Source of the DNA: an uncultured virus (IMG/VR IMGVR_UViG_3300047673_000294)
Lineage: Duplodnaviria; Heunggongvirae; Uroviricota; Caudoviricetes
Direction: 5' to 3' (one strand)
IMG/VR virus record: IMGVR_UViG_3300047673_000294
DNA: 64,000 nucleotides
Shown here: piece by piece, positions 1 through 64,000 of the stretch
Position numbering within the stretch: the first letter of the stretch is position 1
How the letters are laid out: the number at the start of each line of letters is the position of its first letter
Notes under the pieces: generated by a model
Database searches by the model: none
Told to the model about the DNA's origin: nothing
The model's input: the letters and a program-made list of their open reading frames with translations, nothing else
Translations under genes and position numbers: made by a program

Positions 1-175
1 GGTCCTTGTCGGCAGAGGATGGAGTGGCGCGGACCCCGTGACAGCGGCACCCGCACTTGATCGTCATGATCGGCGCCTCCCAGGCAGGGGCGCCCTGGCG
101 TCGGATGACAGCCGGTCCGCCGCACATGGCGTGCTCGTCGAGGCTGCACTCCGGGGTCGTCTCGACGGCCTTCAT
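1..175 (-). CDS. small Cys/His-rich protein (3' end outside window)
   Basis: MKAVETTPECSLDEHAMC...KCGCRCH; near-identical to 55087-55272. Confidence 0.65.
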   Translation of the reverse strand, partial: MKAVETTPECSLDEHAMCGGPAVIRRQGAPAWEAPIMTIKCGCRCHGVRATPSSADKD

Positions 176-372
176 GGCCGGTCGGCGAGCGGGATGAGGC
201 CGCGCTGTTCACGGCATGGGGCGCACGCCCATACCGGTATCGGGGGCGCGCTCTGACGCTCGATCGCATCGACGACAACCGCCGTCGAGGACGGGCCCTC
301 GTGATAATCGCACCGGCCCTCGGGCTCCACCGGGTCTGTGCGCAGCCCCTGGGTATCCGTAAGCTCTTCCAC
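172..372 (-). CDS. small Cys/His-rich protein
   Basis: GTG start after GGAG; CDYHEGPS...ACAPCREQRGL; homolog at 55269-55466. Confidence 0.7.
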   Translation of the reverse strand: MEELTDTQGLRTDPVEPEGRCDYHEGPSSTAVVVDAIERQSAPPIPVWACAPCREQRGLIPLADRP

Positions 373-430
373 GTCGACTCCAACCAGTCGGCCAACCCCC
401 GGGACCGTTGACGCGGTCGCCGGGGTTTTT
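373..430. ncRNA. conserved two-hairpin element divergent from gntR (gntR-DTE-like motif)
   Basis: GTCGACTCCAACCAGTCGGCC plus CCCCGG-stem hairpin, conserved with stem changes at 55467-55520. Confidence 0.5.
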
Positions 431-546
431 GTCGTGACAGAACCGACCGTACCGCCAACCGCGTCCCCCTGCACCCCTCTGCGTCCCACCGCTGTGGGAC
501 GCGTTCCCAAGATGTAGGCCGCATGGGGTCGCGCGAACGTGAAGGG

Positions 547-771
547 ATGAGCGATCTCCCGCAGTACGAGTACGTGAAACTCGCGGACCGCATCGAGGCA
601 GAGATCCGATCAGGGAAGCTGCCGGTCGGGGCCGCGCTGCCTGGTGAGCGGGCGATGACGGACATCTACCAGGTGTCGATCGGGACGGTGCGGCGTGCGG
701 TGCGGGAACTGCGCGAGCGCGGCTTGGTGGCGACGTTGCCGGCGAAGGGGACGTTCGTCGTAGGCCCGTAG
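547..771 (+). CDS. GntR-family winged-helix regulator (HTH only)
   Basis: LADRIEAEIRSG.LP.G..LPGER...VSIGTVRRAVREL...G.V...KGTFV. Confidence 0.9.
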   Translation: MSDLPQYEYVKLADRIEAEIRSGKLPVGAALPGERAMTDIYQVSIGTVRRAVRELRERGLVATLPAKGTFVVGP

Positions 772-780
772 AATCGGATC

Positions 781-960
781 ATGTCCCCCACCCCCTCGGC
801 CTCTGGCCAGCCGCGCCCTGCCGCGGCCGTGAACGCGGACATTCGCGCGCTGTGGCGGGACCCGCGGGTCAGACTCACCGCGGAGGGCAGCGCCCGCTAC
901 GAGCGGCTGATCACCGAGTGGGCTGCGGCGGTACGGGGCGAGGTCGTCGCGGCCGCATAG
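781..960 (+). CDS. small hypothetical protein (59 aa), probably leaderless
   Basis: ORF MSPTPSASGQPRPAAAVNADIRALW...EVVAAA; TAGAAT -10 box at 769-774, 6 nt before ATG. Confidence 0.6.
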   Translation: MSPTPSASGQPRPAAAVNADIRALWRDPRVRLTAEGSARYERLITEWAAAVRGEVVAAA

Positions 961-964
961 GCCC

Positions 965-1162
965 CTACTTCTCGTTCGGCCACGTGTCGAGGAGCTGGCC
1001 GGTCTCCGTGTCCGTCAGCGTGATCCGAGCGCCAGGTCTGCCGCGCTCTCCGACCCAGCCGCGGAACTGACGCCGCGCGGTACCCGGGTCATCCCACCAG
1101 CCGTACATGGCCGGGACGTCGTCGAGGGCGAGGAGCAGGTGGTAGCGGGCGGGAGTGTCCAT
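965..1162 (-). CDS. small hypothetical protein
   Basis: RYHLLL...MYGWW..PGTARRQFRGWVGE.G.PGARITL pattern typical of Streptomyces mobile elements. Confidence 0.65.
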   Translation of the reverse strand: MDTPARYHLLLALDDVPAMYGWWDDPGTARRQFRGWVGERGRPGARITLTDTETGQLLDTWPNEK

Positions 1163-1219
1163 GCCCGCCATCCTCACCCTTCTCCCGGCCAGGTCGCACC
1201 GCGGCCCGATGTCCGCCTG

Positions 1220-1257
1220 CAGACAGGACTACAGGTCACCTGTAGTGTCGTCTACAG
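1220..1257 (+). promoter_or_regulatory. promoter with palindromic operator for the GNAT-HTH pair
   Basis: CAGACA-17nt-TAGTGT; inverted repeat ACTACAGGT-C-ACCTGTAGT at 1228-1246 and CTGTAG-N6-CTACAG at 1240-1257. Confidence 0.6.
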
Positions 1258-1290
1258 ATGGAGCGAGGGGCGCTCCCGGAGGGGACCGAC

Positions 1291-1620
1291 ATGCTGACGA
1301 TCACCACCCGCACCGGCGACTACTACGGCGACGGCAGCAGCAACCTCATCTGGGAAACCCACGACCTCGACGGCACCCTCATCGCCGAGCTGTACGTCTC
1401 CACCGACCGCCACGAAATCATGAACATCTGGGTCGACGAAGACCACCGCGGCGAAGGCCACGCCCGCCGCCTCTACGAGACCGCCACCGCCACCACCGAG
1501 GTCTTCCACGCCCCCGCCGCCCACCGCACCCCCGAAGGCAACGCCTTCGCCGAAGCCGTCGGCGGCGACACCATCACCTACCCCTGCGACTGCCACGCCT
1601 GCGACACCCTGGAGGACTGA
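1291..1620 (+). CDS. GNAT-family acetyltransferase
   Basis: acetyl-CoA motif A IWVDEDHRGEGHARRL; GGAGGGG RBS. Confidence 0.7.
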   Translation: MLTITTRTGDYYGDGSSNLIWETHDLDGTLIAELYVSTDRHEIMNIWVDEDHRGEGHARRLYETATATTEVFHAPAAHRTPEGNAFAEAVGGDTITYPCDCHACDTLED

Positions 1621-1623
1621 CCA

Positions 1624-1986
1624 GTGCAGCAATACGAACTCGAAGCCTGGCTCGGCGATGACCACGGCCTGGACGAGGACCAGCTCGCCGAACTCCTCGA
1701 CGAGGCCAACGAGATCGAGGAACGCTACCCGGACGACGATGACCAGGCCGAGCGGGACGCCGCGCTCTCCGCCGCCTACCGCCTGAAGACCGAGCCGGTC
1801 GAGGACGTCCTCGCCGACTACGGCAAGCAGCGCTCCGACGCCCGCGCCGCCGCATCCGCCGCATCCGCCGCCCTCCAGCAGGCCGCCCGGACCGTCGTCG
1901 GCGACGGCCGGCTCAGCGAGGCCAGATTCTCCGGCATCGCCACCGTCGATCGGATGTCCGTCCGCAAGTGGCTCGGCAAGCGGTAG
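1624..1986 (+). CDS. acidic protein with C-terminal HTH (putative repressor/antitoxin)
   Basis: LSEARFSGIATVDRMSVRKWLGK HTH-like C-terminus. Confidence 0.65.
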   Translation: MQQYELEAWLGDDHGLDEDQLAELLDEANEIEERYPDDDDQAERDAALSAAYRLKTEPVEDVLADYGKQRSDARAAASAASAALQQAARTVVGDGRLSEARFSGIATVDRMSVRKWLGKR

Positions 1987-1998
1987 CCCAGGCACGCC

Positions 1999-2031
1999 GC
2001 GGCCCCGCCCTCCCAAGGAGAGCGGGGCCGC
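1999..2031. terminator. GC hairpin between convergent genes
   Basis: GCGGCCCCGC...GCGGGGCCGC; near-identical hairpin at about 55894-55927. Confidence 0.65.
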
Positions 2032-2037
2032 AGCCGT

Positions 2038-2307
2038 TCAGCGGGCGAAGAGAGCGACCGCACCCGTCGCAGCACCAGCAACCCCAGCAAGAACACCGAT
2101 CGTCGGCAGCGGCCACCGAGCCTTCTCCAACGTCCGGATGCGGGTCTCGTGGTCAGCGACGTCTTTGTCGAGGTCGTGGAGGCCCTGCCCGATGCTGTCC
2201 AGTTTGGTCTCTACCCGGGTCAGGCCATCGCTCAGGGATCTCAGCTCCTGGTACATCTGGGCGCTGCTGATGTAGACGCCCGCCGGGTCCGTGGCGGGGG
2301 CGCCCAT
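2038..2307 (-). CDS. lysis-cassette coiled-coil protein with C-terminal TM helix
   Basis: coiled coil then hydrophobic tail; near-identical to 55930-56199. Confidence 0.75.
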   Translation of the reverse strand: MGAPATDPAGVYISSAQMYQELRSLSDGLTRVETKLDSIGQGLHDLDKDVADHETRIRTLEKARWPLPTIGVLAGVAGAATGAVALFAR

Positions 2308-2576
2308 CACACGCCCTTGGCCAGTGACGCGCTGTTCGCCGCACCCCGCCAGCGGGCCACGAGCCCCTTGACCAGGGCCACGACCGCGGCGACACCGCCC
2401 GTGCCAGCGGCCTCCCAGAACGAGGCGTGGAACATCTCCGTCGGGCCGGAGGAGGCGACTATGACGGCGGTGGTGCCGCCGAGGAACGTCCAGACGATGC
2501 GCTCCGCGAGGTCGCGCGCGTAGGTGGCCGCGGTCTTCACTACGGTGTCCGCGTTGGGGAGGTTGAGGTCAGACAT
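2307..2576 (-). CDS. holin
   Basis: two TM helices, DLAERIVWTF motif, adjacent to endolysin. Confidence 0.75.
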   Translation of the reverse strand: MSDLNLPNADTVVKTAATYARDLAERIVWTFLGGTTAVIVASSGPTEMFHASFWEAAGTGGVAAVVALVKGLVARWRGAANSASLAKGV

Positions 2577-2578
2577 GA

Positions 2579-3439
2579 TCAGGACTCCTGTCCGGTGACG
2601 TCGACGTGCACGTGCACCACCGCAGCCGCGATGGCCTTCTCGACAGCAGCGACGACCGTCGCCGTGTCGACGTTCTTCCCGAGCTGCCCAGCCAGCGCCG
2701 CGATCGCGGCAGACTGCGCGGACTCCGTCGCCTGGATCGCCCGCACGCGGGTTCCGATGTCCTTCAGCCAGGACTGCGGCTGCCAGGTCGGGTTCGTCGC
2801 CGCGTCCGGAGCATCCGACGGTCCCGCGATCTGGTCGGTCTTCCAGACGGCGTCGTAGATGTCCTGCTTGGTGATCCCCGCCATGGGGTCCTCCTCCGGA
2901 GGGTTGGTCTGGCCGGTCGCGCGGGCGACGATGCCCGGGAACACGACCGTCTTGAACTGCGTCACCCGCGCGTCACCAGGGCAGGCGTGCCCGTCCGGGT
3001 TCCACGCGGAGTGCAGGCGGTGGTAGCCGAACCCCGGGTCGTCCGCGGTGCGGCAGATCCGCAGCGGGATCCCGTGCTTCTCGTGCAGCCACACCCCGAG
3101 CCGGATCAGTGACTCCACCTGCGCGGCAGTCCATGGGTCGGAGGCCTCGAGGTTCGACGCGGACTCGAGCGACACCGCGCCGCTGCCGTCGGCACGTCGG
3201 TTCGCCGCGGCATTCGCGTCCGCTCGAGTCTCGGTCCCGATGAACTGCCCCAGCGAACCGTCGTACCCAAGACCGAAATGACTCTCGAGGTTGGTGCTGT
3301 CCCGCCAGTACTCGTAAGTACGCTGTGGCGTCCACGGGGCGACGATGCTGTGCACGATGAACTGCGTCGGCTTGATGGCTGGCTGGCTGTCGCTCTCCGG
3401 CTGGAGCTCCATCTTCGTGGCACCCGGGTACCAGGCCAT
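2579..3439 (-). CDS. endolysin, N-acetylmuramoyl-L-alanine amidase (Amidase_2-like)
   Basis: FIVHS, SHFG, GYHR, HACPG zinc-amidase motifs; start MAWYPGA. Confidence 0.85.
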   Translation of the reverse strand: MAWYPGATKMELQPESDSQPAIKPTQFIVHSIVAPWTPQRTYEYWRDSTNLESHFGLGYDGSLGQFIGTETRADANAAANRRADGSGAVSLESASNLEASDPWTAAQVESLIRLGVWLHEKHGIPLRICRTADDPGFGYHRLHSAWNPDGHACPGDARVTQFKTVVFPGIVARATGQTNPPEEDPMAGITKQDIYDAVWKTDQIAGPSDAPDAATNPTWQPQSWLKDIGTRVRAIQATESAQSAAIAALAGQLGKNVDTATVVAAVEKAIAAAVVHVHVDVTGQES

Positions 3440-3441
3440 GG

Positions 3442-4245
3442 TCAGAGTCCTTTCGCTGTGAGCCAGGAGCGGACGGCGAGCGCCATTGCCATATCGGGAT
3501 CCGCGGGCACTGGGGTAGGCGTCGGCTGCGGCGCCGACACCAGCGCGGGCACCGTGACATCGCCCTGCTGTGACAGCAGCCACTGCATGTCCGCCTCAGC
3601 CACCCAGCACGACCCGCGGTCACCCCACGACGCGCCCCACGAGTTGTCGAGGCGGAAGCGCGAGCCGTCCCAGCCAGAGCAAACGATCTCGTGCCCACCC
3701 GCGAGCCCGGATGCCCGGTCGACGGGGAGCAGGGCGCCGGCCCCGGTGTCGAACATGCTGTTGAGCCAGATGATGCCGAGCATCGCCGGGCCCGTCTGCA
3801 ACGCCGACTTGAGCGCGGTCAGGGAGAACGCGTGCGTGTACCCGGCCGCGAGCCCCAACGACTTGAGGGCCTTCGCCACCCCCAGCCCGGACGATCCGGT
3901 GTCGTCCGGCGGGTACGAGCCGGGCACGTTGTCCAGCGTCGTGGCCACCTTGTACAGGTCCACGGCTAGCGACTCATCCACCGGCCGACGCGCTGCCTTC
4001 ACCGTTACCGACGTCACGCCCGGACCGACGGCAGAGTCCGTCGCCAGGATTCCGGCCGCGGCGTTACCGGTGCAGCTGCCGAGCTGCCCCTGGTCGAAGA
4101 CGGGCACGCGGCGCTGCCACTGCACCGGCTTGACCGCCGACTTCGGCAGCACGCCGTGCGCGAACCGCAGTGACCGCGGATCGTGCTCGACATGCCTACC
4201 TAGCCGGAACTGCCCACCCCGTTCGGGGAGATGCTCCACTCTCAC
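3442..4245 (-). CDS. papain-like (C1) cysteine peptidase
   Basis: DQGQLGSCTG (oxyanion Q, catalytic C), GGHEI (H), DNSWGASWG (N). Confidence 0.85.
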   Translation of the reverse strand: MRVEHLPERGGQFRLGRHVEHDPRSLRFAHGVLPKSAVKPVQWQRRVPVFDQGQLGSCTGNAAAGILATDSAVGPGVTSVTVKAARRPVDESLAVDLYKVATTLDNVPGSYPPDDTGSSGLGVAKALKSLGLAAGYTHAFSLTALKSALQTGPAMLGIIWLNSMFDTGAGALLPVDRASGLAGGHEIVCSGWDGSRFRLDNSWGASWGDRGSCWVAEADMQWLLSQQGDVTVPALVSAPQPTPTPVPADPDMAMALAVRSWLTAKGL

Positions 4246-4261
4246 AGCCCCTCCTCGGGGG

Positions 4262-4459
4262 TCAGACGACAGTTATGACCTGCTCGTATTTCTGTGCGAC
4301 CACGAACTCCACCCCGTCCGCACTGGAAAGGAAGGCCCGGACCGCGCCCACCACATCGAGTTCCTCGACGACGTGCTGCTCCTGGTTGACCGCGGAGATC
4401 TGTACCGACACGAGCGGTTCACCCGAGCTGCTCTTGCCGGTGATCACATAGGTAGCCAT
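4262..4459 (-). CDS. small hypothetical protein
   Basis: 65 aa ORF with GAGGAG RBS in the late operon. Confidence 0.65.
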   Translation of the reverse strand: MATYVITGKSSSGEPLVSVQISAVNQEQHVVEELDVVGAVRAFLSSADGVEFVVAQKYEQVITVV

Positions 4460-4468
4460 GGGGTCTCC

Positions 4469-5029
4469 TCATGCCACGCGCAGCAGTGACAGCCACGAGT
4501 CCGTGTAGAGCGTCAGAGCCGTGGCATTCGATGTGAACTGGGACCAATCCAGGCTGAACGTCCCGGGGGACGTGCTGGTGCGGAGCGTCCCGTACAGCCA
4601 GGCCGTCAGCGGAGTGCCACCCGTGCCGAGGGTGCCGTAGCTCCTCGCACTCGTGACGTCGTTGGTTTCGAACCTCGCCAGATAGCCGCGCGCGTCCTGG
4701 GTGTCGGTCAGAAGGGCAGGCGCCGCGCTCGCCCCGATGACCGGGGAGTTACCGACACCGATGGCCGCCCACTCACCCAGCGCACCGGACGGAGCACTGA
4801 AGTCGAGCGCGAGGTCGCCGGCCGCCGGACCGTCGTATTTGACCCAGCCGTGCCACCGGTACGCGGCGTTCGCGACCACCTCGAACTGCAGATGCGGGTC
4901 AGCGCTTGTGACCGTCACCGCCGACCGCGAGGTGTCCGACGTTTTGCGGGCGACCTGCTCCTGTCCGGAGCGCAGCAGGGTCGCGGTGATGCGCTGCCCA
5001 GCCAGGAAAGTCGGGTAGGCCTCAGCCAT
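4469..5029 (-). CDS. minor tail / tail fibre-associated protein
   Basis: FLAGQRITATLL N-terminus, beta-rich, tail module position. Confidence 0.65.
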   Translation of the reverse strand: MAEAYPTFLAGQRITATLLRSGQEQVARKTSDTSRSAVTVTSADPHLQFEVVANAAYRWHGWVKYDGPAAGDLALDFSAPSGALGEWAAIGVGNSPVIGASAAPALLTDTQDARGYLARFETNDVTSARSYGTLGTGGTPLTAWLYGTLRTSTSPGTFSLDWSQFTSNATALTLYTDSWLSLLRVA

Positions 5030-5040
5030 GAGTCAGCTCC

Positions 5041-7902
5041 TTACAGGGCGAAGTAGGTGGGAGTGGCGAGCCGAATGTCTGTGCCCACGGTCTGGGCTTT
5101 CACGACCCCGTTGATCGAGCGGGTGACGGTGAACTGCTGCGGGTTGACCACGGCCAGATCGTCGTAGGACACAACGGGGCTGACGTTCGTGTTGCCGACT
5201 TCGAGGATCGACCGGGTCCCGATGCTGGTCGCCGAGGACAGGGCACTGTCCGTCACCGTGACCTGCCACTCCGGGGTCTCCACCAAATCCGCGACCGGCC
5301 ACGCTTTCGCCCGCAGCCGCGCCCCCTGCGCCTGGAACCGGACCCGAAAGAACGAGCCGGGCGTGTACGTGTACGTCAGTGCCGTTGATGCGAGGACCGA
5401 CTCCACGCTCGCGATACGGCGGACGATCGCCACCGTCACCACGTTCGCCGTCGAGAACGCCAACCTGGCCATGAAAAGGTTGTCGATGTCGACGTACCGG
5501 CAGGTCAGCCCCGCATAGATCGGTGCGCCCGTCGCCGCCGCGCTCGCCGTCACGCTCGCGTACAGATCGCAGTCCGCATACCCGAGACTGACGAAACAGC
5601 GGCGGCTGGTGTCAACGCTCGTCAAGGTGTGCGTACCAACACCGGCCGCTACTGCGTAGTCGGACGAGGCTCCGCCCGAGGTGGTCCACGCCTGCCCCGT
5701 GTCCGCGCTGCCCCAACTGCTTGACGAGGTACGACCGAACGCGTCGATGACCTTCGAGGAGACCGCGGTCACCCGCATTACCTCACCACCCACCCGCACA
5801 TCCCACGGCACCTCCGCCGTGTCGGTCGTCCACAGCATCGACGGATCACGGACCGGAGCCACATCCAGCGACGTGTCCCCGGTACCGATCGCGGTGAGCA
5901 GCACCGAGTCGTCCGTATCGACCCGCGCCGTCGACGAGTCGAGGTAGCCGATCTGGTTGTACGGGGCTGCCGGCGCGCACGTGAAGGTGAGCCGGTGCTC
6001 GAAGTGTGTGATGGTCTCGGACATGCCGAGGACGAGTTGGTCGATGGTGTCCGGGGGCAGCCAGGATGGCGGGTTGGTGACCTGGACGCGGTCGCCGAGG
6101 CGGAGGGCGAGGATCGCGCGCCGCATGTCCGGGGTGATCGACGGGTGCGCGAGGTTCACGCTGATCTGCGGGAACCTTGCCTCGTCGACGGTGCCCAGCC
6201 TGACTCGCCATGCGGCCTGGTCCTGCAGCGTGGTCGTCGAGTTGGTGGACAGGTTGAGGGTGACGTCGCTCCCGTACACGCCCATCCCCGCCGGAGGCAG
6301 CGCCGTCGACAGGGGCCCCGTCGTCGCCTCATACGATCCGGTCACCCCGTTCACGGTGACGGTGACGCGGTTCTGTACGTACCGGTCGTCCTCCACCGGC
6401 ACCGGCACGGCCGCGAGGTTGAAGCTGGGGTAGTCGAGGACCAGTGCCGGGTCCTGCCCGTGCAGGGACGCCCGCGTCCGATACCCGAGGCCGAGGACGG
6501 CTCGGTTCTCGTACAGCAGCCCGCCATCCGCCAGCGTCGCCTCCTGTACCAGGGCGAGGACGTTCTGCCGGCCCTGCGCCCCCAGCGCTACCGTGTCGTC
6601 CAGATCCCCGACCCAGTCGACGGGGATGGCCTCCTCGCCGCACAGCCGTTGAATACGGCGGCCTGCGGTCTCGCCCGCCGGGTTCAGACGGACGCCGAGC
6701 GCGTCGATCGGGGTGATTGCGTTCTCCACCGTGACGTGGCCGATCGCCACCCCCGGCAGGTACTGGGTGCCGATCGGGCCCACCACGGACCGAGATGCCG
6801 GGCCGAACTGAACCCTGGTCACCCGGGTCAGCGTTGGTAGCGTCGCACTATCGGTGACGCTGTACGTCTGCGCGGTCATGACGTCCTTCAGGCGTAGAGC
6901 CCGCGTCGTGCCCGTGCCCGTTTCCGGCAGTTCGACGGACACGTACAGCAGGCGCCCCCGGACATCGAGGGTGTGGGGAAGGAGCACGCCAAGGAAACTC
7001 CCGTCGGAGGCATGGGTTCGCAGCACCAGCGAGTTGTTGGCGTCGGTCGTCGAGTAGTACACCTCCCAGAACTGGGGTGCTCCCGCCGAGTAGTCGACCT
7101 GGTCGATCGAGCAGATGACTTTGCCGTCCGACAGTCCGGCCGCCGGGATGAAGCACAGGAAGCGGACCTGTGTGGCCGATGGGTCGTCGTACCGGGCGAC
7201 GCCCCCGGACACGTACCCCGAGGTCAGTACGGGCAGCGGGTCGGACGCCAGGAACCCGGAGTAGGAGGCGAGGGTGGGTGACCCGGTGAACGTCATCGGG
7301 GATCCGTTGACCAGCGCGGACGCCAGACTCGCCGACCCGTCGGCGTCCTCGCACGGCCAGTACGCCACCACAGACGACGCGACGGGGTCCGTGATCGCGG
7401 TGTAGATCACCGACCGGTCCGGGGCCGGAGCCTGCGCCAGACGCTGCAAAATCCCCGTCACGGTGACGTCAGTCCATACGTCCGTGCCGGTCGAGTCCCA
7501 GCCCGGAGCCCACTCCGACACCTCACCCCACAACCGGTAGCTCTTGCCGCCACTCCCGTCCGGGACCGAGATCCGCAGCGGCGTATTGCGGCCGATCAGC
7601 CCGTAGTAGGCGCCCAGCGGATTCCGGGGCGAGAACCGGCCGTCCGTGTTCCGCAGCTGCAGCCCGGCCTGCGCCCGCTCCGTCTGAGACCCCTCACCAC
7701 CAGTGATCCCGTAGGAGATCGCGATCTGGCCCGAGTCGTCACGGACCATGCAGTACGAGGTGATGTCGACCCACACGCCTGCGATGAGCAGCTCGATCTG
7801 GACGGGCTGCCCGTTCGACACCTCCCCGGTCCCAGCCAACGGGCCAGGCAGGTTGGCGAGACGACGACGCCACGCCGAGACGAATGGGGCGATCGACGGC
7901 AT
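5041..7902 (-). CDS. large minor tail protein (tail tip/baseplate, lectin-like domains)
   Basis: 953 aa; VWVDITSY, LRNTDGRFSPRNP, VAYWPCED motifs typical of actinophage tail-tip proteins. Confidence 0.8.
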   Translation of the reverse strand: MPSIAPFVSAWRRRLANLPGPLAGTGEVSNGQPVQIELLIAGVWVDITSYCMVRDDSGQIAISYGITGGEGSQTERAQAGLQLRNTDGRFSPRNPLGAYYGLIGRNTPLRISVPDGSGGKSYRLWGEVSEWAPGWDSTGTDVWTDVTVTGILQRLAQAPAPDRSVIYTAITDPVASSVVAYWPCEDADGSASLASALVNGSPMTFTGSPTLASYSGFLASDPLPVLTSGYVSGGVARYDDPSATQVRFLCFIPAAGLSDGKVICSIDQVDYSAGAPQFWEVYYSTTDANNSLVLRTHASDGSFLGVLLPHTLDVRGRLLYVSVELPETGTGTTRALRLKDVMTAQTYSVTDSATLPTLTRVTRVQFGPASRSVVGPIGTQYLPGVAIGHVTVENAITPIDALGVRLNPAGETAGRRIQRLCGEEAIPVDWVGDLDDTVALGAQGRQNVLALVQEATLADGGLLYENRAVLGLGYRTRASLHGQDPALVLDYPSFNLAAVPVPVEDDRYVQNRVTVTVNGVTGSYEATTGPLSTALPPAGMGVYGSDVTLNLSTNSTTTLQDQAAWRVRLGTVDEARFPQISVNLAHPSITPDMRRAILALRLGDRVQVTNPPSWLPPDTIDQLVLGMSETITHFEHRLTFTCAPAAPYNQIGYLDSSTARVDTDDSVLLTAIGTGDTSLDVAPVRDPSMLWTTDTAEVPWDVRVGGEVMRVTAVSSKVIDAFGRTSSSSWGSADTGQAWTTSGGASSDYAVAAGVGTHTLTSVDTSRRCFVSLGYADCDLYASVTASAAATGAPIYAGLTCRYVDIDNLFMARLAFSTANVVTVAIVRRIASVESVLASTALTYTYTPGSFFRVRFQAQGARLRAKAWPVADLVETPEWQVTVTDSALSSATSIGTRSILEVGNTNVSPVVSYDDLAVVNPQQFTVTRSINGVVKAQTVGTDIRLATPTYFAL

Positions 7903-7905
7903 CGG

Positions 7906-8415
7906 TCAGCCCACCTCCTGGAACACAATCCAGCAGCGCAGGTCAATCGCCGTCGTCGGAGTCGTCGCCCGCACCCGCAAAAACTTGGACACCGGGATGA
8001 TCGGGCGGGCATCCGGCATCCACTGCCGCACGTACTGCAGACCCGACTCACCCGACACCGACGACAGCGACACCACATCGAACACACGAGACGCAGTCGT
8101 CGTCCCCTCCGCCGACGACGTGTAACCAGTGTTCGCCGTGCCCAGCGTGAGCAGGGTGTTCGCCCCGTTCGGGTCCAAATTCTGCACCCCAGCGTTTACG
8201 TGCGCGGTCACCGTCGCCGCGACGTCCGTCTGCAGCAGCTCGATCACACCGTCCGCACCCGGCGGGTCATCAGACGACCAGCCCCACTCCAGCAACTGAA
8301 TCTGCCGCGTCGACGGCGTGGACAACTGCAGCATCGTCTTGATCGCCGTACCCGTCGTCACCGACTGCTGAGCAGCAGTCGTCGGCGCCGGACCATTCCA
8401 CACGATGTAAGGCAC
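7906..8415 (-). CDS. minor tail protein
   Basis: position downstream of tape measure gene. Confidence 0.6.
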   Translation of the reverse strand: MPYIVWNGPAPTTAAQQSVTTGTAIKTMLQLSTPSTRQIQLLEWGWSSDDPPGADGVIELLQTDVAATVTAHVNAGVQNLDPNGANTLLTLGTANTGYTSSAEGTTTASRVFDVVSLSSVSGESGLQYVRQWMPDARPIIPVSKFLRVRATTPTTAIDLRCWIVFQEVG

Positions 8416-8431
8416 TGTCGTTCCTCTCCTC

Positions 8432-11400
8432 TTACCGGCCGCGCGGCGGCTGGAATGTCGCCTCGATCGAGCCGCGCGCCCGCACCTCGCGGCGCGCGGT
8501 ATCCACCAGCAGCTCGCCGAAGTCCCGGCCCGCGATGTTCAGGTGAATCACCATCGGCTGGCTGTCCCTGCCGCTCGCCCCACCCACCAGCGCAGCGGTA
8601 CGAACGGGTGCCTGGCGGGGGGTGTTGAGCATCGACGCCCACGGGGCCTGCGCCTTCCTGCGCGAGTCCGGGCCGGACCACACCCGCGACCCCACCGGCA
8701 GATCCAGCAACTCCGGCTCGTGCTCGCCCACCCACGTCATCCCGGACCGGATCCCACCCGACGCAGCCATCCCGACGATTCCGCCGGACGCCTTCTTGCC
8801 GAACGCCTTCTCGATGCTCTTCTCCATGACCTTCGCCAGGTGAGCCATGCTCTTTTCGAGCTTGTCCTGCGACTTCTGCAGCTTGGACACCGTCGCCGTC
8901 TGCGCCTTGATCGCCGCCGCATACACGGCATCCGCGGTCGTCTTCCCCGCCGAACCGGCGGCGCTCCCGACCTGCGCCTGCAGCGAGTTCACCGACTTGA
9001 TCTCCGACGACGACGCGCCCAACAACGCGCCCGCAGTCTCCAGCCCGCCGCCTTCGACCCCGGCCTCGGCGATCTGCTGGATCAGCCCCTTGTCCAGGCC
9101 CTTGGCTTTCAGGTCCTTCAGCGCGCCGGCGAACGCGGTCGCCTTGTCTCTGCTCGCGGTGAGACCGCTCATGATCGAGGACATGGTGATCGTCTTGTCC
9201 GAGCCCGCGCCCTTGGTGATGTTCGCCGAGCCGAGGATGCCGCTCTTCACCGACGACGACAGTGAGGCGGCCGAGGACTTCAGATCGTTGAGCTTGTCCT
9301 TCGCCTTTGCCAGGCTCGCGTTGACCGCGTTGAGTTGCTTCTCCTGCTTCAGTAGCGCTTTGCCCGTGGCGTCGAGTTGCTTCAACAGGCGAGACTCCGT
9401 GCCCCCGTGCGTGGACTTCTGGATGATGCCGCGCCACTGGTTCAAGGCGTTCACGAGCGAGCCGACGGAGTCAGGCTTGGCCAACGCGGACCCGAACTCA
9501 CTCCGCTGGTACCCGGCCATCTGCCCGTAGCGGCTGATGGTCAGCTGGCCCCACGCATCCGAACGGGCCTGCCGCTCCGAAGCCGCCTGAGCCTTCGCCG
9601 CGGCCCGAGCCTTCGACACCTTGCCGCCCCGGGCCAGGTGCTGCCCCTCCTCGTACCGGCCGTCGTTGACCGTCTGGAGAAACTTCTCGCCGTACTTCTG
9701 CACCGACGCGGCCTTGATGACGAACTCGCCGTTCGACAGCCACGGCGCCGGGACGTCATCGCTGGTACCCGTACCAGGCCCCTGCACCGGACCGCCGTCC
9801 GCGTACCGGAACGCCTTGCCCGTGTACAGGCCGCCCGTCGCACCGACCGCGTCGTGCACGGACTGGCCCCGCTGGGCGAGCTCATTGACGTGCCGGGTCG
9901 TGATCGTGTTCGTCACCCAGGTGTTGGCCCGCTTACCGTTCACCGCGTTCATTGCGCGCACTACCTGAGCGATCGACCCGATCGCCTGCCCATTCGCCGT
10001 GTACACCATGGTCCTGCCGTCAGGCAGCGTCTTCGTCTTGAACCCGACCGCTTCCAGAGCCTTGATCGCAGCGCCGTTGAGTGTCGACACCGTGACGCTC
10101 TTGGCGCTCGGCGTCTTGCGAATCGCGGCCTCGACCTCATTGAGACCAGCGACGGCCTCGTCTTTCTCAGCTTTGATCAGCGTCTTGATCTCGGACGGCA
10201 CGCCGAGCAGCGTGTTGACGTACTCCTGCGCCTTCTCTTTGTTTCCCTTGAACGCTTCCGTCGCGAGCTTCATCATCTCGGCGCGCAGGGTGGACGACTT
10301 CTCCGTCATCGACGAAAGGGAATCCCCAGCGGCGAGACCGGACGCGATCATCTCGTCCTGGGCTTTCGCCGCCTGCGACATCGCCGTACCGTTCGCGCGG
10401 CCCTTCTCCGTGTTCAGGTCGAGGGTGGCGCCGTTCTTCTTGAACGCCTCCGACAGGCTGTCCATCCCCGCCTCGAACGCGATCTGCCCGTCATACGCCG
10501 ACCGGTTCACGTCGTTGAGCGCGACGATGCTTGCCCGCAGCCCATCCGCCGACGCCTTCTGCGCATCGAGCTTGGCCTGCGCCGCCTGCGCCGCATCCCC
10601 GAAAATACCCATGCTCTCGGCAGCCATCTGCTGCTCGAAAGCCTGATCCTTCAACGCATTGCTGTAGTCGTTGGTGAATTTCCCTAGACGGCTCATGTCC
10701 CCGCCGCCGGCCTTCCACGCCTTCTTCAGGATCTCGAACTGCGCGGCAGCGAGTTTCGGGTTACCGGCCTTGACGTTGTTCGCCATGACCTTGTCCCATG
10801 CATCGAGATTCTTTGTCGCGTCGGAAACTCCGGGCCCGGTAACCGTTCCCACCCACGCGCCGAAATCGGTCGTGAGCTGGACGAACTTGTTGTCCGAGGC
10901 GCCCTTCGACATCATCGCGATCGACTTGGACATCTCATCGAGATTCGTGCTCAGTACGCCGGTCACCTTGCCCGTGGTGGCCAACGTGTTCAGCGACGTC
11001 GACAACTCATCGACCGCGACGGGCGCCTTGTTGGTGCTGAGCTCGTGCATGGCCAGTACCAGCGCACCCACCGCGCCAAGCGCGAGCGCCGCCTTACCGC
11101 CCGTCGACAGGGAGCCAAGCGCGGTAGTCATCCCGGTGATCCCGCCGCCCGCTGCAGCTGCGGCAGCACGCAGCGCGGTGATCTTCGTGACGAGCGTGGC
11201 GTAGCCGCCCGCGATGGCGCCAACCCCCGCCCCCGCCAACTTGATCAGCTTGAACGCGGAATACACCGACATCAGCGTCCCGATCAGCGACGGCGGCACC
11301 GCAGCCACCAACTTCGCCATCGCATTGACCAGGGTCAGCATCCCCGGACCAGCCTGCGCCGCACCCTGCAACAGGTTGCTGACCGCCTCGGCCACACTGG

Positions 11401-12208
11401 TCAACAACTGCTTCACCGCAGGCCCCTGCGCCCGCGCGTACTCGAAGAACGACGCGATCGGCCCGTGCGCATTGCCCTCCGACAGCACCCGCATGAAGTG
11501 AATCGCCTTATCCGTGGCGCCCTTCAACGACTGATTCGCGAAATCGGAGACCGTCTTCGACAGCACGTCAAACGCACCCGTGCTGATTCCCCCGCCGGCC
11601 ACATCCATCAACCGGCTCAGCTGAGTCGACGTGCCCTCCACCATCGGCGTCAGCTTCGGAAGGATCTGCCCCATCACCGCGAACGACTTCTCAACCGGCA
11701 CCATCGTGAACTTGGCCGTCGAGTCGGAGAAATCCTTGAACTGATCCTTCAACCCCATGAACCCGAAAGCCGCACGCGCCGTCGCCTTCGGCATCGCACC
11801 CAGCACCTGCGCCGCCTGCACCTGCGCCGCCACAGCCTGCTTCGAATGCGCCCCATACTGCTGAACCGCAGCGCTGTACTTCGTCTGCGCCTGCGTCGCA
11901 TCCTTCAAATTCCCGATCTGCGGGATCACCGCAGCACCGAACGACGCCACCGCCAAACCAGCAGCGCCCGCGTGCACGGCAATCGGAGCGAATGCCGCCG
12001 CAACCGGCACCGCGGCCGGGGCAAGAGAGAGCAGCGACCCGCGAACATCGAGCATGGCCCTCGACATCCGAGAACCCGACCGGTTCACATCATCGGCCGC
12101 CCGCGCGAACTGGCCGGACATCGTCCGCAGTCGGCCGTTGATGTCCCGGAAGCCATCGACCGTCTCGTCACCGACCCGGACCCGGATAACGATCACATCG
12201 TCAGACAT
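8432..12208 (-). CDS. tape measure protein
   Basis: 1258 aa Ala/Gly-rich helical protein; GPGTGTSDDVPAPWLSNGEFV motif; follows the chaperone. Confidence 0.92.
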   Translation of the reverse strand: MSDDVIVIRVRVGDETVDGFRDINGRLRTMSGQFARAADDVNRSGSRMSRAMLDVRGSLLSLAPAAVPVAAAFAPIAVHAGAAGLAVASFGAAVIPQIGNLKDATQAQTKYSAAVQQYGAHSKQAVAAQVQAAQVLGAMPKATARAAFGFMGLKDQFKDFSDSTAKFTMVPVEKSFAVMGQILPKLTPMVEGTSTQLSRLMDVAGGGISTGAFDVLSKTVSDFANQSLKGATDKAIHFMRVLSEGNAHGPIASFFEYARAQGPAVKQLLTSVAEAVSNLLQGAAQAGPGMLTLVNAMAKLVAAVPPSLIGTLMSVYSAFKLIKLAGAGVGAIAGGYATLVTKITALRAAAAAAGGGITGMTTALGSLSTGGKAALALGAVGALVLAMHELSTNKAPVAVDELSTSLNTLATTGKVTGVLSTNLDEMSKSIAMMSKGASDNKFVQLTTDFGAWVGTVTGPGVSDATKNLDAWDKVMANNVKAGNPKLAAAQFEILKKAWKAGGGDMSRLGKFTNDYSNALKDQAFEQQMAAESMGIFGDAAQAAQAKLDAQKASADGLRASIVALNDVNRSAYDGQIAFEAGMDSLSEAFKKNGATLDLNTEKGRANGTAMSQAAKAQDEMIASGLAAGDSLSSMTEKSSTLRAEMMKLATEAFKGNKEKAQEYVNTLLGVPSEIKTLIKAEKDEAVAGLNEVEAAIRKTPSAKSVTVSTLNGAAIKALEAVGFKTKTLPDGRTMVYTANGQAIGSIAQVVRAMNAVNGKRANTWVTNTITTRHVNELAQRGQSVHDAVGATGGLYTGKAFRYADGGPVQGPGTGTSDDVPAPWLSNGEFVIKAASVQKYGEKFLQTVNDGRYEEGQHLARGGKVSKARAAAKAQAASERQARSDAWGQLTISRYGQMAGYQRSEFGSALAKPDSVGSLVNALNQWRGIIQKSTHGGTESRLLKQLDATGKALLKQEKQLNAVNASLAKAKDKLNDLKSSAASLSSSVKSGILGSANITKGAGSDKTITMSSIMSGLTASRDKATAFAGALKDLKAKGLDKGLIQQIAEAGVEGGGLETAGALLGASSSEIKSVNSLQAQVGSAAGSAGKTTADAVYAAAIKAQTATVSKLQKSQDKLEKSMAHLAKVMEKSIEKAFGKKASGGIVGMAASGGIRSGMTWVGEHEPELLDLPVGSRVWSGPDSRRKAQAPWASMLNTPRQAPVRTAALVGGASGRDSQPMVIHLNIAGRDFGELLVDTARREVRARGSIEATFQPPRGR

Positions 12209-12440
12209 CGCTCACCTCCCCTCCTCGGTCGCGTCCGCCGCCGAGCTCCTCAATCCGCACGAGGCGCATCAGCTCTGTGTCCTCCTGCATAAGGGAGGAC
12301 AGGGTGTAACCCGGGAACCGCTCCAACAGGCCGAGCAGGTACCGGGCGCGGGTCAGCTGGCCAGGCTCTCGGACAGTGCTTCCATCGGGACGGACTCCAC
12401 CAGGGACGGCCCGCCAGCGGGCGAGCTCTGCGGCAAAGGG
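12201..12440 (-). CDS. -1 frameshift extension of tail assembly chaperone (GT-like)
   Basis: slippery C CCT TTG at 12434-12440; -1 frame open (FAAELARW...LLERFPGYTLSSLMQED...SDV) up to the tape measure start. Confidence 0.75.
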   Translation of the reverse strand, partial: PFAAELARWRAVPGGVRPDGSTVREPGQLTRARYLLGLLERFPGYTLSSLMQEDTELMRLVRIEELGGGRDRGGEVSDV

Positions 12441-12757
12441 TCGGCATCATGAACCCCAATGAGGGCGTCCACGTAGGCGTTCTGCATGGCGCGGGCCAGT
12501 CCCTGGTCGACCTGCTTCAGCCCGGCCTCGGTCGCGGGGATCGGCTTGCCCGCGGCGTCTTCGAGGTTCCAGGAGACGAGGTTGCCGGCGAACCGGCGCA
12601 TGCTCGCGGCGACGTCCTCGCCGTCCCCTCCGTCGAGTCCGGTTGCAGCGGTGTACTCGCCGAAGGCCATGCCGAGCAGGGTGGCTTCGGCGCCGTGGTA
12701 CTTGTGATCCTCGGCGAAGCGGATGACCACCTTGGAGACGGATGCGTTGAATCCCAT
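12353..12757 (-). CDS. tail assembly chaperone (G-like)
   Basis: LVSWNLED motif; lies between tail tube and tape measure genes. Confidence 0.8.
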   Translation of the reverse strand: MGFNASVSKVVIRFAEDHKYHGAEATLLGMAFGEYTAATGLDGGDGEDVAASMRRFAGNLVSWNLEDAAGKPIPATEAGLKQVDQGLARAMQNAYVDALIGVHDADPLPQSSPAGGPSLVESVPMEALSESLAS

Positions 12758-12767
12758 GTGCTGCCTC

Positions 12768-13175
12768 TCAGGCCCAGGTGGGGACGGTGCCGTCGGCGAG
12801 GGAGCCGGGCGCGGACCAGGTGAGTTCGCCGCTGTCGGAGCGGGTGAGCTGGTAGTCGGTGAAGAGGATTTCCGGGGCGAGGGTGACGCCGTTGACGGTC
12901 TGCGTGACGGTCCGTGCGACGGAGGTGGAGGGCACGGTTTTGAAGACGTCGTGGCTCTGGTTCGACGCCGCGTTGAAGACGCCGTTCAGCGTGACCGAGC
13001 AGTCGGCGAGGAGCAGCAGCCGCTCGTTCGCGGACTTGTCCACACCGGTGATGTCCTGCACGCCCCTGGGGGTGCTCATCTGCCAGTTGGTGATGTCGTT
13101 CTTGATCGCCCTCGCGGTACCCGCGGAGTCGTCCACCGAGAGCGTTGTCTGTCCGAGGCCGGATGCCTTTGCCAT
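12768..13175 (-). CDS. major tail tube protein
   Basis: 135 aa, DITGVDKSANER, position before chaperone. Confidence 0.75.
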   Translation of the reverse strand: MAKASGLGQTTLSVDDSAGTARAIKNDITNWQMSTPRGVQDITGVDKSANERLLLLADCSVTLNGVFNAASNQSHDVFKTVPSTSVARTVTQTVNGVTLAPEILFTDYQLTRSDSGELTWSAPGSLADGTVPTWA

Positions 13176-13178
13176 GGC

Positions 13179-13583
13179 TCAGTTCCCTTCCGTTCTGTCG
13201 TTGCTCGCCCGGACGGGCTGCTCTTCGACCCACTTCGCCTCTCGCTCCCGGTCGGGTGCGAGAGAGCCGAACATCTTGCGGACCCCATCCCGATCGACCC
13301 ATCCCCAGTGGAAGTGCGTTGGGTGGGTGATCGAGTTATTGACCCAGTCGGCGACGAGCTTCACCTCGCGCACCGTCGTGCCGTCGTCGACCAGCGCGAA
13401 CAGGCGGTCGCTCGGGTTGGAGATCAGGATGGTGAACGTCGCCGGGCCCAGCACTTGCCGTCGGGCACCCGAATCGGTTGGGATCACGTGCACCGCGCGC
13501 GGCGTGCTGGACTCGATCGCGTCGTATTCGCCGCCGAGATCGATGCCGTCCACGACGAGCCGCAACTGCGAATCTGCCCTCAT
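13179..13583 (-). CDS. hypothetical protein in the tail operon
   Basis: ORF MRADSQLRLVVDG...; no recognised motif. Confidence 0.5.
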   Translation of the reverse strand: MRADSQLRLVVDGIDLGGEYDAIESSTPRAVHVIPTDSGARRQVLGPATFTILISNPSDRLFALVDDGTTVREVKLVADWVNNSITHPTHFHWGWVDRDGVRKMFGSLAPDREREAKWVEEQPVRASNDRTEGN

Positions 13584-13587
13584 GCCG

Positions 13588-14034
13588 TCATCCCTTCGCG
13601 ATCTCGTCGGCGATCGCCTGCTGATGCGTGGCGAAGTCCTCGACCCAGTGGCCCGGGTTCTGATGGAGCCGGGCCTTCGTGCCGCGGGGGTTCCCGCGAT
13701 GGTCGCCGTCCCGGACCACGAACAGGGGCGGCCGGTCCAGGCGGGTGCGGTGCTCACGCGCCTTGAAGCACGGCTGGCCAGCCTCGAACACGAGCCACGA
13801 CTCAGTCGCGGAGATGACCTCCAGCCGGTACTTACGACCGGACGCGGCCACCGCCTCTCGCAGGTCGGGCGTCAGCGCCTCGTTGTTGACCCGCCACCCG
13901 TTGACGTAGTTGGGGCAGTCGACCTCCGCGCACGACGCGGCCCGGAAGTGGCTGCTCAGCGGGGAGACCACGGCATACGTCTTGTACGCGGCCGCGCCCA
14001 TTGCCGGTTCGGGGCGGAACAGTTCGGCGCCCAT
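13588..14034 (-). CDS. phage structural-region hypothetical protein
   Basis: ASCAEVDC...FEAGQPCF..H; translationally coupled. Confidence 0.7.
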   Translation of the reverse strand: MGAELFRPEPAMGAAAYKTYAVVSPLSSHFRAASCAEVDCPNYVNGWRVNNEALTPDLREAVAASGRKYRLEVISATESWLVFEAGQPCFKAREHRTRLDRPPLFVVRDGDHRGNPRGTKARLHQNPGHWVEDFATHQQAIADEIAKG

Positions 14035-14792
14035 CAGAAGGTCACCCCCGCCGCTTCGTTCTTGATCACGTTCACGGAGAACGACAGCGCGGTAAAGCCA
14101 CCCGTCGTCACCGTGGTCGCCCGCAGATAGCGGCGCAGCGTCGTCGTGTTCGACAGAGCGATCCGCTCCGCCAGCGGGGCACCCCCGGTGATCTGCGTGA
14201 ACGCGAAACCCGCGACGTCGGCGAAGGTGATGTTGTCGGCCGAGTCTTGGATCTTCACGGTGGCGTCCGTGCCCGTGAACGGGGCGAACACCTGGAGGTA
14301 CGCCTGCCCACCGAACGATGCCGAGGCGGACGTGTCGATGCCCGTCCCGAGCGTCGCCGCGGTATCCGTCCGCACGCCGGCCGTCAGCTGTCGGCCCCAC
14401 TCGATGCCGTAGCCGTTGGACTGCGCGGACACTCCGAAGGTGAGCATCCCGTCGTCGCCGCGGGTCGGGTCGTAGTTGACCTGCTTCCCGATGAGGGACG
14501 CGGCCGGGTCGCCGAGGGTGGTGCCGCGGCCGTAGGTCATGACGACGTCGGTGCGGGGCAGGGCGGACAGCTTCTCGTGCAGGCCGCCCGTGATCGCGAC
14601 CGTGTTGAAGTACGTAGTCATCTCGAACTGCCCGCTGCGCAGCCCGCCTTGCCGCTCGTAAGCACTCTTGTCGATCCCGGTGAAGTTGAGTAGCGCGGGT
14701 CCGCCGCCGATGGTGCCGAGCTGCTGGATGTCGCCGCTCGCGTTGAAGCCCTGGATGTAGAGGGCATCCCCGAGCCCGCTTGCTTTTGCCAC
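14034..14792 (-). CDS. tail tube-like protein with extra C-terminal domain
   Basis: MAKASGLG...TGIDKSAYER, paralog of 12768-13175. Confidence 0.7.
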   Translation of the reverse strand: MAKASGLGDALYIQGFNASGDIQQLGTIGGGPALLNFTGIDKSAYERQGGLRSGQFEMTTYFNTVAITGGLHEKLSALPRTDVVMTYGRGTTLGDPAASLIGKQVNYDPTRGDDGMLTFGVSAQSNGYGIEWGRQLTAGVRTDTAATLGTGIDTSASASFGGQAYLQVFAPFTGTDATVKIQDSADNITFADVAGFAFTQITGGAPLAERIALSNTTTLRRYLRATTVTTGGFTALSFSVNVIKNEAAGVTF

Positions 14793-15259
14793 TAGGGGGC
14801 CTCCGTCCATACGTCGTTGATGATCAGGGGCACGGTGAGCGTGGCCACCCGGTACGTCGTGCTGTCGAAGCGGGTGAACCCGAACTGCGCCGACAGCGGG
14901 GTGCCGTGCGCGCCGAGCAGGTCGACGTTGCGGACCGTCCCGCCGAGCGTGAAGTCCTCGAACAAGCCAGTCATCAGCGCGTCCACTGCGCCCGTCACCT
15001 GGATGTCGACGTCGTCCTGCGGCTCCGAGTCGGCGGGCATGAACACCCGCCCGGCCAACTCCAGCCGCACCGTTCCCACGCTGACTCCGGACCCCGCCGG
15101 GACCGGGGCGATCCGAGTCACCCACGTCGCGTAGATCAGACCGGACCCGGGCGCGGACACCGGCTCATGCCCGAGTACCTGCTCGAACAGGCCCAATCCC
15201 TGCGCCTGCGACATGTGCGCGCTGCGGTAGGTGAGGAGATCCAGGGGCACGGCAATCAC
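14792..15259 (-). CDS. putative tail terminator / head-tail joining protein
   Basis: DFTLGGTV motif and synteny. Confidence 0.65.
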   Translation of the reverse strand: MIAVPLDLLTYRSAHMSQAQGLGLFEQVLGHEPVSAPGSGLIYATWVTRIAPVPAGSGVSVGTVRLELAGRVFMPADSEPQDDVDIQVTGAVDALMTGLFEDFTLGGTVRNVDLLGAHGTPLSAQFGFTRFDSTTYRVATLTVPLIINDVWTEAP

Positions 15260-15630
15260 ATCCGTCCCGTGTAGCGGCGCAGCAGCCGTTCGCCGATGCC
15301 GCGCTTGCGGGAGTTCAGCTCATGCCGGGTCTTGATCCAGTGGTCGTAGCCCTTGAACTTCGTCACCGGGAAATTCCTGGACCCGACGCCGGCCAGCCAC
15401 GGCCCGTACACGACACGCGAGTCGGAGATCACGTTGCCGTCGACCACGACACAGCGGGACTCGTAATAGCCAGTCGGGTTCCGGAACACGGCCCGCATCT
15501 CGCGCTTGAGGATGTTCAGGCCCTCCTCGGCGAGGTTCCGCTCCAGCCGGTTGACGTACTCGTTCGCGGCACGCCGCGCCCGCCCGTCGAACATCGGGCC
15601 GCGCTCGCTGGTGGACACGATGAGGCGCAT
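15256..15630 (-). CDS. putative neck / tail completion protein
   Basis: basic 124 aa protein, PTGYY...VYGPWL; synteny. Confidence 0.6.
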   Translation of the reverse strand: MRLIVSTSERGPMFDGRARRAANEYVNRLERNLAEEGLNILKREMRAVFRNPTGYYESRCVVVDGNVISDSRVVYGPWLAGVGSRNFPVTKFKGYDHWIKTRHELNSRKRGIGERLLRRYTGRM

Positions 15631-15632
15631 GG

Positions 15633-16694
15633 CTACACCGCCCTCGTCCGAGCTTTGCGACCGTGGCTGGTGTACACGCGGGCCCGGAGGTCCGTGAGGC
15701 CCTTGCCGCTGGTCTCGCGTTCGTTGTCCCCGGAGCCGGCCGTGCGCGCGTACCCGGACCGGCCCTGCAGCAGATCCGTCAGCGCCTCGGCGAGACACAG
15801 TTGCCGCACGGACCCGGGCGCCACCCATCGGACGACTGCGGTCCCGCTCGTGTGTGTGGCCGCAGTGGTACCGAGCGCGCCGCGTTCCACTGTCAGCGTG
15901 CGCGGGGCGAAGATCGCAGTGGTCGCCGTGTGCGCGGCAATCGTCGACCCGTCCCATGCACGCCGCACGATGAGCGTGTCCCCAGCAATGTCCTCGACGA
16001 GCATCCGCTCCCCGTCGATGACGATGGTCTCGCCCGCGGCGAACCCAGTTCCGTCGGCAACGTCCACGACTACCGCACTGTTCTGGTTGGTCAGGCCCGA
16101 CCCGGCGAGGAGCTGCCCTGTGTAGAGCAGGCTCCGCCCGGTGACGATGACCCGCTCGTCGTCGATGCGGAGCAGCGCCCCGACTCCGGCCGCAGCGGAG
16201 GTGGCCGCGTTCACGTTCACATCGGTCTCGGTCGCGTCGAGATCCTCGACCGTGACACCGGCCGCGGTCTCGTCGTTGCGGTAGCCGAACAGGCCGGTGA
16301 CGGTGATGTCCTGCTGGTAGGTGGCGCCCCCGCCGAAGCTCGCGTTGGAGCTGAGGTCGAGTTCGATCCGCGTGTACGGGGCCTCGTCGAGGTCGTCGCC
16401 GCGGCGCAGCAGGAAATCCCCGGGGGCGATGGTCACACCGCCGGAGGTGAGGGAGCTGACAGAGATGAGCTCGTTCGCGTCGAGGCGCAGGATCCACGGG
16501 GTGGCGCCCTGGCGGGGCGGCCAGTCGAAGCGGCGCGTCGCGAGCACCGGGTAGAACACGCGGTGGGTCAGCCCGTGCACGGACTCGGTCGCATCGGCCA
16601 GCGCGCGGTCAATCCGCGCGTTGGAGCGCGCGGTCTCCTTCACGTCCAGCTCCGCCTTGATCTCCTCGCGGGTCGCATAGAACGGTGTCGTCAT
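15633..16694 (-). CDS. head-to-tail adaptor, extended
   Basis: YATREEIKAEL...IDRALADAT N-terminus; internal repeated ID.ER..V domains. Confidence 0.7.
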   Translation of the reverse strand: MTTPFYATREEIKAELDVKETARSNARIDRALADATESVHGLTHRVFYPVLATRRFDWPPRQGATPWILRLDANELISVSSLTSGGVTIAPGDFLLRRGDDLDEAPYTRIELDLSSNASFGGGATYQQDITVTGLFGYRNDETAAGVTVEDLDATETDVNVNAATSAAAGVGALLRIDDERVIVTGRSLLYTGQLLAGSGLTNQNSAVVVDVADGTGFAAGETIVIDGERMLVEDIAGDTLIVRRAWDGSTIAAHTATTAIFAPRTLTVERGALGTTAATHTSGTAVVRWVAPGSVRQLCLAEALTDLLQGRSGYARTAGSGDNERETSGKGLTDLRARVYTSHGRKARTRAV

Positions 16695-16731
16695 CTCTTG
16701 TCACCTCCTCTCAGGACAGTGGGCGTTGCGG

Positions 16732-17142
16732 TCAGGGTCGGCCGTGGATGGAGAAACTGACCCCGGTGAAGGTGGGGGTGGCGGTGCCGCCGACGACCCA
16801 GCGGATGCGGCCCGTGTTGGTGAGGACGTAGCCGTTGTTGATCAGGCCGTAGGTGAACCCGGTGCTATTCAGGAGCGCCCCGCCGATCGACGTCGCGGAC
16901 GACGTCTGCACGTAGGTGCCGTAGGCGTCCGCGACCTCGAAGAACACTGCGAGCGTCGGCGACGACCCGGTGGGGGCGTTCGCCACCGTCACCACCAGCA
17001 GGCCGCTGCTGATGCGGGAGATGTCGATCGCCCCGGGCGCGCCCGTGACACCGTTGGTAATGCCTGCGGTGACGTGGTCGGTGTTGCTGTTGAGGGTCAG
17101 ACCGGTGGCCTTGAACAGCAGCGTGTCCCGGTAGGCGCCCAC
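16732..17142 (-). CDS. putative virion (decoration-like) protein
   Basis: beta-rich, downstream of capsid gene. Confidence 0.55.
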   Translation of the reverse strand: MGAYRDTLLFKATGLTLNSNTDHVTAGITNGVTGAPGAIDISRISSGLLVVTVANAPTGSSPTLAVFFEVADAYGTYVQTSSATSIGGALLNSTGFTYGLINNGYVLTNTGRIRWVVGGTATPTFTGVSFSIHGRP

Positions 17143-17573
17143 TACTTGCCTGCCTCAGCGGAATCGGTCGGCGACGTGCCGCCCTCCTGGCCGCCATCCG
17201 TCGAAGGGACAGAAGAGGTCTCCGTCCGGTCCTTCGCGGAGCGGCTCGCCGTCTTGCGGGCAGGCTTGCGGGCGGGCTTCTCGTTCGGCTCGGGCTCGGT
17301 CGATGGCGTCTCGTCGGATGCTGATGAGCTGCTGCCAGGAGATGACTCCTCGCCTCCCTCCTCGCTCAAGTCAGGCCACGCGTTGGGGTCGCCCTCACTG
17401 CTCCAGCCCCCGGCCACGACCGCAGCTCCGGCGATCGTCGGGCCACCGTGGCGGGTGATCTTCGGCATGTCTCCTGCTCCCTGCTCGGTGTGCTCGGTGC
17501 TGCCGCAGTGCGGGCAGCGCGGAGCACCCACCGAGTACGTGGTGGTGCACTCCGCGCAGACCCACGCCGCCAT
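17142..17573 (-). CDS. zinc-ribbon protein with low-complexity tail
   Basis: CAEC...CPHC then S/E/P-rich region. Confidence 0.55.
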   Translation of the reverse strand: MAAWVCAECTTTYSVGAPRCPHCGSTEHTEQGAGDMPKITRHGGPTIAGAAVVAGGWSSEGDPNAWPDLSEEGGEESSPGSSSSASDETPSTEPEPNEKPARKPARKTASRSAKDRTETSSVPSTDGGQEGGTSPTDSAEAGK

Positions 17574-17574
17574 G

Positions 17575-18033
17575 TCAGGCCGCCGCCACAGACGCGCCGT
17601 TGTCGAGCGGCACATAGGTGAGCGTCCACGTGATTCCGCCGTCCGCGCCGGTCGCGTTGACCTGCTCGATCGTTCCGACGTTGACGACGATCGGCTGCTT
17701 CAGCGTCGGCGTGGCGCCCACCCCGAAGACGATGGAGTCGCCCTTCAGCCCCTGGAAGGAGATGAGGTCACCGGCAGGGGTGTCGGTGGTGCCGAGGTCG
17801 GTGGCCGCGCACAGATCCCCGGTGGTGCCGGTTGTCGGGTTGGCCTGCAGCTTGCTGGTACCCGCGACGGTGATCGCGGTGGTCACCTCGCCGACGATGG
17901 AGGTGATGAGGACCTTGCCGCCAGTGATGGTGAACAGGGTCTTGGTCTCCACCGCAAGCGGCGTGTAGGCCTTCGACACCGCAGTGCCGAACAGCAGGGT
18001 CCGCAGCTCGTCGCCCTGGATGAGAGTGCTCAT
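17575..18033 (-). CDS. putative virion protein
   Basis: MSTLIQGDELR..., T/G-rich, head module. Confidence 0.65.
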   Translation of the reverse strand: MSTLIQGDELRTLLFGTAVSKAYTPLAVETKTLFTITGGKVLITSIVGEVTTAITVAGTSKLQANPTTGTTGDLCAATDLGTTDTPAGDLISFQGLKGDSIVFGVGATPTLKQPIVVNVGTIEQVNATGADGGITWTLTYVPLDNGASVAAA

Positions 18034-18035
18034 GG

Positions 18036-18467
18036 TCAGGCCCCCAGCGCGGGCAGGTTGGCGGGAGCGCGCTGCACGACCAGGTCGCGGGCGATGGCCT
18101 CGACCCGGCCCGCACCGGTGGAGGTGAGCTTGACGTAGTCGTAGTCGTCGGACAGCTGCGCCCCGTCGATCTCCACCCACATCGCGTTCTGCGTAGCCGC
18201 CGCCGCCGTCACGACGGTCGCCGCGGCGGCCTGCGTGCGCTTCGTCCACGCGTCGGTGCCGTCACCGGTGCACGTGTAGTAGCGAGTGACCGCGGCGAGG
18301 TTCTGCGCCCCGGTCCCGGCCGCGTCCTTCGCCTCGACGAGGGTGTAGGTGTCGCCTGCTGCACCAGCGAGGTAGCAGGAGAAGGCGACGCCGCCGCAGT
18401 CCCGCAGGCCGATGTACACGCCGTCCGCCACCGAGATGACGTTCACCGTGCGTCCGAGTGCTTCCAT
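18036..18467 (-). CDS. putative head decoration protein
   Basis: immediately downstream of major capsid gene; GGAGGG RBS. Confidence 0.6.
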   Translation of the reverse strand: MEALGRTVNVISVADGVYIGLRDCGGVAFSCYLAGAAGDTYTLVEAKDAAGTGAQNLAAVTRYYTCTGDGTDAWTKRTQAAAATVVTAAAATQNAMWVEIDGAQLSDDYDYVKLTSTGAGRVEAIARDLVVQRAPANLPALGA

Positions 18468-18549
18468 GAGATGCCCTCCTTGAGGGGGTTGAGTGCCTCT
18501 TCGGAACGGGCCCCGGCAGGGGGGTTAGTGCCTGCCAGGGCCGGCCGGG

Positions 18550-19905
18550 TCAGGAACGGGTCGCGACCTTCACGAACGGGGACAGGGTGTTGGAGCCCTT
18601 GCGGGGGGTGATCGCGGACTTGATCCACGGGGTGCCGTCGACGCGCTCGATGATCCGCATCGCGGTCTTGTCGTTGCCGAACTTGAACTCGGTCGACGTG
18701 CTCATCTGCATGGCCTGGCGATCACCGATGAGGTAGTAGCCGAAGTCGACAAAGTTGATGTCGCCCGCCGTACCCACGGAGCTGACCTTCTCGGTGAAGA
18801 TGACCGGGCGTCCGAGGATCCGCACGGGCGGCGCTTCCTGGCCGCCGCCGTCGCCGACCCACACTGCGGACCCGCCGGTGCCCACCGACAGCGACATGGT
18901 GAGGAGCTGCGGCAGCGTGTCGATGTGCGCGACCCACACCGCAGTGCCGAGGGAACTGGGGAGCATCCGGCTGTACGCCTTGACGATGTTCTCCCACACG
19001 ATCGTCGCGGCTGCCTGGCCGGACTCCTTGGTGATGGAGACAGCGGCCGGGGCGTTGAGGAACCCGAGGGGCTGGCCGACGCCGGTGCCGTCAATGAACG
19101 CGTTGTCCTCGAACCAGAGGAGCGCCTCCGGGTAGGACTGCGACATGAACTGTTCCAGCGAGATGAGGCTGTCCTGGAACAGCTCGTTGGGGATCTCGCT
19201 GTACAGGGTGAGCTTCTTGGCCAGGAGCTCGATGCGGCCGAACTGCGGAGCCGAGTCGGTGAGGGTGCCTCCCTCCTCGGTCCAGTAGCCAGTGACACCA
19301 CCGTGCACGCTGGTCGCGTTGCTGGTGGAGTCGATGGTCGGATACGGGACCATGAGGGTTTCCATGGGCACGACGCGGGCGCGGGAGCGGACGAGGCCCT
19401 TCTCCATCGGCACGGTCAACAGTTCGCTGCGCAGCGACTCCGGGATGAGGAACCCGCCGTCGGACGGCACGGTAGATCCGAAGCTGTTCTGGATCTTCTT
19501 GATCTCCGAGCGCGCCGCGAAAGCTTCCTGCGTGTTGGACCCAGCCCACGTCGCGACGAGGTAGTCGGCCCAGTTCCCGAACTGCTTGTCGAGGCCTGCG
19601 CCGGCAGCCTTGCGGTTGTAGTACTTCGACCGGGCCGTCGGGCCGCCGTTGTCCCAGCCCGGGGCGAGGTTGAGGCGGTTGATGCTGTCGATCTGGTCGC
19701 CGCGCAGGGTGTTGGCGAACTGCTGCTGGACCTGCTCGCGGATCTGCGTCGCGATGCTGTCGTCGCTGTTCGTCTGTCCCTTGGCGTAGTCGACGATGAA
19801 GTCCTTCAGCGTCTCGGGGGACTTGACGATGGCGCTGGCTGTCGCGGTGTCGCCGAGCATTTCTTCCAGCTCGTCGGCGTTGCGCGGGATCGTGGGTGTT
19901 GCCAC
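18550..19905 (-). CDS. major capsid protein (HK97 fold)
   Basis: DGGFLIPE, WTEEG, GTGVGQPLG, ILGRPV, GDINFVDFGYY motifs; GAAGGAGG RBS. Confidence 0.93.
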   Translation of the reverse strand: MATPTIPRNADELEEMLGDTATASAIVKSPETLKDFIVDYAKGQTNSDDSIATQIREQVQQQFANTLRGDQIDSINRLNLAPGWDNGGPTARSKYYNRKAAGAGLDKQFGNWADYLVATWAGSNTQEAFAARSEIKKIQNSFGSTVPSDGGFLIPESLRSELLTVPMEKGLVRSRARVVPMETLMVPYPTIDSTSNATSVHGGVTGYWTEEGGTLTDSAPQFGRIELLAKKLTLYSEIPNELFQDSLISLEQFMSQSYPEALLWFEDNAFIDGTGVGQPLGFLNAPAAVSITKESGQAAATIVWENIVKAYSRMLPSSLGTAVWVAHIDTLPQLLTMSLSVGTGGSAVWVGDGGGQEAPPVRILGRPVIFTEKVSSVGTAGDINFVDFGYYLIGDRQAMQMSTSTEFKFGNDKTAMRIIERVDGTPWIKSAITPRKGSNTLSPFVKVATRS

Positions 19906-19916
19906 TGCTGCCTCCT

Positions 19917-20966
19917 TCAGGCTGCTTCCGTCGCCGCGCTGGACGCCGACGTGCTGTGGGTGAAGCGGGCCACGGCTGCGGCCCATGGGTCTGGCTGGGG
20001 GTCGGTGAGGTGGGCGACAGTGGCCGCCCAGTCGTCGACCGCAGCGGGCTCGGCGGGGGCTTCGGGTTCGAGGGGTTCGGCCACGACCACCGGGGCAGGC
20101 TCGGCCGGGACTTCAGGCTCGGCGGGCTCCGGGTCGACGACCGCGGCAGGCTCGGCCGGCGGCTGCACGGCAGCGCGGAGGCGGGCGACCGCGTCCTCGT
20201 CGAGGAGGTCCGCGATGCTGATGACGAGCGTCGGCTGTCCGGCCAGGTGCTCGGTGGCGTCCACCACCGGGGGCGGTGTGGGATTCGGCGTCTCCGCCTT
20301 GGCCGGGCCGTGGTAGCCGTAGGCGGTGAGGTCGAACTGCCGCATCGCGGGCTCGGCTTCCTCGGGTTGCGCCTGCTGCTTGCGTGCGGGCAGCAACTCG
20401 TCGGCCAGCCCAGCTGCGACGGCTTCCTCAGCGGTGAACCACGACTCGGCGCGCATCTGGGTGCGCCACTCGTCTCGGGTCCCGCCGGCCTTCTCGCTGT
20501 AGGCGTCCGCGATGTTGCCGCTGATCTTGTCGAGGAGCGCGGCCATGTCCTGCATGTCCTGCGCGTTGCCCATACAGACCCCGGCCGCGTCATGAATCAT
20601 GATCATCGCCTGGGGCTGGACAACCACCCGGTCCCCGGCCATCGCGATCACACTGGCGATGGACGCCGCGATCCCGTCCACCTGGACGGTGACGTCCGCC
20701 GGGTGCGCGCGGAGCGCATTGGCCAGAGCAATTCCCTCGAAAACACTGCCGCCGGGGGAAGAGACCCTGACCCGCAGGCTCGGCGCGGTAACGGCCTTCA
20801 GCTCGGCGATGAAGTCCTCGGCGAGCGTGCCCCAGCCACCGATCTCGTCGTACAAGAACAGCTCCGCCTCGTCGGCGGCGATGTTCCTGAACTGGTACCA
20901 GGGCTTGTCGCTCCGGGCCTGCGCGCGCAGCCCCGGGATTCGGTCGGGCAGGTCAATGAACGGCAT
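19917..20966 (-). CDS. ClpP-type head maturation protease
   Basis: SSPGGSVFEG, GIAASIAS, MIHDA, ESWFTAEEAV..GLADE. Confidence 0.92.
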   Translation of the reverse strand: MPFIDLPDRIPGLRAQARSDKPWYQFRNIAADEAELFLYDEIGGWGTLAEDFIAELKAVTAPSLRVRVSSPGGSVFEGIALANALRAHPADVTVQVDGIAASIASVIAMAGDRVVVQPQAMIMIHDAAGVCMGNAQDMQDMAALLDKISGNIADAYSEKAGGTRDEWRTQMRAESWFTAEEAVAAGLADELLPARKQQAQPEEAEPAMRQFDLTAYGYHGPAKAETPNPTPPPVVDATEHLAGQPTLVISIADLLDEDAVARLRAAVQPPAEPAAVVDPEPAEPEVPAEPAPVVVAEPLEPEAPAEPAAVDDWAATVAHLTDPQPDPWAAAVARFTHSTSASSAATEAA

Positions 20967-23044
20967 CAGTCGGTGCCCCCCGTCGTGTCCCAGAAAGCAG
21001 TGACCGTGCCGCGGCAGCGGATGCCGCCCTCGCACGCGTGGTACGGGCCGGCCCCGTAGGCGGCTGTCACGTCGGCCAGCGTGGTGAACGTGGTGCCGTC
21101 GATCGCTTTGCACGGGGGGCAGGTGTTGCCGTCGTTTTTCTCGCTGGCCACCCAGCGGGCCTTCGGCTCCGGCGGGGCCGCTTCGAGGGTTGCGATGCGC
21201 CCCGTGTTCTGCGCCCGGTGGACGGCGCCGCCGAGCTGGTCCCGCTTGAACACGCCCTTGATCTTCCGGAGGGTGCCCTTCACCACGTTCGCGACGTCCC
21301 GCCCGGATACCCCGGGGACGAAACGCCGGACGGCTTCCTGCGCGGCCGAAGCTGCGAGGCCGGACGCGATGAGCGAGGCAACCGCGGTGGCGATCGCGTT
21401 CAGCTCGTCACCGAAGTTCACGATCGTCCCCGGGTGCAGCCGTGCGGTGAGCGACTCGTCGACCTTCGGCGCCGTCACCGTCACGCCCTGGCGGCGAGCC
21501 TCGTCGGCCATCCGGTCCGCGGCCTGCTGCGCCGCGGAACCGAGCGCGGTCCGGACCGTGTCGGCCGCGTCCGCCGAGTCGAGGCTCAGGCTGGCCAGGG
21601 CCGCCGTGTCGTCATCGTCGATGGCCCGCTCGATCTGGGTGCCGAGGTCGTCGATCCACCGGTCCTCGATCGGGTTGAAGTCGGTGAGCAGCACGGTGAG
21701 TGCGGTCTCGTGGTCCTGCTGCATCTGCTCCAGCGGATCCGTGTCCGCGTTGCGGATGGGCGTGCTGGTCAGGAGTCCGGAGACCGTGTCGGCCCACGAC
21801 GCGGCAGGGGTAGGCGCCTTGGGGGCGGCAGCGGGTGCTCCGACGAACGCGATCTCGGGCAGGCCCACCGCCGACAGGACTCCGGCCGGCTCAAACCCGG
21901 CCTGAACCAGGGCGCCAGCTGCTGCGGACTGCGCGGCCAGGTGCTTGGACTCCTGCGCGATGTCACCGATGACCGGGTCGTCGAAGTCGAACTCCAGGCC
22001 GCGCCCGGTGGCTCCGTACATGGGGAGCAGGCGGGTGTTGAGGGCTTGGCGGATGCGTTCGAGGCGGGGACGGATGAGGTAGCGGGCGAGCATATCGCTC
22101 GCGGCTTCCATGTTCGCCCGGTTCGTGTCGTCGACGGTGCCGAGCATGGGTTTCGGGAACGCGAACGCTTCGCGGATGATCTCGCGGCTGACGTTGCGGA
22201 GTTCGGCGAACTGCATGTCGGCCATCGAGTACGAGCGGTCGACCCACTTGAGGCCGTTCTCCAGGACCGCGATCCGGTGCGCGTTGGACACGCCGCGGTG
22301 CTGCTCGTTCCAGCGGTCGCGGAACTCGTTGAACTCGTCGTCAGAGAGCCGCTGCTCGGCCTGGACGATGCCGCCGGGCTGCGCTGAGTTCCGGAAGAAG
22401 TTGGCGTTCCACTCGGCGCTCGCCCTGCTGGAGTCGAGGTCGGCGAGGAGGGTCTGCACCGGGCCCCACCCGCGGTACGGATCCAGCGGGTTGGGGCGGC
22501 GCAGCATGATGACGTCGTCCACGCCGAGGGGGACCTGCTCGCCGGTGGGCGCCGAGTACACGTACCCGGACAGGAAGTTGTCGCGGTCGGGGATCGGGGT
22601 CATGCGGTCGGGGCGGGCGAACCACAGCTCCAGCGGGATGGTGGAGTTCTTGTTGCGCGAGATGATCCACCACTGCTCGCCCGTCAATTCCTCGTGCTGC
22701 TGCGTCGCCTCACGCCACATCGGCCCCGTCATGAAGCTGTTGGGCTGCGTCCACAGGTCGAGGGCTGCGTGCCGGGTGACCTCGACGCGGTCCTCGTCCC
22801 GGCCGCTCTTGGCGCTGCGGTAGAGGTGCCATTCGACCTGGCTGTAGGCGGTGGTGATTCGCTCGACGATGGCGAAGAGGGTGCCCACCGACCCCATGGC
22901 ACGCATCTGCGCCTCTTGGCCGGCGGGGCGGACGATGCTCGACACGAGCCCGGAGCGGCCGCCGTTGGGGGCGAGGGCGATCGGGGAGCGGTTGGTGAAG
23001 GTGGCGGCGGCTTTGCCGAGGGAGCCGAAGAGCGTCTTGCCCAC
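20966..23044 (-). CDS. portal protein with C-terminal MuF-like (minor head) extension
   Basis: FFRNSAQPGG, AVLENGLKW, DMQF portal motifs; C-terminal TCPPC...CRG. Confidence 0.88.
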   Translation of the reverse strand: MGKTLFGSLGKAAATFTNRSPIALAPNGGRSGLVSSIVRPAGQEAQMRAMGSVGTLFAIVERITTAYSQVEWHLYRSAKSGRDEDRVEVTRHAALDLWTQPNSFMTGPMWREATQQHEELTGEQWWIISRNKNSTIPLELWFARPDRMTPIPDRDNFLSGYVYSAPTGEQVPLGVDDVIMLRRPNPLDPYRGWGPVQTLLADLDSSRASAEWNANFFRNSAQPGGIVQAEQRLSDDEFNEFRDRWNEQHRGVSNAHRIAVLENGLKWVDRSYSMADMQFAELRNVSREIIREAFAFPKPMLGTVDDTNRANMEAASDMLARYLIRPRLERIRQALNTRLLPMYGATGRGLEFDFDDPVIGDIAQESKHLAAQSAAAGALVQAGFEPAGVLSAVGLPEIAFVGAPAAAPKAPTPAASWADTVSGLLTSTPIRNADTDPLEQMQQDHETALTVLLTDFNPIEDRWIDDLGTQIERAIDDDDTAALASLSLDSADAADTVRTALGSAAQQAADRMADEARRQGVTVTAPKVDESLTARLHPGTIVNFGDELNAIATAVASLIASGLAASAAQEAVRRFVPGVSGRDVANVVKGTLRKIKGVFKRDQLGGAVHRAQNTGRIATLEAAPPEPKARWVASEKNDGNTCPPCKAIDGTTFTTLADVTAAYGAGPYHACEGGIRCRGTVTAFWDTTGGTD

Positions 23045-23061
23045 TCGGCACCCCCTTCGCA

Positions 23062-23223
23062 TCAGTCGCTGTCAAGCACCCACTGGAGGACGCACGTGAG
23101 GATTCCGCCGGCGATGAGACCAACTCCCACGCCGAAGATATTCCAGCATCCTGCTGTGATGAGTGTAAATCCTCCTGTCAAGAGGGTCGCAGGCCGCAAA
23201 TCTTTCAGCTTCTTCACGTTCAT
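23062..23223 (-). CDS. small membrane protein (53 aa)
   Basis: MNVKKLKDLRPATLLTGGFTLITAGCWNIFGVGVGLIAGGILTCVLQWVLDSD, two hydrophobic segments. Confidence 0.6.
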   Translation of the reverse strand: MNVKKLKDLRPATLLTGGFTLITAGCWNIFGVGVGLIAGGILTCVLQWVLDSD

Positions 23224-23234
23224 CCTGGGCTTCC

Positions 23235-24638
23235 TCATCCGACGAACCTCACCTGCGGCCGGCCCCCGAGATCCCGCTCCGCGACCATGTACCGCAGCGC
23301 ATCCATCCCGTGATCATCCTTCTTCAGCGGCTCCTCCTTCAGCCCGCCGGCGTTCCCAGGCTTCACCGCCCACACATAGCCGCCGACCTCGTCCGTAGAG
23401 CACAGCGGCAACGTCGCCTCATCTAGTGCCTCATCCCGCTCGACGAGCGCATCCCGCACCACGAACAGGCGCGGCCGACCGTCACCCGCCGGCTTCAACC
23501 GGGACTGCACCGCCTGGATCCCGTCCGACACGGTCTTCTTCGCCGCGGACGTCGACAGGCCAAGGTGCTTCTCCAGCGTTGCCCGGTCCTCCGCGTCGTG
23601 GTCGCAGATCACCGCACGCGGCCGCGGCTCCGTCCACTCCAACTCGCAGGTCTCGCACGTGTGGCAGTCGTGGTCGGAGCCCTTCGCCTTGCAGCAGGTC
23701 ACGCAGCGGCGTACCAGGCGCAGGATGTGCCGGGCGTGGTCCTCGACGAGCCGCTTGGTGCGGTAGATCTCCCGGTACAGGAACAGGCGCCCGTCCGGGT
23801 CTTCTGCCCAGCACTGGAGCACGAACGGGTTGGTGAACCCGAAGTCGATCGTCCACCAGCGGGTCCACGAATTGGGGATCGCGATGGGGTCGATGAGGTG
23901 GAGCGCGTCGTCCCACTCGTCGTAGATCTGTCCTTCGGCCGCGGCCCACGTGCCATCCCGGAGGCGGGCTTTGCGTACCCCGGTGAGCCGGTCGAGCTTC
24001 TTGAAGTAGGACACCCCTGCCGGAGTGGGTGTGCCGTCGGCGTTCATGTAGGCGGGGTTGTCGCGGTGCCGTGACAGGAGCATCGTGGCCTCGCCCGCGT
24101 CGCAGCGCTGCTTGATCCAGTGCTTCGGGTGGGAGGGGTTGCATGCCGCGATCTGCTGCTGCCAGGACAGGACCCCGTTGCGGAGGCGCGTGGAGATGGC
24201 CTCCCAGTCGGCGACGGTCAGCTCCGTTGCTTCGTCCGCGAATACGAGGTCGTACTCTGCACTCATGATCTTCTCGGGCTTGTCCATGCCGCCGACGACG
24301 ATGCGGCTGCCGTTCGAGTACCGGTAGCAGGCGGCCTCCCTGGCATTGCCGCCGAACCAGGTCACGATGCCGCGGGCGAGCGCGTCTCCGGCGACCTTCT
24401 TGTCGAACGTCACCAGCGTCGTCGAGGTCAGCGACACGGCCGTCTTGCGGACGACGAGGCAGCGGATGTTCGGGTTGTGCAGGGCCGTCAGATGCAGGCG
24501 GAACAGGGCCGCGAGGCTCTTGCCGGTGCCGGCCGGTCCGGCGATGACGAGTTCGTCGTCGCGGCACTTGAACAGCGCCTGTGCTGCGCCGCGTGGCTCG
24601 TACCGGACGACCGTGTCCCGGTCGAGCGCGGTCGTCAT
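23235..24638 (-). CDS. terL: terminase large subunit
   Basis: Walker A GPAGTGKS, Walker B VFADEA, CNP, IDFGFTNP, DHGMDALRY. Confidence 0.93.
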   Translation of the reverse strand: MTTALDRDTVVRYEPRGAAQALFKCRDDELVIAGPAGTGKSLAALFRLHLTALHNPNIRCLVVRKTAVSLTSTTLVTFDKKVAGDALARGIVTWFGGNAREAACYRYSNGSRIVVGGMDKPEKIMSAEYDLVFADEATELTVADWEAISTRLRNGVLSWQQQIAACNPSHPKHWIKQRCDAGEATMLLSRHRDNPAYMNADGTPTPAGVSYFKKLDRLTGVRKARLRDGTWAAAEGQIYDEWDDALHLIDPIAIPNSWTRWWTIDFGFTNPFVLQCWAEDPDGRLFLYREIYRTKRLVEDHARHILRLVRRCVTCCKAKGSDHDCHTCETCELEWTEPRPRAVICDHDAEDRATLEKHLGLSTSAAKKTVSDGIQAVQSRLKPAGDGRPRLFVVRDALVERDEALDEATLPLCSTDEVGGYVWAVKPGNAGGLKEEPLKKDDHGMDALRYMVAERDLGGRPQVRFVG

Positions 24639-25207
24639 GCCAAATCTGTGGGGTCGACGCCGACGACTTCGTACCGGACGCTCCCGGACACGGCGACCTG
24701 CGCCGGCTGCTTCAGTCCGTGCAGGTTCTGGTACTGGTCGCGGATGCGGAGCGCGGTCTGGATTGCCTGGAGGCGGGGCCCGTCGTCCTGGAGCGGCGTC
24801 TCCTCACCGGTGTCCGGGTCGCGCATGGTGATGACCTTGCCGTGGGACACCATGACGTGATTCCGCTCGATGATCTCCAGCGCCATCACGTACAGGGAGT
24901 CGAGCTGCTCCGACTCGGCCTGGATCAGCCGGGTGACAGCCGGCCGGACGACCTCAGCCTTCACGCCCTGGATGGCGCGCCAGGCTGCGCCCTTGTCGTA
25001 GTAGCCGAAGCGTTCGGCGAGTTGGCGGTAGCTGGTGCCGGGGTTGTCGGCGAGGTATTCGGCGGCGGCGGCGTCGCGGCGTGCGCCGTCGATGGTGCGG
25101 ACGAATTTGCCGCTGCCGTCGCGGGTTTTGCCGTGGAGTGTGGGGTCGACGGGTCGGCCGGCGCCCTCGGGTTCGGCCGGTACGGGTGGCTCGTTACCGG
25201 TATCCAT
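24635..25207 (-). CDS. terS: terminase small subunit
   Basis: HTH SYRQLAERFGY; directly upstream of and coupled to terL. Confidence 0.75.
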   Translation of the reverse strand: MDTGNEPPVPAEPEGAGRPVDPTLHGKTRDGSGKFVRTIDGARRDAAAAEYLADNPGTSYRQLAERFGYYDKGAAWRAIQGVKAEVVRPAVTRLIQAESEQLDSLYVMALEIIERNHVMVSHGKVITMRDPDTGEETPLQDDGPRLQAIQTALRIRDQYQNLHGLKQPAQVAVSGSVRYEVVGVDPTDLA

Positions 25208-25304
25208 CGTCTGATGGTAACGAGGTGTGCAACTGGTGGAATGGTGCGCGCACGGGTGAGGGCCCGCTCCCGGTGGCGAGAGCGGGCCCTTGGCATGTGC
25301 GGGG

Positions 25305-25574
25305 TCAGGTCAACTGTGTGGCCGTGATCAGCGGGTGCGGCTCCAGGGAGACCCAGTCGCAACCGCCGTGGGCATGGACGGCGCCGCTCTCCTCGTCCTG
25401 CCAGGCCCGGTCGAGGTCGAACGGGATCCGCTTGGCGGCTTCGACGAACGGGCCTTTGGCTGCGTCCTTTGAGGCGTAGACGCCGAGGACGTCGCCGCCT
25501 TCGTGGTCTTCGCCGGTGGCGAGGACCCAGACGATCGGGCCGGCCTGTGTCTGTCGGTGGGCGAGCTCGGTCAT
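25305..25574 (-). CDS. hypothetical protein
   Basis: VWVLATGEDHEGGDVLGVYAS. Confidence 0.6.
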   Translation of the reverse strand: MTELAHRQTQAGPIVWVLATGEDHEGGDVLGVYASKDAAKGPFVEAAKRIPFDLDRAWQDEESGAVHAHGGCDWVSLEPHPLITATQLT

Positions 25575-25786
25575 GGGGTTCATCCTGTCGTGTCGGCGGG
25601 TCACGCGGGGCTGTGGTCGGGGCAGTAGTCCCGGCCTTCGACGTCGCTCCACCCATCAGCTGCGAGGGAGCGGCGGTGGTCGGCGGCTTCCTTCTCGCGG
25701 GGGGTGGGCTGGCATGCGGCGCGCAGCGAATACTCGGGGCAGTCGTCGTGGGCGCAGCGGATGGTGTGGGCCATGGCGGGCTCCTT

Positions 25787-26203
25787 CTAAGCGGCCAGCG
25801 CGTCGGCGAGGAGCTGGACGCGGGTGGTGATGGGGCAGTCGACGGGGTAGAGCACGGTGACGGTGGCGAGGCCGATGGTCCGGGCCGGCTTGTCGGCGGG
25901 GGCGGGGCGCTCGACCAGGTAGCGGGTGCGGTGGATCGAGTACGTCTGGATGCGGTCGGCGCGGAAGGAGCGGGCTTCGCCGGTGCTGCGGTCCATGGCC
26001 TTGATGACGATGTCGCCGGCGGCGCTGACGGTGAAGTCGTAGATCTCGATCGTCCGGGTCGTCTCGACGAGCTGGCCGGTCTTGCGGCCGTTCTCGTCCT
26101 TCTCTTCCTTGAGGTAGGCGATGGTGACCGGGTGCTGGCGGTCGGCGGCCTTGATGAGGCGGGTGAGGGTGGTGGTGCTGGTCTCGTTCGCCGTGTGCTT
26201 CAT
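25787..26203 (-). CDS. stand-alone WYL-domain protein
   Basis: VTIAY...RTIEIY...AMDRSTGEARSFRADRI WYL signature. Confidence 0.75.
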   Translation of the reverse strand: MKHTANETSTTTLTRLIKAADRQHPVTIAYLKEEKDENGRKTGQLVETTRTIEIYDFTVSAAGDIVIKAMDRSTGEARSFRADRIQTYSIHRTRYLVERPAPADKPARTIGLATVTVLYPVDCPITTRVQLLADALAA

Positions 26204-26238
26204 CAGTGGCCCCCTCGTCGCGCTTCCTTGTGACACCC

Positions 26239-26294
26239 ATGTTGGCCTACTCGGTAGGCGTTAGTCAATAGGCTTGGCCTAGTCGGTTGGCCAA
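26239..26294. promoter_or_regulatory. divergent promoter/operator region
   Basis: minus-strand TTGACT-18-CAACAT; repeat TTGGCCTA(C/G)TCGGT(A/T)GGC at 26242 and 26274; palindrome TTGGCCAA. Confidence 0.6.
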
Positions 26295-26315
26295 TCTTGT
26301 GGGAGACTCATCCAC

Positions 26316-26528
26316 ATGGACACCGCGAAACTCGAACTCGCAGCTCAGCGCTACCGAGAAGCCGAAGCCGCCCTCGACGCAGCCCGGACAGATCTCCAGT
26401 CCGAAGCGCTCGCCTTCCTCCAGCAGACCGAGGAACGCGGCGCGCAGGCCACCGTCGTCAAGGTCACCGGCTGGACACGCGAGCACGTGCGACGCCTCGT
26501 CAGGAGCAGCGAGGAGGCCAGCGCGTGA
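26316..26528 (+). CDS. small HTH regulator
   Basis: QATVVKVTGWTREHVRRLVR; paralog of 40977-41204. Confidence 0.75.
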   Translation: MDTAKLELAAQRYREAEAALDAARTDLQSEALAFLQQTEERGAQATVVKVTGWTREHVRRLVRSSEEASA

Positions 26529-26689
26529 GCGACGTCGACTGCCCCTACTGCCACGCCACGTTCGACAACCTGGACGTCCGCGTCGTCACCTCGCTACCGG
26601 ACGGGACGGCGGTTGCGATGAAGCACACGAAAGACTGCGTCGACTACCCGCCGAACCCGGTGCGCCCGGGTGAGGAGCCGACCACATGA
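26525..26689 (+). CDS. small Cys/His protein
   Basis: CPYC...HTKDC; GTGA coupling. Confidence 0.55.
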   Translation: MSDVDCPYCHATFDNLDVRVVTSLPDGTAVAMKHTKDCVDYPPNPVRPGEEPTT

Positions 26690-27156
26690 GCGAAACGACG
26701 ATCCGCTACCCGCAGCCCCGCGAAGGCATCGCCGGCACGGAGCGCACCGACGACGACCTGCTCGGCCTCGACGACAAGGCCATCGCTCGCCGCCTCATGA
26801 TGATCGGCACCGCCCGAGCCCTGCACTCTGCCGTCCTTGTCGGCAACCCCGCGCCGGTCGTTGCCGACATCTATGCCCGAATGCGAGACCCGCGCCCGGG
26901 CGACCTCGTGATGGAGCTTGGCGTCCCGTTCCGCAGGAGCGACCCGGACGGCCAGATCAAGGGCTTCGGCATCCTGATCGCACACCGCGAGGAGTGGGCA
27001 TCCACAGACGAGGAATGGGCCGCCACCTGCGCGGAAGACCCTGACGTTCGCGTGGACGAGCGGTTCCATGACCACGCCTGGTACGTCCAGTACGGACCGG
27101 CGGCCGAGGACGTGTGCCGGTGGACGAACTGCGAGTTCATCGCGATCCCGACGTAG
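26686..27156 (+). CDS. hypothetical protein
   Basis: coupled 156 aa ORF with good codon usage. Confidence 0.65.
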   Translation: MSETTIRYPQPREGIAGTERTDDDLLGLDDKAIARRLMMIGTARALHSAVLVGNPAPVVADIYARMRDPRPGDLVMELGVPFRRSDPDGQIKGFGILIAHREEWASTDEEWAATCAEDPDVRVDERFHDHAWYVQYGPAAEDVCRWTNCEFIAIPT

Positions 27157-27171
27157 CCCACCGCATGACGA

Positions 27172-27200
27172 AGGCCCCGCCCGAATCCGGTGCGGGGCCT
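27172..27200. terminator. hairpin between convergent genes
   Basis: AGGCCCCGC...GCGGGGCCT. Confidence 0.6.
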
Positions 27201-27213
27201 CGCTGCGACACCG

Positions 27214-27636
27214 CTACTTGCCCAGGCCGTCCGCCATCTTGAGCTTGTCGAACTGCCCGTCCTCGCCCGTCCACCCAAGAGCGTCGATCGCCTTGGCCAT
27301 CTGTAGCGCGGTGTAGTCGTTCTCCGACAGCGGCTTGCACGCCTCCGGCCGGCTCTTCCCGCCCTCCGCGGCCTTCTCCGCCACGGCGTCGAACGCCTCC
27401 TTGGATGCGTCCTGGTACCCCGAACGGACCATGCCTGCGAGCGTCTTGTCGAGCGCGTCGACGCGCTCCTTGGCCTCCTTGACGGTCGGCTTGTCTCCGG
27501 GCTTGCCTCCGGTTCTCTCGGTGAGCGCGGTGGCGCAGTCCTTGGCTTTCTCGTCGCCGGACTTCGAGCAGCCGACCGCGCCGCCCGCGAGGAGCAGGGC
27601 CGCGGTGAGTAGCAGGGCGGTGGTGGTGCGGTGCAT
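27214..27636 (-). CDS. lipoprotein
   Basis: signal peptide with lipobox AVG-C (MHRTTTALLLTAALLLAGGAVGC). Confidence 0.75.
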   Translation of the reverse strand: MHRTTTALLLTAALLLAGGAVGCSKSGDEKAKDCATALTERTGGKPGDKPTVKEAKERVDALDKTLAGMVRSGYQDASKEAFDAVAEKAAEGGKSRPEACKPLSENDYTALQMAKAIDALGWTGEDGQFDKLKMADGLGK

Positions 27637-27795
27637 GAGTCCCCCCAGGATCTCGGTGTGCCGGGGATCGTAGACCCGGGCGCCGACAATCGGGGCGGGA
27701 ACGGGCGAAGGCCCACCGGTCGGGCGATCGGCGGGCCTTCATCTCAGGGGTGCCGGACGCTACCCGGCGCGCAGCCACCAGTGTGGCAGCCGCGC

Positions 27796-28047
27796 CTATT
27801 TGCCGAAGGTGCGAGCGAGGAACTCGGCGACCGCGAGGAGCGCGAGCAGGCCGAGGGCAGCGCCGGTGGACACGTACCGGCTGTCCGGATCCGGGGTGCT
27901 ACCAGGGACGCGGACGATCGCGTCACCGCGCGGGACCAACCCGCCGTGCTCGACGTCGCGGTGCTGCTGCCGGTACGCCTCAGCGGCCCGTCTCGTGGCG
28001 GGTGGGCTGGCTGCACGGCACAGCCGGCACCGGTACTCGTACAGCAT
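27796..28047 (-). CDS. small Zn-finger-like protein with C-terminal TM helix
   Basis: YRCRLC...HRDVEH, then hydrophobic tail. Confidence 0.6.
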   Translation of the reverse strand: MLYEYRCRLCRAASPPATRRAAEAYRQQHRDVEHGGLVPRGDAIVRVPGSTPDPDSRYVSTGAALGLLALLAVAEFLARTFGK

Positions 28048-28066
28048 CGGGCTCCCCTCTCGGGAG

Positions 28067-28131
28067 GGTAGGCGGGGCGGTAGGACGGCGGGTAGGAATG
28101 GGCGCTCACCTGCGGTTCCTACCGTCCTACC
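28067..28131. repeat. GGTAGG x3 (12-bp period) then inverted CCTACC x2
   Basis: GGTAGG at 28067, 28079, 28091; CCTACC at 28118, 28126. Confidence 0.75.
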
Positions 28132-28804
28132 CGGATTCCTGGGAGGGGGCCGGAATGGGCTGGGGAGAGGGGTCTGGGGCCGGGTCCGGCGGGGCCTCGG
28201 CGGAAGGGGCGGGGGCGGGGTCTGGGGGGAGGTGTCGCAGGCGCACCCCGTCGCGTACCCGCTGCCCCCCGGCGAAGATGATTTTGAACTCCTCGACGGG
28301 GAGCCCAAAGTCGGCGGCTGTGGCCTTCAGTTCGGACTGCGTCCAGCCGACGAGTTCGGGCTCGCCGAGGAGGTCGGCGAGGTGGGCGCCTTGCCGGTGC
28401 TCGGCAACGCGGCGGACGAGGTCGGCGAGTTCGGTGAGGGTGAGCTCGGGTACGGCCTCCTCGCCGGCCTCATGCTCGGACTCCTCGACAGCGGCTGGCG
28501 GGGCGACCCACCAGGCTGCTACGCACCAGGCGACGACCGCGCCGGGGACGGCGAACCGGGCAATGTGCGGGGCGTGGCCGCACCCGTACACGGCCACGTA
28601 CCCGCCGAACGCGCACGCCCCGTACCGCTCCCACCCGTGCAGCCGTTCCCCGAGGTAGGCCCAACCGTGGCGCAGCAGAATGCCGGAGCCTGCGACGAGC
28701 GCGGCCCCCGCCCCGCGGACGGCGAGGAGGGGGCGCAGCTCGGCGACGAGACGATGGTGCAGGCGAGGAGGGGGCTGCTCCCCTGCCTCCTTAACGATCT
28801 CCAT
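28127..28804 (-). CDS. membrane protein with C-terminal winged-helix-like domain (TraB C-terminus-like)
   Basis: N-terminal TM segments; AHLADLL...GWTQSELKATAADFGLPV...GGQRVRDGVRLRHLP. Confidence 0.6.
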   Translation of the reverse strand: MEIVKEAGEQPPPRLHHRLVAELRPLLAVRGAGAALVAGSGILLRHGWAYLGERLHGWERYGACAFGGYVAVYGCGHAPHIARFAVPGAVVAWCVAAWWVAPPAAVEESEHEAGEEAVPELTLTELADLVRRVAEHRQGAHLADLLGEPELVGWTQSELKATAADFGLPVEEFKIIFAGGQRVRDGVRLRHLPPDPAPAPSAEAPPDPAPDPSPQPIPAPSQESG

Positions 28805-29313
28805 CAGAGGACACCGATCGCATGCGCCCCGGTCAGGATCAGCGCCTGCGGCAGGCCCCAGATGCCGCCGGCCTGCGCCCATACTCCGGCGGCGACGATG
28901 CCGGTGATCGCGGCCTTCCCGGGGGCGAGTTCGCGGAAGTACATGAGCGCAGCCAGGCCCAAGCTGACGGCACCGGGGCCTGCGGTGCCGAAGCCGCCGT
29001 TGGTGAACATGCCGGAGAAGGCGTTGCTGACGTTGGTGCCGATGGTCCAGATGGAGCCGGCGGTCATGTACAGCGTGCCCGCGGCAACGCCTGTCCACTG
29101 CGCTTGGTCGCTGGTCAGCCGCTTGCGGATGCGGGACTTCTTCCCCCCGCCCCCACCTCCCGGCCCGGCTCCGGCGCCTGCGCCTTTGGGTTCGCGGATC
29201 CCGGCGAAGAGGATCACGGTGAGGGCGGTGGCGATGCCTCCGGCGCCCACAGAGCCGAGGATGCGGCCGCCTTCCACGCTGATGGCGGGGGCGGCGGCGA
29301 GGAACTGGTACAC
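28804..29313 (-). CDS. Gly-rich multi-pass membrane protein
   Basis: several TM helices; AGGAGAG RBS. Confidence 0.7.
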   Translation of the reverse strand: MYQFLAAAPAISVEGGRILGSVGAGGIATALTVILFAGIREPKGAGAGAGPGGGGGGKKSRIRKRLTSDQAQWTGVAAGTLYMTAGSIWTIGTNVSNAFSGMFTNGGFGTAGPGAVSLGLAALMYFRELAPGKAAITGIVAAGVWAQAGGIWGLPQALILTGAHAIGVL

Positions 29314-29330
29314 GGTGGCTTCTCTCCTGG

Positions 29331-29942
29331 TCAGGCGGCGGGTGCCCAGAGGGCGAGGGCAAGGAAGGCTGTGGCGAGGGGGATGCGAGCAGCCCATGCG
29401 ATGCCGGGCCACCAGTGCCGGGTCCGCCGGTCCCACACGTGGGCGATCACCAGGCAGCCGCCGACGCCGAGGACCAGGGCGCCACTGACGCTGTACTGCT
29501 GGCCGCAGTCGGCAAGCGCGCGGGCGCACTGCTGGTAGAGGCCTAGGCCCCATCCGGCCCCGGCCGCGGACGCGTTGTAGAGGGCGCGGCGGGTCTTAGG
29601 ACTCAGCGCTGCGCTTGCTCGCTCGGGCGCGGTGGCGATGGCGGCGGGCAGGTGCGGGCGCGGGTAGTAGTCGGGCTCCGGCCGTAGCCACCTGGCCTCC
29701 GTCTTCTCTGGTGGAGGCGGCGGGAGTTGCTCGTCGCATTCGACGCAGAGCAGGGCGACCAACTCGTCGGTGGGCTGCGCGTGCACGGGGACGGTGTGTT
29801 CGTGGCCGCAGGCGGGCTCCTGCTTGATGTTGGTGCTCCACCAGTCGGTGGCCATGGTGTCTCCGAGTGCGTCGGGGCCCACGCCGCGGCGGCGGAGCCA
29901 GTGCTGTACGCGGCGCTCGTCCGGGCCCATGTCGCGGCTCAC
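29331..29942 (-). CDS. membrane protein with N-terminal Cys/His motif
   Basis: CGH...CVEC; C-terminal TM helices ending WAARIPLATAFLALALWAP. Confidence 0.65.
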   Translation of the reverse strand: MSRDMGPDERRVQHWLRRRGVGPDALGDTMATDWWSTNIKQEPACGHEHTVPVHAQPTDELVALLCVECDEQLPPPPPEKTEARWLRPEPDYYPRPHLPAAIATAPERASAALSPKTRRALYNASAAGAGWGLGLYQQCARALADCGQQYSVSGALVLGVGGCLVIAHVWDRRTRHWWPGIAWAARIPLATAFLALALWAPAA

Positions 29943-30383
29943 GGGTAGAACCCCGTTCCGTCGCTGAGCCGACGCTGCGCCGCCTTGAGCCGTCGGCCTC
30001 CGGTGGCCGGGCTCACGCCGAGGAGTTGAGCCGCGGTGGTCTTGGTGAACTGGTCTCCAGCCCTGAGCCGGGAGGCGAGGGTGACGATCTGCTGCTCGAT
30101 CTGATCCGCCTCCGGCTCACGGTCCGGCTCACGCGGCTCAGGGCTCGGCTCAGGAGGGCTCACGGTGACCAGCTCAGCCGGGCTCAAGCCGGGCTCACGT
30201 GATCCCTGCTGGTCAACGGGCTGAGCCGGTGGTGAAGTCGGGAGCGCGAGCGGCTCGGGCGCCGCGACGACGAGCGCGGTCTTCACGGTCGTCTCGAAGC
30301 CAAGCTCACGCGTGGGCTCAGGGTCTGAGCGGGGCTCAGGCTCACGGCTCACCGGCTCAACCGGGGGCAGCTCACGGTGAGCC
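29936..30383. repeat. about 20 copies of GGCTCA/TGAGCC inside the DUF2637 gene
   Basis: 14 GGCTCA and 6 TGAGCC counted by eye; both orientations and several reading frames. Confidence 0.8.
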
Positions 30384-31081
30384 GGGGCGTGCTCGATGTC
30401 GAGGACACCGGACACCGGAGCCAGGGCCCGCCCGTACCGGGTGAGCCGCAGCGCCATGACGGCCGACACCGGAGCCTTGCTCCTCCACCGCCGTCCGTAC
30501 CGGGCGCGCAGCCGGGCCCGCTCGATGAGCCGGGACTGCTCCAGCCGGATCACGTCGTCGTAGGAGCGCAGCTCCCACAGCTTCATCCGACGCCACAGCC
30601 GGAACGTGGAGACCGGGTCGAGGAGCCAGCGCACCATGCGCACCGAGTCCATGTGGCGGCCGGCCGTGATGTCTGCGGTCCGGCCGATCGCATGCCGAGC
30701 CGCCTCGACGATGACGACGAACAGGATCGGGATGACGGCGTGCATGCCGGTGCCGATGGGGTCGGGCCAGGCGGCTGCGGCGTTGAACGCGATCGTGGCC
30801 GCGGTGAGGAGCCATGCGGTGTGGCGGAGCATGGCGAGCGGCATCCGCAGCCAGGTGAGCAGCAGGTCGAGGGCGAGGAGGACGAGGATCCCGGCGTCGA
30901 TGCCGATGGGGAAGACGTGCGCGAAGGCTCCGAAGTCCTTGGCCGCGGCGAGCTTGGCGACCGCGGCGTAGGAGCCGACGAAGCCGATCGCTGCGATCGC
31001 GATGCCGCCGGCGGCGACGGCGATGATGAGCCGGCGCTGCAAGTCGGTGAGCTTGGGGCGGTCGGCGTTGGGCGTCTTCAC
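29939..31081 (-). CDS. DUF2637-like (Spd-like) membrane protein with C-terminal HTH
   Basis: IGFVGSY, FPIGIDAG, TIAFN, MHAVIP, WRRMKLWELRSY; HTH TKTTAAQLLGVSPATGGRRL. Confidence 0.8.
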   Translation of the reverse strand: MKTPNADRPKLTDLQRRLIIAVAAGGIAIAAIGFVGSYAAVAKLAAAKDFGAFAHVFPIGIDAGILVLLALDLLLTWLRMPLAMLRHTAWLLTAATIAFNAAAAWPDPIGTGMHAVIPILFVVIVEAARHAIGRTADITAGRHMDSVRMVRWLLDPVSTFRLWRRMKLWELRSYDDVIRLEQSRLIERARLRARYGRRWRSKAPVSAVMALRLTRYGRALAPVSGVLDIEHAPAHRELPPVEPVSREPEPRSDPEPTRELGFETTVKTALVVAAPEPLALPTSPPAQPVDQQGSREPGLSPAELVTVSPPEPSPEPREPDREPEADQIEQQIVTLASRLRAGDQFTKTTAAQLLGVSPATGGRRLKAAQRRLSDGTGFYP

Positions 31082-31170
31082 GGTGGTGGCTCCCGTGGTC
31101 GTGAAGTGGGACCGCCCTCTCGCGGCCGTGGGGGAACGGGTTCGCGAGAGGGCGGCCGATCGGGGGGCGG

Positions 31171-31356
31171 TCAGCGGCGGCGGGTTCTGCGGCCGGTCTC
31201 GCGGTCGCGGTCCTGTGTCTCCCAGTCCTGGCCGGCGTGGGCTGCCCGGTTGGCGCCGCGGTTGCGGTGGCTGGCCCGGCGTTGCGTGGACAGGTCAGCG
31301 GCGAGCTGGCGGTCGTCGCCGGGGGCGAGGCTGCGGAGGAAACTGCCGATGCCCAT
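31171..31356 (-). CDS. small basic hypothetical protein
   Basis: coupled ORF MGIGSFLRSLAPGDD. Confidence 0.55.
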   Translation of the reverse strand: MGIGSFLRSLAPGDDRQLAADLSTQRRASHRNRGANRAAHAGQDWETQDRDRETGRRTRRR

Positions 31357-31493
31357 CAGCTGCTGCTTCCCTCGGCGTCGGTGCGGGTGTTGGCGCTGCC
31401 CCATCCGGTGGCGTAGTCGGCTGCCGCACGGTTGAGGAGCTGCGCCGCGGTGGCGTGCGCGTCTTCGGCGACCGGGGTGGTGGGCTCGGTCAT
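31356..31493 (-). CDS. small hypothetical protein
   Basis: coupled ORF MTEPTTPV. Confidence 0.5.
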   Translation of the reverse strand: MTEPTTPVAEDAHATAAQLLNRAAADYATGWGSANTRTDAEGSSS

Positions 31494-31732
31494 CGGACAC
31501 CGGCCCTCTGCCGCAGTCGGGCCGCGTAGGCGGCGCGGCTGCCGGTGCAGTACGGCTCGACGGACAGGGCACGGAGCGCGCTGTACTGCGGTTCTTCCTC
31601 GTCGGTGAGCTCGGCGCACATGTGGAGCCGGGCTTCCTCGGTCATCGGTTCGTCGGGGTCGATGGCGGCGATGCGGTCGGCGCAGAGGATGAGGAGTGCG
31701 CGGAGGTTGTCGTCGAGGGGCTGCTGGCTCAT
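31490..31732 (-). CDS. small hypothetical protein
   Basis: ends SRAAYAARLR, similar to the end of 31729-31962. Confidence 0.6.
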   Translation of the reverse strand: MSQQPLDDNLRALLILCADRIAAIDPDEPMTEEARLHMCAELTDEEEPQYSALRALSVEPYCTGSRAAYAARLRQRAGVR

Positions 31733-31962
31733 GCGCCGGCCCCCGCGATCTTCCGCAGGCGGATGGCATACGCGGACTGGTGGGTGTCGCCGGGGGTGGG
31801 GAGCAGCCCGGTCAAGTCGGCGTGGAGGCCGAGCATGCGGGCGCGGACGCGGATCCTGATCGGGTCGGCGGGCCGGTTGGGTTCGAGGTCGAGGTGGTTG
31901 GCGAGGGTGTTCAGTACCTCGGCGACGGGCGGTACCGGGCGCAGCGTGATGGGCTTGCTCAC
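31729..31962 (-). CDS. small hypothetical protein
   Basis: GTGA-coupled; ends QSAYAIRLR. Confidence 0.55.
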   Translation of the reverse strand: MSKPITLRPVPPVAEVLNTLANHLDLEPNRPADPIRIRVRARMLGLHADLTGLLPTPGDTHQSAYAIRLRKIAGAGA

Positions 31963-32150
31963 GCGGTCACCGCCGCGAGGTTCTGGTCGGCGAGCGTCCA
32001 CAGGTCTCGGGCGCGGGTCTCGTCGCCAGCCTGTTCGGCGTCGTTGGCGGCGAGGGCGTAGAGGGTGGCGGCCATGCGGTCGAGGGCTGCGGCTTCGGCG
32101 AGCGCCTCGGGGGTGGGCTGGTGGGGCTGGTGACTTGTACCGTGTGTCAC
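31959..32150 (-). CDS. small hypothetical protein, first gene of leftward operon
   Basis: AGGAAGGA RBS before GTG. Confidence 0.55.
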   Translation of the reverse strand: MTHGTSHQPHQPTPEALAEAAALDRMAATLYALAANDAEQAGDETRARDLWTLADQNLAAVTA

Positions 32151-32258
32151 GGCTGTCCTTCCTGTTCGCGCAGGCTGGGCGGCTGGCCCGGACAGGAGCA
32201 GCAACTCCCGTCCGGGCCGAACTGCTTGGAGACCGGTGTTGGCGGCCTCGCATTCCAA

Positions 32259-32297
32259 AGCCTAGGCATTGCCTCGCGAGAGTGCAAGGCCTAGGCT
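32259..32297. promoter_or_regulatory. overlapping bidirectional sigma70-type promoters with GCCTAGGC operators
   Basis: plus strand TTGCCT-17-TAGGCT; minus strand TTGCAC-17-TAGGCT. Confidence 0.7.
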
Positions 32298-32342
32298 TGG
32301 TGTCGTGTTCAAGCCGCCTCCCGAGAGAGAGGGAGAGCGAAC

Positions 32343-32666
32343 GTGGCAGACGCGCCAGAGGAGGTGAAGAGGCTGTTGGAAGCGATCGATGCCTTCGAGG
32401 CGATCGAGGACCCGGCCGAGCGCACAAGTGCGGTCTCAGCGGCCCTGAAGAAGTGGCCCGACTACCACGCCCGACTGCGACAGCTCCGTGAAGCCAGCGT
32501 TCGCACTCTTCGGGAAGAGCAGCGCAAGACCTGGCCCGAGATCGCAAAGATCATCGGCGATGTCACGCCGGAGCGGGCGCAGCAGATCAGCAAGGGCGTG
32601 TCGACTGCCCAGCGGGTCAAGGCCAAGAAGAAGGCCGAGAGCGGTGCGGAGGCGTCGGATGGCTGA
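32343..32666 (+). CDS. HTH regulator
   Basis: KTWPEIAKIIGDVTPERAQQIS. Confidence 0.75.
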   Translation: MADAPEEVKRLLEAIDAFEAIEDPAERTSAVSAALKKWPDYHARLRQLREASVRTLREEQRKTWPEIAKIIGDVTPERAQQISKGVSTAQRVKAKKKAESGAEASDG

Positions 32667-33009
32667 GCAAGTGCACGCTGCGCCGCGCTGCCAGTTCTAC
32701 GAGCGCGCCGCTGTCGATGGCGGCTACCGCTACGACCGGATCAACGTTGAGAGCCCGAGCGGTTTCGGACCGCTCGTCACCCCGTACCCACCCGCTGTAC
32801 AGGATCTGATCCATCTGTGGGATTCCCACGAGAAGCGCGGCGGCACGTACCGCGTGGTCGAGCGGGCGTGGCACCACTCCAGCTACGGCTCTGTGGACTG
32901 GCCTTACGGAAGCCCGGCATCGAAGGAGGGGCCGCTGCTCGACGTCATTGTCGAAGCGGCTGAGGGGCCGTTCGTTGACGAGGCCGAGAGCGAGGAGGCG
33001 ACGCAGTGA
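32659..33009 (+). CDS. hypothetical protein
   Basis: overlaps HTH stop; GGAGG RBS. Confidence 0.55.
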   Translation: MAEQVHAAPRCQFYERAAVDGGYRYDRINVESPSGFGPLVTPYPPAVQDLIHLWDSHEKRGGTYRVVERAWHHSSYGSVDWPYGSPASKEGPLLDVIVEAAEGPFVDEAESEEATQ

Positions 33010-33098
33010 GTGACACCGCCTGGGGCTGACACCCCACCCGCTGGGCCCCTGCCGCGTGCCGTGGTGGGGGCTCACTGCTGCCCGCTTATGATCACCGC

Positions 33099-33335
33099 GT
33101 GGACCTCCCCGATGATCTGATCACCCTCGAACGCGACGCCGAGCAGGAGCGCGCCCGCCTGGCTGGGCTGACTGGTGCGGAGTGGGAGGCGCAGCGGCTG
33201 CGCTGGCGGGAGGCGTCCACGGTGGTGCAGGCGGCGATCACCGCGCACGCGAAGACGACGGGCGAGAACCGGATGACGGTCGAGATGGCGGTGAAGAAGG
33301 CGGTGCGGCACGCCGAGGAGGACCCGGCCGGATAA
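33099..33335 (+). CDS. small hypothetical protein
   Basis: LPDDLI.LER...WREA...VQAAIT.HA...VEMAVKKAVRH pattern common in Streptomyces elements. Confidence 0.6.
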   Translation: MDLPDDLITLERDAEQERARLAGLTGAEWEAQRLRWREASTVVQAAITAHAKTTGENRMTVEMAVKKAVRHAEEDPAG

Positions 33336-33341
33336 CCGCGA

Positions 33342-33512
33342 CTACTCGGTACCGCCCTGCTGCTCGTGTGCCCGCCGCCAGATGATGTGCCGGCCGACCA
33401 GTTCGTCGTCGGTCATGGCGTCGTTCTCCGCGTCTCGCTTGAAGGCGAACGTGATTCGGGTGTCGCCGTCCTTGTAGGAGACTGCGCGGTATTCGTCGCT
33501 GCTGGTGGACAT
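33342..33512 (-). CDS. small hypothetical protein
   Basis: MSTSSDEY after AGGGGG. Confidence 0.45.
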   Translation of the reverse strand: MSTSSDEYRAVSYKDGDTRITFAFKRDAENDAMTDDELVGRHIIWRRAHEQQGGTE

Positions 33513-33826
33513 GTCGGCCCCCTGGTGCGTGAGGGGTTCAGGCTGCGCCGTGGTCGGTTTCAAGTCAATGGGGCTGACATCTATCGGTTGTGGCTGGTGG
33601 GGCGTAGCGTCCGTGATCCCCGCAAGGGGCACCTTGGGGCGCCCGGCCCGCTGCTCAGGGATACGGAGCAGCGGGCCGCGGCATGTCCAGGCGGGTCGTC
33701 AAGCCGGGTGGCTGCTGCCCTGCCGCATGGGCCACCGCACGCCGCAGCGGGCGCATTCGTACTGGCCGCCCTTGACCACCTTGCCCCAGCCGGGTCGGCC
33801 TTTGCTGCTGCACGGGACGACGGCGG

Positions 33827-34273
33827 TCACGGGCGTGCCTTCCAGTTGGGGCCGCGCAGCGCGGGCGGCCTGTCGGCGGTGGCTCCCATGCCGCTCGGAA
33901 GAACCCCGCCGAGCGGTTGCGCCCCTGCGCAGTCGTCGTGTTGTTCGTCGGGTGCGAGTCCGGCTTGGTCGGCGCGCTGGCAGGCGGGACACGGGACGGG
34001 CTGGTCCTGTTCGTCGAGGAGGTGGAGCAGGAATCGTCCGATCTCGGCTCCGGGACTGGTGTCGCCAGCGGTGAGGGCGTCTCGTGCGCAGGTGCGGATG
34101 CGTTCGATCGTGGCCTGGAGTTCTTCGACGCGTCCGGCATAGGAGCCGGCCGCGACATCGGCCGACTCGGCCGCGCCCCAGCGTGCGGCTTCGGCTTGGG
34201 CGCGGTCGCGTTCGTCGTACAGCTGGTCGAGTTGGTCGCTGGTCATGTCGTCGAGGGGGATGCGGTCGGTCAT
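33827..34273 (-). CDS. phage early hypothetical protein
   Basis: DDMTSDQLDQLY motif, coiled coil; AAGGAAG RBS. Confidence 0.6.
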   Translation of the reverse strand: MTDRIPLDDMTSDQLDQLYDERDRAQAEAARWGAAESADVAAGSYAGRVEELQATIERIRTCARDALTAGDTSPGAEIGRFLLHLLDEQDQPVPCPACQRADQAGLAPDEQHDDCAGAQPLGGVLPSGMGATADRPPALRGPNWKARP

Positions 34274-34551
34274 GCGGCTTCCTTGTCGGTGAGGGCCCAC
34301 TCGGGTGTGGGGCGTGAAGGGGGCTGTGCGGGGTTGGGTGGGGTGCTGGTGTCGCGAGAGCCGCACGCACCCCTGTGAGGCCGGGAGACGGCCGCGTAGC
34401 CCCGTCTGGCGGCACGCCACGCCCACGCCCCGGTGAGGACCGCCGTGTACAGGACGACGGTGGCGACAACCGCGGCGGCCACGATCCAGGCGAGGATCGC
34501 GTCAGCCAGGGCCGCCACGGTGTCGAGGGCCTCGAACAGCAGCGCCGTCAC
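34270..34551 (-). CDS. small membrane protein
   Basis: TM helix; coupled. Confidence 0.6.
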   Translation of the reverse strand: MTALLFEALDTVAALADAILAWIVAAAVVATVVLYTAVLTGAWAWRAARRGYAAVSRPHRGACGSRDTSTPPNPAQPPSRPTPEWALTDKEAA

Positions 34552-34727
34552 GACGGGTCCTCGGTGGTGACTGGGTCCGGCTCGGGCGGGCCTCCGGCGC
34601 GGCGCCGCTTGAGGTAGGCCCTGAACTCGTCGACGGCCTGCTGGTCGCCGGGGCTGAGGCGGAAGTTCGGGTTGTTGCCGCAGCGCGGGCCCACGGTCTG
34701 CTCGTCGGTCGGGTTGGTGTCGGCCAT
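34548..34727 (-). CDS. small hypothetical protein (59 aa)
   Basis: MADTNPTDEQTVGPRCGNNPNFRLSPGDQQAVDEFRAYL; GAGGAGG RBS. Confidence 0.55.
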   Translation of the reverse strand: MADTNPTDEQTVGPRCGNNPNFRLSPGDQQAVDEFRAYLKRRRAGGPPEPDPVTTEDPS

Positions 34728-34730
34728 GGG

Positions 34731-35784
34731 TCAGGCCTCCTCGTCGGGCTGGGACACGGCGGCGGGCTGCTCGGCGGCGATGCGGTCACGGTTGGTGTGC
34801 GGCGGGACGCGCATCTGGGACCACCAGCGGCCCTCCTCGTCCCGGTGCCGCCAGTCGTCGTGAGGGCCGTCCGGCAGGGTGCACGTCATGTCCGGGATCT
34901 GATCGCCGCAGAGCAGCGGTGCGGGCCCGTCGAGGGCCTGCGTGACGGTCACGCGGCGCAGGAGGTAGCGGGCGGCGTTGCGGTACTCATCGCGGCCGAG
35001 GCCGGGCGTCTGGCTGATCCGGTCCCAGCCGGGTCCGTCGGTCAGGGCGTTGTCGGTGTCGCAGAGGAGGCGGGCGAGAGTCTCGACGCGGACGGGCGCC
35101 TGCGTCTCGGGCTGCTGCGCCTTACTGGGTCCGGTGCAGCAGTGGCCGCCTGCCGAGCACGGGGTGGGGATCGCTGAGGACCGCCCGCACGGTGCCTGCT
35201 GTGTCTCGCCGGCCACACCACCCGGACCGGACGCGGGCTGCGTGTCCAGCGCGGTGGCGATCCGCTTGGCCGCGTCGGCGCGAGTGATCCGGTCGTCGGG
35301 TGACGCGAGTTCGGTCTCGGTGGCGAGCCGAACGTGCAGGCGGCGAACCCGCTCGACCGCGGCCTCAGCGTTGTCCGCCCGCAGGTGCATCGCGTTGTAC
35401 ACCGACCAGAGCACGGGCTGCTCCGTACCGGCGGCGTACCTCTGCACTTCCTGCATCAGCTCGTTGTTGATCTCGTCGGCGCGTCGCAGCCCGGCGTGGT
35501 GGCGCTCGCGCATCTCGGCCTGCTCAGCGTCCGCGACGCGCCGGGCTTCCAACTTCCAGCCCGGGTCGCTGCTCGGCGCCGGGAGCAGGCCCCCCCGCCA
35601 CTGCGGCGCGCACCCACTCCCGGGCCTCGGCGATCAGCGCCTCCGGGTTGTCCTTGCCGAGACACAGCCAGTCCATCCGGGTGCCCCCGGTGCGCATCCG
35701 CCAGGCGGCTTCGGCGAGGTGGCGGATGCGCGGGTCGGTGGCGTAGTGGACGGTCTGGGCGGCGGTGGGGTCGAGTCGGGTCAC
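34731..35784 (-). pseudogene. hypothetical gene split by a +1 frameshift in a G7 run
   Basis: removing one base from C7 at 35590-35596 fuses ORFs 35524-35784 and 34731-35552. Confidence 0.55.
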
Positions 35785-35872
35785 GGGGTCTGCTCCTTGA
35801 TCGGTGTGGGATGGTGCTGGGTGCGGGCCACCCGCCTGTTACCGGCAGGCAGGTGGCTCGTGTCGCGGGAGG

Positions 35873-36139
35873 TCACGGGGTGGGCCGGAGCTGGATCACG
35901 TCGGCCAGCCGCTCGCCGGTCTGACCCGCAGCAGCGAGGCAGGCCGCGACGACAGCGATCACGGGGCAGCGCGGGGTGAACTCGGCAATCCACTCCGGGC
36001 CGTTGCGGATCGCGGAGTCCCCCGGCTGCGTCGTCGCCCGCCAGTGAATGTCGCCGTGGCGCAGCTCGCCGTCCCGGGCGGTGCGGGTCCAGCCAGCGGC
36101 GAGCAGGGCCTCGGTGACCTCGGGGCGGTAGTCGGTCAT
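35873..36139 (-). CDS. hypothetical protein
   Basis: coupled ORF in early operon. Confidence 0.55.
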   Translation of the reverse strand: MTDYRPEVTEALLAAGWTRTARDGELRHGDIHWRATTQPGDSAIRNGPEWIAEFTPRCPVIAVVAACLAAAGQTGERLADVIQLRPTP

Positions 36140-36546
36140 CGCTGCGCCCCCTCGGCAAGGACGTCGGCGACAGCGCGCCCGCGGTACGTCAGACGTGGCG
36201 CCAACTCCTTCGCCAGCCGCAGTGCGGTGTCATGGTCGAAGCGGTGCTCGGCCAGCCAGGCCTCCTCGGCCTTCTCGTCGCTGCCGTCCTCGGCCCAGCC
36301 CGGCTCGTAGGACCACGTCCCGTCCGAGCCGTACTGCCGGATGCCGTGCTCGACGGCGAACCGGTCCCGTCCTCGGTAGCGGACCTGCACGGTGAACGTC
36401 CACCGGTCGTCGTGGCCTTCGGGTAGGCAGCTCACGACGTAGCCGGTGGGGAGGACGGTGGGTTCCGGGACGCCGGGTGGCGGCACGGGGTGGCCGAGGG
36501 CTTCGCGGATCTCCGGCATCGTCATCGCGGGCTTCGGGTGGGTCAT
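36136..36546 (-). CDS. hypothetical protein
   Basis: YVVSCLPE...DGTWSYEP...WLAEHRFD..TALRLA. Confidence 0.65.
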   Translation of the reverse strand: MTHPKPAMTMPEIREALGHPVPPPGVPEPTVLPTGYVVSCLPEGHDDRWTFTVQVRYRGRDRFAVEHGIRQYGSDGTWSYEPGWAEDGSDEKAEEAWLAEHRFDHDTALRLAKELAPRLTYRGRAVADVLAEGAQR

Positions 36547-36610
36547 GATCGGTTCCTTTGCTGGTCAGGTGGTGTGCTTGGGTTGTCGTGTATCCGGAGA
36601 CCGCCTCCGG

Positions 36611-37216
36611 TCAGGCGGCAGGCTTCTGCGTGCGATGCCGGACGGTGATTCCGGGCCCGGTGTGCGTGCCGGCGTCGTGGATCTCGACGAGTTCGAACTC
36701 CTGGTCGTGGATGTCGGCGGCGAGACGCTCTACGGGCACCCACTCCAGGCGGCCCGGGGCGTCCTTCTGGGAGCGGAGCCACGCTTCGGCTGCGCCCTTC
36801 GCGGCGGCCTCGTCGTTGGCGTAGCCGATGAGGTAGTCGGAGACGTTCCCGGGCTCGTACATGGCCTCCCAGGCGGGCAGTACGAGGTTCAGGGTCTGGC
36901 TGGCCGGGGCGTCGACGGGCTTCCACTGCTGGACGACCACGGGCCGCTGCTCGACCTCGGTGGCCTTGACCTCGCGGTCGTAGTTCCAGGGGTTGGTGTC
37001 GTCCTGGTCCTCGGTGAGGCCCTGCTCGTAGGTGACGGAGTAGGTCATGCCGTCGTCGGGGGCGCGGAAGACCAGCTCGTGGACGGACACCCAGCGGCGG
37101 GTATCGATCTGCTCCTTGTGCAAGTGCTCGGCGGCGTTGGCCTTGTCCGTGGCTGTCCAGATGTCGGGGATGCCGATGGCGGCGAGCTGCTCGGGGGTGA
37201 AGTGGCGGGTGGTCAT
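36611..37216 (-). CDS. hypothetical protein
   Basis: RRWVSVHELVF...YEQGLTE.Q; GAGGAG RBS. Confidence 0.65.
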   Translation of the reverse strand: MTTRHFTPEQLAAIGIPDIWTATDKANAAEHLHKEQIDTRRWVSVHELVFRAPDDGMTYSVTYEQGLTEDQDDTNPWNYDREVKATEVEQRPVVVQQWKPVDAPASQTLNLVLPAWEAMYEPGNVSDYLIGYANDEAAAKGAAEAWLRSQKDAPGRLEWVPVERLAADIHDQEFELVEIHDAGTHTGPGITVRHRTQKPAA

Positions 37217-37256
37217 GTGCTGCTCCTCGTTGGCGTGGCGGTGGTGTTGGCGGGGG

Positions 37257-37460
37257 TCAGGCGGCGTCGGCTTGGCGGATGAGGCGGAGGTGTCGGCGCT
37301 TGGCGGAGAGGCTCGGGTCTGCGTGCCACTGCCAGCCGCTGAGAGCGTCGAGGAGGTCCGTCCGGTGCTGCGCCTGCTCCTCGGGTGTCCAAGGGGTCGT
37401 GGAGGGCCGTGTAGGGCGTACAGGGATGGCTTCCTGCATGAGGCGCTCGTACGGGTTCAT
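37257..37460 (-). CDS. small hypothetical protein
   Basis: MNPYERLMQEAIP; coupled to rep. Confidence 0.6.
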   Translation of the reverse strand: MNPYERLMQEAIPVRPTRPSTTPWTPEEQAQHRTDLLDALSGWQWHADPSLSAKRRHLRLIRQADAA

Positions 37461-38260
37461 GAGGCGGTCCTCTCGGCTCGGTGTTCGCAGCGGGCGTGGA
37501 CGGTGCGTCCGGGCCGTCTCGGGTCGGGGAGGATCGGCCGCTCGCAGACCGCGCAGTGGTGCCACGTGGTGTGGTCGTCTGGGTCTTCCTGGATCTCGAT
37601 GCGTCTTTCGGGAGCGCCTACTACCTGAGGTTGGAAACCGACCTCAGCCCGTTCTTGGGTAATCCCTGGGAACCCCCCTGGGTTGTTCGGGCCGCGGTGG
37701 CCCGAACCGGTCGGGCCGCGGTGGCCCGAACTCATACGGGCCGCGGTGGCCCGAACTTCTTCGTCCGTACCGTCGGTAAGTTCGGGCCGCGGTGGCCCGT
37801 TGTGGTTCGGGCCGCGGTGGCCCGAACTTTCGTCGTCGTCAGACCACGGGGCAGAGTCCTTGCCGGGTGTCCGGCCGGTGCCGCGGAGGTAGTCCTCGGC
37901 GGCTTGCCAGTCCGGGAACGGCGACACGACGAGCGCGTACCGGGTGGCCTTGCCGCGCTTGCGTTCACCGAGGACGCGGACGACGCCGGCGCGGATCGCA
38001 GCCTCCAGATAGCGGCGGGCATCCTTCTCCCGGCAGCACGAGGCGACGGCGATGTCGGTGATGCGGATGGGCTTGCGGTCGCCGCTGAACGCGACCTCGC
38101 CGGACGCGTTGGCGAAGTTCCGCAGCTGGCACAGGAGCAGGGGCAGGCCCGACCGTCGTAGGTAGGCGGACATCTGGCGCGTCCACTTCCACGAGAGGGC
38201 GTTGCCGTAGGCCACCGGCACGCTGCCGGGGGCTCGGGTCTCCTGCTCGTCTGTGCTCAA
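37457..38260 (-). CDS. putative replication initiator (wHTH N-terminus, internal iterons)
   Basis: ITDIA...EKDARRYLEAAIRAG.V...G.ATRY wHTH; internal repeats; C-terminal CAVC...HARC. Confidence 0.65.
   Translation of the reverse strand: MSTDEQETRAPGSVPVAYGNALSWKWTRQMSAYLRRSGLPLLLCQLRNFANASGEVAFSGDRKPIRITDIAVASCCREKDARRYLEAAIRAGVVRVLGERKRGKATRYALVVSPFPDWQAAEDYLRGTGRTPGKDSAPWSDDDESSGHRGPNHNGPPRPELTDGTDEEVRATAARMSSGHRGPTGSGHRGPNNPGGFPGITQERAEVGFQPQVVGAPERRIEIQEDPDDHTTWHHCAVCERPILPDPRRPGRTVHARCEHRAERTAS
37686..37826. repeat. five 17-bp iterons CGGGCCGCGGTGGCCCG (putative origin)
   Basis: exact copies at 37688, 37712, 37737, 37783, 37808. Confidence 0.85.
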
Positions 38261-38311
38261 CTCGGTCTTCTCTCGCTGCTATTGCGGTCGCGGGCGGGTG
38301 GTGAGCGGCGG

Positions 38312-39616
38312 CTATTCGGTGAGCGGGTACTCGTCGAGGCGCTGCATGCCGGGCTTGCCGTCGAAGAGGTTCGGCTTGAGGTGCACGCGGCAGCCGGCCT
38401 CGCGGGCTTGGGCGACGATGCGGGCGACCCACTCGAAGGGCGGGGCGAAGCCGGGCACGGTGCCGGACGGCTGCTGCGTCTGGGTCTGGGCGCCGATGAC
38501 GACCCAGTCGAACATCGACAGGTCGGTGAACTCCAAGGGCTCCAGGAGCGGTTCGAGGGAGAGCCACTTGACGGCGCCGCGGATCTCGCGGAAGGCGCGC
38601 TCGGCGATCCGTACGCGCTTCTGCTCGTCGACGGAGGTGCCGACCCAGGCGCCGGGCGGCATGTCGAGGCCGACGTACCGGTCGGGGAACTTGGTGAGGA
38701 GGATGTACTGCCACTCGGGGGAGGCGAGCATGGAGGCGTGGACGCGGGTGATCCACTCGTCGGGGACCCAGCGGCCGTAGAGGTCGGCCATGGAGCAGAC
38801 GAAGACGCGCTTCCATGCGGGGTCGTCGCGGTGTTCGGCGGGGATGGTGGTGTTGGCGGGGGCATCGAGGCGCTGCTCGTGGAAGAGCGGCGTGAAGCCG
38901 ACGGGGTAGGCGGCCTTGAGGCGCTCGCTGGTGGCGAGTTCGCGGGCGTAGCAGTAGGTGCAGCCGTGGAGGCATCCGGTGACGGGGTTCCAGGACCAGT
39001 TGGCCCAGGAGATGCCGGCGCCGGGGGTGCTGTTGAAGGTGGCCTTCGACTGGGGCTTGGGGTAGGGGACTTCGTTGCCGGTGTGGGTGCGGAGGGTGAG
39101 CATGACGGGCTCGGGCCGCGGGCGGGCGGGCGTGGTCGGCGGGGTGACCGTGCGCTCGAATGCGGGCTCGGCAGGCTGTACCCAGTCCTGCCCCGCGAAC
39201 AGGTCCTCGTCCGACGGCGGCGCGGACTGCCGCACTGGCTGGGTGTACGTTTTTCCGTCGATCCCTTGCACCGGAGGTCGGGCAGGTGACCCACCTCCGG
39301 TAGGAAATGGGTCACCTGCGAGGTCGCGTCGGACGGTTTCCCGCGGTGTCGCGGTCACCGCTGCAATGGCGCGGACACTGAGCCCGGACTCGGCGAGCGA
39401 TGCCACCACCTCTCGCCGTTCCTCGCGTGGCAGGGCGAGCCGTGAGGTGCCGAACTCGGCGGCGCAGTAGGCGTCCCAGGATTCGTAGCCGAGAGCGGCC
39501 CAGGCGCGGGAGGTGTAGGCCTCGCGGATCATCTGCCATGTGCCTTCGACTGCGACTTTGATTCGGTCGGTCAGGGTGCGGGCCTGGTCCGCGGAAGGGA
39601 TTGCGATGTCGGTCAT
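38312..39616 (-). CDS. DUF5131 (Gp37/Gp68-like, CxxxCxxC) protein with N-terminal HTH domain
   Basis: WNPVTGCLHGCTYCYA, VFVCSMADL, LLTK, WVGTSV, WLSLEPLL, DWVVIG. Confidence 0.85.
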   Translation of the reverse strand: MTDIAIPSADQARTLTDRIKVAVEGTWQMIREAYTSRAWAALGYESWDAYCAAEFGTSRLALPREERREVVASLAESGLSVRAIAAVTATPRETVRRDLAGDPFPTGGGSPARPPVQGIDGKTYTQPVRQSAPPSDEDLFAGQDWVQPAEPAFERTVTPPTTPARPRPEPVMLTLRTHTGNEVPYPKPQSKATFNSTPGAGISWANWSWNPVTGCLHGCTYCYARELATSERLKAAYPVGFTPLFHEQRLDAPANTTIPAEHRDDPAWKRVFVCSMADLYGRWVPDEWITRVHASMLASPEWQYILLTKFPDRYVGLDMPPGAWVGTSVDEQKRVRIAERAFREIRGAVKWLSLEPLLEPLEFTDLSMFDWVVIGAQTQTQQPSGTVPGFAPPFEWVARIVAQAREAGCRVHLKPNLFDGKPGMQRLDEYPLTE

Positions 39617-39846
39617 CAGTTGGGCTTCCCGTGGATTTCACAGTGGCATGGGTGGCAGACGGCGGACATGTTTTCCGGGACGTCGAACGTTCCCCAGGGC
39701 GGGTATTTCCAGTGGTGCGGTTCGGTCGGCGGCCGGGTTTTGCAGCGTTCGCAAATGCCGTCTGCTCGCTCGAAGACGACAGCTCTAACCGCGAGGAACT
39801 TGGGATGCCGGAGGTACTCGCGGTAGGTGCGGTAGGGCTGCTCTAC
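39616..39846 (-). CDS. HNH endonuclease domain lacking a canonical start codon
   Basis: ICERC...PHH..Y...ENMSAVCHPCHCEIH; codon after AGGAGG is GTA. Confidence 0.65.
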   Translation of the reverse strand, partial: VEQPYRTYREYLRHPKFLAVRAVVFERADGICERCKTRPPTEPHHWKYPPWGTFDVPENMSAVCHPCHCEIHGKPN

Positions 39847-40790
39847 GCGACGTCCTCCTCTCCCTTGACCAGTTCGAAAGGGAGCGCCGGGTTCTCCCGC
39901 TCGCGCAGCTCGCTCTTGGTGAGGATCAGTCGGTCGCACAGCCGGGCGAACTTCTCGCGGTCCTTCCGAAACCAGGCGAATTCGTAGTCGTGCGGCTCGC
40001 TGGTGGCAGTGAATGCGTCGGCCGCGAGGCGCTCTTCCTCTTCGCGCCACTTGAGCGGGGCGCTGAAGAGGTACGCCCACTGCGCTGCGTCCCGGGCGAA
40101 GGCGACGAGCATCAGGTCGTGTCGGTTCGGCAGGAAGTCGGTGATGCTGCCGATGAGCCCGTACCACTCGCTGCGCGCGCTGACGGACGACGTTGCCTGA
40201 GCGTTCTCGTCGCGTTCGAATGGGCTGCGCTTGATTCCCGAGACGTTGAATCCGAGGCAGGAAAGCGTTCGCACGCCCTTCGTCATGCCTTCGAGGCGTC
40301 CCGTAAAGCGGCGGTCCATCGCCCATTCGGTGATGCTGTTCGGGTCGTTCAGGACCAGCGTCACGTCTTCGCGGTGGATGTGCTTGGTGCCGGCTTCACG
40401 TCCGTCCCAGTTCCATGCGCGTACTTCGGCGTTTCCTGAGTGCCAGCGGTTTTCGCTGGTCCGCTGGTATCCGAGTGCGGGCAGTTGCCTGGTCAGGTTC
40501 TCCAGGAGTGCGGCGTAGGTCTCCGGGTTCTTCTCGTAGAGGTCGACGATGACGGGCTTCTTCGACCGGGCTGCTTGCGCGGCGAGGATTCCGGGAGAAC
40601 AGGCGTCTTCCCAGGGCGCGTCGTACGCCGTGGCTCCGTTCCCGGCGGTGAGGTCGATCCAGTACAGGCGCTTGACCCAGTGGAGTAGCGGCGCGTTGGC
40701 GGCGCGGCGTTCCTTGCCGACGAACTCGCGCATGATCGCGTGCTTGATCGGGGTGTGGTGGCTGGTGCCGACGTCCATGCGCTTAGCCAT
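39843..40790 (-). CDS. TcmP-like (three-Cys-motif partner) SAM-dependent methyltransferase-fold protein
   Basis: HTPIKH..., YWIDLTAGNG, SPGI, LYEKN, LNDPN; neighbour of DUF5131. Confidence 0.7.
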   Translation of the reverse strand: MAKRMDVGTSHHTPIKHAIMREFVGKERRAANAPLLHWVKRLYWIDLTAGNGATAYDAPWEDACSPGILAAQAARSKKPVIVDLYEKNPETYAALLENLTRQLPALGYQRTSENRWHSGNAEVRAWNWDGREAGTKHIHREDVTLVLNDPNSITEWAMDRRFTGRLEGMTKGVRTLSCLGFNVSGIKRSPFERDENAQATSSVSARSEWYGLIGSITDFLPNRHDLMLVAFARDAAQWAYLFSAPLKWREEEERLAADAFTATSEPHDYEFAWFRKDREKFARLCDRLILTKSELRERENPALPFELVKGEEDVA

Positions 40791-40887
40791 TGGAGTCCCG
40801 TTCGTATGGGTGCTGGTGGGGATGAGTGCGCGTGATGGCGCGGTCGTGCATCCGCCGATATCGACGGGCTTCCCACGCCTCAATGAT

Positions 40888-40954
40888 GCCACATGAATGT
40901 GGCCACATGGGAGTCTCTTGATTGGAGGGGCGGAGCGGGCTTCCATGTGGCCAC
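40888..40954. promoter_or_regulatory. operator array between TcmP-like gene and divergent HTH
   Basis: GCCACAT-GA-ATGTGGC, palindrome ATGTGGCCACAT at 40897-40908, second ATGTGGCCAC at 40945. Confidence 0.65.
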
Positions 40955-40976
40955 CCCGATGTGCGAACATGTCGAC

Positions 40977-41204
40977 ATGCCCGCCACCGAGGAGACCGTC
41001 GCCGCACTGCGCAAGGCCGTGCGCGCCAAGAAGACGGCCGAGGACCGCGCCACCGCGGCCCGCAACGCGCTCGCCGTCGCCATGACCGACGCCATCCACG
41101 CCGGCGTGAAACAGGGCGAGGTCGTTACCATCACGGGGCTGACGCGCGAGCACGTTCGCCGGCTGGTCCGCGAGGTCGAGGAACAACGCGCCTCCCAGTC
41201 CTGA
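40977..41204 (+). CDS. small HTH regulator
   Basis: QGEVVTITGLTREHVRRLVR. Confidence 0.75.
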   Translation: MPATEETVAALRKAVRAKKTAEDRATAARNALAVAMTDAIHAGVKQGEVVTITGLTREHVRRLVREVEEQRASQS

Positions 41205-41228
41205 CACCGTCCGCTCCTCTCTGTCTTG

Positions 41229-41251
41229 GGCCCCGTTTCGGCGGGGCCTTC
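41229..41251 (+). terminator. hairpin terminator
   Basis: GGCCCCGT-TTCG-GCGGGGCC-TT. Confidence 0.6.
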
Positions 41252-41354
41252 GTGCTGGCTGGGGGTGGGCCCGCCCCGGGTGGGGAGGTGGGGCGGGCCC
41301 GGGTGGCGGCCGCGGAGTGGGGGCTCCGGGGGAATCGGCCGCCGATTCAGGTGG

Positions 41355-41528
41355 TCAGAAGAGGCCGTCGAGCGCGTCGACCACGGCCTCGACGCCGAGT
41401 TGGCCGAACCAGACGACAGCGGCAGCCACGGCGCCTGCCGCGAGCCACCACGGCTCGGAAGCGGTGAAGATCGCGGCCACGGCACCGGCCACGAGACCCG
41501 CCACAACGCCGGCCAGGAAGCGGGCCAT
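41355..41528 (-). CDS. small membrane protein
   Basis: two TM helices; coupled to vWA gene. Confidence 0.6.
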   Translation of the reverse strand: MARFLAGVVAGLVAGAVAAIFTASEPWWLAAGAVAAAVVWFGQLGVEAVVDALDGLF

Positions 41529-42217
41529 CAGCGGACGATCCCGGCCGTGCGGGCGGCGGTCAGCCACTGCGCGAACTCGCCCGTCAACCCGTCGTACAGC
41601 GCCGTGTCCGTGACGCGGTGCGGGTCGCGGGCGTGGAAGAACGACGCGTTGTCCACCGCCCGGCCGCCGAGCGTGTCGAGTTCCTCCAGGAACTGGATGT
41701 TGTTCCCGAAGCCGACGAACGCGAAGAACACTGGCTGCTTCGATGCTTCCCGCAGCGCGGCGACCGCGGCCGGCCGGGAGTCGGGTTCGCCGTCCGTCTG
41801 GAAGATCACCAGTGCGGGCGCCGGGTTGCCGTGGTGGAGGTCGACGACGTAGTCGATGGCCGCGGCGTAGTTCGTGGAGCCCCAGCCGACCGCGGTGTGG
41901 GTGCGGTTGATGACGCCCTGATAGTCGTCGAGGCGGGCGTCGGCCGCCTGTGTGACTCGGGTGCCGAAGTAGATGAGCGGGACCTGTCCGTCGTCGTCGA
42001 GGTTGGCGGACAGGCCCAGCGCCTGTTCGGCGAGGCGCTGCACGGAGCCGTTGCGGTAGAAGCCGGTCATGCTGCCGGAGTGGTCGAGGACGAGGTAGAC
42101 CGCGGCGCGCTGCCCGGTGAGGCCCGACTTCTCCAGGGAGACGGCGGCGGTTTTGACGAGGTTGACCAGGCCGGACGGGACGTCGGTGGCGGTGGTGGTC
42201 TTACGGAAGAGGCTCAT
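41528..42217 (-). CDS. vWA-domain protein (Ter-type stress-cluster vWA)
   Basis: MIDAS LVLDHSGSM, GSTNY, IFQTDG, FLEELD...VDNA.FF. Confidence 0.85.
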   Translation of the reverse strand: MSLFRKTTTATDVPSGLVNLVKTAAVSLEKSGLTGQRAAVYLVLDHSGSMTGFYRNGSVQRLAEQALGLSANLDDDGQVPLIYFGTRVTQAADARLDDYQGVINRTHTAVGWGSTNYAAAIDYVVDLHHGNPAPALVIFQTDGEPDSRPAAVAALREASKQPVFFAFVGFGNNIQFLEELDTLGGRAVDNASFFHARDPHRVTDTALYDGLTGEFAQWLTAARTAGIVR

Positions 42218-42285
42218 CGTGGTCTCCTTGGGTTGGGCCCCGCCGCAACTCGACTGCGGCGGGGCGCTGCTGGTGCGGAGGGTGG

Positions 42286-42723
42286 TCAGCGGACGTACTC
42301 GTCCTGCCGCTCCTGCTCGCGGCGCCGCTTGTACTCCTTCAGCTCGCCCTCACTGGGCTTGGCCGCCATCAGCACGTCGAGGGAGGCGTCCGGGCGCATC
42401 GGGCCCTGCCCGACCTCGTCGAACGTGCCGTCGATCTGACGGCCGCGGTACATGGCACGGCGTGCCTCGACCAGAGCGGCGGCGTCCTCGTCGGTCCGTG
42501 CGACTTCGCAGCCGGTGACGCGGACCTTGACCTGCGCGGCCTTGTCCTCGTCCTCCGCGTGACCCGTGTAGGACTTCGAGGTGAGTTCGACGATCGCGTA
42601 GACGACCGTGCCGGGCTTCTCGAAGAGGCCGCGTCGCTGCTCGCGGGTCATCGACGCTTCGACAGCTGCGGCCGCCGCGTCGAGCTTGACCTCGGGGACG
42701 TCTGCGGGGCTGAGCTTGGGCAT
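42286..42723 (-). CDS. hypothetical protein
   Basis: coupled ORF, 145 aa. Confidence 0.65.
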   Translation of the reverse strand: MPKLSPADVPEVKLDAAAAAVEASMTREQRRGLFEKPGTVVYAIVELTSKSYTGHAEDEDKAAQVKVRVTGCEVARTDEDAAALVEARRAMYRGRQIDGTFDEVGQGPMRPDASLDVLMAAKPSEGELKEYKRRREQERQDEYVR

Positions 42724-43340
42724 TACAGGGTTCCGTTCTGGTAGGCGTCGGCCGCGTCGGCGGCCTGCTGGGCGAGGGCGGCCTCGGCCGGTCGGCGCTG
42801 GCGGTTGCGCTCGCGGTCCCGGTCACAGGTGCGGCAGCGGCGTCCTCGGCCGGCGATGATCCGCGTGTTCTCCTGATCGAATTCGTGGCCCTTTGCGCAG
42901 TGGGTTTTACTGCGGTTCGGTGCACCGATATCGACGGCGCGGAGGGTGTTTTCTCCGCGGCTCACGACTTCCAAATGGTCGGGATTGACGCACAGCTTGT
43001 TGCGGCAGAGGTGGTCGATCGTCAGGCCGTCCGGGATCGGGCCGCGAAGGTTCTCCCAGGCGTACCGGTGAGACGCGGCGCGGCGCATACGGGCGACGTG
43101 GAACGAGCCGTATCCGCTGGGGATCGTGCCTGCTGTCCACTGCCAGCAGCGCCCGGGTACGTCTCCGTGGAGTGGTAGCGGGCCAGCCTTGTCGACCTTG
43201 CTCCAGAACCGGTCCTCGGCGGGCATGCCCACTCGCTGGACAAGGCGTTCGCCCTGTAGGAGTAGAACCCTGTAGTGCTTTCCGCAAAGCCCGCGGTGCT
43301 TTGCTGATGCGTCACAGCTTTCGCTCTGACAGGTATTCAT
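42723..43340 (-). CDS. HNH homing endonuclease
   Basis: RFWSKVDK, CWQW, SHRYAW, IDHLCRNKLCVNPDHL, THCAKGHEF. Confidence 0.9.
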   Translation of the reverse strand: MNTCQSESCDASAKHRGLCGKHYRVLLLQGERLVQRVGMPAEDRFWSKVDKAGPLPLHGDVPGRCWQWTAGTIPSGYGSFHVARMRRAASHRYAWENLRGPIPDGLTIDHLCRNKLCVNPDHLEVVSRGENTLRAVDIGAPNRSKTHCAKGHEFDQENTRIIAGRGRRCRTCDRDRERNRQRRPAEAALAQQAADAADAYQNGTL

Positions 43341-43545
43341 CGGCGGCTTCCTCTGCTTGCTGTGCGAGCGCCTTTTCTGCGCAGGTTTTATGGGCTGCTT
43401 TGTTCTTCGAGTCGCGGAGGTGGGTGGGCTTGTCGCAGTACCGGCAGGGCTTGGCGGTCCAGGACCAGTGCGACGGGTCGGTCCAGTCGAGGAGCTGGCC
43501 CGCGGCCGGCTGGGGCGGGGCGCGGCGCCGCCGGGGCCCGGTCAT
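43312..43545 (-). CDS. small Zn-binding protein
   Basis: PCRYC...AHKTC. Confidence 0.65.
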   Translation of the reverse strand: MTGPRRRRAPPQPAAGQLLDWTDPSHWSWTAKPCRYCDKPTHLRDSKNKAAHKTCAEKALAQQAEEAADEYLSERKL

Positions 43546-44234
43546 GCGGCGGCCTTCGACGTGCCGGTCCGCCTCAGCCGGTTGTCCGCGTCCGTGTTCG
43601 CCTCACGACACGGACCGCACGGCTCCTCACCGCGCTTCAAATGCCGCTTGTAGCCAGACCTGGAGCCACACAGATTCCGCTGGTCCCGCTCCTGCTGGTC
43701 CATCAGATGCGCCGGCAGCACGCACCCATCCACCGCGCAGGTCCGCCGGACGATTCCCACCGGTGGGCGTTGCCGGTCCACCCGGAACGCGATCTGCGTT
43801 GGCGTGTAGTAGCGCGCCTGCAAGGCGATCGGCGTGGGCCCCTCCCAACTGGCGTGCCCGTCCGGGAGGGGATGGGAGTGCAGGTTCCAAAGAGACTGGA
43901 ACGTGCGCTTCGGCCGCGGTGTCTTTGCGCCAGGCTCGGTCTCGCCGCGCGCGGCCCGTTCCGCCTTCTGCCGGGCCGCAACCTGCCGGGCGAGGTTGCG
44001 GAGTTCGCTGGGCCTAAGCCCGCCGCGGATGCCGTGGTCGAGGTCGCGGGTACGGAGTGCGTCGAGGACGCATTCGGTCTGGACCGGGCACGGCTTGCAG
44101 ATGGTTTTGGCGTGGGCGATCTGGTGTTCGTTGTTGTCGGGGAACATGTCGTCGGCGTGGCCGATACACGCTGCTTGCTTGACCCACTGGCCTGCGGGTT
44201 CGAGGGCGGGGACGGATCCGGTGGAGTGGCTCAT
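43542..44234 (-). CDS. WhiB-family regulator with additional C-terminal domains
   Basis: AAC...ICKPCPVQTEC...HGIRGG. Confidence 0.85.
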   Translation of the reverse strand: MSHSTGSVPALEPAGQWVKQAACIGHADDMFPDNNEHQIAHAKTICKPCPVQTECVLDALRTRDLDHGIRGGLRPSELRNLARQVAARQKAERAARGETEPGAKTPRPKRTFQSLWNLHSHPLPDGHASWEGPTPIALQARYYTPTQIAFRVDRQRPPVGIVRRTCAVDGCVLPAHLMDQQERDQRNLCGSRSGYKRHLKRGEEPCGPCREANTDADNRLRRTGTSKAAA

Positions 44235-44854
44235 CGCGCCACCGCCACGGTGGTCGTCGGCCACTGCACGCCGTCCAGCGCCCGCCGCTGCTGCGCCGGG
44301 AGTTCGACCAGCGGATAGCCCAACCAGTCCAGGCCCATCGCGGCGAACACGGCAGCGTCCGCGGCGTCGTACTTCCCCGGACCCTCGCACCAGATGCCGA
44401 GCTGCTCGACGACGAACGAGCAGACCATGCCCTTACAGATCCGGGCCCGCTTGTCGCGCGGGTGCTCGCGGCCCGGGTTGGCCTTGCCGGTGGCGTAGGT
44501 GTAGCGGGACTGCGGGTTGACGACGGCGAACGGGGTGCCATGGCGGTGGAGTTCGGTGGTGAGGACCCACCAGAGTCCGGCGAGCTGGTGGACGGCGGAG
44601 CCCTTGGCGCCGCGGGCGATGTCCTCGATGACGACGAGGTCGGCGGCCTTGGTGCGGTCGGCGACCTCGCGGCGGAGGTAGTCGATGCGGGCGTGGCCGG
44701 TGAGTCCGGGGTGGCGGATGGCGTCGGCCCAGTCGGCTCCGGCGATGCCGAGGCTGTTGAGGCTGGCGTCGATACCGATGACGAGGGGCCGGGGTCCGGC
44801 CGCGGGGGTGGCGGCCGGTGCCTGCGGGGTGAGTTCGAAGAGGGTGCTGGTCAC
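44231..44854 (-). CDS. RuvC-like Holliday junction resolvase
   Basis: VIGIDASL, LVVIED, YATGK, DAADA. Confidence 0.75.
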   Translation of the reverse strand: MTSTLFELTPQAPAATPAAGPRPLVIGIDASLNSLGIAGADWADAIRHPGLTGHARIDYLRREVADRTKAADLVVIEDIARGAKGSAVHQLAGLWWVLTTELHRHGTPFAVVNPQSRYTYATGKANPGREHPRDKRARICKGMVCSFVVEQLGIWCEGPGKYDAADAAVFAAMGLDWLGYPLVELPAQQRRALDGVQWPTTTVAVAR

Positions 44855-45066
44855 TGGTGTCCCTCCGGGGTGTCGTAGTAGTCGGCGACGGCCTCGCCGT
44901 AGGCCTGCATGCGGGCGGTGAGGTCGGCGATGAACTCCTCGTCGTCCGCCGAGGCGAGCTCGGCCGGCATGACCGTGACGCGCGGCGGCCGGACCCGGTA
45001 GATGAGGACGGCCATGACGATCAGCGCGACCACGACGACCAGATCAGCGATGACGGACTCGGTCAT
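44851..45066 (-). CDS. small membrane protein
   Basis: TM helix, coupled. Confidence 0.55.
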   Translation of the reverse strand: MTESVIADLVVVVALIVMAVLIYRVRPPRVTVMPAELASADDEEFIADLTARMQAYGEAVADYYDTPEGHQ

Positions 45067-45329
45067 CGGGCACCGCCGTCGTGGGTGATGTGGCTGCACG
45101 ACCGGCAGATGAGTTCGCCCGTCACCCGCGTCCGGACATGAACGGTGTCCCGGCGCTCGAACCGGCAGCGGACCGTCGTCTCGACGAGGGCCTGCACCGG
45201 CCGGAACCAGACGCGTGCCGCACGATGCTTGGCGGTCGGTTCGGGCCGGACGTACCAGCGGATGGCGAGGAACCCGACGGACAGGGAGCAGATGAGCATG
45301 GCCGCACCCGCAGCGATCTGGTCGTTCAC
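45063..45329 (-). CDS. small membrane protein with Cys motif
   Basis: TM helix, then CRF...H...CRSC. Confidence 0.55.
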   Translation of the reverse strand: MNDQIAAGAAMLICSLSVGFLAIRWYVRPEPTAKHRAARVWFRPVQALVETTVRCRFERRDTVHVRTRVTGELICRSCSHITHDGGAR

Positions 45330-45628
45330 AGCGGCCTCCGTTCCATACGGGCGAGTTCGATCCGCAGGTCCACACCCCGCGCCTTGAATGCGTGTTGCAG
45401 AGCAGCAGCCATCGAGGGCGCGTCCGACAACGCGGACGACGGGTCGCCGGCGGCGCGAATGTGGTGCGCGACGATGTCCTTCAGGTCGGACAGTTCGGTC
45501 GCCACGCGCAGGAGTTGAGAAGCGTTGGCGTTGGCGTCCCTGGCGTGAGCGTCCCGGTCCTCGATCAGGGATTCGATCCGGGCGGACTCGGGGGTGGGTG
45601 CGGGGCGGGAGCGGCGGAAGAACCTCAT
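45326..45628 (-). CDS. hypothetical protein
   Basis: coupled ORF MRFFRRSR. Confidence 0.55.
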   Translation of the reverse strand: MRFFRRSRPAPTPESARIESLIEDRDAHARDANANASQLLRVATELSDLKDIVAHHIRAAGDPSSALSDAPSMAAALQHAFKARGVDLRIELARMERRPL

Positions 45629-46446
45629 GCCGCACCGCCAGCCGGGCGCAGCGGCCACGTGCCATCGATCACGGCATTCGGGTCGTGCTTGTCCCCGGAC
45701 TTCTCCTTGTCGCGGAGGTACGCCTGGAAGCTGGCCGCATCCCGCCGATACCACTCGACCTGCATCTGGTGCAGATCCTCGACGGACACCCCCGCGAGGG
45801 AGTCGAAGCGCTCCGTCCGCAACTGGTGGACCCAGATCGGGCGTTGCTCGCGCGGCAGGTGGGCGATGTTGCCCATATGCCACGCTGCCCGCGCCGACAT
45901 CAGCGCGTCATACGCGGCGCCGTGCGCGGCCTTGTCGTCCCAGCCGAGCCCGTATGTGAGGGCCGTCGTCTTCATCTGGTACGGCCCCTGCGTGGGCGAC
46001 ACGCGGCGCCTGAACGGGGCAACCTGCTTGTCGATGACCATGGTGTCGATGACGTTCAGCCGGGCCCCGGCCTCGGGGATGACCTCGTTGAGGCTGCCGC
46101 CGAGGTGACGGCCGGCTTCCCTGTCGAGGAGGTTGAGGTCGTAGCTGCCGAGGTTGTGGCCGACGAGCGGCATGTCCGCCGCGATGACCTCGGACAGTGC
46201 TTTGACGATCTCGGTGATGCCCTGCTCGGCGGGCTGGCCGTGCTCGGCGAGGTGCTCGTCGGTGAGGCCGTGGACGGCGATCGCGCCGGGCTCCTGTGCG
46301 ATGCCGGGGTTGAGCAGCCAGGTGCGGGTGTCGGTGGGCAGCCCGCCGCCGACGAGGATGAGCGCGGCGGAGACGATGCGTGCGGTCTCGGGGTCCTTGT
46401 CGCTGCTCTCGAAGTCGAGGGCGGCCATGCGCTGCTGATGCCACAT
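45625..46446 (-). CDS. DEDDh 3'-5' exonuclease (DnaQ-like)
   Basis: LDFES, VHGL, GHNLGSYDL, VIDT, AHGAAYDA. Confidence 0.88.
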   Translation of the reverse strand: MWHQQRMAALDFESSDKDPETARIVSAALILVGGGLPTDTRTWLLNPGIAQEPGAIAVHGLTDEHLAEHGQPAEQGITEIVKALSEVIAADMPLVGHNLGSYDLNLLDREAGRHLGGSLNEVIPEAGARLNVIDTMVIDKQVAPFRRRVSPTQGPYQMKTTALTYGLGWDDKAAHGAAYDALMSARAAWHMGNIAHLPREQRPIWVHQLRTERFDSLAGVSVEDLHQMQVEWYRRDAASFQAYLRDKEKSGDKHDPNAVIDGTWPLRPAGGAA

Positions 46447-46523
46447 GGTGGTTCTCCGTTCGCTGTGATGTGCTGGAGAGCGGCCGCCCCGCAATGCCCG
46501 CGGGGCGGCCACCTGCGTGCGGG

Positions 46524-47393
46524 CTACCTGCTGCCGGGCTGAGCCGCGGCCGGCCAGTCCTTCGGGCCCTCAGCGCTCGACGGCGCCTCGGTGGCCTGCT
46601 GTTTGATCTCGTCGACGGTCACCCGCGGCAGCGGGAACTCCTCGTCCGCCGTGACCTCGCCGCGCTGGATCGACTGGAACGCCACCAGCAGCTGCGCGAC
46701 GTCGTGCTCCGTCCACTTCCCCGACGGCCGGCCGAGCTTCGTCTCGATGCGGTCCTGGACGATGCCGATGCCCTCGAACGCGCGGATCGCGTCGGCGATG
46801 CGCTGCGGCAGGGGCTTGCCTCCGCCGTCGGCCAGCGTCTTGGTGCAGATCTGCTTGGCCTCTTCGACGAACCAGGGCGGGAGGATCGCGAAGATGGCCT
46901 CACGGACGCGGCGGGCACCGTTGTTGGCGTTGTTCTCGTAGATGTCCCGCATGTCGGTGAGCTGCTTCGGGCCGCCCTTCTGGTCCCTCTTGTGAGGGAC
47001 GATGAACGTCGACGAGTTGCGGGAGTTCTTCTCGACGTCCCAGGCGAAGGCCTGCATCTCGGACTGACCGAACTCGTCGTCGCGGCGCATCTCGACGAGG
47101 CCGTACTGGATGTTGCCCCAGCAGCGGGCCAGCTCGCGGGCGAGGTGGACGGAGGCGCCGGTGATGTTCCCGGAGCCGCGGGAGTAGCGGAAGAACGCCC
47201 GCTCGGCGAGGAACATCTGCTGGCAGGACTGGCGCATCTCGAAGATGGCGCCGTTGATGTCGCGCGGGACTTGCTGTGCGACGACGATCGCGGCCTGGAC
47301 CTCGGCGACGGCACGGGACTGCTCGACGGCCGTGCCCTGTCCGATGCGGGCCGGAGCGGCAGGCGGGGCCGGGCGCTCAACGGGGTAGTTCAC
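46524..47393 (-). CDS. putative ssDNA-annealing recombinase (RecT-like partner)
   Basis: directly downstream of RecE-like exonuclease; AVAEVQA...PRD, RVREAI. Confidence 0.6.
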   Translation of the reverse strand: MNYPVERPAPPAAPARIGQGTAVEQSRAVAEVQAAIVVAQQVPRDINGAIFEMRQSCQQMFLAERAFFRYSRGSGNITGASVHLARELARCWGNIQYGLVEMRRDDEFGQSEMQAFAWDVEKNSRNSSTFIVPHKRDQKGGPKQLTDMRDIYENNANNGARRVREAIFAILPPWFVEEAKQICTKTLADGGGKPLPQRIADAIRAFEGIGIVQDRIETKLGRPSGKWTEHDVAQLLVAFQSIQRGEVTADEEFPLPRVTVDEIKQQATEAPSSAEGPKDWPAAAQPGSR

Positions 47394-48280
47394 AGGTACT
47401 CCTCGGTGTCACGGATGGCGGCCCACGTGGGCAGGGAGAGGTAGGCGATCTCGTCGCTGTAGCCGGGCCAGATCCCGGTGGCGGTGCACTCGGCGTAGGT
47501 CTCGATGGCGCGCCGGTTGCGGGCGGCGCCGATGCGTCGGGCCTCGGCGTCCATCTCGACGACCGTCACCACGTAGGGGGCGGTCTTCTCCTGGCAGACG
47601 AAGACGAACGCGGCGCTGTCGTCGGCGAGGTCGAGGGCGCGGGCGGCGGCCCGGTACCAGTCGTCTTGCTGGTGGTAGCCGAACTCCTGCACCGCCCGTG
47701 CCAGCGCGGTCGGTTCGGCTGAGCGGCACGTCTTGTAGTCGGGGATGATCAGCCGGCCGGAGCGGGCATCGGGCAGCCAGTCGAAGCGGGCCCTGCGCAT
47801 CACGCCGGTCGGGCGGTCGCGCCAGAACAGGGACTGCTCGGGCTTCCCTCGGGTGGGGTCGAACAGGGCGGCGGCGATGGGGTGTCGGCGCAGCGCGTCG
47901 GCCATCGAGTGGACCTGCTCGTACTCGGTCGGCTTGAGGGGGATGCCGCCCTCGTCGCGGATGGCTGCGACTTCGGCCTTGACGGCGTTCGTCGTCCACT
48001 TCTCCGCGTCGACTTTCACCAGGTCGGGGCCTTCGCCGAGGACCAGCTTGTGAGCGGCGGTGCCCAGCTCGAACGTCTTCTTCGGCTCCTGCGGGGTGTC
48101 CTGCGCGTGGCGGAACAGGGCCGGGCAGGACGGGGGGAGGAGCATGCGGGCGCCGCTGGAGGACAGCGATCCGCGGTCGGCGTGGTACTCCTCGTTGGTG
48201 AGGTTGTAGATGCCGGGCTCGGTGATAGGTGCCGGGCCGGCGGCCGGGGCGTGATGCCCGGCCTGCACGGTCGTCGTCAT
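47390..48280 (-). CDS. RecE-like PD-(D/E)xK exonuclease (DUF3799-type)
   Basis: YHAD..LSSS, GTAAH, EQSLFW, RARFD, PDYKT, GYHQQ. Confidence 0.85.
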   Translation of the reverse strand: MTTTVQAGHHAPAAGPAPITEPGIYNLTNEEYHADRGSLSSSGARMLLPPSCPALFRHAQDTPQEPKKTFELGTAAHKLVLGEGPDLVKVDAEKWTTNAVKAEVAAIRDEGGIPLKPTEYEQVHSMADALRRHPIAAALFDPTRGKPEQSLFWRDRPTGVMRRARFDWLPDARSGRLIIPDYKTCRSAEPTALARAVQEFGYHQQDDWYRAAARALDLADDSAAFVFVCQEKTAPYVVTVVEMDAEARRIGAARNRRAIETYAECTATGIWPGYSDEIAYLSLPTWAAIRDTEEYL

Positions 48281-48738
48281 CAGGCGCTGTCCTTCCTGAC
48301 GGTGTAGAAGCGGCGCGGTGTGCCGTCGCCGTGGCGGTCGAGATAGCCGTCACGGTGAAGAGCGGCGAGGTAGCGGCGGACGCTCATGCGGAGGACGTGC
48401 GTGCCGATGAGCTGATGCCACATCCGCCTGACACGGCCGGTGGTCCACTCGCCGCCCTCCGTCTGGATCGCCTCCAGGACGAACTTCCGCACGCCGCGAG
48501 CCGGATGCGCAGGGCTGGGATTGCGGCCGAGCGTGTAGAAGCGGACTCCGCGGTGCTCGGCGGGTACGAGGTAGGCGCGCCGGGCGAGGTCACGGAGGTC
48601 GCGGCGAGCGGTGTTCCTGCCGACCGTGGCCCATTCGCCTGACTTGGCGTAGATGTTGAGTGCGCGCTTGGTGGTGACGGGGCCGCCGCCTTGGGTGCGG
48701 AGGGCGGCGAGGAGGTAGGTGCGGCGGGTCTCGATCAT
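48280..48738 (-). CDS. tandem winged-helix protein
   Basis: two repeats: TT.R...ARRDLRDL...RFYT and TT.R...VRRYLAAL...RFYT. Confidence 0.6.
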   Translation of the reverse strand: MIETRRTYLLAALRTQGGGPVTTKRALNIYAKSGEWATVGRNTARRDLRDLARRAYLVPAEHRGVRFYTLGRNPSPAHPARGVRKFVLEAIQTEGGEWTTGRVRRMWHQLIGTHVLRMSVRRYLAALHRDGYLDRHGDGTPRRFYTVRKDSA

Positions 48739-48929
48739 CGGCCGCCGTCCTTCCTGGTGGGTGTGGTGGGTGCGCAGGCGGTTCCGATGAGGCACACGGC
48801 GGCTGCGGCGAGGACTCCGGTCGCGGAGGCTGCGGTCCCGGTGAAGGGGAGTGCTGCGGCGAGCGATGCGACGGCGGCTGCGGTGAGGGTGGCGGTCCAG
48901 TAGGCGAGCCACCGCAGGGTCCGAGTCAC
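48735..48929 (-). CDS. small membrane protein
   Basis: two TM helices. Confidence 0.5.
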   Translation of the reverse strand: MTRTLRWLAYWTATLTAAAVASLAAALPFTGTAASATGVLAAAAVCLIGTACAPTTPTRKDGGR

Positions 48930-49432
48930 TGGCCACCGCCCTCGGTGACGTCCGTCCAGCCCGAGTACTCGTCCTCGTCGCGGAAGTCGCCGTGCCACCC
49001 GGAGTCGGGTGCGCCGGAACGGAGCCACCCGACGGCACGCCGGTGACCGCGGTCGGGGTGGCGGGTGACGTGCTCGACGAGGAAGTAGCTGACGATTTCG
49101 GGGGCCTGGTAGCCGTTGCCGTCGGTGTAGGTGTGGCCAGGCTGGAAGAAGTCGGGAGTGGAAGGCGCTGCGGAAGCGGAGGCCTTCTCGACGGCGTCTT
49201 CAGCGCGCTCGTCGAGGATGAGCGCCGCCCGCAACAGGCCCGTCCTCGTACCGAGCGCACCCTCCGGGGTGTCCTCGCGCTCGATGCGGCGCAGGTTCCT
49301 CATCTCCTCGCGGAGGACCTCGGCGCGGTGCGCGTCGACCAGCTGCTCGGCGCGGGTGACGTCTGCCAGGGTGGCGATCCCGCCGTGGCTGTCCTCGGAC
49401 AGGGCGGCGATGATCTGACGGCGAGCGTTCAC
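48926..49432 (-). CDS. hypothetical protein
   Basis: DAHRAEVLRE, PDFFQPGHTY. Confidence 0.6.
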   Translation of the reverse strand: MNARRQIIAALSEDSHGGIATLADVTRAEQLVDAHRAEVLREEMRNLRRIEREDTPEGALGTRTGLLRAALILDERAEDAVEKASASAAPSTPDFFQPGHTYTDGNGYQAPEIVSYFLVEHVTRHPDRGHRRAVGWLRSGAPDSGWHGDFRDEDEYSGWTDVTEGGGQ

Positions 49433-49812
49433 GCGGCGGCACCGCCCTCACGCGCCGCCGGGATCGGACGCGGCGCCGCGATGTCCGCGAGCTTGTCCCG
49501 CAGCCGGCCAACCTGCGCCCCGTACACCGGGATCGCCCCGTCGTTCGCGTACTCGGCGAGCATCTGGGTCATCCGCTCGTCGAACTCGTGCCGGGCGTGA
49601 GAGTCGCGGCCCTGGTGGACGGCGGAGCGGAGCAGGTCCGCCATGTCGGTCAGCTCGGAGACCAGACCTTCCGGGTCCTCGTCGGCCTTCGTGATCAGCT
49701 CGGTGAACACGGCCTTGAACAGGAAGGCGGAGACGTCGAGTTGAGCGCCGGACGGGGTCGCGGTGACCTTGATGGGGTACGGGCCGTCGACAGGGGTGTC
49801 GTTGGTGGTCAC
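49429..49812 (-). CDS. hypothetical protein
   Basis: GTGA-coupled ORF. Confidence 0.55.
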   Translation of the reverse strand: MTTNDTPVDGPYPIKVTATPSGAQLDVSAFLFKAVFTELITKADEDPEGLVSELTDMADLLRSAVHQGRDSHARHEFDERMTQMLAEYANDGAIPVYGAQVGRLRDKLADIAAPRPIPAAREGGAAA

Positions 49813-50000
49813 GAGGTGGCTCCGTTCGACGCGGTGAGGATGAGGAGAAGAGCGGCCACGGTCAGCGGGAACTCCCGAACCCAGCGGGGCAGGAGGTGTT
49901 CGGCGCGGGCCAGCCGCATCAGCGGCAGCAGCGTGGCCAGGACGAGGACGGTCGATCCGGCGATGGCGGCGATCACGTCGCTGCGGGTCTCGTGCATCAC
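49809..50000 (-). CDS. small membrane protein
   Basis: two hydrophobic segments. Confidence 0.5.
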   Translation of the reverse strand: MMHETRSDVIAAIAGSTVLVLATLLPLMRLARAEHLLPRWVREFPLTVAALLLILTASNGATS

Positions 50001-50608
50001 GCACCGTCCAGCGGGGGCAGGTCCCGGGGCACGCGGTAGCGGTGCGCGAGCGGCCCGTCATGCGGGTCCTCGACCGCGGCACGCTGCCCGGCCAACAAGC
50101 CCCGCAGTTTGGCCACCTGTGGCGTCACGTCCTCGGCGTCCGCGCGGAGGGCCTGCGTCGGAGCGAACCGCCGCGTAATCCCATCCGGGGCGGGCTCGTC
50201 CAACGGAGCAGCCAGCGGAATACCGAAGATCTCGCGCAACTCCGGCTGCGGCACCAGGTCCTCACTGACCAACCGGCCCCGCCGCCACTGCTGGCCGGCG
50301 CGCAGGCGCTCAGCGAGTGCCGCGCGCTGCGCCTCCAGCTCGGCGAGCCGGGCCCGCAGCGCGCCGTTCGTCGTCTCCAGCTCGTCGATCCGGTCCCGGT
50401 TGGCCCGCAGCGCCTCGGCCGCCTCCGACACGGACTCGTTCGTCGAGTGCCGCTCCGCCCGCAGACGGACCAGCTCAGCCGCCGTCTCCGGCGACATCAG
50501 CAGCCCCGCCGCATCCAGCGCCAGCGCAATCCCCGCCGCCGTCTGACGGCCCTGCTCCATCGCGGCCTGCACCACACCCGCCGCCGAGTTCACCGACCGG
50601 GCGTTCAT
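49997..50608 (-). CDS. coiled-coil hypothetical protein
   Basis: LLMSPETAAEL...RLAELE. Confidence 0.6.
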   Translation of the reverse strand: MNARSVNSAAGVVQAAMEQGRQTAAGIALALDAAGLLMSPETAAELVRLRAERHSTNESVSEAAEALRANRDRIDELETTNGALRARLAELEAQRAALAERLRAGQQWRRGRLVSEDLVPQPELREIFGIPLAAPLDEPAPDGITRRFAPTQALRADAEDVTPQVAKLRGLLAGQRAAVEDPHDGPLAHRYRVPRDLPPLDGA

Positions 50609-50865
50609 GCCGACACCGCCGAACGCTCCGTCAGCGGACCGAACGCAGCCTCAACCAGCCGCAACGTCCACGGGTACGACTCACCGTCCCCCTGGTCACC
50701 GGGCGCCTCCGGCTCCGGGCAGACGAGCCGCCGCTCGCCCGTGCTGTCGATCCCGTTCGGGACCCACGTGTCGCCGTCACGGTCGACGAACACCGTGGCC
50801 TGCGGCGCCTTGTGGAGAGGGAGCACAGTCGGTCCCGTGCTCGGGGTCTGAGATGATGCGGTCAT
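50605..50865 (-). CDS. small phage protein
   Basis: VDRDGDTW...LVEAAFGPL; GAGG RBS. Confidence 0.6.
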   Translation of the reverse strand: MTASSQTPSTGPTVLPLHKAPQATVFVDRDGDTWVPNGIDSTGERRLVCPEPEAPGDQGDGESYPWTLRLVEAAFGPLTERSAVSA

Positions 50866-50958
50866 AGCCGCCTCGCTTTCACTGTGAGTGGGGTGCGCTG
50901 TAGGAGGGCTGCTCGCGCCTGGCAGTGGGAGCGGCCCTTCGGCGCGTAATGGGGTAGG

Positions 50959-51201
50959 TCAGGCGGTCGCGGCGAGCTGCGACTCGTGCTCGGCCATCCA
51001 CGCCTTGACCTCGTTCAGGTCGAAGCGGCGAGCGGCCTTCTGCGTCCCGGTGACCCGCATGGGCTCGACGGGCATGCCGGCCTCGATCCACTTGAGGACC
51101 GTCCAGTCGGAGACGCCGTAGTAGGTCTCCAACTCCTTCTGGGAAAGCAGGGGGATGAGGCCGGCCGGGAGGGGGACGCGACGTTCAGCCTTCTTCGGCA
51201 T
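50959..51201 (-). CDS. excisionase-like HTH protein
   Basis: LLSQKELETYYGVSDWTVLKWI..GMP...RRFDLNEVKAW. Confidence 0.7.
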   Translation of the reverse strand: MPKKAERRVPLPAGLIPLLSQKELETYYGVSDWTVLKWIEAGMPVEPMRVTGTQKAARRFDLNEVKAWMAEHESQLAATA

Positions 51202-51499
51202 CGGGCCTTGACCTTTCGATTGTCGAAGTCGAGTGTGGGGGCATGGTGAAGAGGTCCTGGAGGGGGGCGTTCGTCCTCCGGTGCAGTGCTTCGGCGACGA
51301 ACCAGGCGGTGGTCCACTCGCAGGGGTCGCGAGAGGTTTTGCCGCGTCCGGCGAGGCGTCCGACGGTGGCGGGGCTGATGCCCTTGCCGGCCGGATCCAC
51401 TTCCTTCGTGGCCTCGGCGAGTTCAGGACCCGTGAGCCCCGCCCTCGACATGGCTTCTCTGAGTGGCTTGCCTTCGCCCTTGCGGTGGAGTTTCGGCAT
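51185..51499 (-). CDS. Cro-like XRE regulator
   Basis: LREAMSRAGLTGPELAE...ISPATVGRL; divergent from repressor. Confidence 0.7.
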   Translation of the reverse strand: MPKLHRKGEGKPLREAMSRAGLTGPELAEATKEVDPAGKGISPATVGRLAGRGKTSRDPCEWTTAWFVAEALHRRTNAPLQDLFTMPPHSTSTIERSRPDAEEG

Positions 51500-51555
51500 G
51501 TGTACCCCGTGCCAGGTGGTGTCTGGGATCTCCCCGCTTCCGGGGTGATGTGACA

Positions 51556-51584
51556 TTTCTACAGTCGAAGTCGAATGGTGTCAA
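51556..51584 (-). promoter_or_regulatory. early lytic promoter
   Basis: TTGACA-17nt-TAGAAA; operator-like TTCTACAGTCGAAGTCGAA in the spacer. Confidence 0.7.
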
Positions 51585-51630
51585 CGAGCGGGGCCGAGAT
51601 TTGCCGAGTGGTTTCCGGGGAGTGCGTTTC

Positions 51631-51646
51631 TCGAATGCTTGTTCTA
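51631..51646. promoter_or_regulatory. possible LexA (SOS) box
   Basis: TCGAATGCTTGTTCTA, two mismatches to actinobacterial TCGAAC-N4-GTTCGA. Confidence 0.4.
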
Positions 51647-51775
51647 GGGTGGCTAGGCTGGTGTCATATGACCCAGGGGTACGGCGTGTGACGGGGAGGT
51701 CGCGCGCTGCATAGCTTTGCGCCACGCTTCTACTTTCGCTTGCAAAAAGTAGAACCGGTGGGGGAATCTTGCCTC

Positions 51776-52159
51776 GTGGACAACGCCGAGCCCCACCTCG
51801 CCGAGGACTTCCCCCAACTCCTCAAGCGACTCAAAGACGAGTACAAGGTCACCGAGCAACAGATCGGTGACGCAATCGGCGTGCACGGATCCACCGTGAA
51901 CTTCTGGGTGAACCGCAAGCGCAAGCCTCGGCCGACCGCACTGCGCGCCCTCGCGAAGGCCTACCCGAAGTTCACCGAAGCGGAGCTCTTCGCGGCGACC
52001 GACCGCGCAACCCCCGGCGACCTCGGCCCCGACGCCGAAGAGCGGATCCTCGGCCTCATCCGCGGGCTCACGGCCGAGCAGCAGCATGCGCAGGAGGCTC
52101 AACTCCGCGCGCTGAACGAGTGGAACAAGGCGAACGAGGGCCGGTCGGCAAAGTCCTGA
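51776..52159 (+). CDS. immunity repressor (CI-like XRE HTH)
   Basis: VTEQQIGDAIGVHGSTVNFWVNRKRKP; TTGCAA-18-GAATCT then leaderless GTG. Confidence 0.8.
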   Translation: MDNAEPHLAEDFPQLLKRLKDEYKVTEQQIGDAIGVHGSTVNFWVNRKRKPRPTALRALAKAYPKFTEAELFAATDRATPGDLGPDAEERILGLIRGLTAEQQHAQEAQLRALNEWNKANEGRSAKS

Positions 52160-52354
52160 CGGTCCTCGTACAACCATGCGGTCGACCTGCGAGTCTCCCC
52201 GTAAATGGACCTGCTCACTCCCTGTGAGATTCCAGCAACATCTTGTTCATCAGTGGTCGATAATTCCACCAACTGCGAGTACGGTCGTCGCACGGCCGAT
52301 GCCCTCCCCCATCTGCCTCCAGGGTCCGTCCTACCTGCGAAGTTGGGGGTACGT

Positions 52355-52603
52355 ATGTGTGTACGCGTCCGATTCTCCTCGCGCGCCACACCCCGCATCT
52401 ACGATCCAGCCACCCGCACGATCACGCTGCCGGCCGCCCTGACTCCCGCGCACAGCGTCGTCGTCATTCGCGCCGTTCTGTCTGAACTCGCCGTCGTCCA
52501 GCCCATGTTCGGTGCACGCTGCTGGTGTGGGGAGCGGGTGATGCTGCTCCCTCGCGTCCCCGAGCAGCGTAGGAGCGAGCAGGTGATCAAGCATGGAGCG
52601 TAG
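52355..52603 (+). CDS. small hypothetical protein upstream of integrase
   Basis: GGGGG RBS; MCVRVRF...ARCWCGE. Confidence 0.55.
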   Translation: MCVRVRFSSRATPRIYDPATRTITLPAALTPAHSVVVIRAVLSELAVVQPMFGARCWCGERVMLLPRVPEQRRSEQVIKHGA

Positions 52604-52638
52604 CCACCACGCCCCAACCACCCACGCGGAGGTGCACG

Positions 52639-53931
52639 ATGCCGCGTAGGGCGCAGAACAACCCACGGCAGGTCCCGAGCCGAAGCTGCGGCTGCCCCGT
52701 CTGCCTGGAGAAGTACCCGCCGGGGCAGTACGGCGAGCGGCGCCCCCGGCGGGACTGCACCGGAGCCTGGCAGGCCCGGTACCGAGACCCGTCCGGGAAG
52801 CAGAAGTCGAAGAACTACACCATCGCCGACGGCGGGAAGAAGGCGGCCGAGGCGTTCCTCGACCGGACCCGCACCGAGGTCCGTGAGCGGACGTACCGCA
52901 ACCCCGAGCGCGGGAAGATCACGCTCGCCGCCTGGTGGGAGGAGTTCTGGGAGGTCGAGCAGGAGAAGGTGTCCACCACCACCCGGAACCGCAAACTCGG
53001 CATCTGGACCAAGCACATCCAGCCGGCGTGGGGCGACTACCCGCTGAACAAGCTGGAGTACATGGCCCTCCAGAAGTGGCTCACCGCCAGGGTGAAGGGG
53101 TGGGAGACGCAGAAGAAGACGAAGGAGCTGCTCTTCGCCCTTCTCGACGCGGCCATCAAGGACGGGGAGCGGATCACCACCAACCCGGCGACGCACCTGA
53201 CGATGACGGCGACGAAGCCGGTAAAGCACCCGGACGACCTGAAGCCGCCGACGGCCGCGCAGTACGACCTCATCCACGCAGCCCTGCCCGAGTACTACCA
53301 GCGCATCTTCCGCGATTTTGCCTATGAGACAGCAATGCGGCCCGGCGAGGTGGCCGGCGCCCGGCTGCACTGCCTCGACGAGGACGAGCGCGTCCTGTAC
53401 ATCAAGGAGATCCTCATCAGCGACGGCGGGCGTCTGCTGCGGCAGGCGAAGCCGAAGACGGAGGCCGGGTACCGGGCGGTGCCGCTCACGCCGACGGCGT
53501 GGGATGCGGTGCAGTGGATGGTCGAGAGGTGGAAGCCTGCGAAGACTCGGTCTGCCATCGGTGATGGTACGGACGTGCAGTTGAAGGAGCTGATCTTCCG
53601 GGGGCCGCGGGGCGCGGCTCTGAACATCAACAACATTCGGCGCCCGTGGCGGCGTGCGTGCGTGCAGGCGGGTGTGGCGCGCATGGTGGTCGATCCGGAG
53701 ACGGGCAGGCCCGAGTGGTGGCCGCGGCCGTATGAGTACCGGCATGACGTGACCAGCCGTCTGCATCATGCCGGTGTCAAGGAGGTCGACGCGCAGCGGT
53801 TCCTCGGTCAGAAGCGTGGCGGCAAGGTGACGTGGATCTACACGCACGAGAGTGAGGGTGCGCGGGAGAACGTGCGGGATGCGCTGACCAGGGGCGAGCC
53901 GTCGGTTAGTGGACTCCGGGCCGTGGAGTGA
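52639..53931 (+). CDS. int: tyrosine integrase
   Basis: WQARYRDPSG arm-binding N-terminus; TAMRPGE, PKT, YEYRH, LGQ, WIYTH catalytic motifs. Confidence 0.92.
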   Translation: MPRRAQNNPRQVPSRSCGCPVCLEKYPPGQYGERRPRRDCTGAWQARYRDPSGKQKSKNYTIADGGKKAAEAFLDRTRTEVRERTYRNPERGKITLAAWWEEFWEVEQEKVSTTTRNRKLGIWTKHIQPAWGDYPLNKLEYMALQKWLTARVKGWETQKKTKELLFALLDAAIKDGERITTNPATHLTMTATKPVKHPDDLKPPTAAQYDLIHAALPEYYQRIFRDFAYETAMRPGEVAGARLHCLDEDERVLYIKEILISDGGRLLRQAKPKTEAGYRAVPLTPTAWDAVQWMVERWKPAKTRSAIGDGTDVQLKELIFRGPRGAALNINNIRRPWRRACVQAGVARMVVDPETGRPEWWPRPYEYRHDVTSRLHHAGVKEVDAQRFLGQKRGGKVTWIYTHESEGARENVRDALTRGEPSVSGLRAVE

Positions 53932-54083
53932 TCGTTTGTGGGTGGAGTCCACAAGGAGTCCACATGACCCCCTCGCCGCACCTCGGAACGACTCGGCTCC
54001 GCTGGACTAGCGAGAGCAGATCACCACTCGGTCCACTCGGCGCCGATCGGAACCACTCGGAATTACCGGACTCGGGGACGGAA

Positions 54084-54131
54084 GCCCTTACAAGGCGGAT
54101 GTCGGCGGTTCGAAACCGTCCGCGCCCACCA
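54084..54131 (+). tRNA. 3' half of tRNA-Val(TAC), serving as att core; not a full tRNA
   Basis: GCC-CTTACAA-GGCGG-ATGTC-GGCGG-TTCGAAA-CCGTC-CGCGCCC-A-CCA; no D-arm or 5' acceptor strand upstream. Confidence 0.88.
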
Positions 54132-54147
54132 GGATAAGTAGCAGGTC

Positions 54148-54181
54148 AGAGGCCCTGCCGGGGGAACCCGGCGGGGCCTCT
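54148..54181 (+). terminator. hairpin after tRNA 3' end
   Basis: AGAGGCCCTGCCGGG-GGAA-CCCGGCGGGGCCTCT. Confidence 0.7.
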
Positions 54182-54560
54182 CCCGTTATCGGAGTCCACA
54201 TTGAGTCCACAACCCCACGGGCCAGTACTTCAGATCACTCCTGTGGGGGACTGGACTATGTGCCTCGGGCACGTAAAGTGGCGCGCACGAGAGGGGCAGG
54301 TGCTACTCCCCACGCGCGCCTGAGACTCGCCTCTCGCAAACCTGCGTGGCGCCCGTCGGGGAGGCGGCCCACACAGGCAGAGGCCCCCACCGGGCTATTC
54401 GGTGGGGGCCTTCTGGGTTCCACAGTAAACCGCCCCGGCGACAGAGGTCGCCGGGGCGGGGCACCTTTGACTCAGTCATGGTGCCTGACGGCCTGATCTG
54501 GATGGAGACTCGTACATCCAGACGGGCCGCTTCCTGTGCCCGGCCGTCTGGATCATTAAA

Positions 54561-54578
54561 TTTGCCTGGCCAGGCAAA
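54561..54578. promoter_or_regulatory. perfect 18-bp palindrome upstream of XRE gene
   Basis: TTTGCCTGGCCAGGCAAA. Confidence 0.6.
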
Positions 54579-54611
54579 GACAACAGCGCATGATCGTTAA
54601 AGCGTGGGCGG

Positions 54612-54845
54612 GTGCCACTCGACCCGATGCCCGACTGGGTACTCCCGCGCCGTAGGGAGATCGGGGTGCGCCTTCGTGAAGCCCGGTTAGGCGCCGGGCT
54701 GACCCAGGCTCAGCTTGCTGAGCGCATCGGACGCGAACACCGCACCATCCACCGATGGGAGTACGCGGCGCGAATCCCCTCGCTGGAGGATCTGCTGCTT
54801 CTGGCCGACGCGCTGAACACTCCGCTCGCCGACCTTGTGCGTTGA
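54612..54845 (+). CDS. XRE-family HTH regulator (contains a TTA codon)
   Basis: LREAR..AGLTQAQLAERIG...TIHRWE...PSLEDLLLLADAL; TTA at 54687. Confidence 0.88.
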   Translation: MPLDPMPDWVLPRRREIGVRLREARLGAGLTQAQLAERIGREHRTIHRWEYAARIPSLEDLLLLADALNTPLADLVR

Positions 54846-54922
54846 GCGGCCGCCCCCACCAGGGGCGACAGGGGCGACCGCCATCCACCCGTGCCCGGCA
54901 CCGCCGCGCCGGGACCGGGAAC

Positions 54923-55090
54923 CTACCGAGTCTGAGCACCCAGACCAGACGGGGCCGTCGGCTGAGGCGAGCGACGGCACGGCTGCGAGTGCACAGCGAT
55001 CGTGACCGGCGGCCCGGACGCACGATCGACCGTCTCGACGTCATGGCGGTCGCCAGGCAGGATCGGCATGTCACAGCGGGCGCACATCAT
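54923..55090 (-). CDS. small Cys/His protein
   Basis: MMCARCD.PI.PG...VH..PC. Confidence 0.6.
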   Translation of the reverse strand: MMCARCDMPILPGDRHDVETVDRASGPPVTIAVHSQPCRRSPQPTAPSGLGAQTR

Positions 55091-55272
55091 CGGCGTCGGT
55101 CCTTGTCGGCAGAGGATGGAGTGGCGCGGACCCCGTGACAGCGGCACCCGCACTTGATCGTCATGATCGGCGCCTCCCAGGCAGGGGCGCCCTGGCGTCG
55201 GATGACAGCCGGTCCGCCGCACATCGCGTGCTCGCTGAGGCTGCACTCCGGGGTCGTCTCGACGGCGCTCAC
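55087..55272 (-). CDS. small Cys/His-rich protein
   Basis: homolog of 1-175. Confidence 0.65.
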   Translation of the reverse strand: MSAVETTPECSLSEHAMCGGPAVIRRQGAPAWEAPIMTIKCGCRCHGVRATPSSADKDRRR

Positions 55273-55466
55273 GACAGGTCGGCCAGCGGGACGAGGCCGC
55301 GCTGCTCGCGGCACGGCGCGCACGCGTACAGCGGCATGGGCGGGGCGGAGTTCTTCTCGATCGCGTCCACCAGGACCGCGGTCTCGGATGGGCCCTTGTG
55401 CCAGTGACACCACTGGACGGGCGCCTGCTCTGTGCGCGATGCCGAAGCGTGCGTAGGCTTTCCCAT
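55269..55466 (-). CDS. small Cys/His-rich protein
   Basis: WCHWHKGPS...YACAPCREQRGL; homolog of 172-372. Confidence 0.7.
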   Translation of the reverse strand: MGKPTHASASRTEQAPVQWCHWHKGPSETAVLVDAIEKNSAPPMPLYACAPCREQRGLVPLADLS

Positions 55467-55520
55467 GTCGACTCCAACCAGTCGGCCGTCCCCGGGGCCG
55501 TATCAGCGGCTGCCGGGGTT
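55467..55520. ncRNA. second copy of two-hairpin gntR-associated element
   Basis: identical first hairpin; second stem CCCCGG..GCCG/CGGC..CCGGGG. Confidence 0.5.
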
Positions 55521-55620
55521 CTACGTGTCTCCGCAGCGTAGCCCTAGGTAGCTAGGGTAGCTAGGCGTGTCAGGCAATCTCGTCTCGCCGGGTAGGCCTG
55601 CCCTGCCTAGCGTCGAGATC

Positions 55621-55857
55621 ATGGACTGGAAGCCGGACATCCCGCGATGGCAGCAGGTGTACGAGATCATCGAGGCGCGGATCGCAGACGGGACCTATCC
55701 GCCGGGCGCGCAGCTGCCGGGCGTGCTGGCACTCCACGGCGAGTTCGGCATCGCGCAGATGACGGCGCGACGGGTGCTGACCGAGCTGAGGGACGCCGGC
55801 CTCGCACAGATGCAACCGGGCATCGGGACGTTCGTCACCGAGCTGCCCAAGCCGTAA
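55621..55857 (+). CDS. GntR-family winged-helix regulator (HTH only)
   Basis: PRWQQVY.IIEARIADGTYPPG.QLP...FGIAQMTARRVL...PGIGTFV. Confidence 0.9.
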   Translation: MDWKPDIPRWQQVYEIIEARIADGTYPPGAQLPGVLALHGEFGIAQMTARRVLTELRDAGLAQMQPGIGTFVTELPKP

Positions 55858-55929
55858 GGGTGGGCACTGGCGCCCACCCCTCGACGCACGAAAGCGGCCC
55901 CGCCCTCCCGGAGGAGAGCGGGGCCGCGG

Positions 55930-56199
55930 TCATCTGTGGAAGAGGGCAGCTGCGCCGGTGGCGGCGCCGGCGAGGCCAGTCAGGATGCCGAGTGTGGGCA
56001 GTGGCCATCGCCCCTTTTCCAGCGTGCGGATGCGGGTCTCGTGGTCGGCGACGTCTTTGTCGAGGTCGTGGAGGCCCTGTCCGATGCTGTCCAGTTTGGT
56101 CTCTACCCGGGTCAGGCCATCGCTCAGGGATCTCAACTCCTGGTACATCTGCGCGCTGGAGATGTAGACACCCGCCGGGTCCGAGGCGGGGGCGCCCAT
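55930..56199 (-). CDS. lysis-cassette coiled-coil/TM protein
   Basis: near-identical to 2038-2307. Confidence 0.75.
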   Translation of the reverse strand: MGAPASDPAGVYISSAQMYQELRSLSDGLTRVETKLDSIGQGLHDLDKDVADHETRIRTLEKGRWPLPTLGILTGLAGAATGAAALFHR

Positions 56200-56468
56200 C
56201 AGACGCCGGGCGCCGAGCTGGCGCTGTAGCGCTGGCCGAAGCTGCGGACGAACAGACCCTTCACCAGGGAGACGGCTGCGGCGATACCGGCCGTGGCCGC
56301 GCCCTGCCAGAAGGAGACGTGCAGCATGTCGCCGGGGCCGCCCGCGAGGGCGACAGCGCCGGCGGCGCCGAGGAACGTCCAGAGGACGCGTTCGATCAGG
56401 TCGACGGCGTAGGTCTTCGCCGTCTTCACGACGGTCTCAGCCTCGCCGGGGAGGGTGAACTCGGGCAT
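56199..56468 (-). CDS. holin
   Basis: homolog of 2307-2576. Confidence 0.75.
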   Translation of the reverse strand: MPEFTLPGEAETVVKTAKTYAVDLIERVLWTFLGAAGAVALAGGPGDMLHVSFWQGAATAGIAAAVSLVKGLFVRSFGQRYSASSAPGV

Positions 56469-56477
56469 GGGACTACC

Positions 56478-57239
56478 TCACTTCTTCTCGAGCGCGGTGA
56501 CGCGCTTCTCCAGGGCGGTGAGCCGCTGGTCGGTGGTCAGCGGCGGCTTCGGGGCCGGGCCCGGGAGTGGGGCGGGGAGAGTGACCGGCTTCGACCACGA
56601 GGCGGGGTGCGTCAGCCGCTCGGCGACGTCGAGCCGGAGCTGGCTCATGGTGAAGGTGAACTTGCCGCGGGTGCCGTACCCCTCGACCGGCCCGGCCGGG
56701 TCGATCTTCCCCTCGACCGAGGTCTCCAGGTGCCCGGCGACGGAGCCCGATCCCCAGCCGTGGTGGCGGCAGATCGCAGCGTTCCAGCGGACCCACGCGT
56801 CGTACTGCGCCCGCGTGTACACGTCGCGGCCGTTGCCGAGGTTCTCGGTCTCGATGCCGTACAGCTGGTCGTTGCCGTCGACCGTGCTCGACTTGTCCTG
56901 CTTGGGCAGTGCCTTCTCGGCGGTGATCGCCGCCATGACGTTGGCGGCGGCGAGGCCGGCGTGGTTGGCGCGGTGGCAGGAGACCAGCACGGCGATGCCC
57001 GACTTGGGCAGGAACGTGTGGCAGAGCGGCGGCGGGAGGCTGGGGGCCCCGGCGGTGGCCACGGTCTTCAGCGAGTCGGACCCGGCCGTGTGGTGGTTGA
57101 GGACGCCGTGGACCGGGCCGAAGGTCTTGCCGGTGGCGGCGTCGCGTCCGCTGGTTTCCCAGCCGTGGAACTCGGTGAAGCGGACGCCCTCCGCCTTCAG
57201 CGCCGCGCGCCATTCGGCCGCGGACATGGGTGTGGCCAT
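56478..57239 (-). CDS. endolysin, amidase (different subfamily from prophage A)
   Basis: GVLNHHTAG, RANHAG, YGIETEN, VAGHLE, KIDP. Confidence 0.88.
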   Translation of the reverse strand: MATPMSAAEWRAALKAEGVRFTEFHGWETSGRDAATGKTFGPVHGVLNHHTAGSDSLKTVATAGAPSLPPPLCHTFLPKSGIAVLVSCHRANHAGLAAANVMAAITAEKALPKQDKSSTVDGNDQLYGIETENLGNGRDVYTRAQYDAWVRWNAAICRHHGWGSGSVAGHLETSVEGKIDPAGPVEGYGTRGKFTFTMSQLRLDVAERLTHPASWSKPVTLPAPLPGPAPKPPLTTDQRLTALEKRVTALEKK

Positions 57240-57301
57240 GCGGACTCCAGACATAAGAAAGGCCCCGGCCTGGAGGCGCGGGGCGGCAGGTGAGGGGCGG
57301 G

Positions 57302-57511
57302 TCAGGGAATCTCGGGCTGCGGGGCGAGCAGCGTTGCGGAGACGAGCGTCATCGGCTGCTTGCAGAGGCCGCACTCGACGATCACGCGGCCGCCGTTGGA
57401 GTAGCACGGGTTGACCTCGAACTCCCTGCCCGAGTTCTCCTCGCACTCCGCGTTGTCGTCCCGGGCGGTGACCGAGTACCAGAGCGCGGGCTGGAACGTC
57501 ACGTCGCTCAT
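57302..57511 (-). CDS. small Cys-containing tail-associated protein
   Basis: VECGLC; ATGA coupled. Confidence 0.55.
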   Translation of the reverse strand: MSDVTFQPALWYSVTARDDNAECEENSGREFEVNPCYSNGGRVIVECGLCKQPMTLVSATLLAPQPEIP

Positions 57512-58254
57512 GAGCCGACCACCCACCAGTTCACGAAGGTCGCGGTGGTGTTGGTACGGGTCACCCATACGGTGAGGCCCGTCGAGGTCACAGACGTGGC
57601 GCTCGCGCCGGTGACCTGCGACCCGGGCGCAGCCGTGCTGGCCACCGCGTAGCCGAGGAACGTCGCCCCTTGGACGCTGAGGCCGGTGACGTTTATCGAC
57701 GTGGGCGCGTTCGCAGCGCTCGGAGTGATGCTGACCTGCCCGAACGCCAGGCTCCCCGCGCTCAGGACGCCGCTCACGTCGAGGTTGCACGGGCCGCCGC
57801 TCTCGGCCTGCATGTACACGTAGGGCGCATTGCCCGCGAACGTCGACTCCAGCGTGATGATGGCGCGATGCTGGCTGGCTTTCACCGATCCGGAGGTGAG
57901 GATCAGGTCGGTGTACTGGTCAGCGTCGGAGGCGTAGGTGACGGAGGCGGGGACATCGACTCGGTCGTCCTCGACGGGCCGGAACTGCAGCTGTCCCGAG
58001 GACAGGAGGGCGGCCATGTTGATCGGGTCCTGGAGTCCGCGGGTCCACAGGCCGCCGCCGCTGTCGCCGCCGGCGTCCGGGCCGAGTTCGGCGAGCAGGG
58101 TGGTGCCGTCGTCCGCGTACACGCGGAGGGTGCCGACACTCGCGGCGCCCATACGTCGGGCTGCCCGCAGCTCTCGCACCTCGCGCTCCAGCACGGACAG
58201 TCGGCGGGCCAGGCTGGTCGCGTCAGGCGGCAGCTGGTCGAGCTGTCGGGGCAT
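57508..58254 (-). CDS. minor tail protein
   Basis: N-terminal coiled coil LARRL..LERE, beta-rich C-terminus. Confidence 0.7.
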   Translation of the reverse strand: MPRQLDQLPPDATSLARRLSVLEREVRELRAARRMGAASVGTLRVYADDGTTLLAELGPDAGGDSGGGLWTRGLQDPINMAALLSSGQLQFRPVEDDRVDVPASVTYASDADQYTDLILTSGSVKASQHRAIITLESTFAGNAPYVYMQAESGGPCNLDVSGVLSAGSLAFGQVSITPSAANAPTSINVTGLSVQGATFLGYAVASTAAPGSQVTGASATSVTSTGLTVWVTRTNTTATFVNWWVVGS

Positions 58255-59336
58255 CAGTCCTCCTCCACGATGATCGGCCGGATCCGGTCGGTGCCGGCGT
58301 CGAGTTCCCAGCTCCAGCAGCGGGCCGAGACCGAGGCGCCGTTCGGGTGGCGGGGGGATGTCTCGACTGCGAGGCGGATGGTGTCGCCGAGCGCCCAGTC
58401 CTGGCCGAGTCGGGGCGCCTGAGAGGCGGTGGCCTCAAGGGTCCACACCTGTGCTCCCTGCGCCATGAGTGCCAGAGACTGGGTGGCGTGCGCGTCGAGC
58501 TGGTCGGGGTCGGTGAGGCCCGTGGCGGGGGTGTAGCGGTACTCCCAGCGAGGCCAGCCGGTCGCGATGAGTGCGGTCGCCTCGTGGGCGGTCGAGGTGA
58601 GGCGGGAGCTGCCCTCGCCCTCGCCGCGGGCCAGGACGACGGTCGCGCCCTTGCCCGCCTCGTAGGACTCGGACAGGCGATACGAGGCGACGCAGCCCGG
58701 GAAGTCGAATGTGACGGGCAAGCTGGACTGCAGGCCGACTGCTGGCCGAACACGGAAGGGGAACTGGAAACCGCTGTGGCTGGCGTTCCAGGCGATGTCG
58801 ATCGTCCACTCCGGGCCGCCGTCCAGGCCCATGATCTCCTGCAGGCACGACAGGATGCTTTTGTCGTCGCCGTCCTGCGTGTAGTAGTCCATGACGACGC
58901 CCGTGCTCGGGGCGTCGATGACGAGCGGCGGACCATCGGTGAGCGCTGGGGTGACGAGGGCGCTGACAACGGCCGCCTGGTCCGTGCCGACGAGGGTCTG
59001 CGTTCCGGGGAACCGGCCGTCGAGGTACCGCTCCAGGGTGGCGGCGCCCATCTGCACGGTCTGGTCACTGCCTCCGTCGCGCGGCAGGACGACACCGGCC
59101 CACAGCGGGGTGTCCGTGGCGGTGTCGACGGCGACGAGGAGCGTCCTCCCCGGCGCGGTCGCGGCGTCCCACCCGGCGGGGGCGCCGGGCAGGTTGAGGT
59201 CGAACTGCAGAGTGGTCGACTCGCCGATTTTCCGCGACAACGCACCCGAGGGCTTGAGGGAGGGGAGGTCCTCGACAATGCCGCCGGTCCGCAGGTCGCA
59301 GCCGTACCAGGCGAGTTGGTAGGGCGTGCCTGTCAT
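58254..59336 (-). CDS. minor tail protein (Tal/Gp37-like)
   Basis: DLRTG.IVEDLP, PLWAG, ARGEGEG, WALGD. Confidence 0.75.
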   Translation of the reverse strand: MTGTPYQLAWYGCDLRTGGIVEDLPSLKPSGALSRKIGESTTLQFDLNLPGAPAGWDAATAPGRTLLVAVDTATDTPLWAGVVLPRDGGSDQTVQMGAATLERYLDGRFPGTQTLVGTDQAAVVSALVTPALTDGPPLVIDAPSTGVVMDYYTQDGDDKSILSCLQEIMGLDGGPEWTIDIAWNASHSGFQFPFRVRPAVGLQSSLPVTFDFPGCVASYRLSESYEAGKGATVVLARGEGEGSSRLTSTAHEATALIATGWPRWEYRYTPATGLTDPDQLDAHATQSLALMAQGAQVWTLEATASQAPRLGQDWALGDTIRLAVETSPRHPNGASVSARCWSWELDAGTDRIRPIIVEED

Positions 59337-60364
59337 GTCGCCGACTCGTAGACGCCGGTCATGCGCAGCTGGTTGGTGCTCGCGAAAGTCTCCGGCCGGG
59401 TCGGGTTCATGACGTCGATGCGCGTGTTGGTCGAGGAAATGTTGAAGAACGCGCCGATCGCACTCGCTCCGGGCGAGACGATCGCCTGCCCCATCCATCG
59501 GTCTGTGCCGAGGAAATGCGCGCTCATGACGTAGCTGCACCCGACACTGGCCGCAGCGAACGGGATCGCCCAGTTGTACGTCCCCGACCCGTAGGTCGTC
59601 GTGCTGCCGGGGATCAGGTTGATGTGGATGGTGACCTGCCGTCCGATCTTGCAATAGCGTCCGACGAGTGTGCCGTTGCCCAGGCTGGGGTTGCTGCCGG
59701 AGCCCGTCCACGTCGGCGTGTACGAGGTCCAGGCGCCCGGCGCTTTGACGTAGGTGTCCCAAGCGGAGCCGTTCCAGCGGAGCAGGTCGGTGCCGTTGTC
59801 GTAGAACTGCCCGGTGTACGGGCTGGACGGGGCTGTCGACGAGGGCAGGATGCCGCCCGGGGCCGTCGTGTACGGCCTGACTGACGTGCTCACGGAAGCG
59901 GTGGAGCCGTTCGACACGGACAGGACCGAGATGGTGGCGAGCGGCATGTAGATCTGCGTGCCCGCCGGCGTCGGCGCCACCGGCGACGCGGACGGAGTGC
60001 CCGCCAGGTAGACGATGTCGCCCTTGGCGAGGCCGGAAGCGTCGACACTGTTGTCCCAGACGCGCAGGTAGACGAGGTCGATGCGGTTCAGGGTGGCGTG
60101 CGCGGCCGTGTATGTGCCGGGCGACACCGAGGACGGGAGAGCGACCCGGTAGACGCCCTGGCCGCTGTAGGCGACAGCGGCCACGCCGGCCGAGCAGTTG
60201 ATCGTCGTTCCGGCCAGCGTGACGGTCAGGCCGGGGTCGCCGGGCCGAACACCCGACCGGGAGCCGAGCGCGGTCGCGTCGGTCATGATGTCCATCGCCC
60301 CGGCGTTGCGGGCCTCCAGGCCGGAGAAGGTCAGCGTGTCGATGGCCCATACGTCTACTGGCAT
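59333..60364 (-). CDS. minor tail / receptor-binding protein
   Basis: NRIDLV, WTSYTPTW...GNGTLVGRY. Confidence 0.7.
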   Translation of the reverse strand: MPVDVWAIDTLTFSGLEARNAGAMDIMTDATALGSRSGVRPGDPGLTVTLAGTTINCSAGVAAVAYSGQGVYRVALPSSVSPGTYTAAHATLNRIDLVYLRVWDNSVDASGLAKGDIVYLAGTPSASPVAPTPAGTQIYMPLATISVLSVSNGSTASVSTSVRPYTTAPGGILPSSTAPSSPYTGQFYDNGTDLLRWNGSAWDTYVKAPGAWTSYTPTWTGSGSNPSLGNGTLVGRYCKIGRQVTIHINLIPGSTTTYGSGTYNWAIPFAAASVGCSYVMSAHFLGTDRWMGQAIVSPGASAIGAFFNISSTNTRIDVMNPTRPETFASTNQLRMTGVYESAT

Positions 60365-60374
60365 ATCTGCCTCC

Positions 60375-61244
60375 TCACATCCAGGCCGAACGCCACGTGG
60401 CGGTCAGCGTCGCGCTTGCGTTGTAGGTGCTGGACTGGAACTGGTAGTTGACCGTCGAGCCCGCCGGGATGGTGGGCCAGCCTGCGGACACCGTCATGAA
60501 CCGGCGCCTGCTCACGCCGCCGTTGAGGACCACCGTGTGTGCGTCGGTGTCGATGACGAGGCTGTCGCCGCTGGCCAGGTCGAGCGAGTAGGCGAGTTGC
60601 CGGACCGTGCCGTCCGGGTACAGGGCGGACACGGTGGGCGCGACGACGGGCCCGGCGATCGTGATGATCGGCCGGGTGTCCAGCGAGCCCGAGTTGACCG
60701 CGTTGATCTGCCCGGACACCGTCACCGCCGAGAAGGCCACCGGGAAGGTGACCGGGAACGTCAGGCCGCCGGTCGTGGCGGGCAGCCCGGTCGTGCCGGT
60801 CTGCAAGGTGGTGCCGTACCGGCGAGGATCGGCAGCCGTCACGAGGACCGACCAGGTCGCGGTCCGGTCGGTGACGTACTGGGCCAGCAGCTTCCCCGAC
60901 CGCCTCACGGTCGCCTGCTTGGGCGTGGTCTCCCACACCGTCAGCGTCGTGTCCGTCAGGGCGGCCGCCGCGTACAGCTGGTCCAGCGCGGTATCGAGGG
61001 AGACCCGGTCCGGGGCCTCCACCGTGCCGGCCAGGGTGACGGGCCGGGACCCGAGATAGACCGGCGCCGCCCACGAGCCGTGATCCGCCTCCCGCTCCTG
61101 GACCTCGGCCCGCACCTCCGCGCTGTCCCAGCCCTCGAGGGACTGCAGGAACCAGGCCACCCCCACTGCGTCGACCGCGCCGAGGCGGAGTGTGCCGAGG
61201 GTGGCCTGCCGGCCGTCGATGTCCGTTCCTGGGGTGTAGGCCAC
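60375..61244 (-). CDS. distal tail (Dit-like) protein
   Basis: LEGWD, R.VTL.G, AADPRRYG, TFPVTFP, N.G...P.ITIAGP. Confidence 0.8.
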   Translation of the reverse strand: MAYTPGTDIDGRQATLGTLRLGAVDAVGVAWFLQSLEGWDSAEVRAEVQEREADHGSWAAPVYLGSRPVTLAGTVEAPDRVSLDTALDQLYAAAALTDTTLTVWETTPKQATVRRSGKLLAQYVTDRTATWSVLVTAADPRRYGTTLQTGTTGLPATTGGLTFPVTFPVAFSAVTVSGQINAVNSGSLDTRPIITIAGPVVAPTVSALYPDGTVRQLAYSLDLASGDSLVIDTDAHTVVLNGGVSRRRFMTVSAGWPTIPAGSTVNYQFQSSTYNASATLTATWRSAWM

Positions 61245-61257
61245 CCGTCGCCTCCTC

Positions 61258-64000
61258 TCAGCCGACGAACGCCATGTGGCGTGCGATGTCAGCCGCCTGC
61301 TCGGCGGTGGTCTGCTTGGCGCCGTAGAGGTTCACCGTGATCTGCCGGGTGACCTCCCGCGCCATGGCCGCCGCGGACACGGCGCCGCCCCCGTACCGGC
61401 CGGCGGGCACCAGCTGGTAGCCCATCCCCGCCGCGGTCCGGGCCAGGAGTGCTTTCGACCTCGCCGAGCCGTTCCACGGGATCCACGACTCGCGGTCCCC
61501 GGCCTCTCCGCCGAGCACCATCGTGGGCCGGGACAGGATCCCGCCCGCTGCCATCGCCTTGCCGCCTTGCTGCACCCACTGCCGCACGAACGTGGCTTTG
61601 TTGGCCTCTGGCAAGTTGCCGATCTGCGCGGCCATCTTCGGGACCAGGGCCTTGATGGTCGCCGTGTCGAGGCCAGCCGCGATGAGATCCGCATACCCGC
61701 GGCCGGCGCCGCCGCGGAGTGTGGACAGCAGGATCAGGGAGTTCGACAGGTCCTCGCCGGTGAGCGCGCTCTGCGCCTTGCCGACGGCAGCATTCGCCAC
61801 TTTCGCCTGCAGCGTGCTGCCGACGGCCTGGTGGGCGAGCTCCTGCGCGCTGGTGTCGCCCTGGGCCGCGAGGGCCTGCGCCAGGTCCCCGAACCCCTGC
61901 GCGGCCAGGGTTTGCAGGTCCTTGGCGAACTGCTGGGAGTCCTTGGTGCTGGCGCCCAGCTGCTTGGTGAAATCAGCCAAGGTCGCCTTGGCCAGCTCGC
62001 CCGTCTTCTCAAGCTTGGACGTGATCGACTTGAACTGTTTGTCGCTCGCCCCGGCGAGGGCGTTGACGAGGCTGTAGCCCTCCTCGCCCATCCCTTCCAG
62101 CATTGTCTGCAGCTCTTTGCCGCCCCGCCTGCCGATCTTGTTGAGGCTGCCGCGCCACTTCTCCGTCGCGGCCACGGACTTGCCGAGCTGCGCCTCGTAG
62201 GCCTTGAGGTTGAAGGCCGTCGGCGCCTTGCTGCCGTTCTTCAACCCGAGAGCCTTGTCGGCCTTGTTGACGTCCGACCGCTCCTCGTGAACCTTCTTGT
62301 CAGCCGACTTCTTCGCCGTCCGCGCCTTGTCCACGCGAGACTCGGCGGCCCGCAGCTGCGTCGCGGTGTGGTGCCCGTGGCGAACCCTGGAGAGGTTCTT
62401 CTCGGCATCCTTGAGCGCGTCAGTCTTCGTCTTGGCGTTCTTCAGCGCCGTGTTGAGGTCGTCCCACGCCTTCTTCAGCGCCTCGACGGCCTTGTCATAC
62501 CGAGACTTGGCGTCCGACGGCCCGCCGAGGACGGCCCTCCCGCTCGGCGAGTAGGTGAAGCCGGGGATACCACCGCCGCCGGCGAACCACTGCACGGTGC
62601 CGCCCAGGCGCTTCACGGTCTCGGCGGCGATCTGCCGGGATCGTGGGCGCTTGCTCTGCGCGAGGGGGATGTACGCCTCGCCGCCTGTCTCGTCCTCGGC
62701 CCACACCCGCCAGGCGCCCGCCTTGGCGATCTGCGCAACGTGGTCCTCGCGCATGCCGCCGCTGGCGTAGTACACGGCCCCGTTGGCATTGTTACTGCCG
62801 TAACTGCCGCTGAGGACGCTGTCGCGGCCCCCCGCAGCTGCGATGTGCTCCTGTACGTACACGTCGACAGACCTGCCGTGCAGGTTGTTGACCCAGCCTT
62901 GGATGGTGCGCACCGCCTGGGCTGGGCTGCCCGTAGGGATGGTGATGGACACCTTCCCGTTCTTCATGTGCGTGACCTTGAAGCCGAGGCCTTGGAGGGC
63001 CGCCTCGGCGGTCTTGGTCAGGGCGTTGACCGTGATTGAGCGGCCCTTGGTACCGCGGAGCTTCGCCTGGACGGCTGCGAGATCACTGAGCGCGCCCTGC
63101 GTCTTCGCATCAACCTTCGTGGCGACTGAGACAGGCAATTGGAGATAGGCCGCGGCAAGCCTGTCCACCGCGTCCTTCGAGAAGCCTCTCGCCAGCATGT
63201 CCTTCTTGAGCAGGGCAATGTCCTGCTCAAGGACAGCCTGGCCCGCCTGCTGACTGTTCTTCTGCTCGGCGACCGCCTGAGCGTGCGCCATTGCCCCCTG
63301 GGCAGCCTCGAAGAACGCGGTCTTCACTTTCCGCCCCTTGTCGCTGGTGACGTCCAGCGAGTGGCCGTTCTCCTTCACGGCTGTGTTCAGGTCGGCGAGG
63401 GACTGCCGGAAAGCAATCTCCTTCTCGCCAGCGCTGATGTTGACGCCATTCAGGGAGTTCAGTGCGCCGACGAGCTTCTCGGCCTCGGTGCGGTTGTCCT
63501 GCAACTGGTCAGCGGTGATCCCGAGCTGCGCGGCCAGTTCCTTCTGGGAAGTGGCATTCGTCTTGGTCTGCACATCGACGCCGGCGAGCGCATCGCCGTA
63601 CTGCGGAAACAGGGTGAGCAGTTTCTCCTTGCTGGTGCCGTCCGCCGCTGCCGCGCCCGCGAGCTGGTTGAAAGCATCGGCGGCGAGCTGCGCGTTGCCT
63701 GACTGAGCGAGCTGTGCCAGGGCCTCGTCGACAGCCTTGATTTTGTCGTGAGCCTCATCCAGGGGGATTTGTGATTCCGCAATGCCCTTGGTGATGTTGC
63801 CGGTGAGGCTGTTGACGATGTCGGTGGTTCGGGCTTCCCAGTCAGGGTGAGCGACACGCTTAACAGCCTCGTTGAATTTATCGAGGTTCCCACCGAGGGA
63901 CTTGAGGCCCTCGCCGGAGATTTTGCCGTGCTTGCCGAGGTCGACGAGGGAACTCGCCATCTTCGACACCGACGGCGGGGCGTCCTTGAACTGATCGCGA
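61258..64000 (-). CDS. tape measure protein of prophage B (5' end outside window)
   Basis: Ala-rich helical ORF; WAEDETGGEAYIPL, GGEAGDRESWIP. Confidence 0.88.
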   Translation of the reverse strand, partial: RDQFKDAPPSVSKMASSLVDLGKHGKISGEGLKSLGGNLDKFNEAVKRVAHPDWEARTTDIVNSLTGNITKGIAESQIPLDEAHDKIKAVDEALAQLAQSGNAQLAADAFNQLAGAAAADGTSKEKLLTLFPQYGDALAGVDVQTKTNATSQKELAAQLGITADQLQDNRTEAEKLVGALNSLNGVNISAGEKEIAFRQSLADLNTAVKENGHSLDVTSDKGRKVKTAFFEAAQGAMAHAQAVAEQKNSQQAGQAVLEQDIALLKKDMLARGFSKDAVDRLAAAYLQLPVSVATKVDAKTQGALSDLAAVQAKLRGTKGRSITVNALTKTAEAALQGLGFKVTHMKNGKVSITIPTGSPAQAVRTIQGWVNNLHGRSVDVYVQEHIAAAGGRDSVLSGSYGSNNANGAVYYASGGMREDHVAQIAKAGAWRVWAEDETGGEAYIPLAQSKRPRSRQIAAETVKRLGGTVQWFAGGGGIPGFTYSPSGRAVLGGPSDAKSRYDKAVEALKKAWDDLNTALKNAKTKTDALKDAEKNLSRVRHGHHTATQLRAAESRVDKARTAKKSADKKVHEERSDVNKADKALGLKNGSKAPTAFNLKAYEAQLGKSVAATEKWRGSLNKIGRRGGKELQTMLEGMGEEGYSLVNALAGASDKQFKSITSKLEKTGELAKATLADFTKQLGASTKDSQQFAKDLQTLAAQGFGDLAQALAAQGDTSAQELAHQAVGSTLQAKVANAAVGKAQSALTGEDLSNSLILLSTLRGGAGRGYADLIAAGLDTATIKALVPKMAAQIGNLPEANKATFVRQWVQQGGKAMAAGGILSRPTMVLGGEAGDRESWIPWNGSARSKALLARTAAGMGYQLVPAGRYGGGAVSAAAMAREVTRQITVNLYGAKQTTAEQAADIARHMAFVG

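What the first reader, a model, noticed from the sequence alone, without database searches (positions are those of the whole stretch)
38312..41204. Candidate DNA modification/restriction system: TcmP-like methyltransferase + HNH + HTH-fused DUF5131 radical-SAM-like protein
Seen: three tightly coupled ORFs with their own divergent repressor and operators, and visibly more A/T-rich codons from about 39150 to 40900 than in the flanks. Motifs are IDLTAGNG (SAM-binding-like), CxxC...HH...CxxCH (HNH) and CLHGCTYC (CxxxCxxC). Established: TcmP and DUF5131 genes co-occur in mobile DNA; to my knowledge their chemistry is unresolved. Unusual here are the nuclease between them and the DNA-binding domain fused to DUF5131. 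Inference: a two-enzyme base-modification pathway protecting phage DNA, with an HNH that cuts unmodified competitor or host DNA, or a prophage anti-phage system.
Basis: partly seen in the sequence, partly recalled or inferred. Interest (0 to 1): 0.82.

Follow-up and report, generated by a model that had tools for sequence, protein, structure and literature searches.

The report
Phage radical-SAM cassette with frameshifted nuclease
A prophage carries a self-contained three-enzyme, DNA-directed cassette of unknown chemistry whose small nuclease has no start codon and is probably made only as a tail on the preceding methyltransferase-like protein, when the ribosome slips back one base.

Summary
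On the minus strand of a high-GC actinobacterial prophage lie three genes. The first encodes a 315-aa SAM-methyltransferase-fold protein (39843-40790). The second is a 75-aa HNH domain (39616-39843). The third is an HTH-fused DUF5131 radical-SAM enzyme (38312-39616). A small divergent HTH-like gene (40959-41204) and two conserved TGTGGCCACA palindromes sit upstream.

The first protein matches no family model. It is only a remote TcmP relative, with an RlmJ-like fold. The DUF5131 core is closest in fold to spore photoproduct lyase.

The HNH has no usable start codon and lies in the -1 frame behind a slippery C_CCU_UUC (39882-39876). Of 16 related loci with that arrangement, 14 carry such a heptamer; of 17 loci in the same frame with their own start, 1 does. 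Thirteen further loci are plain in-frame fusions. dN/dS is 0.02-0.32. This indicates a programmed -1 frameshift that makes a methyltransferase-like::HNH fusion.

This HNH subfamily is followed by DUF5131 in 44 of 44 testable loci. The methyltransferase-like body is swapped as a cassette.

The function is untested. It is most likely DNA modification coupled to cleavage, RM-like or anti-restriction. The parent TcmP-DUF5131 pair is an untested PADLOC candidate (PDC-M30/M41). This scan had already noted the frameshift on other DNA.

The parts
40959..41204 (+). Small divergent gene (81 aa from ATG 40959; alternative ATG 40977); putative HTH regulator of the cassette.
   Evidence: ORF. GC3 0.89. Only sub-threshold HTH hits on residues 46-76: KORA E 0.052, HTH_28 E 0.091. 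Homologues lie in the same divergent position in L026 (85% identity), L077/L079 (74-76%), L075, L078 and L050.
40791..40958 (.). Divergent intergenic region with palindromes ATGTGGCCACAT (40897-40908), CATGTGGCCACC (40944-40955) and degenerate ATGATGCCACAT (40883-40894); candidate operators.
   Evidence: Repeats found. Both sites are invariant blocks against L026 while the flanks diverge. The window-wide count is not above chance. No sigma-70-type promoter was found.
39843..40790 (-). Gene for a 315-aa SAM-methyltransferase-fold protein, a remote TcmP relative (family A1). Motif I is D46-L-T-A49-G50, motif II is E86, motif IV is N148-D149-P150-N151.
   Evidence: 226 homologues, none with a Pfam domain among the 120 listed. 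Invariant residues. AF2 pLDDT 89.2. RlmJ at Z 15.1-13.2. Atlas TM 0.62-0.63 to TcmP clusters. TIGR04474 at 12.9 bits.
39876..39882 (-). Slippery heptamer C_CCT_TTC in the zero frame, at the conserved Leu-Pro-Phe; proposed -1 frameshift site.
   Evidence: CCT is 26 of 437 Pro codons in window genes. The same heptamer sits at the same place in 12 related loci.
39616..39875 (-). The -1 frame continuation: an 11-aa Arg-rich linker (RTGQGRGGRRV), then the 75-aa HNH domain (39619-39843), then stop TGA 39618-39616. It has no canonical start codon.
   Evidence: PHROG HNH families at E 1.6e-8. The nearest in-frame start is GTG 39939-39937, with a 97-nt overlap.
38312..39616 (-). Gene for a 434-aa protein. 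It has an N-terminal helical HTH domain (aa 9-99; tri-helical HTH at 64-99), a disordered linker (aa 105-156) and a DUF5131 radical-SAM core (aa ~171-434) with CxxxCxxC at C215-C222 (38951-38974).
   Evidence: Pfam DUF5131 E 1e-36. PADLOC PDC-M41B E 4.4e-35 and PDC-M30B E 6.4e-33. AF2 pLDDT 80.9. Spore photoproduct lyase at Z 13.9-12.9. The N-terminal domain is 52% identical to a stand-alone 'DNA binding protein' of Mycobacterium abscessus prophages.

Best explanation
This is an exchangeable accessory cassette in the early (recombination/replication) region of a temperate actinobacterial phage.

Regulation (inferred). A small divergent HTH protein probably controls the cassette through two TGTGGCCACA palindromes.

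Expression (anatomy shown, products inferred). The operon yields a 315-aa RlmJ-like, SAM-binding transferase, a remote TcmP relative. Through a programmed -1 ribosomal frameshift on C_CCU_UUC it also yields a ~391-aa form of the same protein carrying an HNH nuclease at its C-terminus. The next gene, coupled by a TGATG overlap, encodes a radical-SAM enzyme (DUF5131) that resembles spore photoproduct lyase. It is tethered to DNA by an N-terminal HTH domain; relatives use a ParB-like domain instead.

Mechanism (inferred). The radical-SAM enzyme and the transferase together place a covalent mark on DNA bases. The nuclease-bearing isoform cuts DNA according to that mark. The phage would thereby protect its own DNA and attack unmarked DNA (RM-like), or escape host restriction. 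The frameshift would set a low nuclease-to-modifier ratio.
For: Anatomy and family assignments.

Folds. The TcmP-like model (pLDDT 89) matches RlmJ at Z 15.1-13.2 over 218-225 residues, against <=12.1 for other class I methyltransferases. Motifs I, II and IV sit at the ends of strands 41-46, 80-85 and 142-148 and are invariant in 35 sequences. The DUF5131 core matches spore photoproduct lyase at Z 13.9-12.9, then RlmN at 11.5.

DNA targeting. HTH helices occupy residues 64-99. The profile of relatives' N-termini hits ParB/Noc structures at E 1e-6.

Pairing. The TcmP-like gene is followed by DUF5131 in 10 of 10 genome loci. True TcmP has DUF5131 adjacent in 12 of 14 loci at E<=1e-5, plus one marginal case.

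Frameshift.
- There is no ATG, GTG or TTG in the HNH frame after the heptamer.
- Of 16 loci with the HNH in the -1 frame and no start within a 60-nt overlap, 14 have an X_XXY_YYZ heptamer (13 CCCTTTY, 1 AAAAAAA). Of 17 -1-frame loci with their own start, 1 has one.
- 13 loci are in-frame fusions, and so is protein P0044.
- The HNH dN/dS is 0.016-0.32 at dS 0.37-1.8.
- CCT is a rare Pro codon, 26 of 437.
- Two DNA runs give identical sequence across the site.

Module unity. DUF5131 follows the HNH in 44 of 44 loci, and a TcmP-type gene precedes it in 60 of 65.

Cassette swap. DNA similarity to L030 resumes at 39935, 53 nt before the heptamer. The transferase body there belongs to a different TcmP variant.
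Against: - There are no experimental data for any step. No modified base, SAM cleavage, nuclease activity or frameshift product has been shown.
- No conserved stimulatory RNA structure was found. The consensus fold has 0 compensatory pairs. The window's downstream hairpin has z -1.94, with 10 of 200 shuffles as good. The GCGGCG...CGCCGC hairpin seen in 7 of 13 loci is absent here.
- The HNH is dispensable to the pair: it is absent in 6 of 10 genome loci.
- Two of the 16 start-less -1 loci lack a heptamer.
- Motif IV is N-D-P-N. It lacks the aromatic residue of the D/N-P-P-Y/F motif (recalled), so methyl transfer to an exocyclic amine is not assured.
- Shared folds do not show function.
- The loci are phylogenetically related, so the counts overstate independence.
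Confidence: 0.5

Rival explanations
1. The cassette is a prophage-carried anti-phage defence system of the PADLOC PDC-M30/M41 kind. It is expressed in the lysogen and acts on incoming phage nucleic acid, rather than marking the phage's own DNA.
For: DUF5131 matches PDC-M41B and PDC-M30B. True TcmP proteins match PDC-M41A and PDC-M30A. These candidates were derived by 'guilt by embedding' in BREX, DISARM and type I RM loci (passages read). The cassette has its own divergent regulator and is swapped between otherwise similar phages, as defence or moron cargo often is. One TcmP gene lies next to the Hna defence gene in S. meliloti (table passage).
Against: The PDC systems are explicitly untested: '145 untested phage defence candidates'. 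The window's first protein does not match any PDC-A model. The cassette sits on the same strand within the early lytic gene block, between recombination and replication genes. That position suits phage DNA-modification genes. This rival is not exclusive of the best explanation.
Confidence: 0.3
2. There is no frameshift. The HNH is translated on its own, from the far upstream GTG (39939-39937, 97-nt overlap) or from a non-canonical codon.
For: A GTG exists in frame 34 codons upstream of the domain. A strong Shine-Dalgarno-like run, AAGGGAGAGGAGGA, lies 6 nt before the GTA codon that overlaps the TAG stop. No stimulatory RNA structure is established.
Against: The GTG is not conserved. Ten related -1 loci have no start codon at all in the open stretch. 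The codons between the heptamer and the domain contain no ATG, GTG, TTG, CTG or ATH. The GTA is a by-product of the overlapping TAG and is absent in L026. In-frame fusions in 13 loci show that the fused protein is a functional form.
Confidence: 0.12
3. The cassette is a DNA-repair module, not a modification system. An SPL-like lyase reverses a photoproduct or other lesion in phage DNA that was packed or dried in soil, helped by a DNA-binding partner and a nicking HNH.
For: The closest solved fold is spore photoproduct lyase, which acts directly on damaged DNA. RadicalSAM.org places DUF5131 in Megacluster-5-2, next to SPL in 5-3 (passage). DUF5131 occurs in 147 phage records. The sequence is held in rhizosphere metagenome runs.
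Against: SPL works without a methyltransferase-fold partner (established knowledge, recalled). The obligatory pairing with a fast-evolving, cassette-swapped TcmP-type protein (37-67% identity where DUF5131 is 70-93%) looks like specificity diversification, not repair. Embedding of canonical pairs in RM, BREX and DISARM loci also argues for conflict systems.
Confidence: 0.1
4. The HNH is a selfish homing endonuclease, or a decaying remnant, that invaded the TcmP-DUF5131 junction and has no role in the pair's function.
For: The HNH is present in only 4 of 10 genome loci of the same TcmP-like family. It is more conserved (76-95%) than the neighbouring TcmP-like gene, as a recently spread element might be.
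Against: It always occupies the same position. DUF5131 follows it in 44 of 44 loci and a TcmP-type gene precedes it in 60 of 65. It is fused in frame in 13 loci. It is under purifying selection, dN/dS 0.016-0.32. All catalytic and zinc-binding residues are invariant.
Confidence: 0.05

Closest known systems
TcmP + DUF5131 ('three-Cys-motif partner' TIGR04474 with PF07505), listed as PADLOC phage defence candidates PDC-M41 and PDC-M30 (Payne et al. 2024, bioRxiv 10.1101/2024.01.29.577857; passages read, supplements closed).
   Same: A methyltransferase-fold protein sits immediately upstream of a CxxxCxxC DUF5131 enzyme on mobile DNA. The DUF5131 part matches PDC-M41B and PDC-M30B. The chemistry is unknown and the candidates are untested.
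   Different: The first protein belongs to a separate, unmodelled family: no PDC-A hit, and 12.9 bits against a cut-off of 53 for TIGR04474. DUF5131 carries an N-terminal DNA-binding domain. An HNH is inserted and linked by a frameshift. A divergent regulator is present.
RlmJ, the 23S rRNA A2030 N6-methyltransferase (PDB 6qe0, 4blv; Pfam RsmJ/DUF519).
   Same: Best structural match of the first protein: Z 15.1-13.2, 218-225 residues aligned, rmsd 3.6-3.8. It shares the class I fold with the same extra elements. Atlas TM is 0.57-0.58.
   Different: Sequence identity is 11-13%, and no sequence-level match was found. Motif IV is NDPN rather than DPPY (the latter recalled). The context points to DNA, not rRNA.
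Spore photoproduct lyase (PDB 4rh0, 4fhe), a radical-SAM DNA lyase.
   Same: Best structural match of the DUF5131 core: Z 13.9-12.9, 217-225 residues aligned. It shares the CxxxCxxC cluster site. DUF5131 neighbours SPL in the RadicalSAM.org megacluster table.
   Different: Identity is 12-15%. DUF5131 needs a TcmP-type partner. The substrate and reaction are unknown.
Programmed -1 ribosomal frameshifts on X_XXY_YYZ heptamers (dnaX, IS3-family orfAB, phage tail-chaperone G/GT; recalled from established knowledge).
   Same: A zero-frame heptamer C_CCU_UUC and a downstream ORF in the -1 frame without a start. Two products share an N-terminal body.
   Different: It joins an enzyme to a nuclease domain. 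No conserved stimulatory structure is shown for this window. It is not in print in the library searched.
Single-chain methyltransferase-nuclease enzymes (type IIG/IIL RM enzymes and MTase-HNH fusions; recalled).
   Same: A SAM-binding transferase fold and a nuclease lie on one polypeptide. This holds for the frameshift product here and for the in-frame fusions in 13 relatives.
   Different: The transferase is RlmJ/TcmP-like rather than a known DNA methyltransferase family. It depends on a radical-SAM partner. No target-recognition domain was identified.

Membership tests
TcmP (NCBIfam TIGR04474) | HMM score at or above the curated cut-off (53 bits) | tested here: not met
   12.9 bits, E 0.079, residues 12-106 only. 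2 of 35 family members match at E<=1, best 0.011.
TcmP (NCBIfam TIGR04474) | Gene adjacent to a DUF5131 / three-Cys gene | tested here: met
   Met in the window itself and in 10 of 10 genome loci of the family. True TcmP: 12 of 14 loci at E<=1e-5, plus one marginal.
TcmP (NCBIfam TIGR04474) | Homology of the whole catalytic body to TcmP | tested here: inconclusive
   hhalign against 12 true TcmP gives probability 13.8%, E 0.002, 87 columns. Atlas structure TM is 0.62-0.63 over 239-240 residues. The bridging variant (L030/L033) matches TIGR04474 at E 3e-9 and 1e-8, and family A1 matches it at probability 51%, E 1.6e-4, 254 columns.
Class I SAM-dependent methyltransferase, RlmJ-like | Rossmann-like fold with motif I, acidic motif II and motif IV at the ends of strands 1, 2 and 4 | tested here: met
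   Z 15.1 to RlmJ-family chains. D46/A49/G50, E86 and N148/D149/N151 are invariant and placed after strands 41-46, 80-85 and 142-148.
Class I SAM-dependent methyltransferase, RlmJ-like | SAM binding and methyl transfer | not testable with these tools
   Biochemistry is needed. The complex/ligand predictor was not available.
DUF5131 (PF07505), radical SAM superfamily | Pfam score over the gathering threshold | tested here: met
   127.1 bits against 28.9, E 1e-36, residues 201-409.
DUF5131 (PF07505), radical SAM superfamily | CxxxCxxC cluster motif and radical-SAM barrel fold | tested here: met
   C215, C219 and C222 are invariant in 41 of 41 sequences. All top folds are radical-SAM enzymes, with SPL at Z 13.9. 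The generic Radical_SAM Pfam model is sub-threshold, at 16.9 against 29.5 bits.
HNH (beta-beta-alpha-Me) nuclease | Match to HNH family models | tested here: inconclusive
   PHROG HNH families phrog_740 (E 1.6e-8) and six further HNH-annotated families. No Pfam family at E<=1 for the 75-aa domain.
HNH (beta-beta-alpha-Me) nuclease | Catalytic His...Asn...His and two Cys pairs for zinc | tested here: met
   C31, C34, H43, H44, N58, C63, C66, H67 and H71 are invariant in 11 of 11 sequences.
PADLOC candidate systems PDC-M41 / PDC-M30 | Both components (A = TcmP, B = DUF5131) match the system's models | tested here: not met
   B is matched (E 4.4e-35 and 6.4e-33). A is not matched by the window protein, by P0055, or by the L030/L033 variant. 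Seven true TcmP controls all match A.
Programmed -1 ribosomal frameshift | X_XXY_YYZ heptamer in the zero frame, before a -1 ORF that lacks a start codon | tested here: met
   C_CCT_TTC lies at 39882-39876. There is no canonical start after it.
Programmed -1 ribosomal frameshift | Conservation of the site, and selection on the downstream frame | tested here: met
   14 of 16 against 1 of 17. dN/dS 0.016-0.32. In-frame fusions in 13 loci.
Programmed -1 ribosomal frameshift | Stimulatory downstream RNA structure | tested here: inconclusive
   0 compensatory pairs. The window hairpin has z -1.94. A GC hairpin 6-7 nt downstream occurs in 7 of 13 loci, not in the window.
Programmed -1 ribosomal frameshift | The trans-frame protein is detected | not testable with these tools
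   Needs western blot or mass spectrometry.
Restriction-modification system | The nuclease cuts DNA lacking the mark that the partner enzyme makes | not testable with these tools
   Only the co-occurrence of a transferase fold and a nuclease on one polypeptide is shown.

The most novel reading that the evidence does not exclude
This is a phage-borne restriction-modification-like system whose protective DNA mark is not a simple methyl group. The mark would be the product of an SPL-like radical-SAM enzyme working with an RlmJ/TcmP-like transferase. A programmed -1 frameshift would fix the ratio of modifier-only to nuclease-bearing enzyme. The swappable transferase body would set the target specificity.
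Probability: 0.2. Interest if true: 0.85.

Novelty: new variant of a known kind. Interest (0 to 1): 0.62.

Why it matters
The TcmP-DUF5131 pair is widespread on mobile DNA. TIGR04474 was found in 39 of 301 sampled genomes of the phylum (3 of the 39 are unpublished genomes G003, G020 and G270). It is catalogued as a defence candidate, yet in the library searched no paper gives it a reaction.

This clade adds three handles that make the problem testable:
- DNA-binding domains on the radical-SAM enzyme, which point to DNA as the substrate.
- A nuclease physically tied to the transferase, which points to a modification-dependent cleavage logic.
- Natural swaps of the transferase body on a constant backbone, which offer a ready-made specificity experiment.

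The frameshift would be a new, conserved recoding site. It joins an enzyme to a nuclease, and natural in-frame and two-gene versions serve as controls.

Tried and rejected
- Sequence search of the TcmP-like profile against PDB chains gave nothing meaningful; the best hit was E 0.13, to protein A repeats.
- tblastn of the TcmP-like protein against 50,697 phage records found no match.
- A search of 401 genomes of the nearest genus found 0 matches at E<=1e-10. This is a sample, not proof of absence.
- The nearest held genome (G001) and virus record (G002) do not carry the cassette; only short chance-level DNA matches were found.
- The sigma-70 promoter scan found 0 sites. It found 1 terminator-like site, inside the TcmP-like gene, against 2.2 expected.
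- RNA evidence. Contigs of the metatranscriptome run X22 cover only the conserved parts (DUF5131 core, HNH, start of the + gene) at 90-99% identity with many differences. They come from relatives and say nothing about expression of this locus. X23 is similar.
- The search for a conserved frameshift-stimulating structure found no covariation.
Physical interaction of the two enzymes is therefore untested.
- Literature. 'DUF5131' appears in 1 paper, a classification table only. 'TcmP' / 'three-Cys-motif partner' appears in 2 relevant papers, as table entries only. PF07505, TIGR04474, 'radical SAM mobile pair' and PDC-M41 gave 0 papers. PDC-M30 gave 2 survey papers, seen in the listing only. Frameshift + HNH + methyltransferase + phage gave 0 papers. 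SPL or RlmJ with phage-defence terms gave nothing relevant in the 15 papers listed.
- My first classification of 'in-frame fusion' by length of open frame was wrong for high-GC DNA; it flagged the window itself. I replaced it with a frame comparison against the upstream tblastn hit.

Full report
CONTEXT. The window has 69% G+C and carries a complete-looking temperate siphophage. It has an integrase (52573-53931, +) and a repressor-like gene (51692-52159). Early genes lie on the minus strand: RecE-like exonuclease, DnaQ-like exonuclease, RuvC, WhiB and an HNH_3 nuclease. Terminase, portal, capsid, tape measure and lysis genes follow. Tail and lysis genes of a second phage-like element start near 56.4 kb. 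The finding lies between the recombination genes and a putative replication-initiator gene. The window's own assembly is not held. The nearest held genome shares 25% of sampled words. Relatives of the proteins come from Streptomyces, Amycolatopsis, Actinomadura and Streptosporangium, and from viral contigs. At least 21 rhizosphere metagenome runs hold the stretch almost completely.

OBSERVATION. The three genes, their motifs and their tight coupling are real.
- The first gene runs 40790-39843 (315 aa).
- The HNH frame ends at TGA 39618-39616, which shares one base with the ATG of the 434-aa DUF5131 gene.
- A small + strand gene (40959-41204) diverges across 168 bp. That spacer contains a perfect 12-bp palindrome, a second copy and a degenerate copy.
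- The palindrome count is not significant window-wide. Both sites are nevertheless invariant in the alignment with a related viral contig, where the surrounding spacer diverges.
- GC falls to 0.62-0.66 between about 39400 and 41000. GC3 is 0.85, 0.78 and 0.80 for the TcmP-like gene, the HNH and the N-terminal domain of the third protein. It is 0.96 for the DUF5131 core.

THE FIRST PROTEIN. It matches no Pfam, PHROG or PADLOC model. It has 226 homologues at E<=0.001. The 120 listed carry no Pfam domain, and the named ones are 'hypothetical protein'. An alignment of 35 members shows 32 invariant residues.

The AlphaFold model is confident (pLDDT 89.2, pTM 0.87). Its best solved matches are RlmJ and a Legionella homologue: Foldseek E 5.5e-8 to 1e-6, and VIA Z 15.1-13.2 with 218-225 residues aligned. 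These stand about 3 Z above other class I methyltransferases. D46/A49/G50, E86 and N148-D149-P150-N151 lie just after strands 41-46, 80-85 and 142-148. Those are the canonical places of motifs I, II and IV (established knowledge of the fold).

The relationship to TcmP is remote.
- TIGR04474 scores 12.9 bits against a cut-off of 53.
- hhalign against 12 true TcmP proteins taken from genomes gives E 0.002 and only 14% probability over 87 columns.
- The ESM Atlas structure search places TcmP clusters at TM 0.62-0.63 over about 240 residues, beside RlmJ at 0.57-0.58. It also returns a 678-aa cluster in which such a fold is fused to an SPL-family radical-SAM domain.
- A second TcmP variant occupies the same position in related phages (L030, L033). 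It matches TIGR04474 at E 3e-9 and 1e-8. Family A1 aligns with it end to end, at probability 51% and E 1.6e-4 over 254 columns.

I therefore call the protein a remote TcmP homologue and positional equivalent, not a member of TIGR04474.

THE THIRD PROTEIN. Residues 201-409 match DUF5131 (E 1e-36) and the PADLOC models PDC-M41B and PDC-M30B. The CxxxCxxC cysteines are invariant in 41 sequences.

The model (pLDDT 80.9) has an N-terminal helical domain with a tri-helical HTH at residues 64-99, a disordered linker, and a well-predicted core. The core's best solved matches are spore photoproduct lyase (Z 13.9-12.9, 217-225 aligned), then RlmN (11.5), viperin and lipoyl synthase. RadicalSAM.org lists DUF5131 as Megacluster-5-2, beside SPL in 5-3.

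Pfam HTH models hit residues 65-99 only below threshold (E 0.02-0.19). The domain is 52% identical to a stand-alone 'DNA binding protein' of Mycobacterium abscessus prophages. In relatives the N-terminus is usually ParB-like, with the motif IDGRNRYRAC. The family profile hits ParB, Noc and Spo0J structures at E 1e-6 to 1e-4. All 53 complete DUF5131 proteins from the related loci, nearly all HNH-linked, are 394-579 aa with such an added N-terminal domain. The DUF5131 core alone occurs in 147 phage records at under 60% identity.

THE HNH AND THE FRAMESHIFT. The HNH frame has no ATG, GTG or TTG between the end of the first gene and the domain. It is the -1 frame relative to that gene. The nearest in-frame start is a GTG 34 codons upstream, which would overlap the first gene by 97 nt. 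The conserved Leu-Pro-Phe near the end of the first gene is encoded CTC CCT TTC. This gives the zero-frame heptamer C_CCT_TTC at 39882-39876. CCT makes up only 26 of 437 proline codons in 18 window genes.

I collected HNH-linked loci from genome, viral and metagenome (80 kept of 102) collections. After removing duplicates there are 80 distinct loci. I classified them by the frame of the upstream TcmP-type tblastn hit:

| Class | Loci |
|---|---|
| Own start within a 60-nt overlap | 33 |
| In-frame fusion | 13 |
| No start at all | 11 |
| Only a far start | 11 |
| No upstream hit | 12 |

- Of the 16 loci with the HNH in the -1 frame and no nearby start, 14 have an X_XXY_YYZ heptamer in the overlap (13 CCCTTTC/T, 1 AAAAAAA). 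L080 and L117 have none.
- Of the 17 -1-frame loci with their own start, 1 has a heptamer (L007).
- Where the HNH has its own start, Leu-Pro-Phe is written with non-slippery codons, for example CTG CCG TTC in L035.
- Protein P0044 of family A1 is also an in-frame fusion.
- The predicted trans-frame junction (...ALPF|RTGQGRGGRRVEQPYRTY...) lines up with the in-frame junctions (...NTPLPFEREPYRSY...).
- Among ten start-less loci, dN/dS of the HNH is 0.016-0.32 at dS 0.37-1.8. The catalytic and zinc residues are invariant. The frame is therefore translated.
- Two DNA runs reproduce the stretch without any difference, so the frame arrangement is not an assembly error. One of the two runs may be the source of the window.

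A stimulatory RNA element is not established. A 6-7-bp GC hairpin lies 6-7 nt downstream in 7 of 13 loci but not in the window. The window's own hairpin has z -1.94. The consensus fold shows no compensatory changes.

These loci are related to each other, so the counts are not independent events.

UNITY OF THE MODULE. This HNH subfamily is followed by DUF5131 in 44 of 44 distinct loci with at least 1.8 kb downstream. It is preceded by a TcmP-type gene in 60 of 65 loci with at least 1 kb upstream. Conversely, the TcmP-like/DUF5131 pair exists without the HNH in 6 of 10 genome loci, so the nuclease is an optional addition.

The DUF5131 core (70-93% identity) and the HNH (61-97%) are far better conserved than the TcmP-like body (34-67%) in the same loci. 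Against L030, a phage with 92% DNA identity in the upstream gene 42273-42742, similarity stops there. It resumes at 39935, 53 nt before the heptamer, and then runs at 82% to the end of DUF5131. In between, L030 carries a different small divergent gene and the other TcmP variant. The constant unit is thus the last ~18 codons of the transferase gene, the slip site, the HNH and DUF5131. The transferase body and its regulator are swapped.

Homologues of the window's small regulator sit divergently upstream in L026, L077/L079, L075, L078 and L050. Neighbours of related loci are mostly phage early genes: YqaJ, ERF, RusA, LexA-type repressor, antirepressor, WhiB and a DnaA/IstB-like loader.

WHAT IS KNOWN. 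True TcmP proteins match PADLOC PDC-M41A and PDC-M30A (7 of 7 tested), and 12 of 14 have DUF5131 next to them. The PDC set comprises 145 untested candidates. I found no paper in the library that assigns a reaction to TcmP or DUF5131, or that reports the frameshift.

Earlier notes of this scan had already described the TcmP::HNH frameshift on other DNA, as well as the RlmJ-like/SPL-like nature and partner swapping of the pair. I read them after reaching the frameshift reading and tested the claims here independently.

MECHANISM.
- Shown: the gene anatomy, the folds, the linkage, the recoding signature and the selection on the HNH frame.
- Inferred: that both isoforms are made; that the radical-SAM enzyme and the transferase act together on DNA bases; and that the HNH isoform cleaves DNA according to the resulting mark.

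I put about 0.7 on the frameshift and about 0.5 on the overall reading of a DNA modification-plus-cleavage cassette. Within that reading an RM-like or anti-restriction role for the phage is somewhat more likely than a pure lysogen-defence role. DNA repair and a selfish HNH are minor rivals.

Noticed in passing
L050 (about 1890-1935) and L107: Two of the 13 in-frame TcmP::HNH fusions also carry C_CCT_TTT at the Leu-Pro-Phe. In L050 a -1 slip would read CCC TTT TGA, an immediate stop. That would be a dnaX-like way to make the short, HNH-less form from a fused gene.
   Followed up: partly
window 41528-42217 (-): A vWA-TerF-like protein (Pfam E 6e-57, phrog_5359) lies in the phage early region just upstream of the cassette. 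It is absent from the closely related L030.
   Followed up: no
window 41355-41567 (-): A 70-aa ORF with a hydrophobic Ala/Val/Gly-rich stretch, possibly a small membrane protein. It overlaps the end of the vWA gene. It has only sub-threshold Pfam hits.
   Followed up: no
window 37457-38260 (-): The gene after the cassette encodes a 267-aa protein with repeated SGHRGPN-like motifs and a C-terminal Cys/His cluster. No family hit was found. In L030 the corresponding position holds an HTH_36 replication-initiator-like protein.
   Followed up: no
window 56478-63999: A second set of phage lysis, minor-tail and tape-measure genes lies beyond the integrase. It is a neighbouring or tandem prophage-like element.
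   Followed up: no
protein P0035 (relative of the TcmP-like family): After the same ...ALPF tail, the C-terminus carries a Cys-rich, zinc-ribbon-like segment in place of the HNH. True long TcmP proteins carry a GMT-like wHTH there (4 of 12). The C-terminal position therefore seems to be a slot for nucleic-acid-binding modules.
   Followed up: partly
ESM Atlas cluster (678 aa) returned for P0001: In this bacterial cluster a TcmP/RlmJ-like fold is fused to an SPL-family radical-SAM domain (PF20903 in 98% of members). This is independent hint that the two enzyme types work as one unit.
   Followed up: no
window 42723-43340 (-): A second, unrelated HNH_3 endonuclease (Pfam E 2.7e-15; phrog_826 E 1e-51) lies 3 kb upstream in the same early operon.
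   Followed up: no
L030 1781-2005 (-): In the phage that carries the other TcmP variant, the divergent upstream gene is a different 75-aa protein with no family hit. The regulator is exchanged together with the transferase body.
   Followed up: partly
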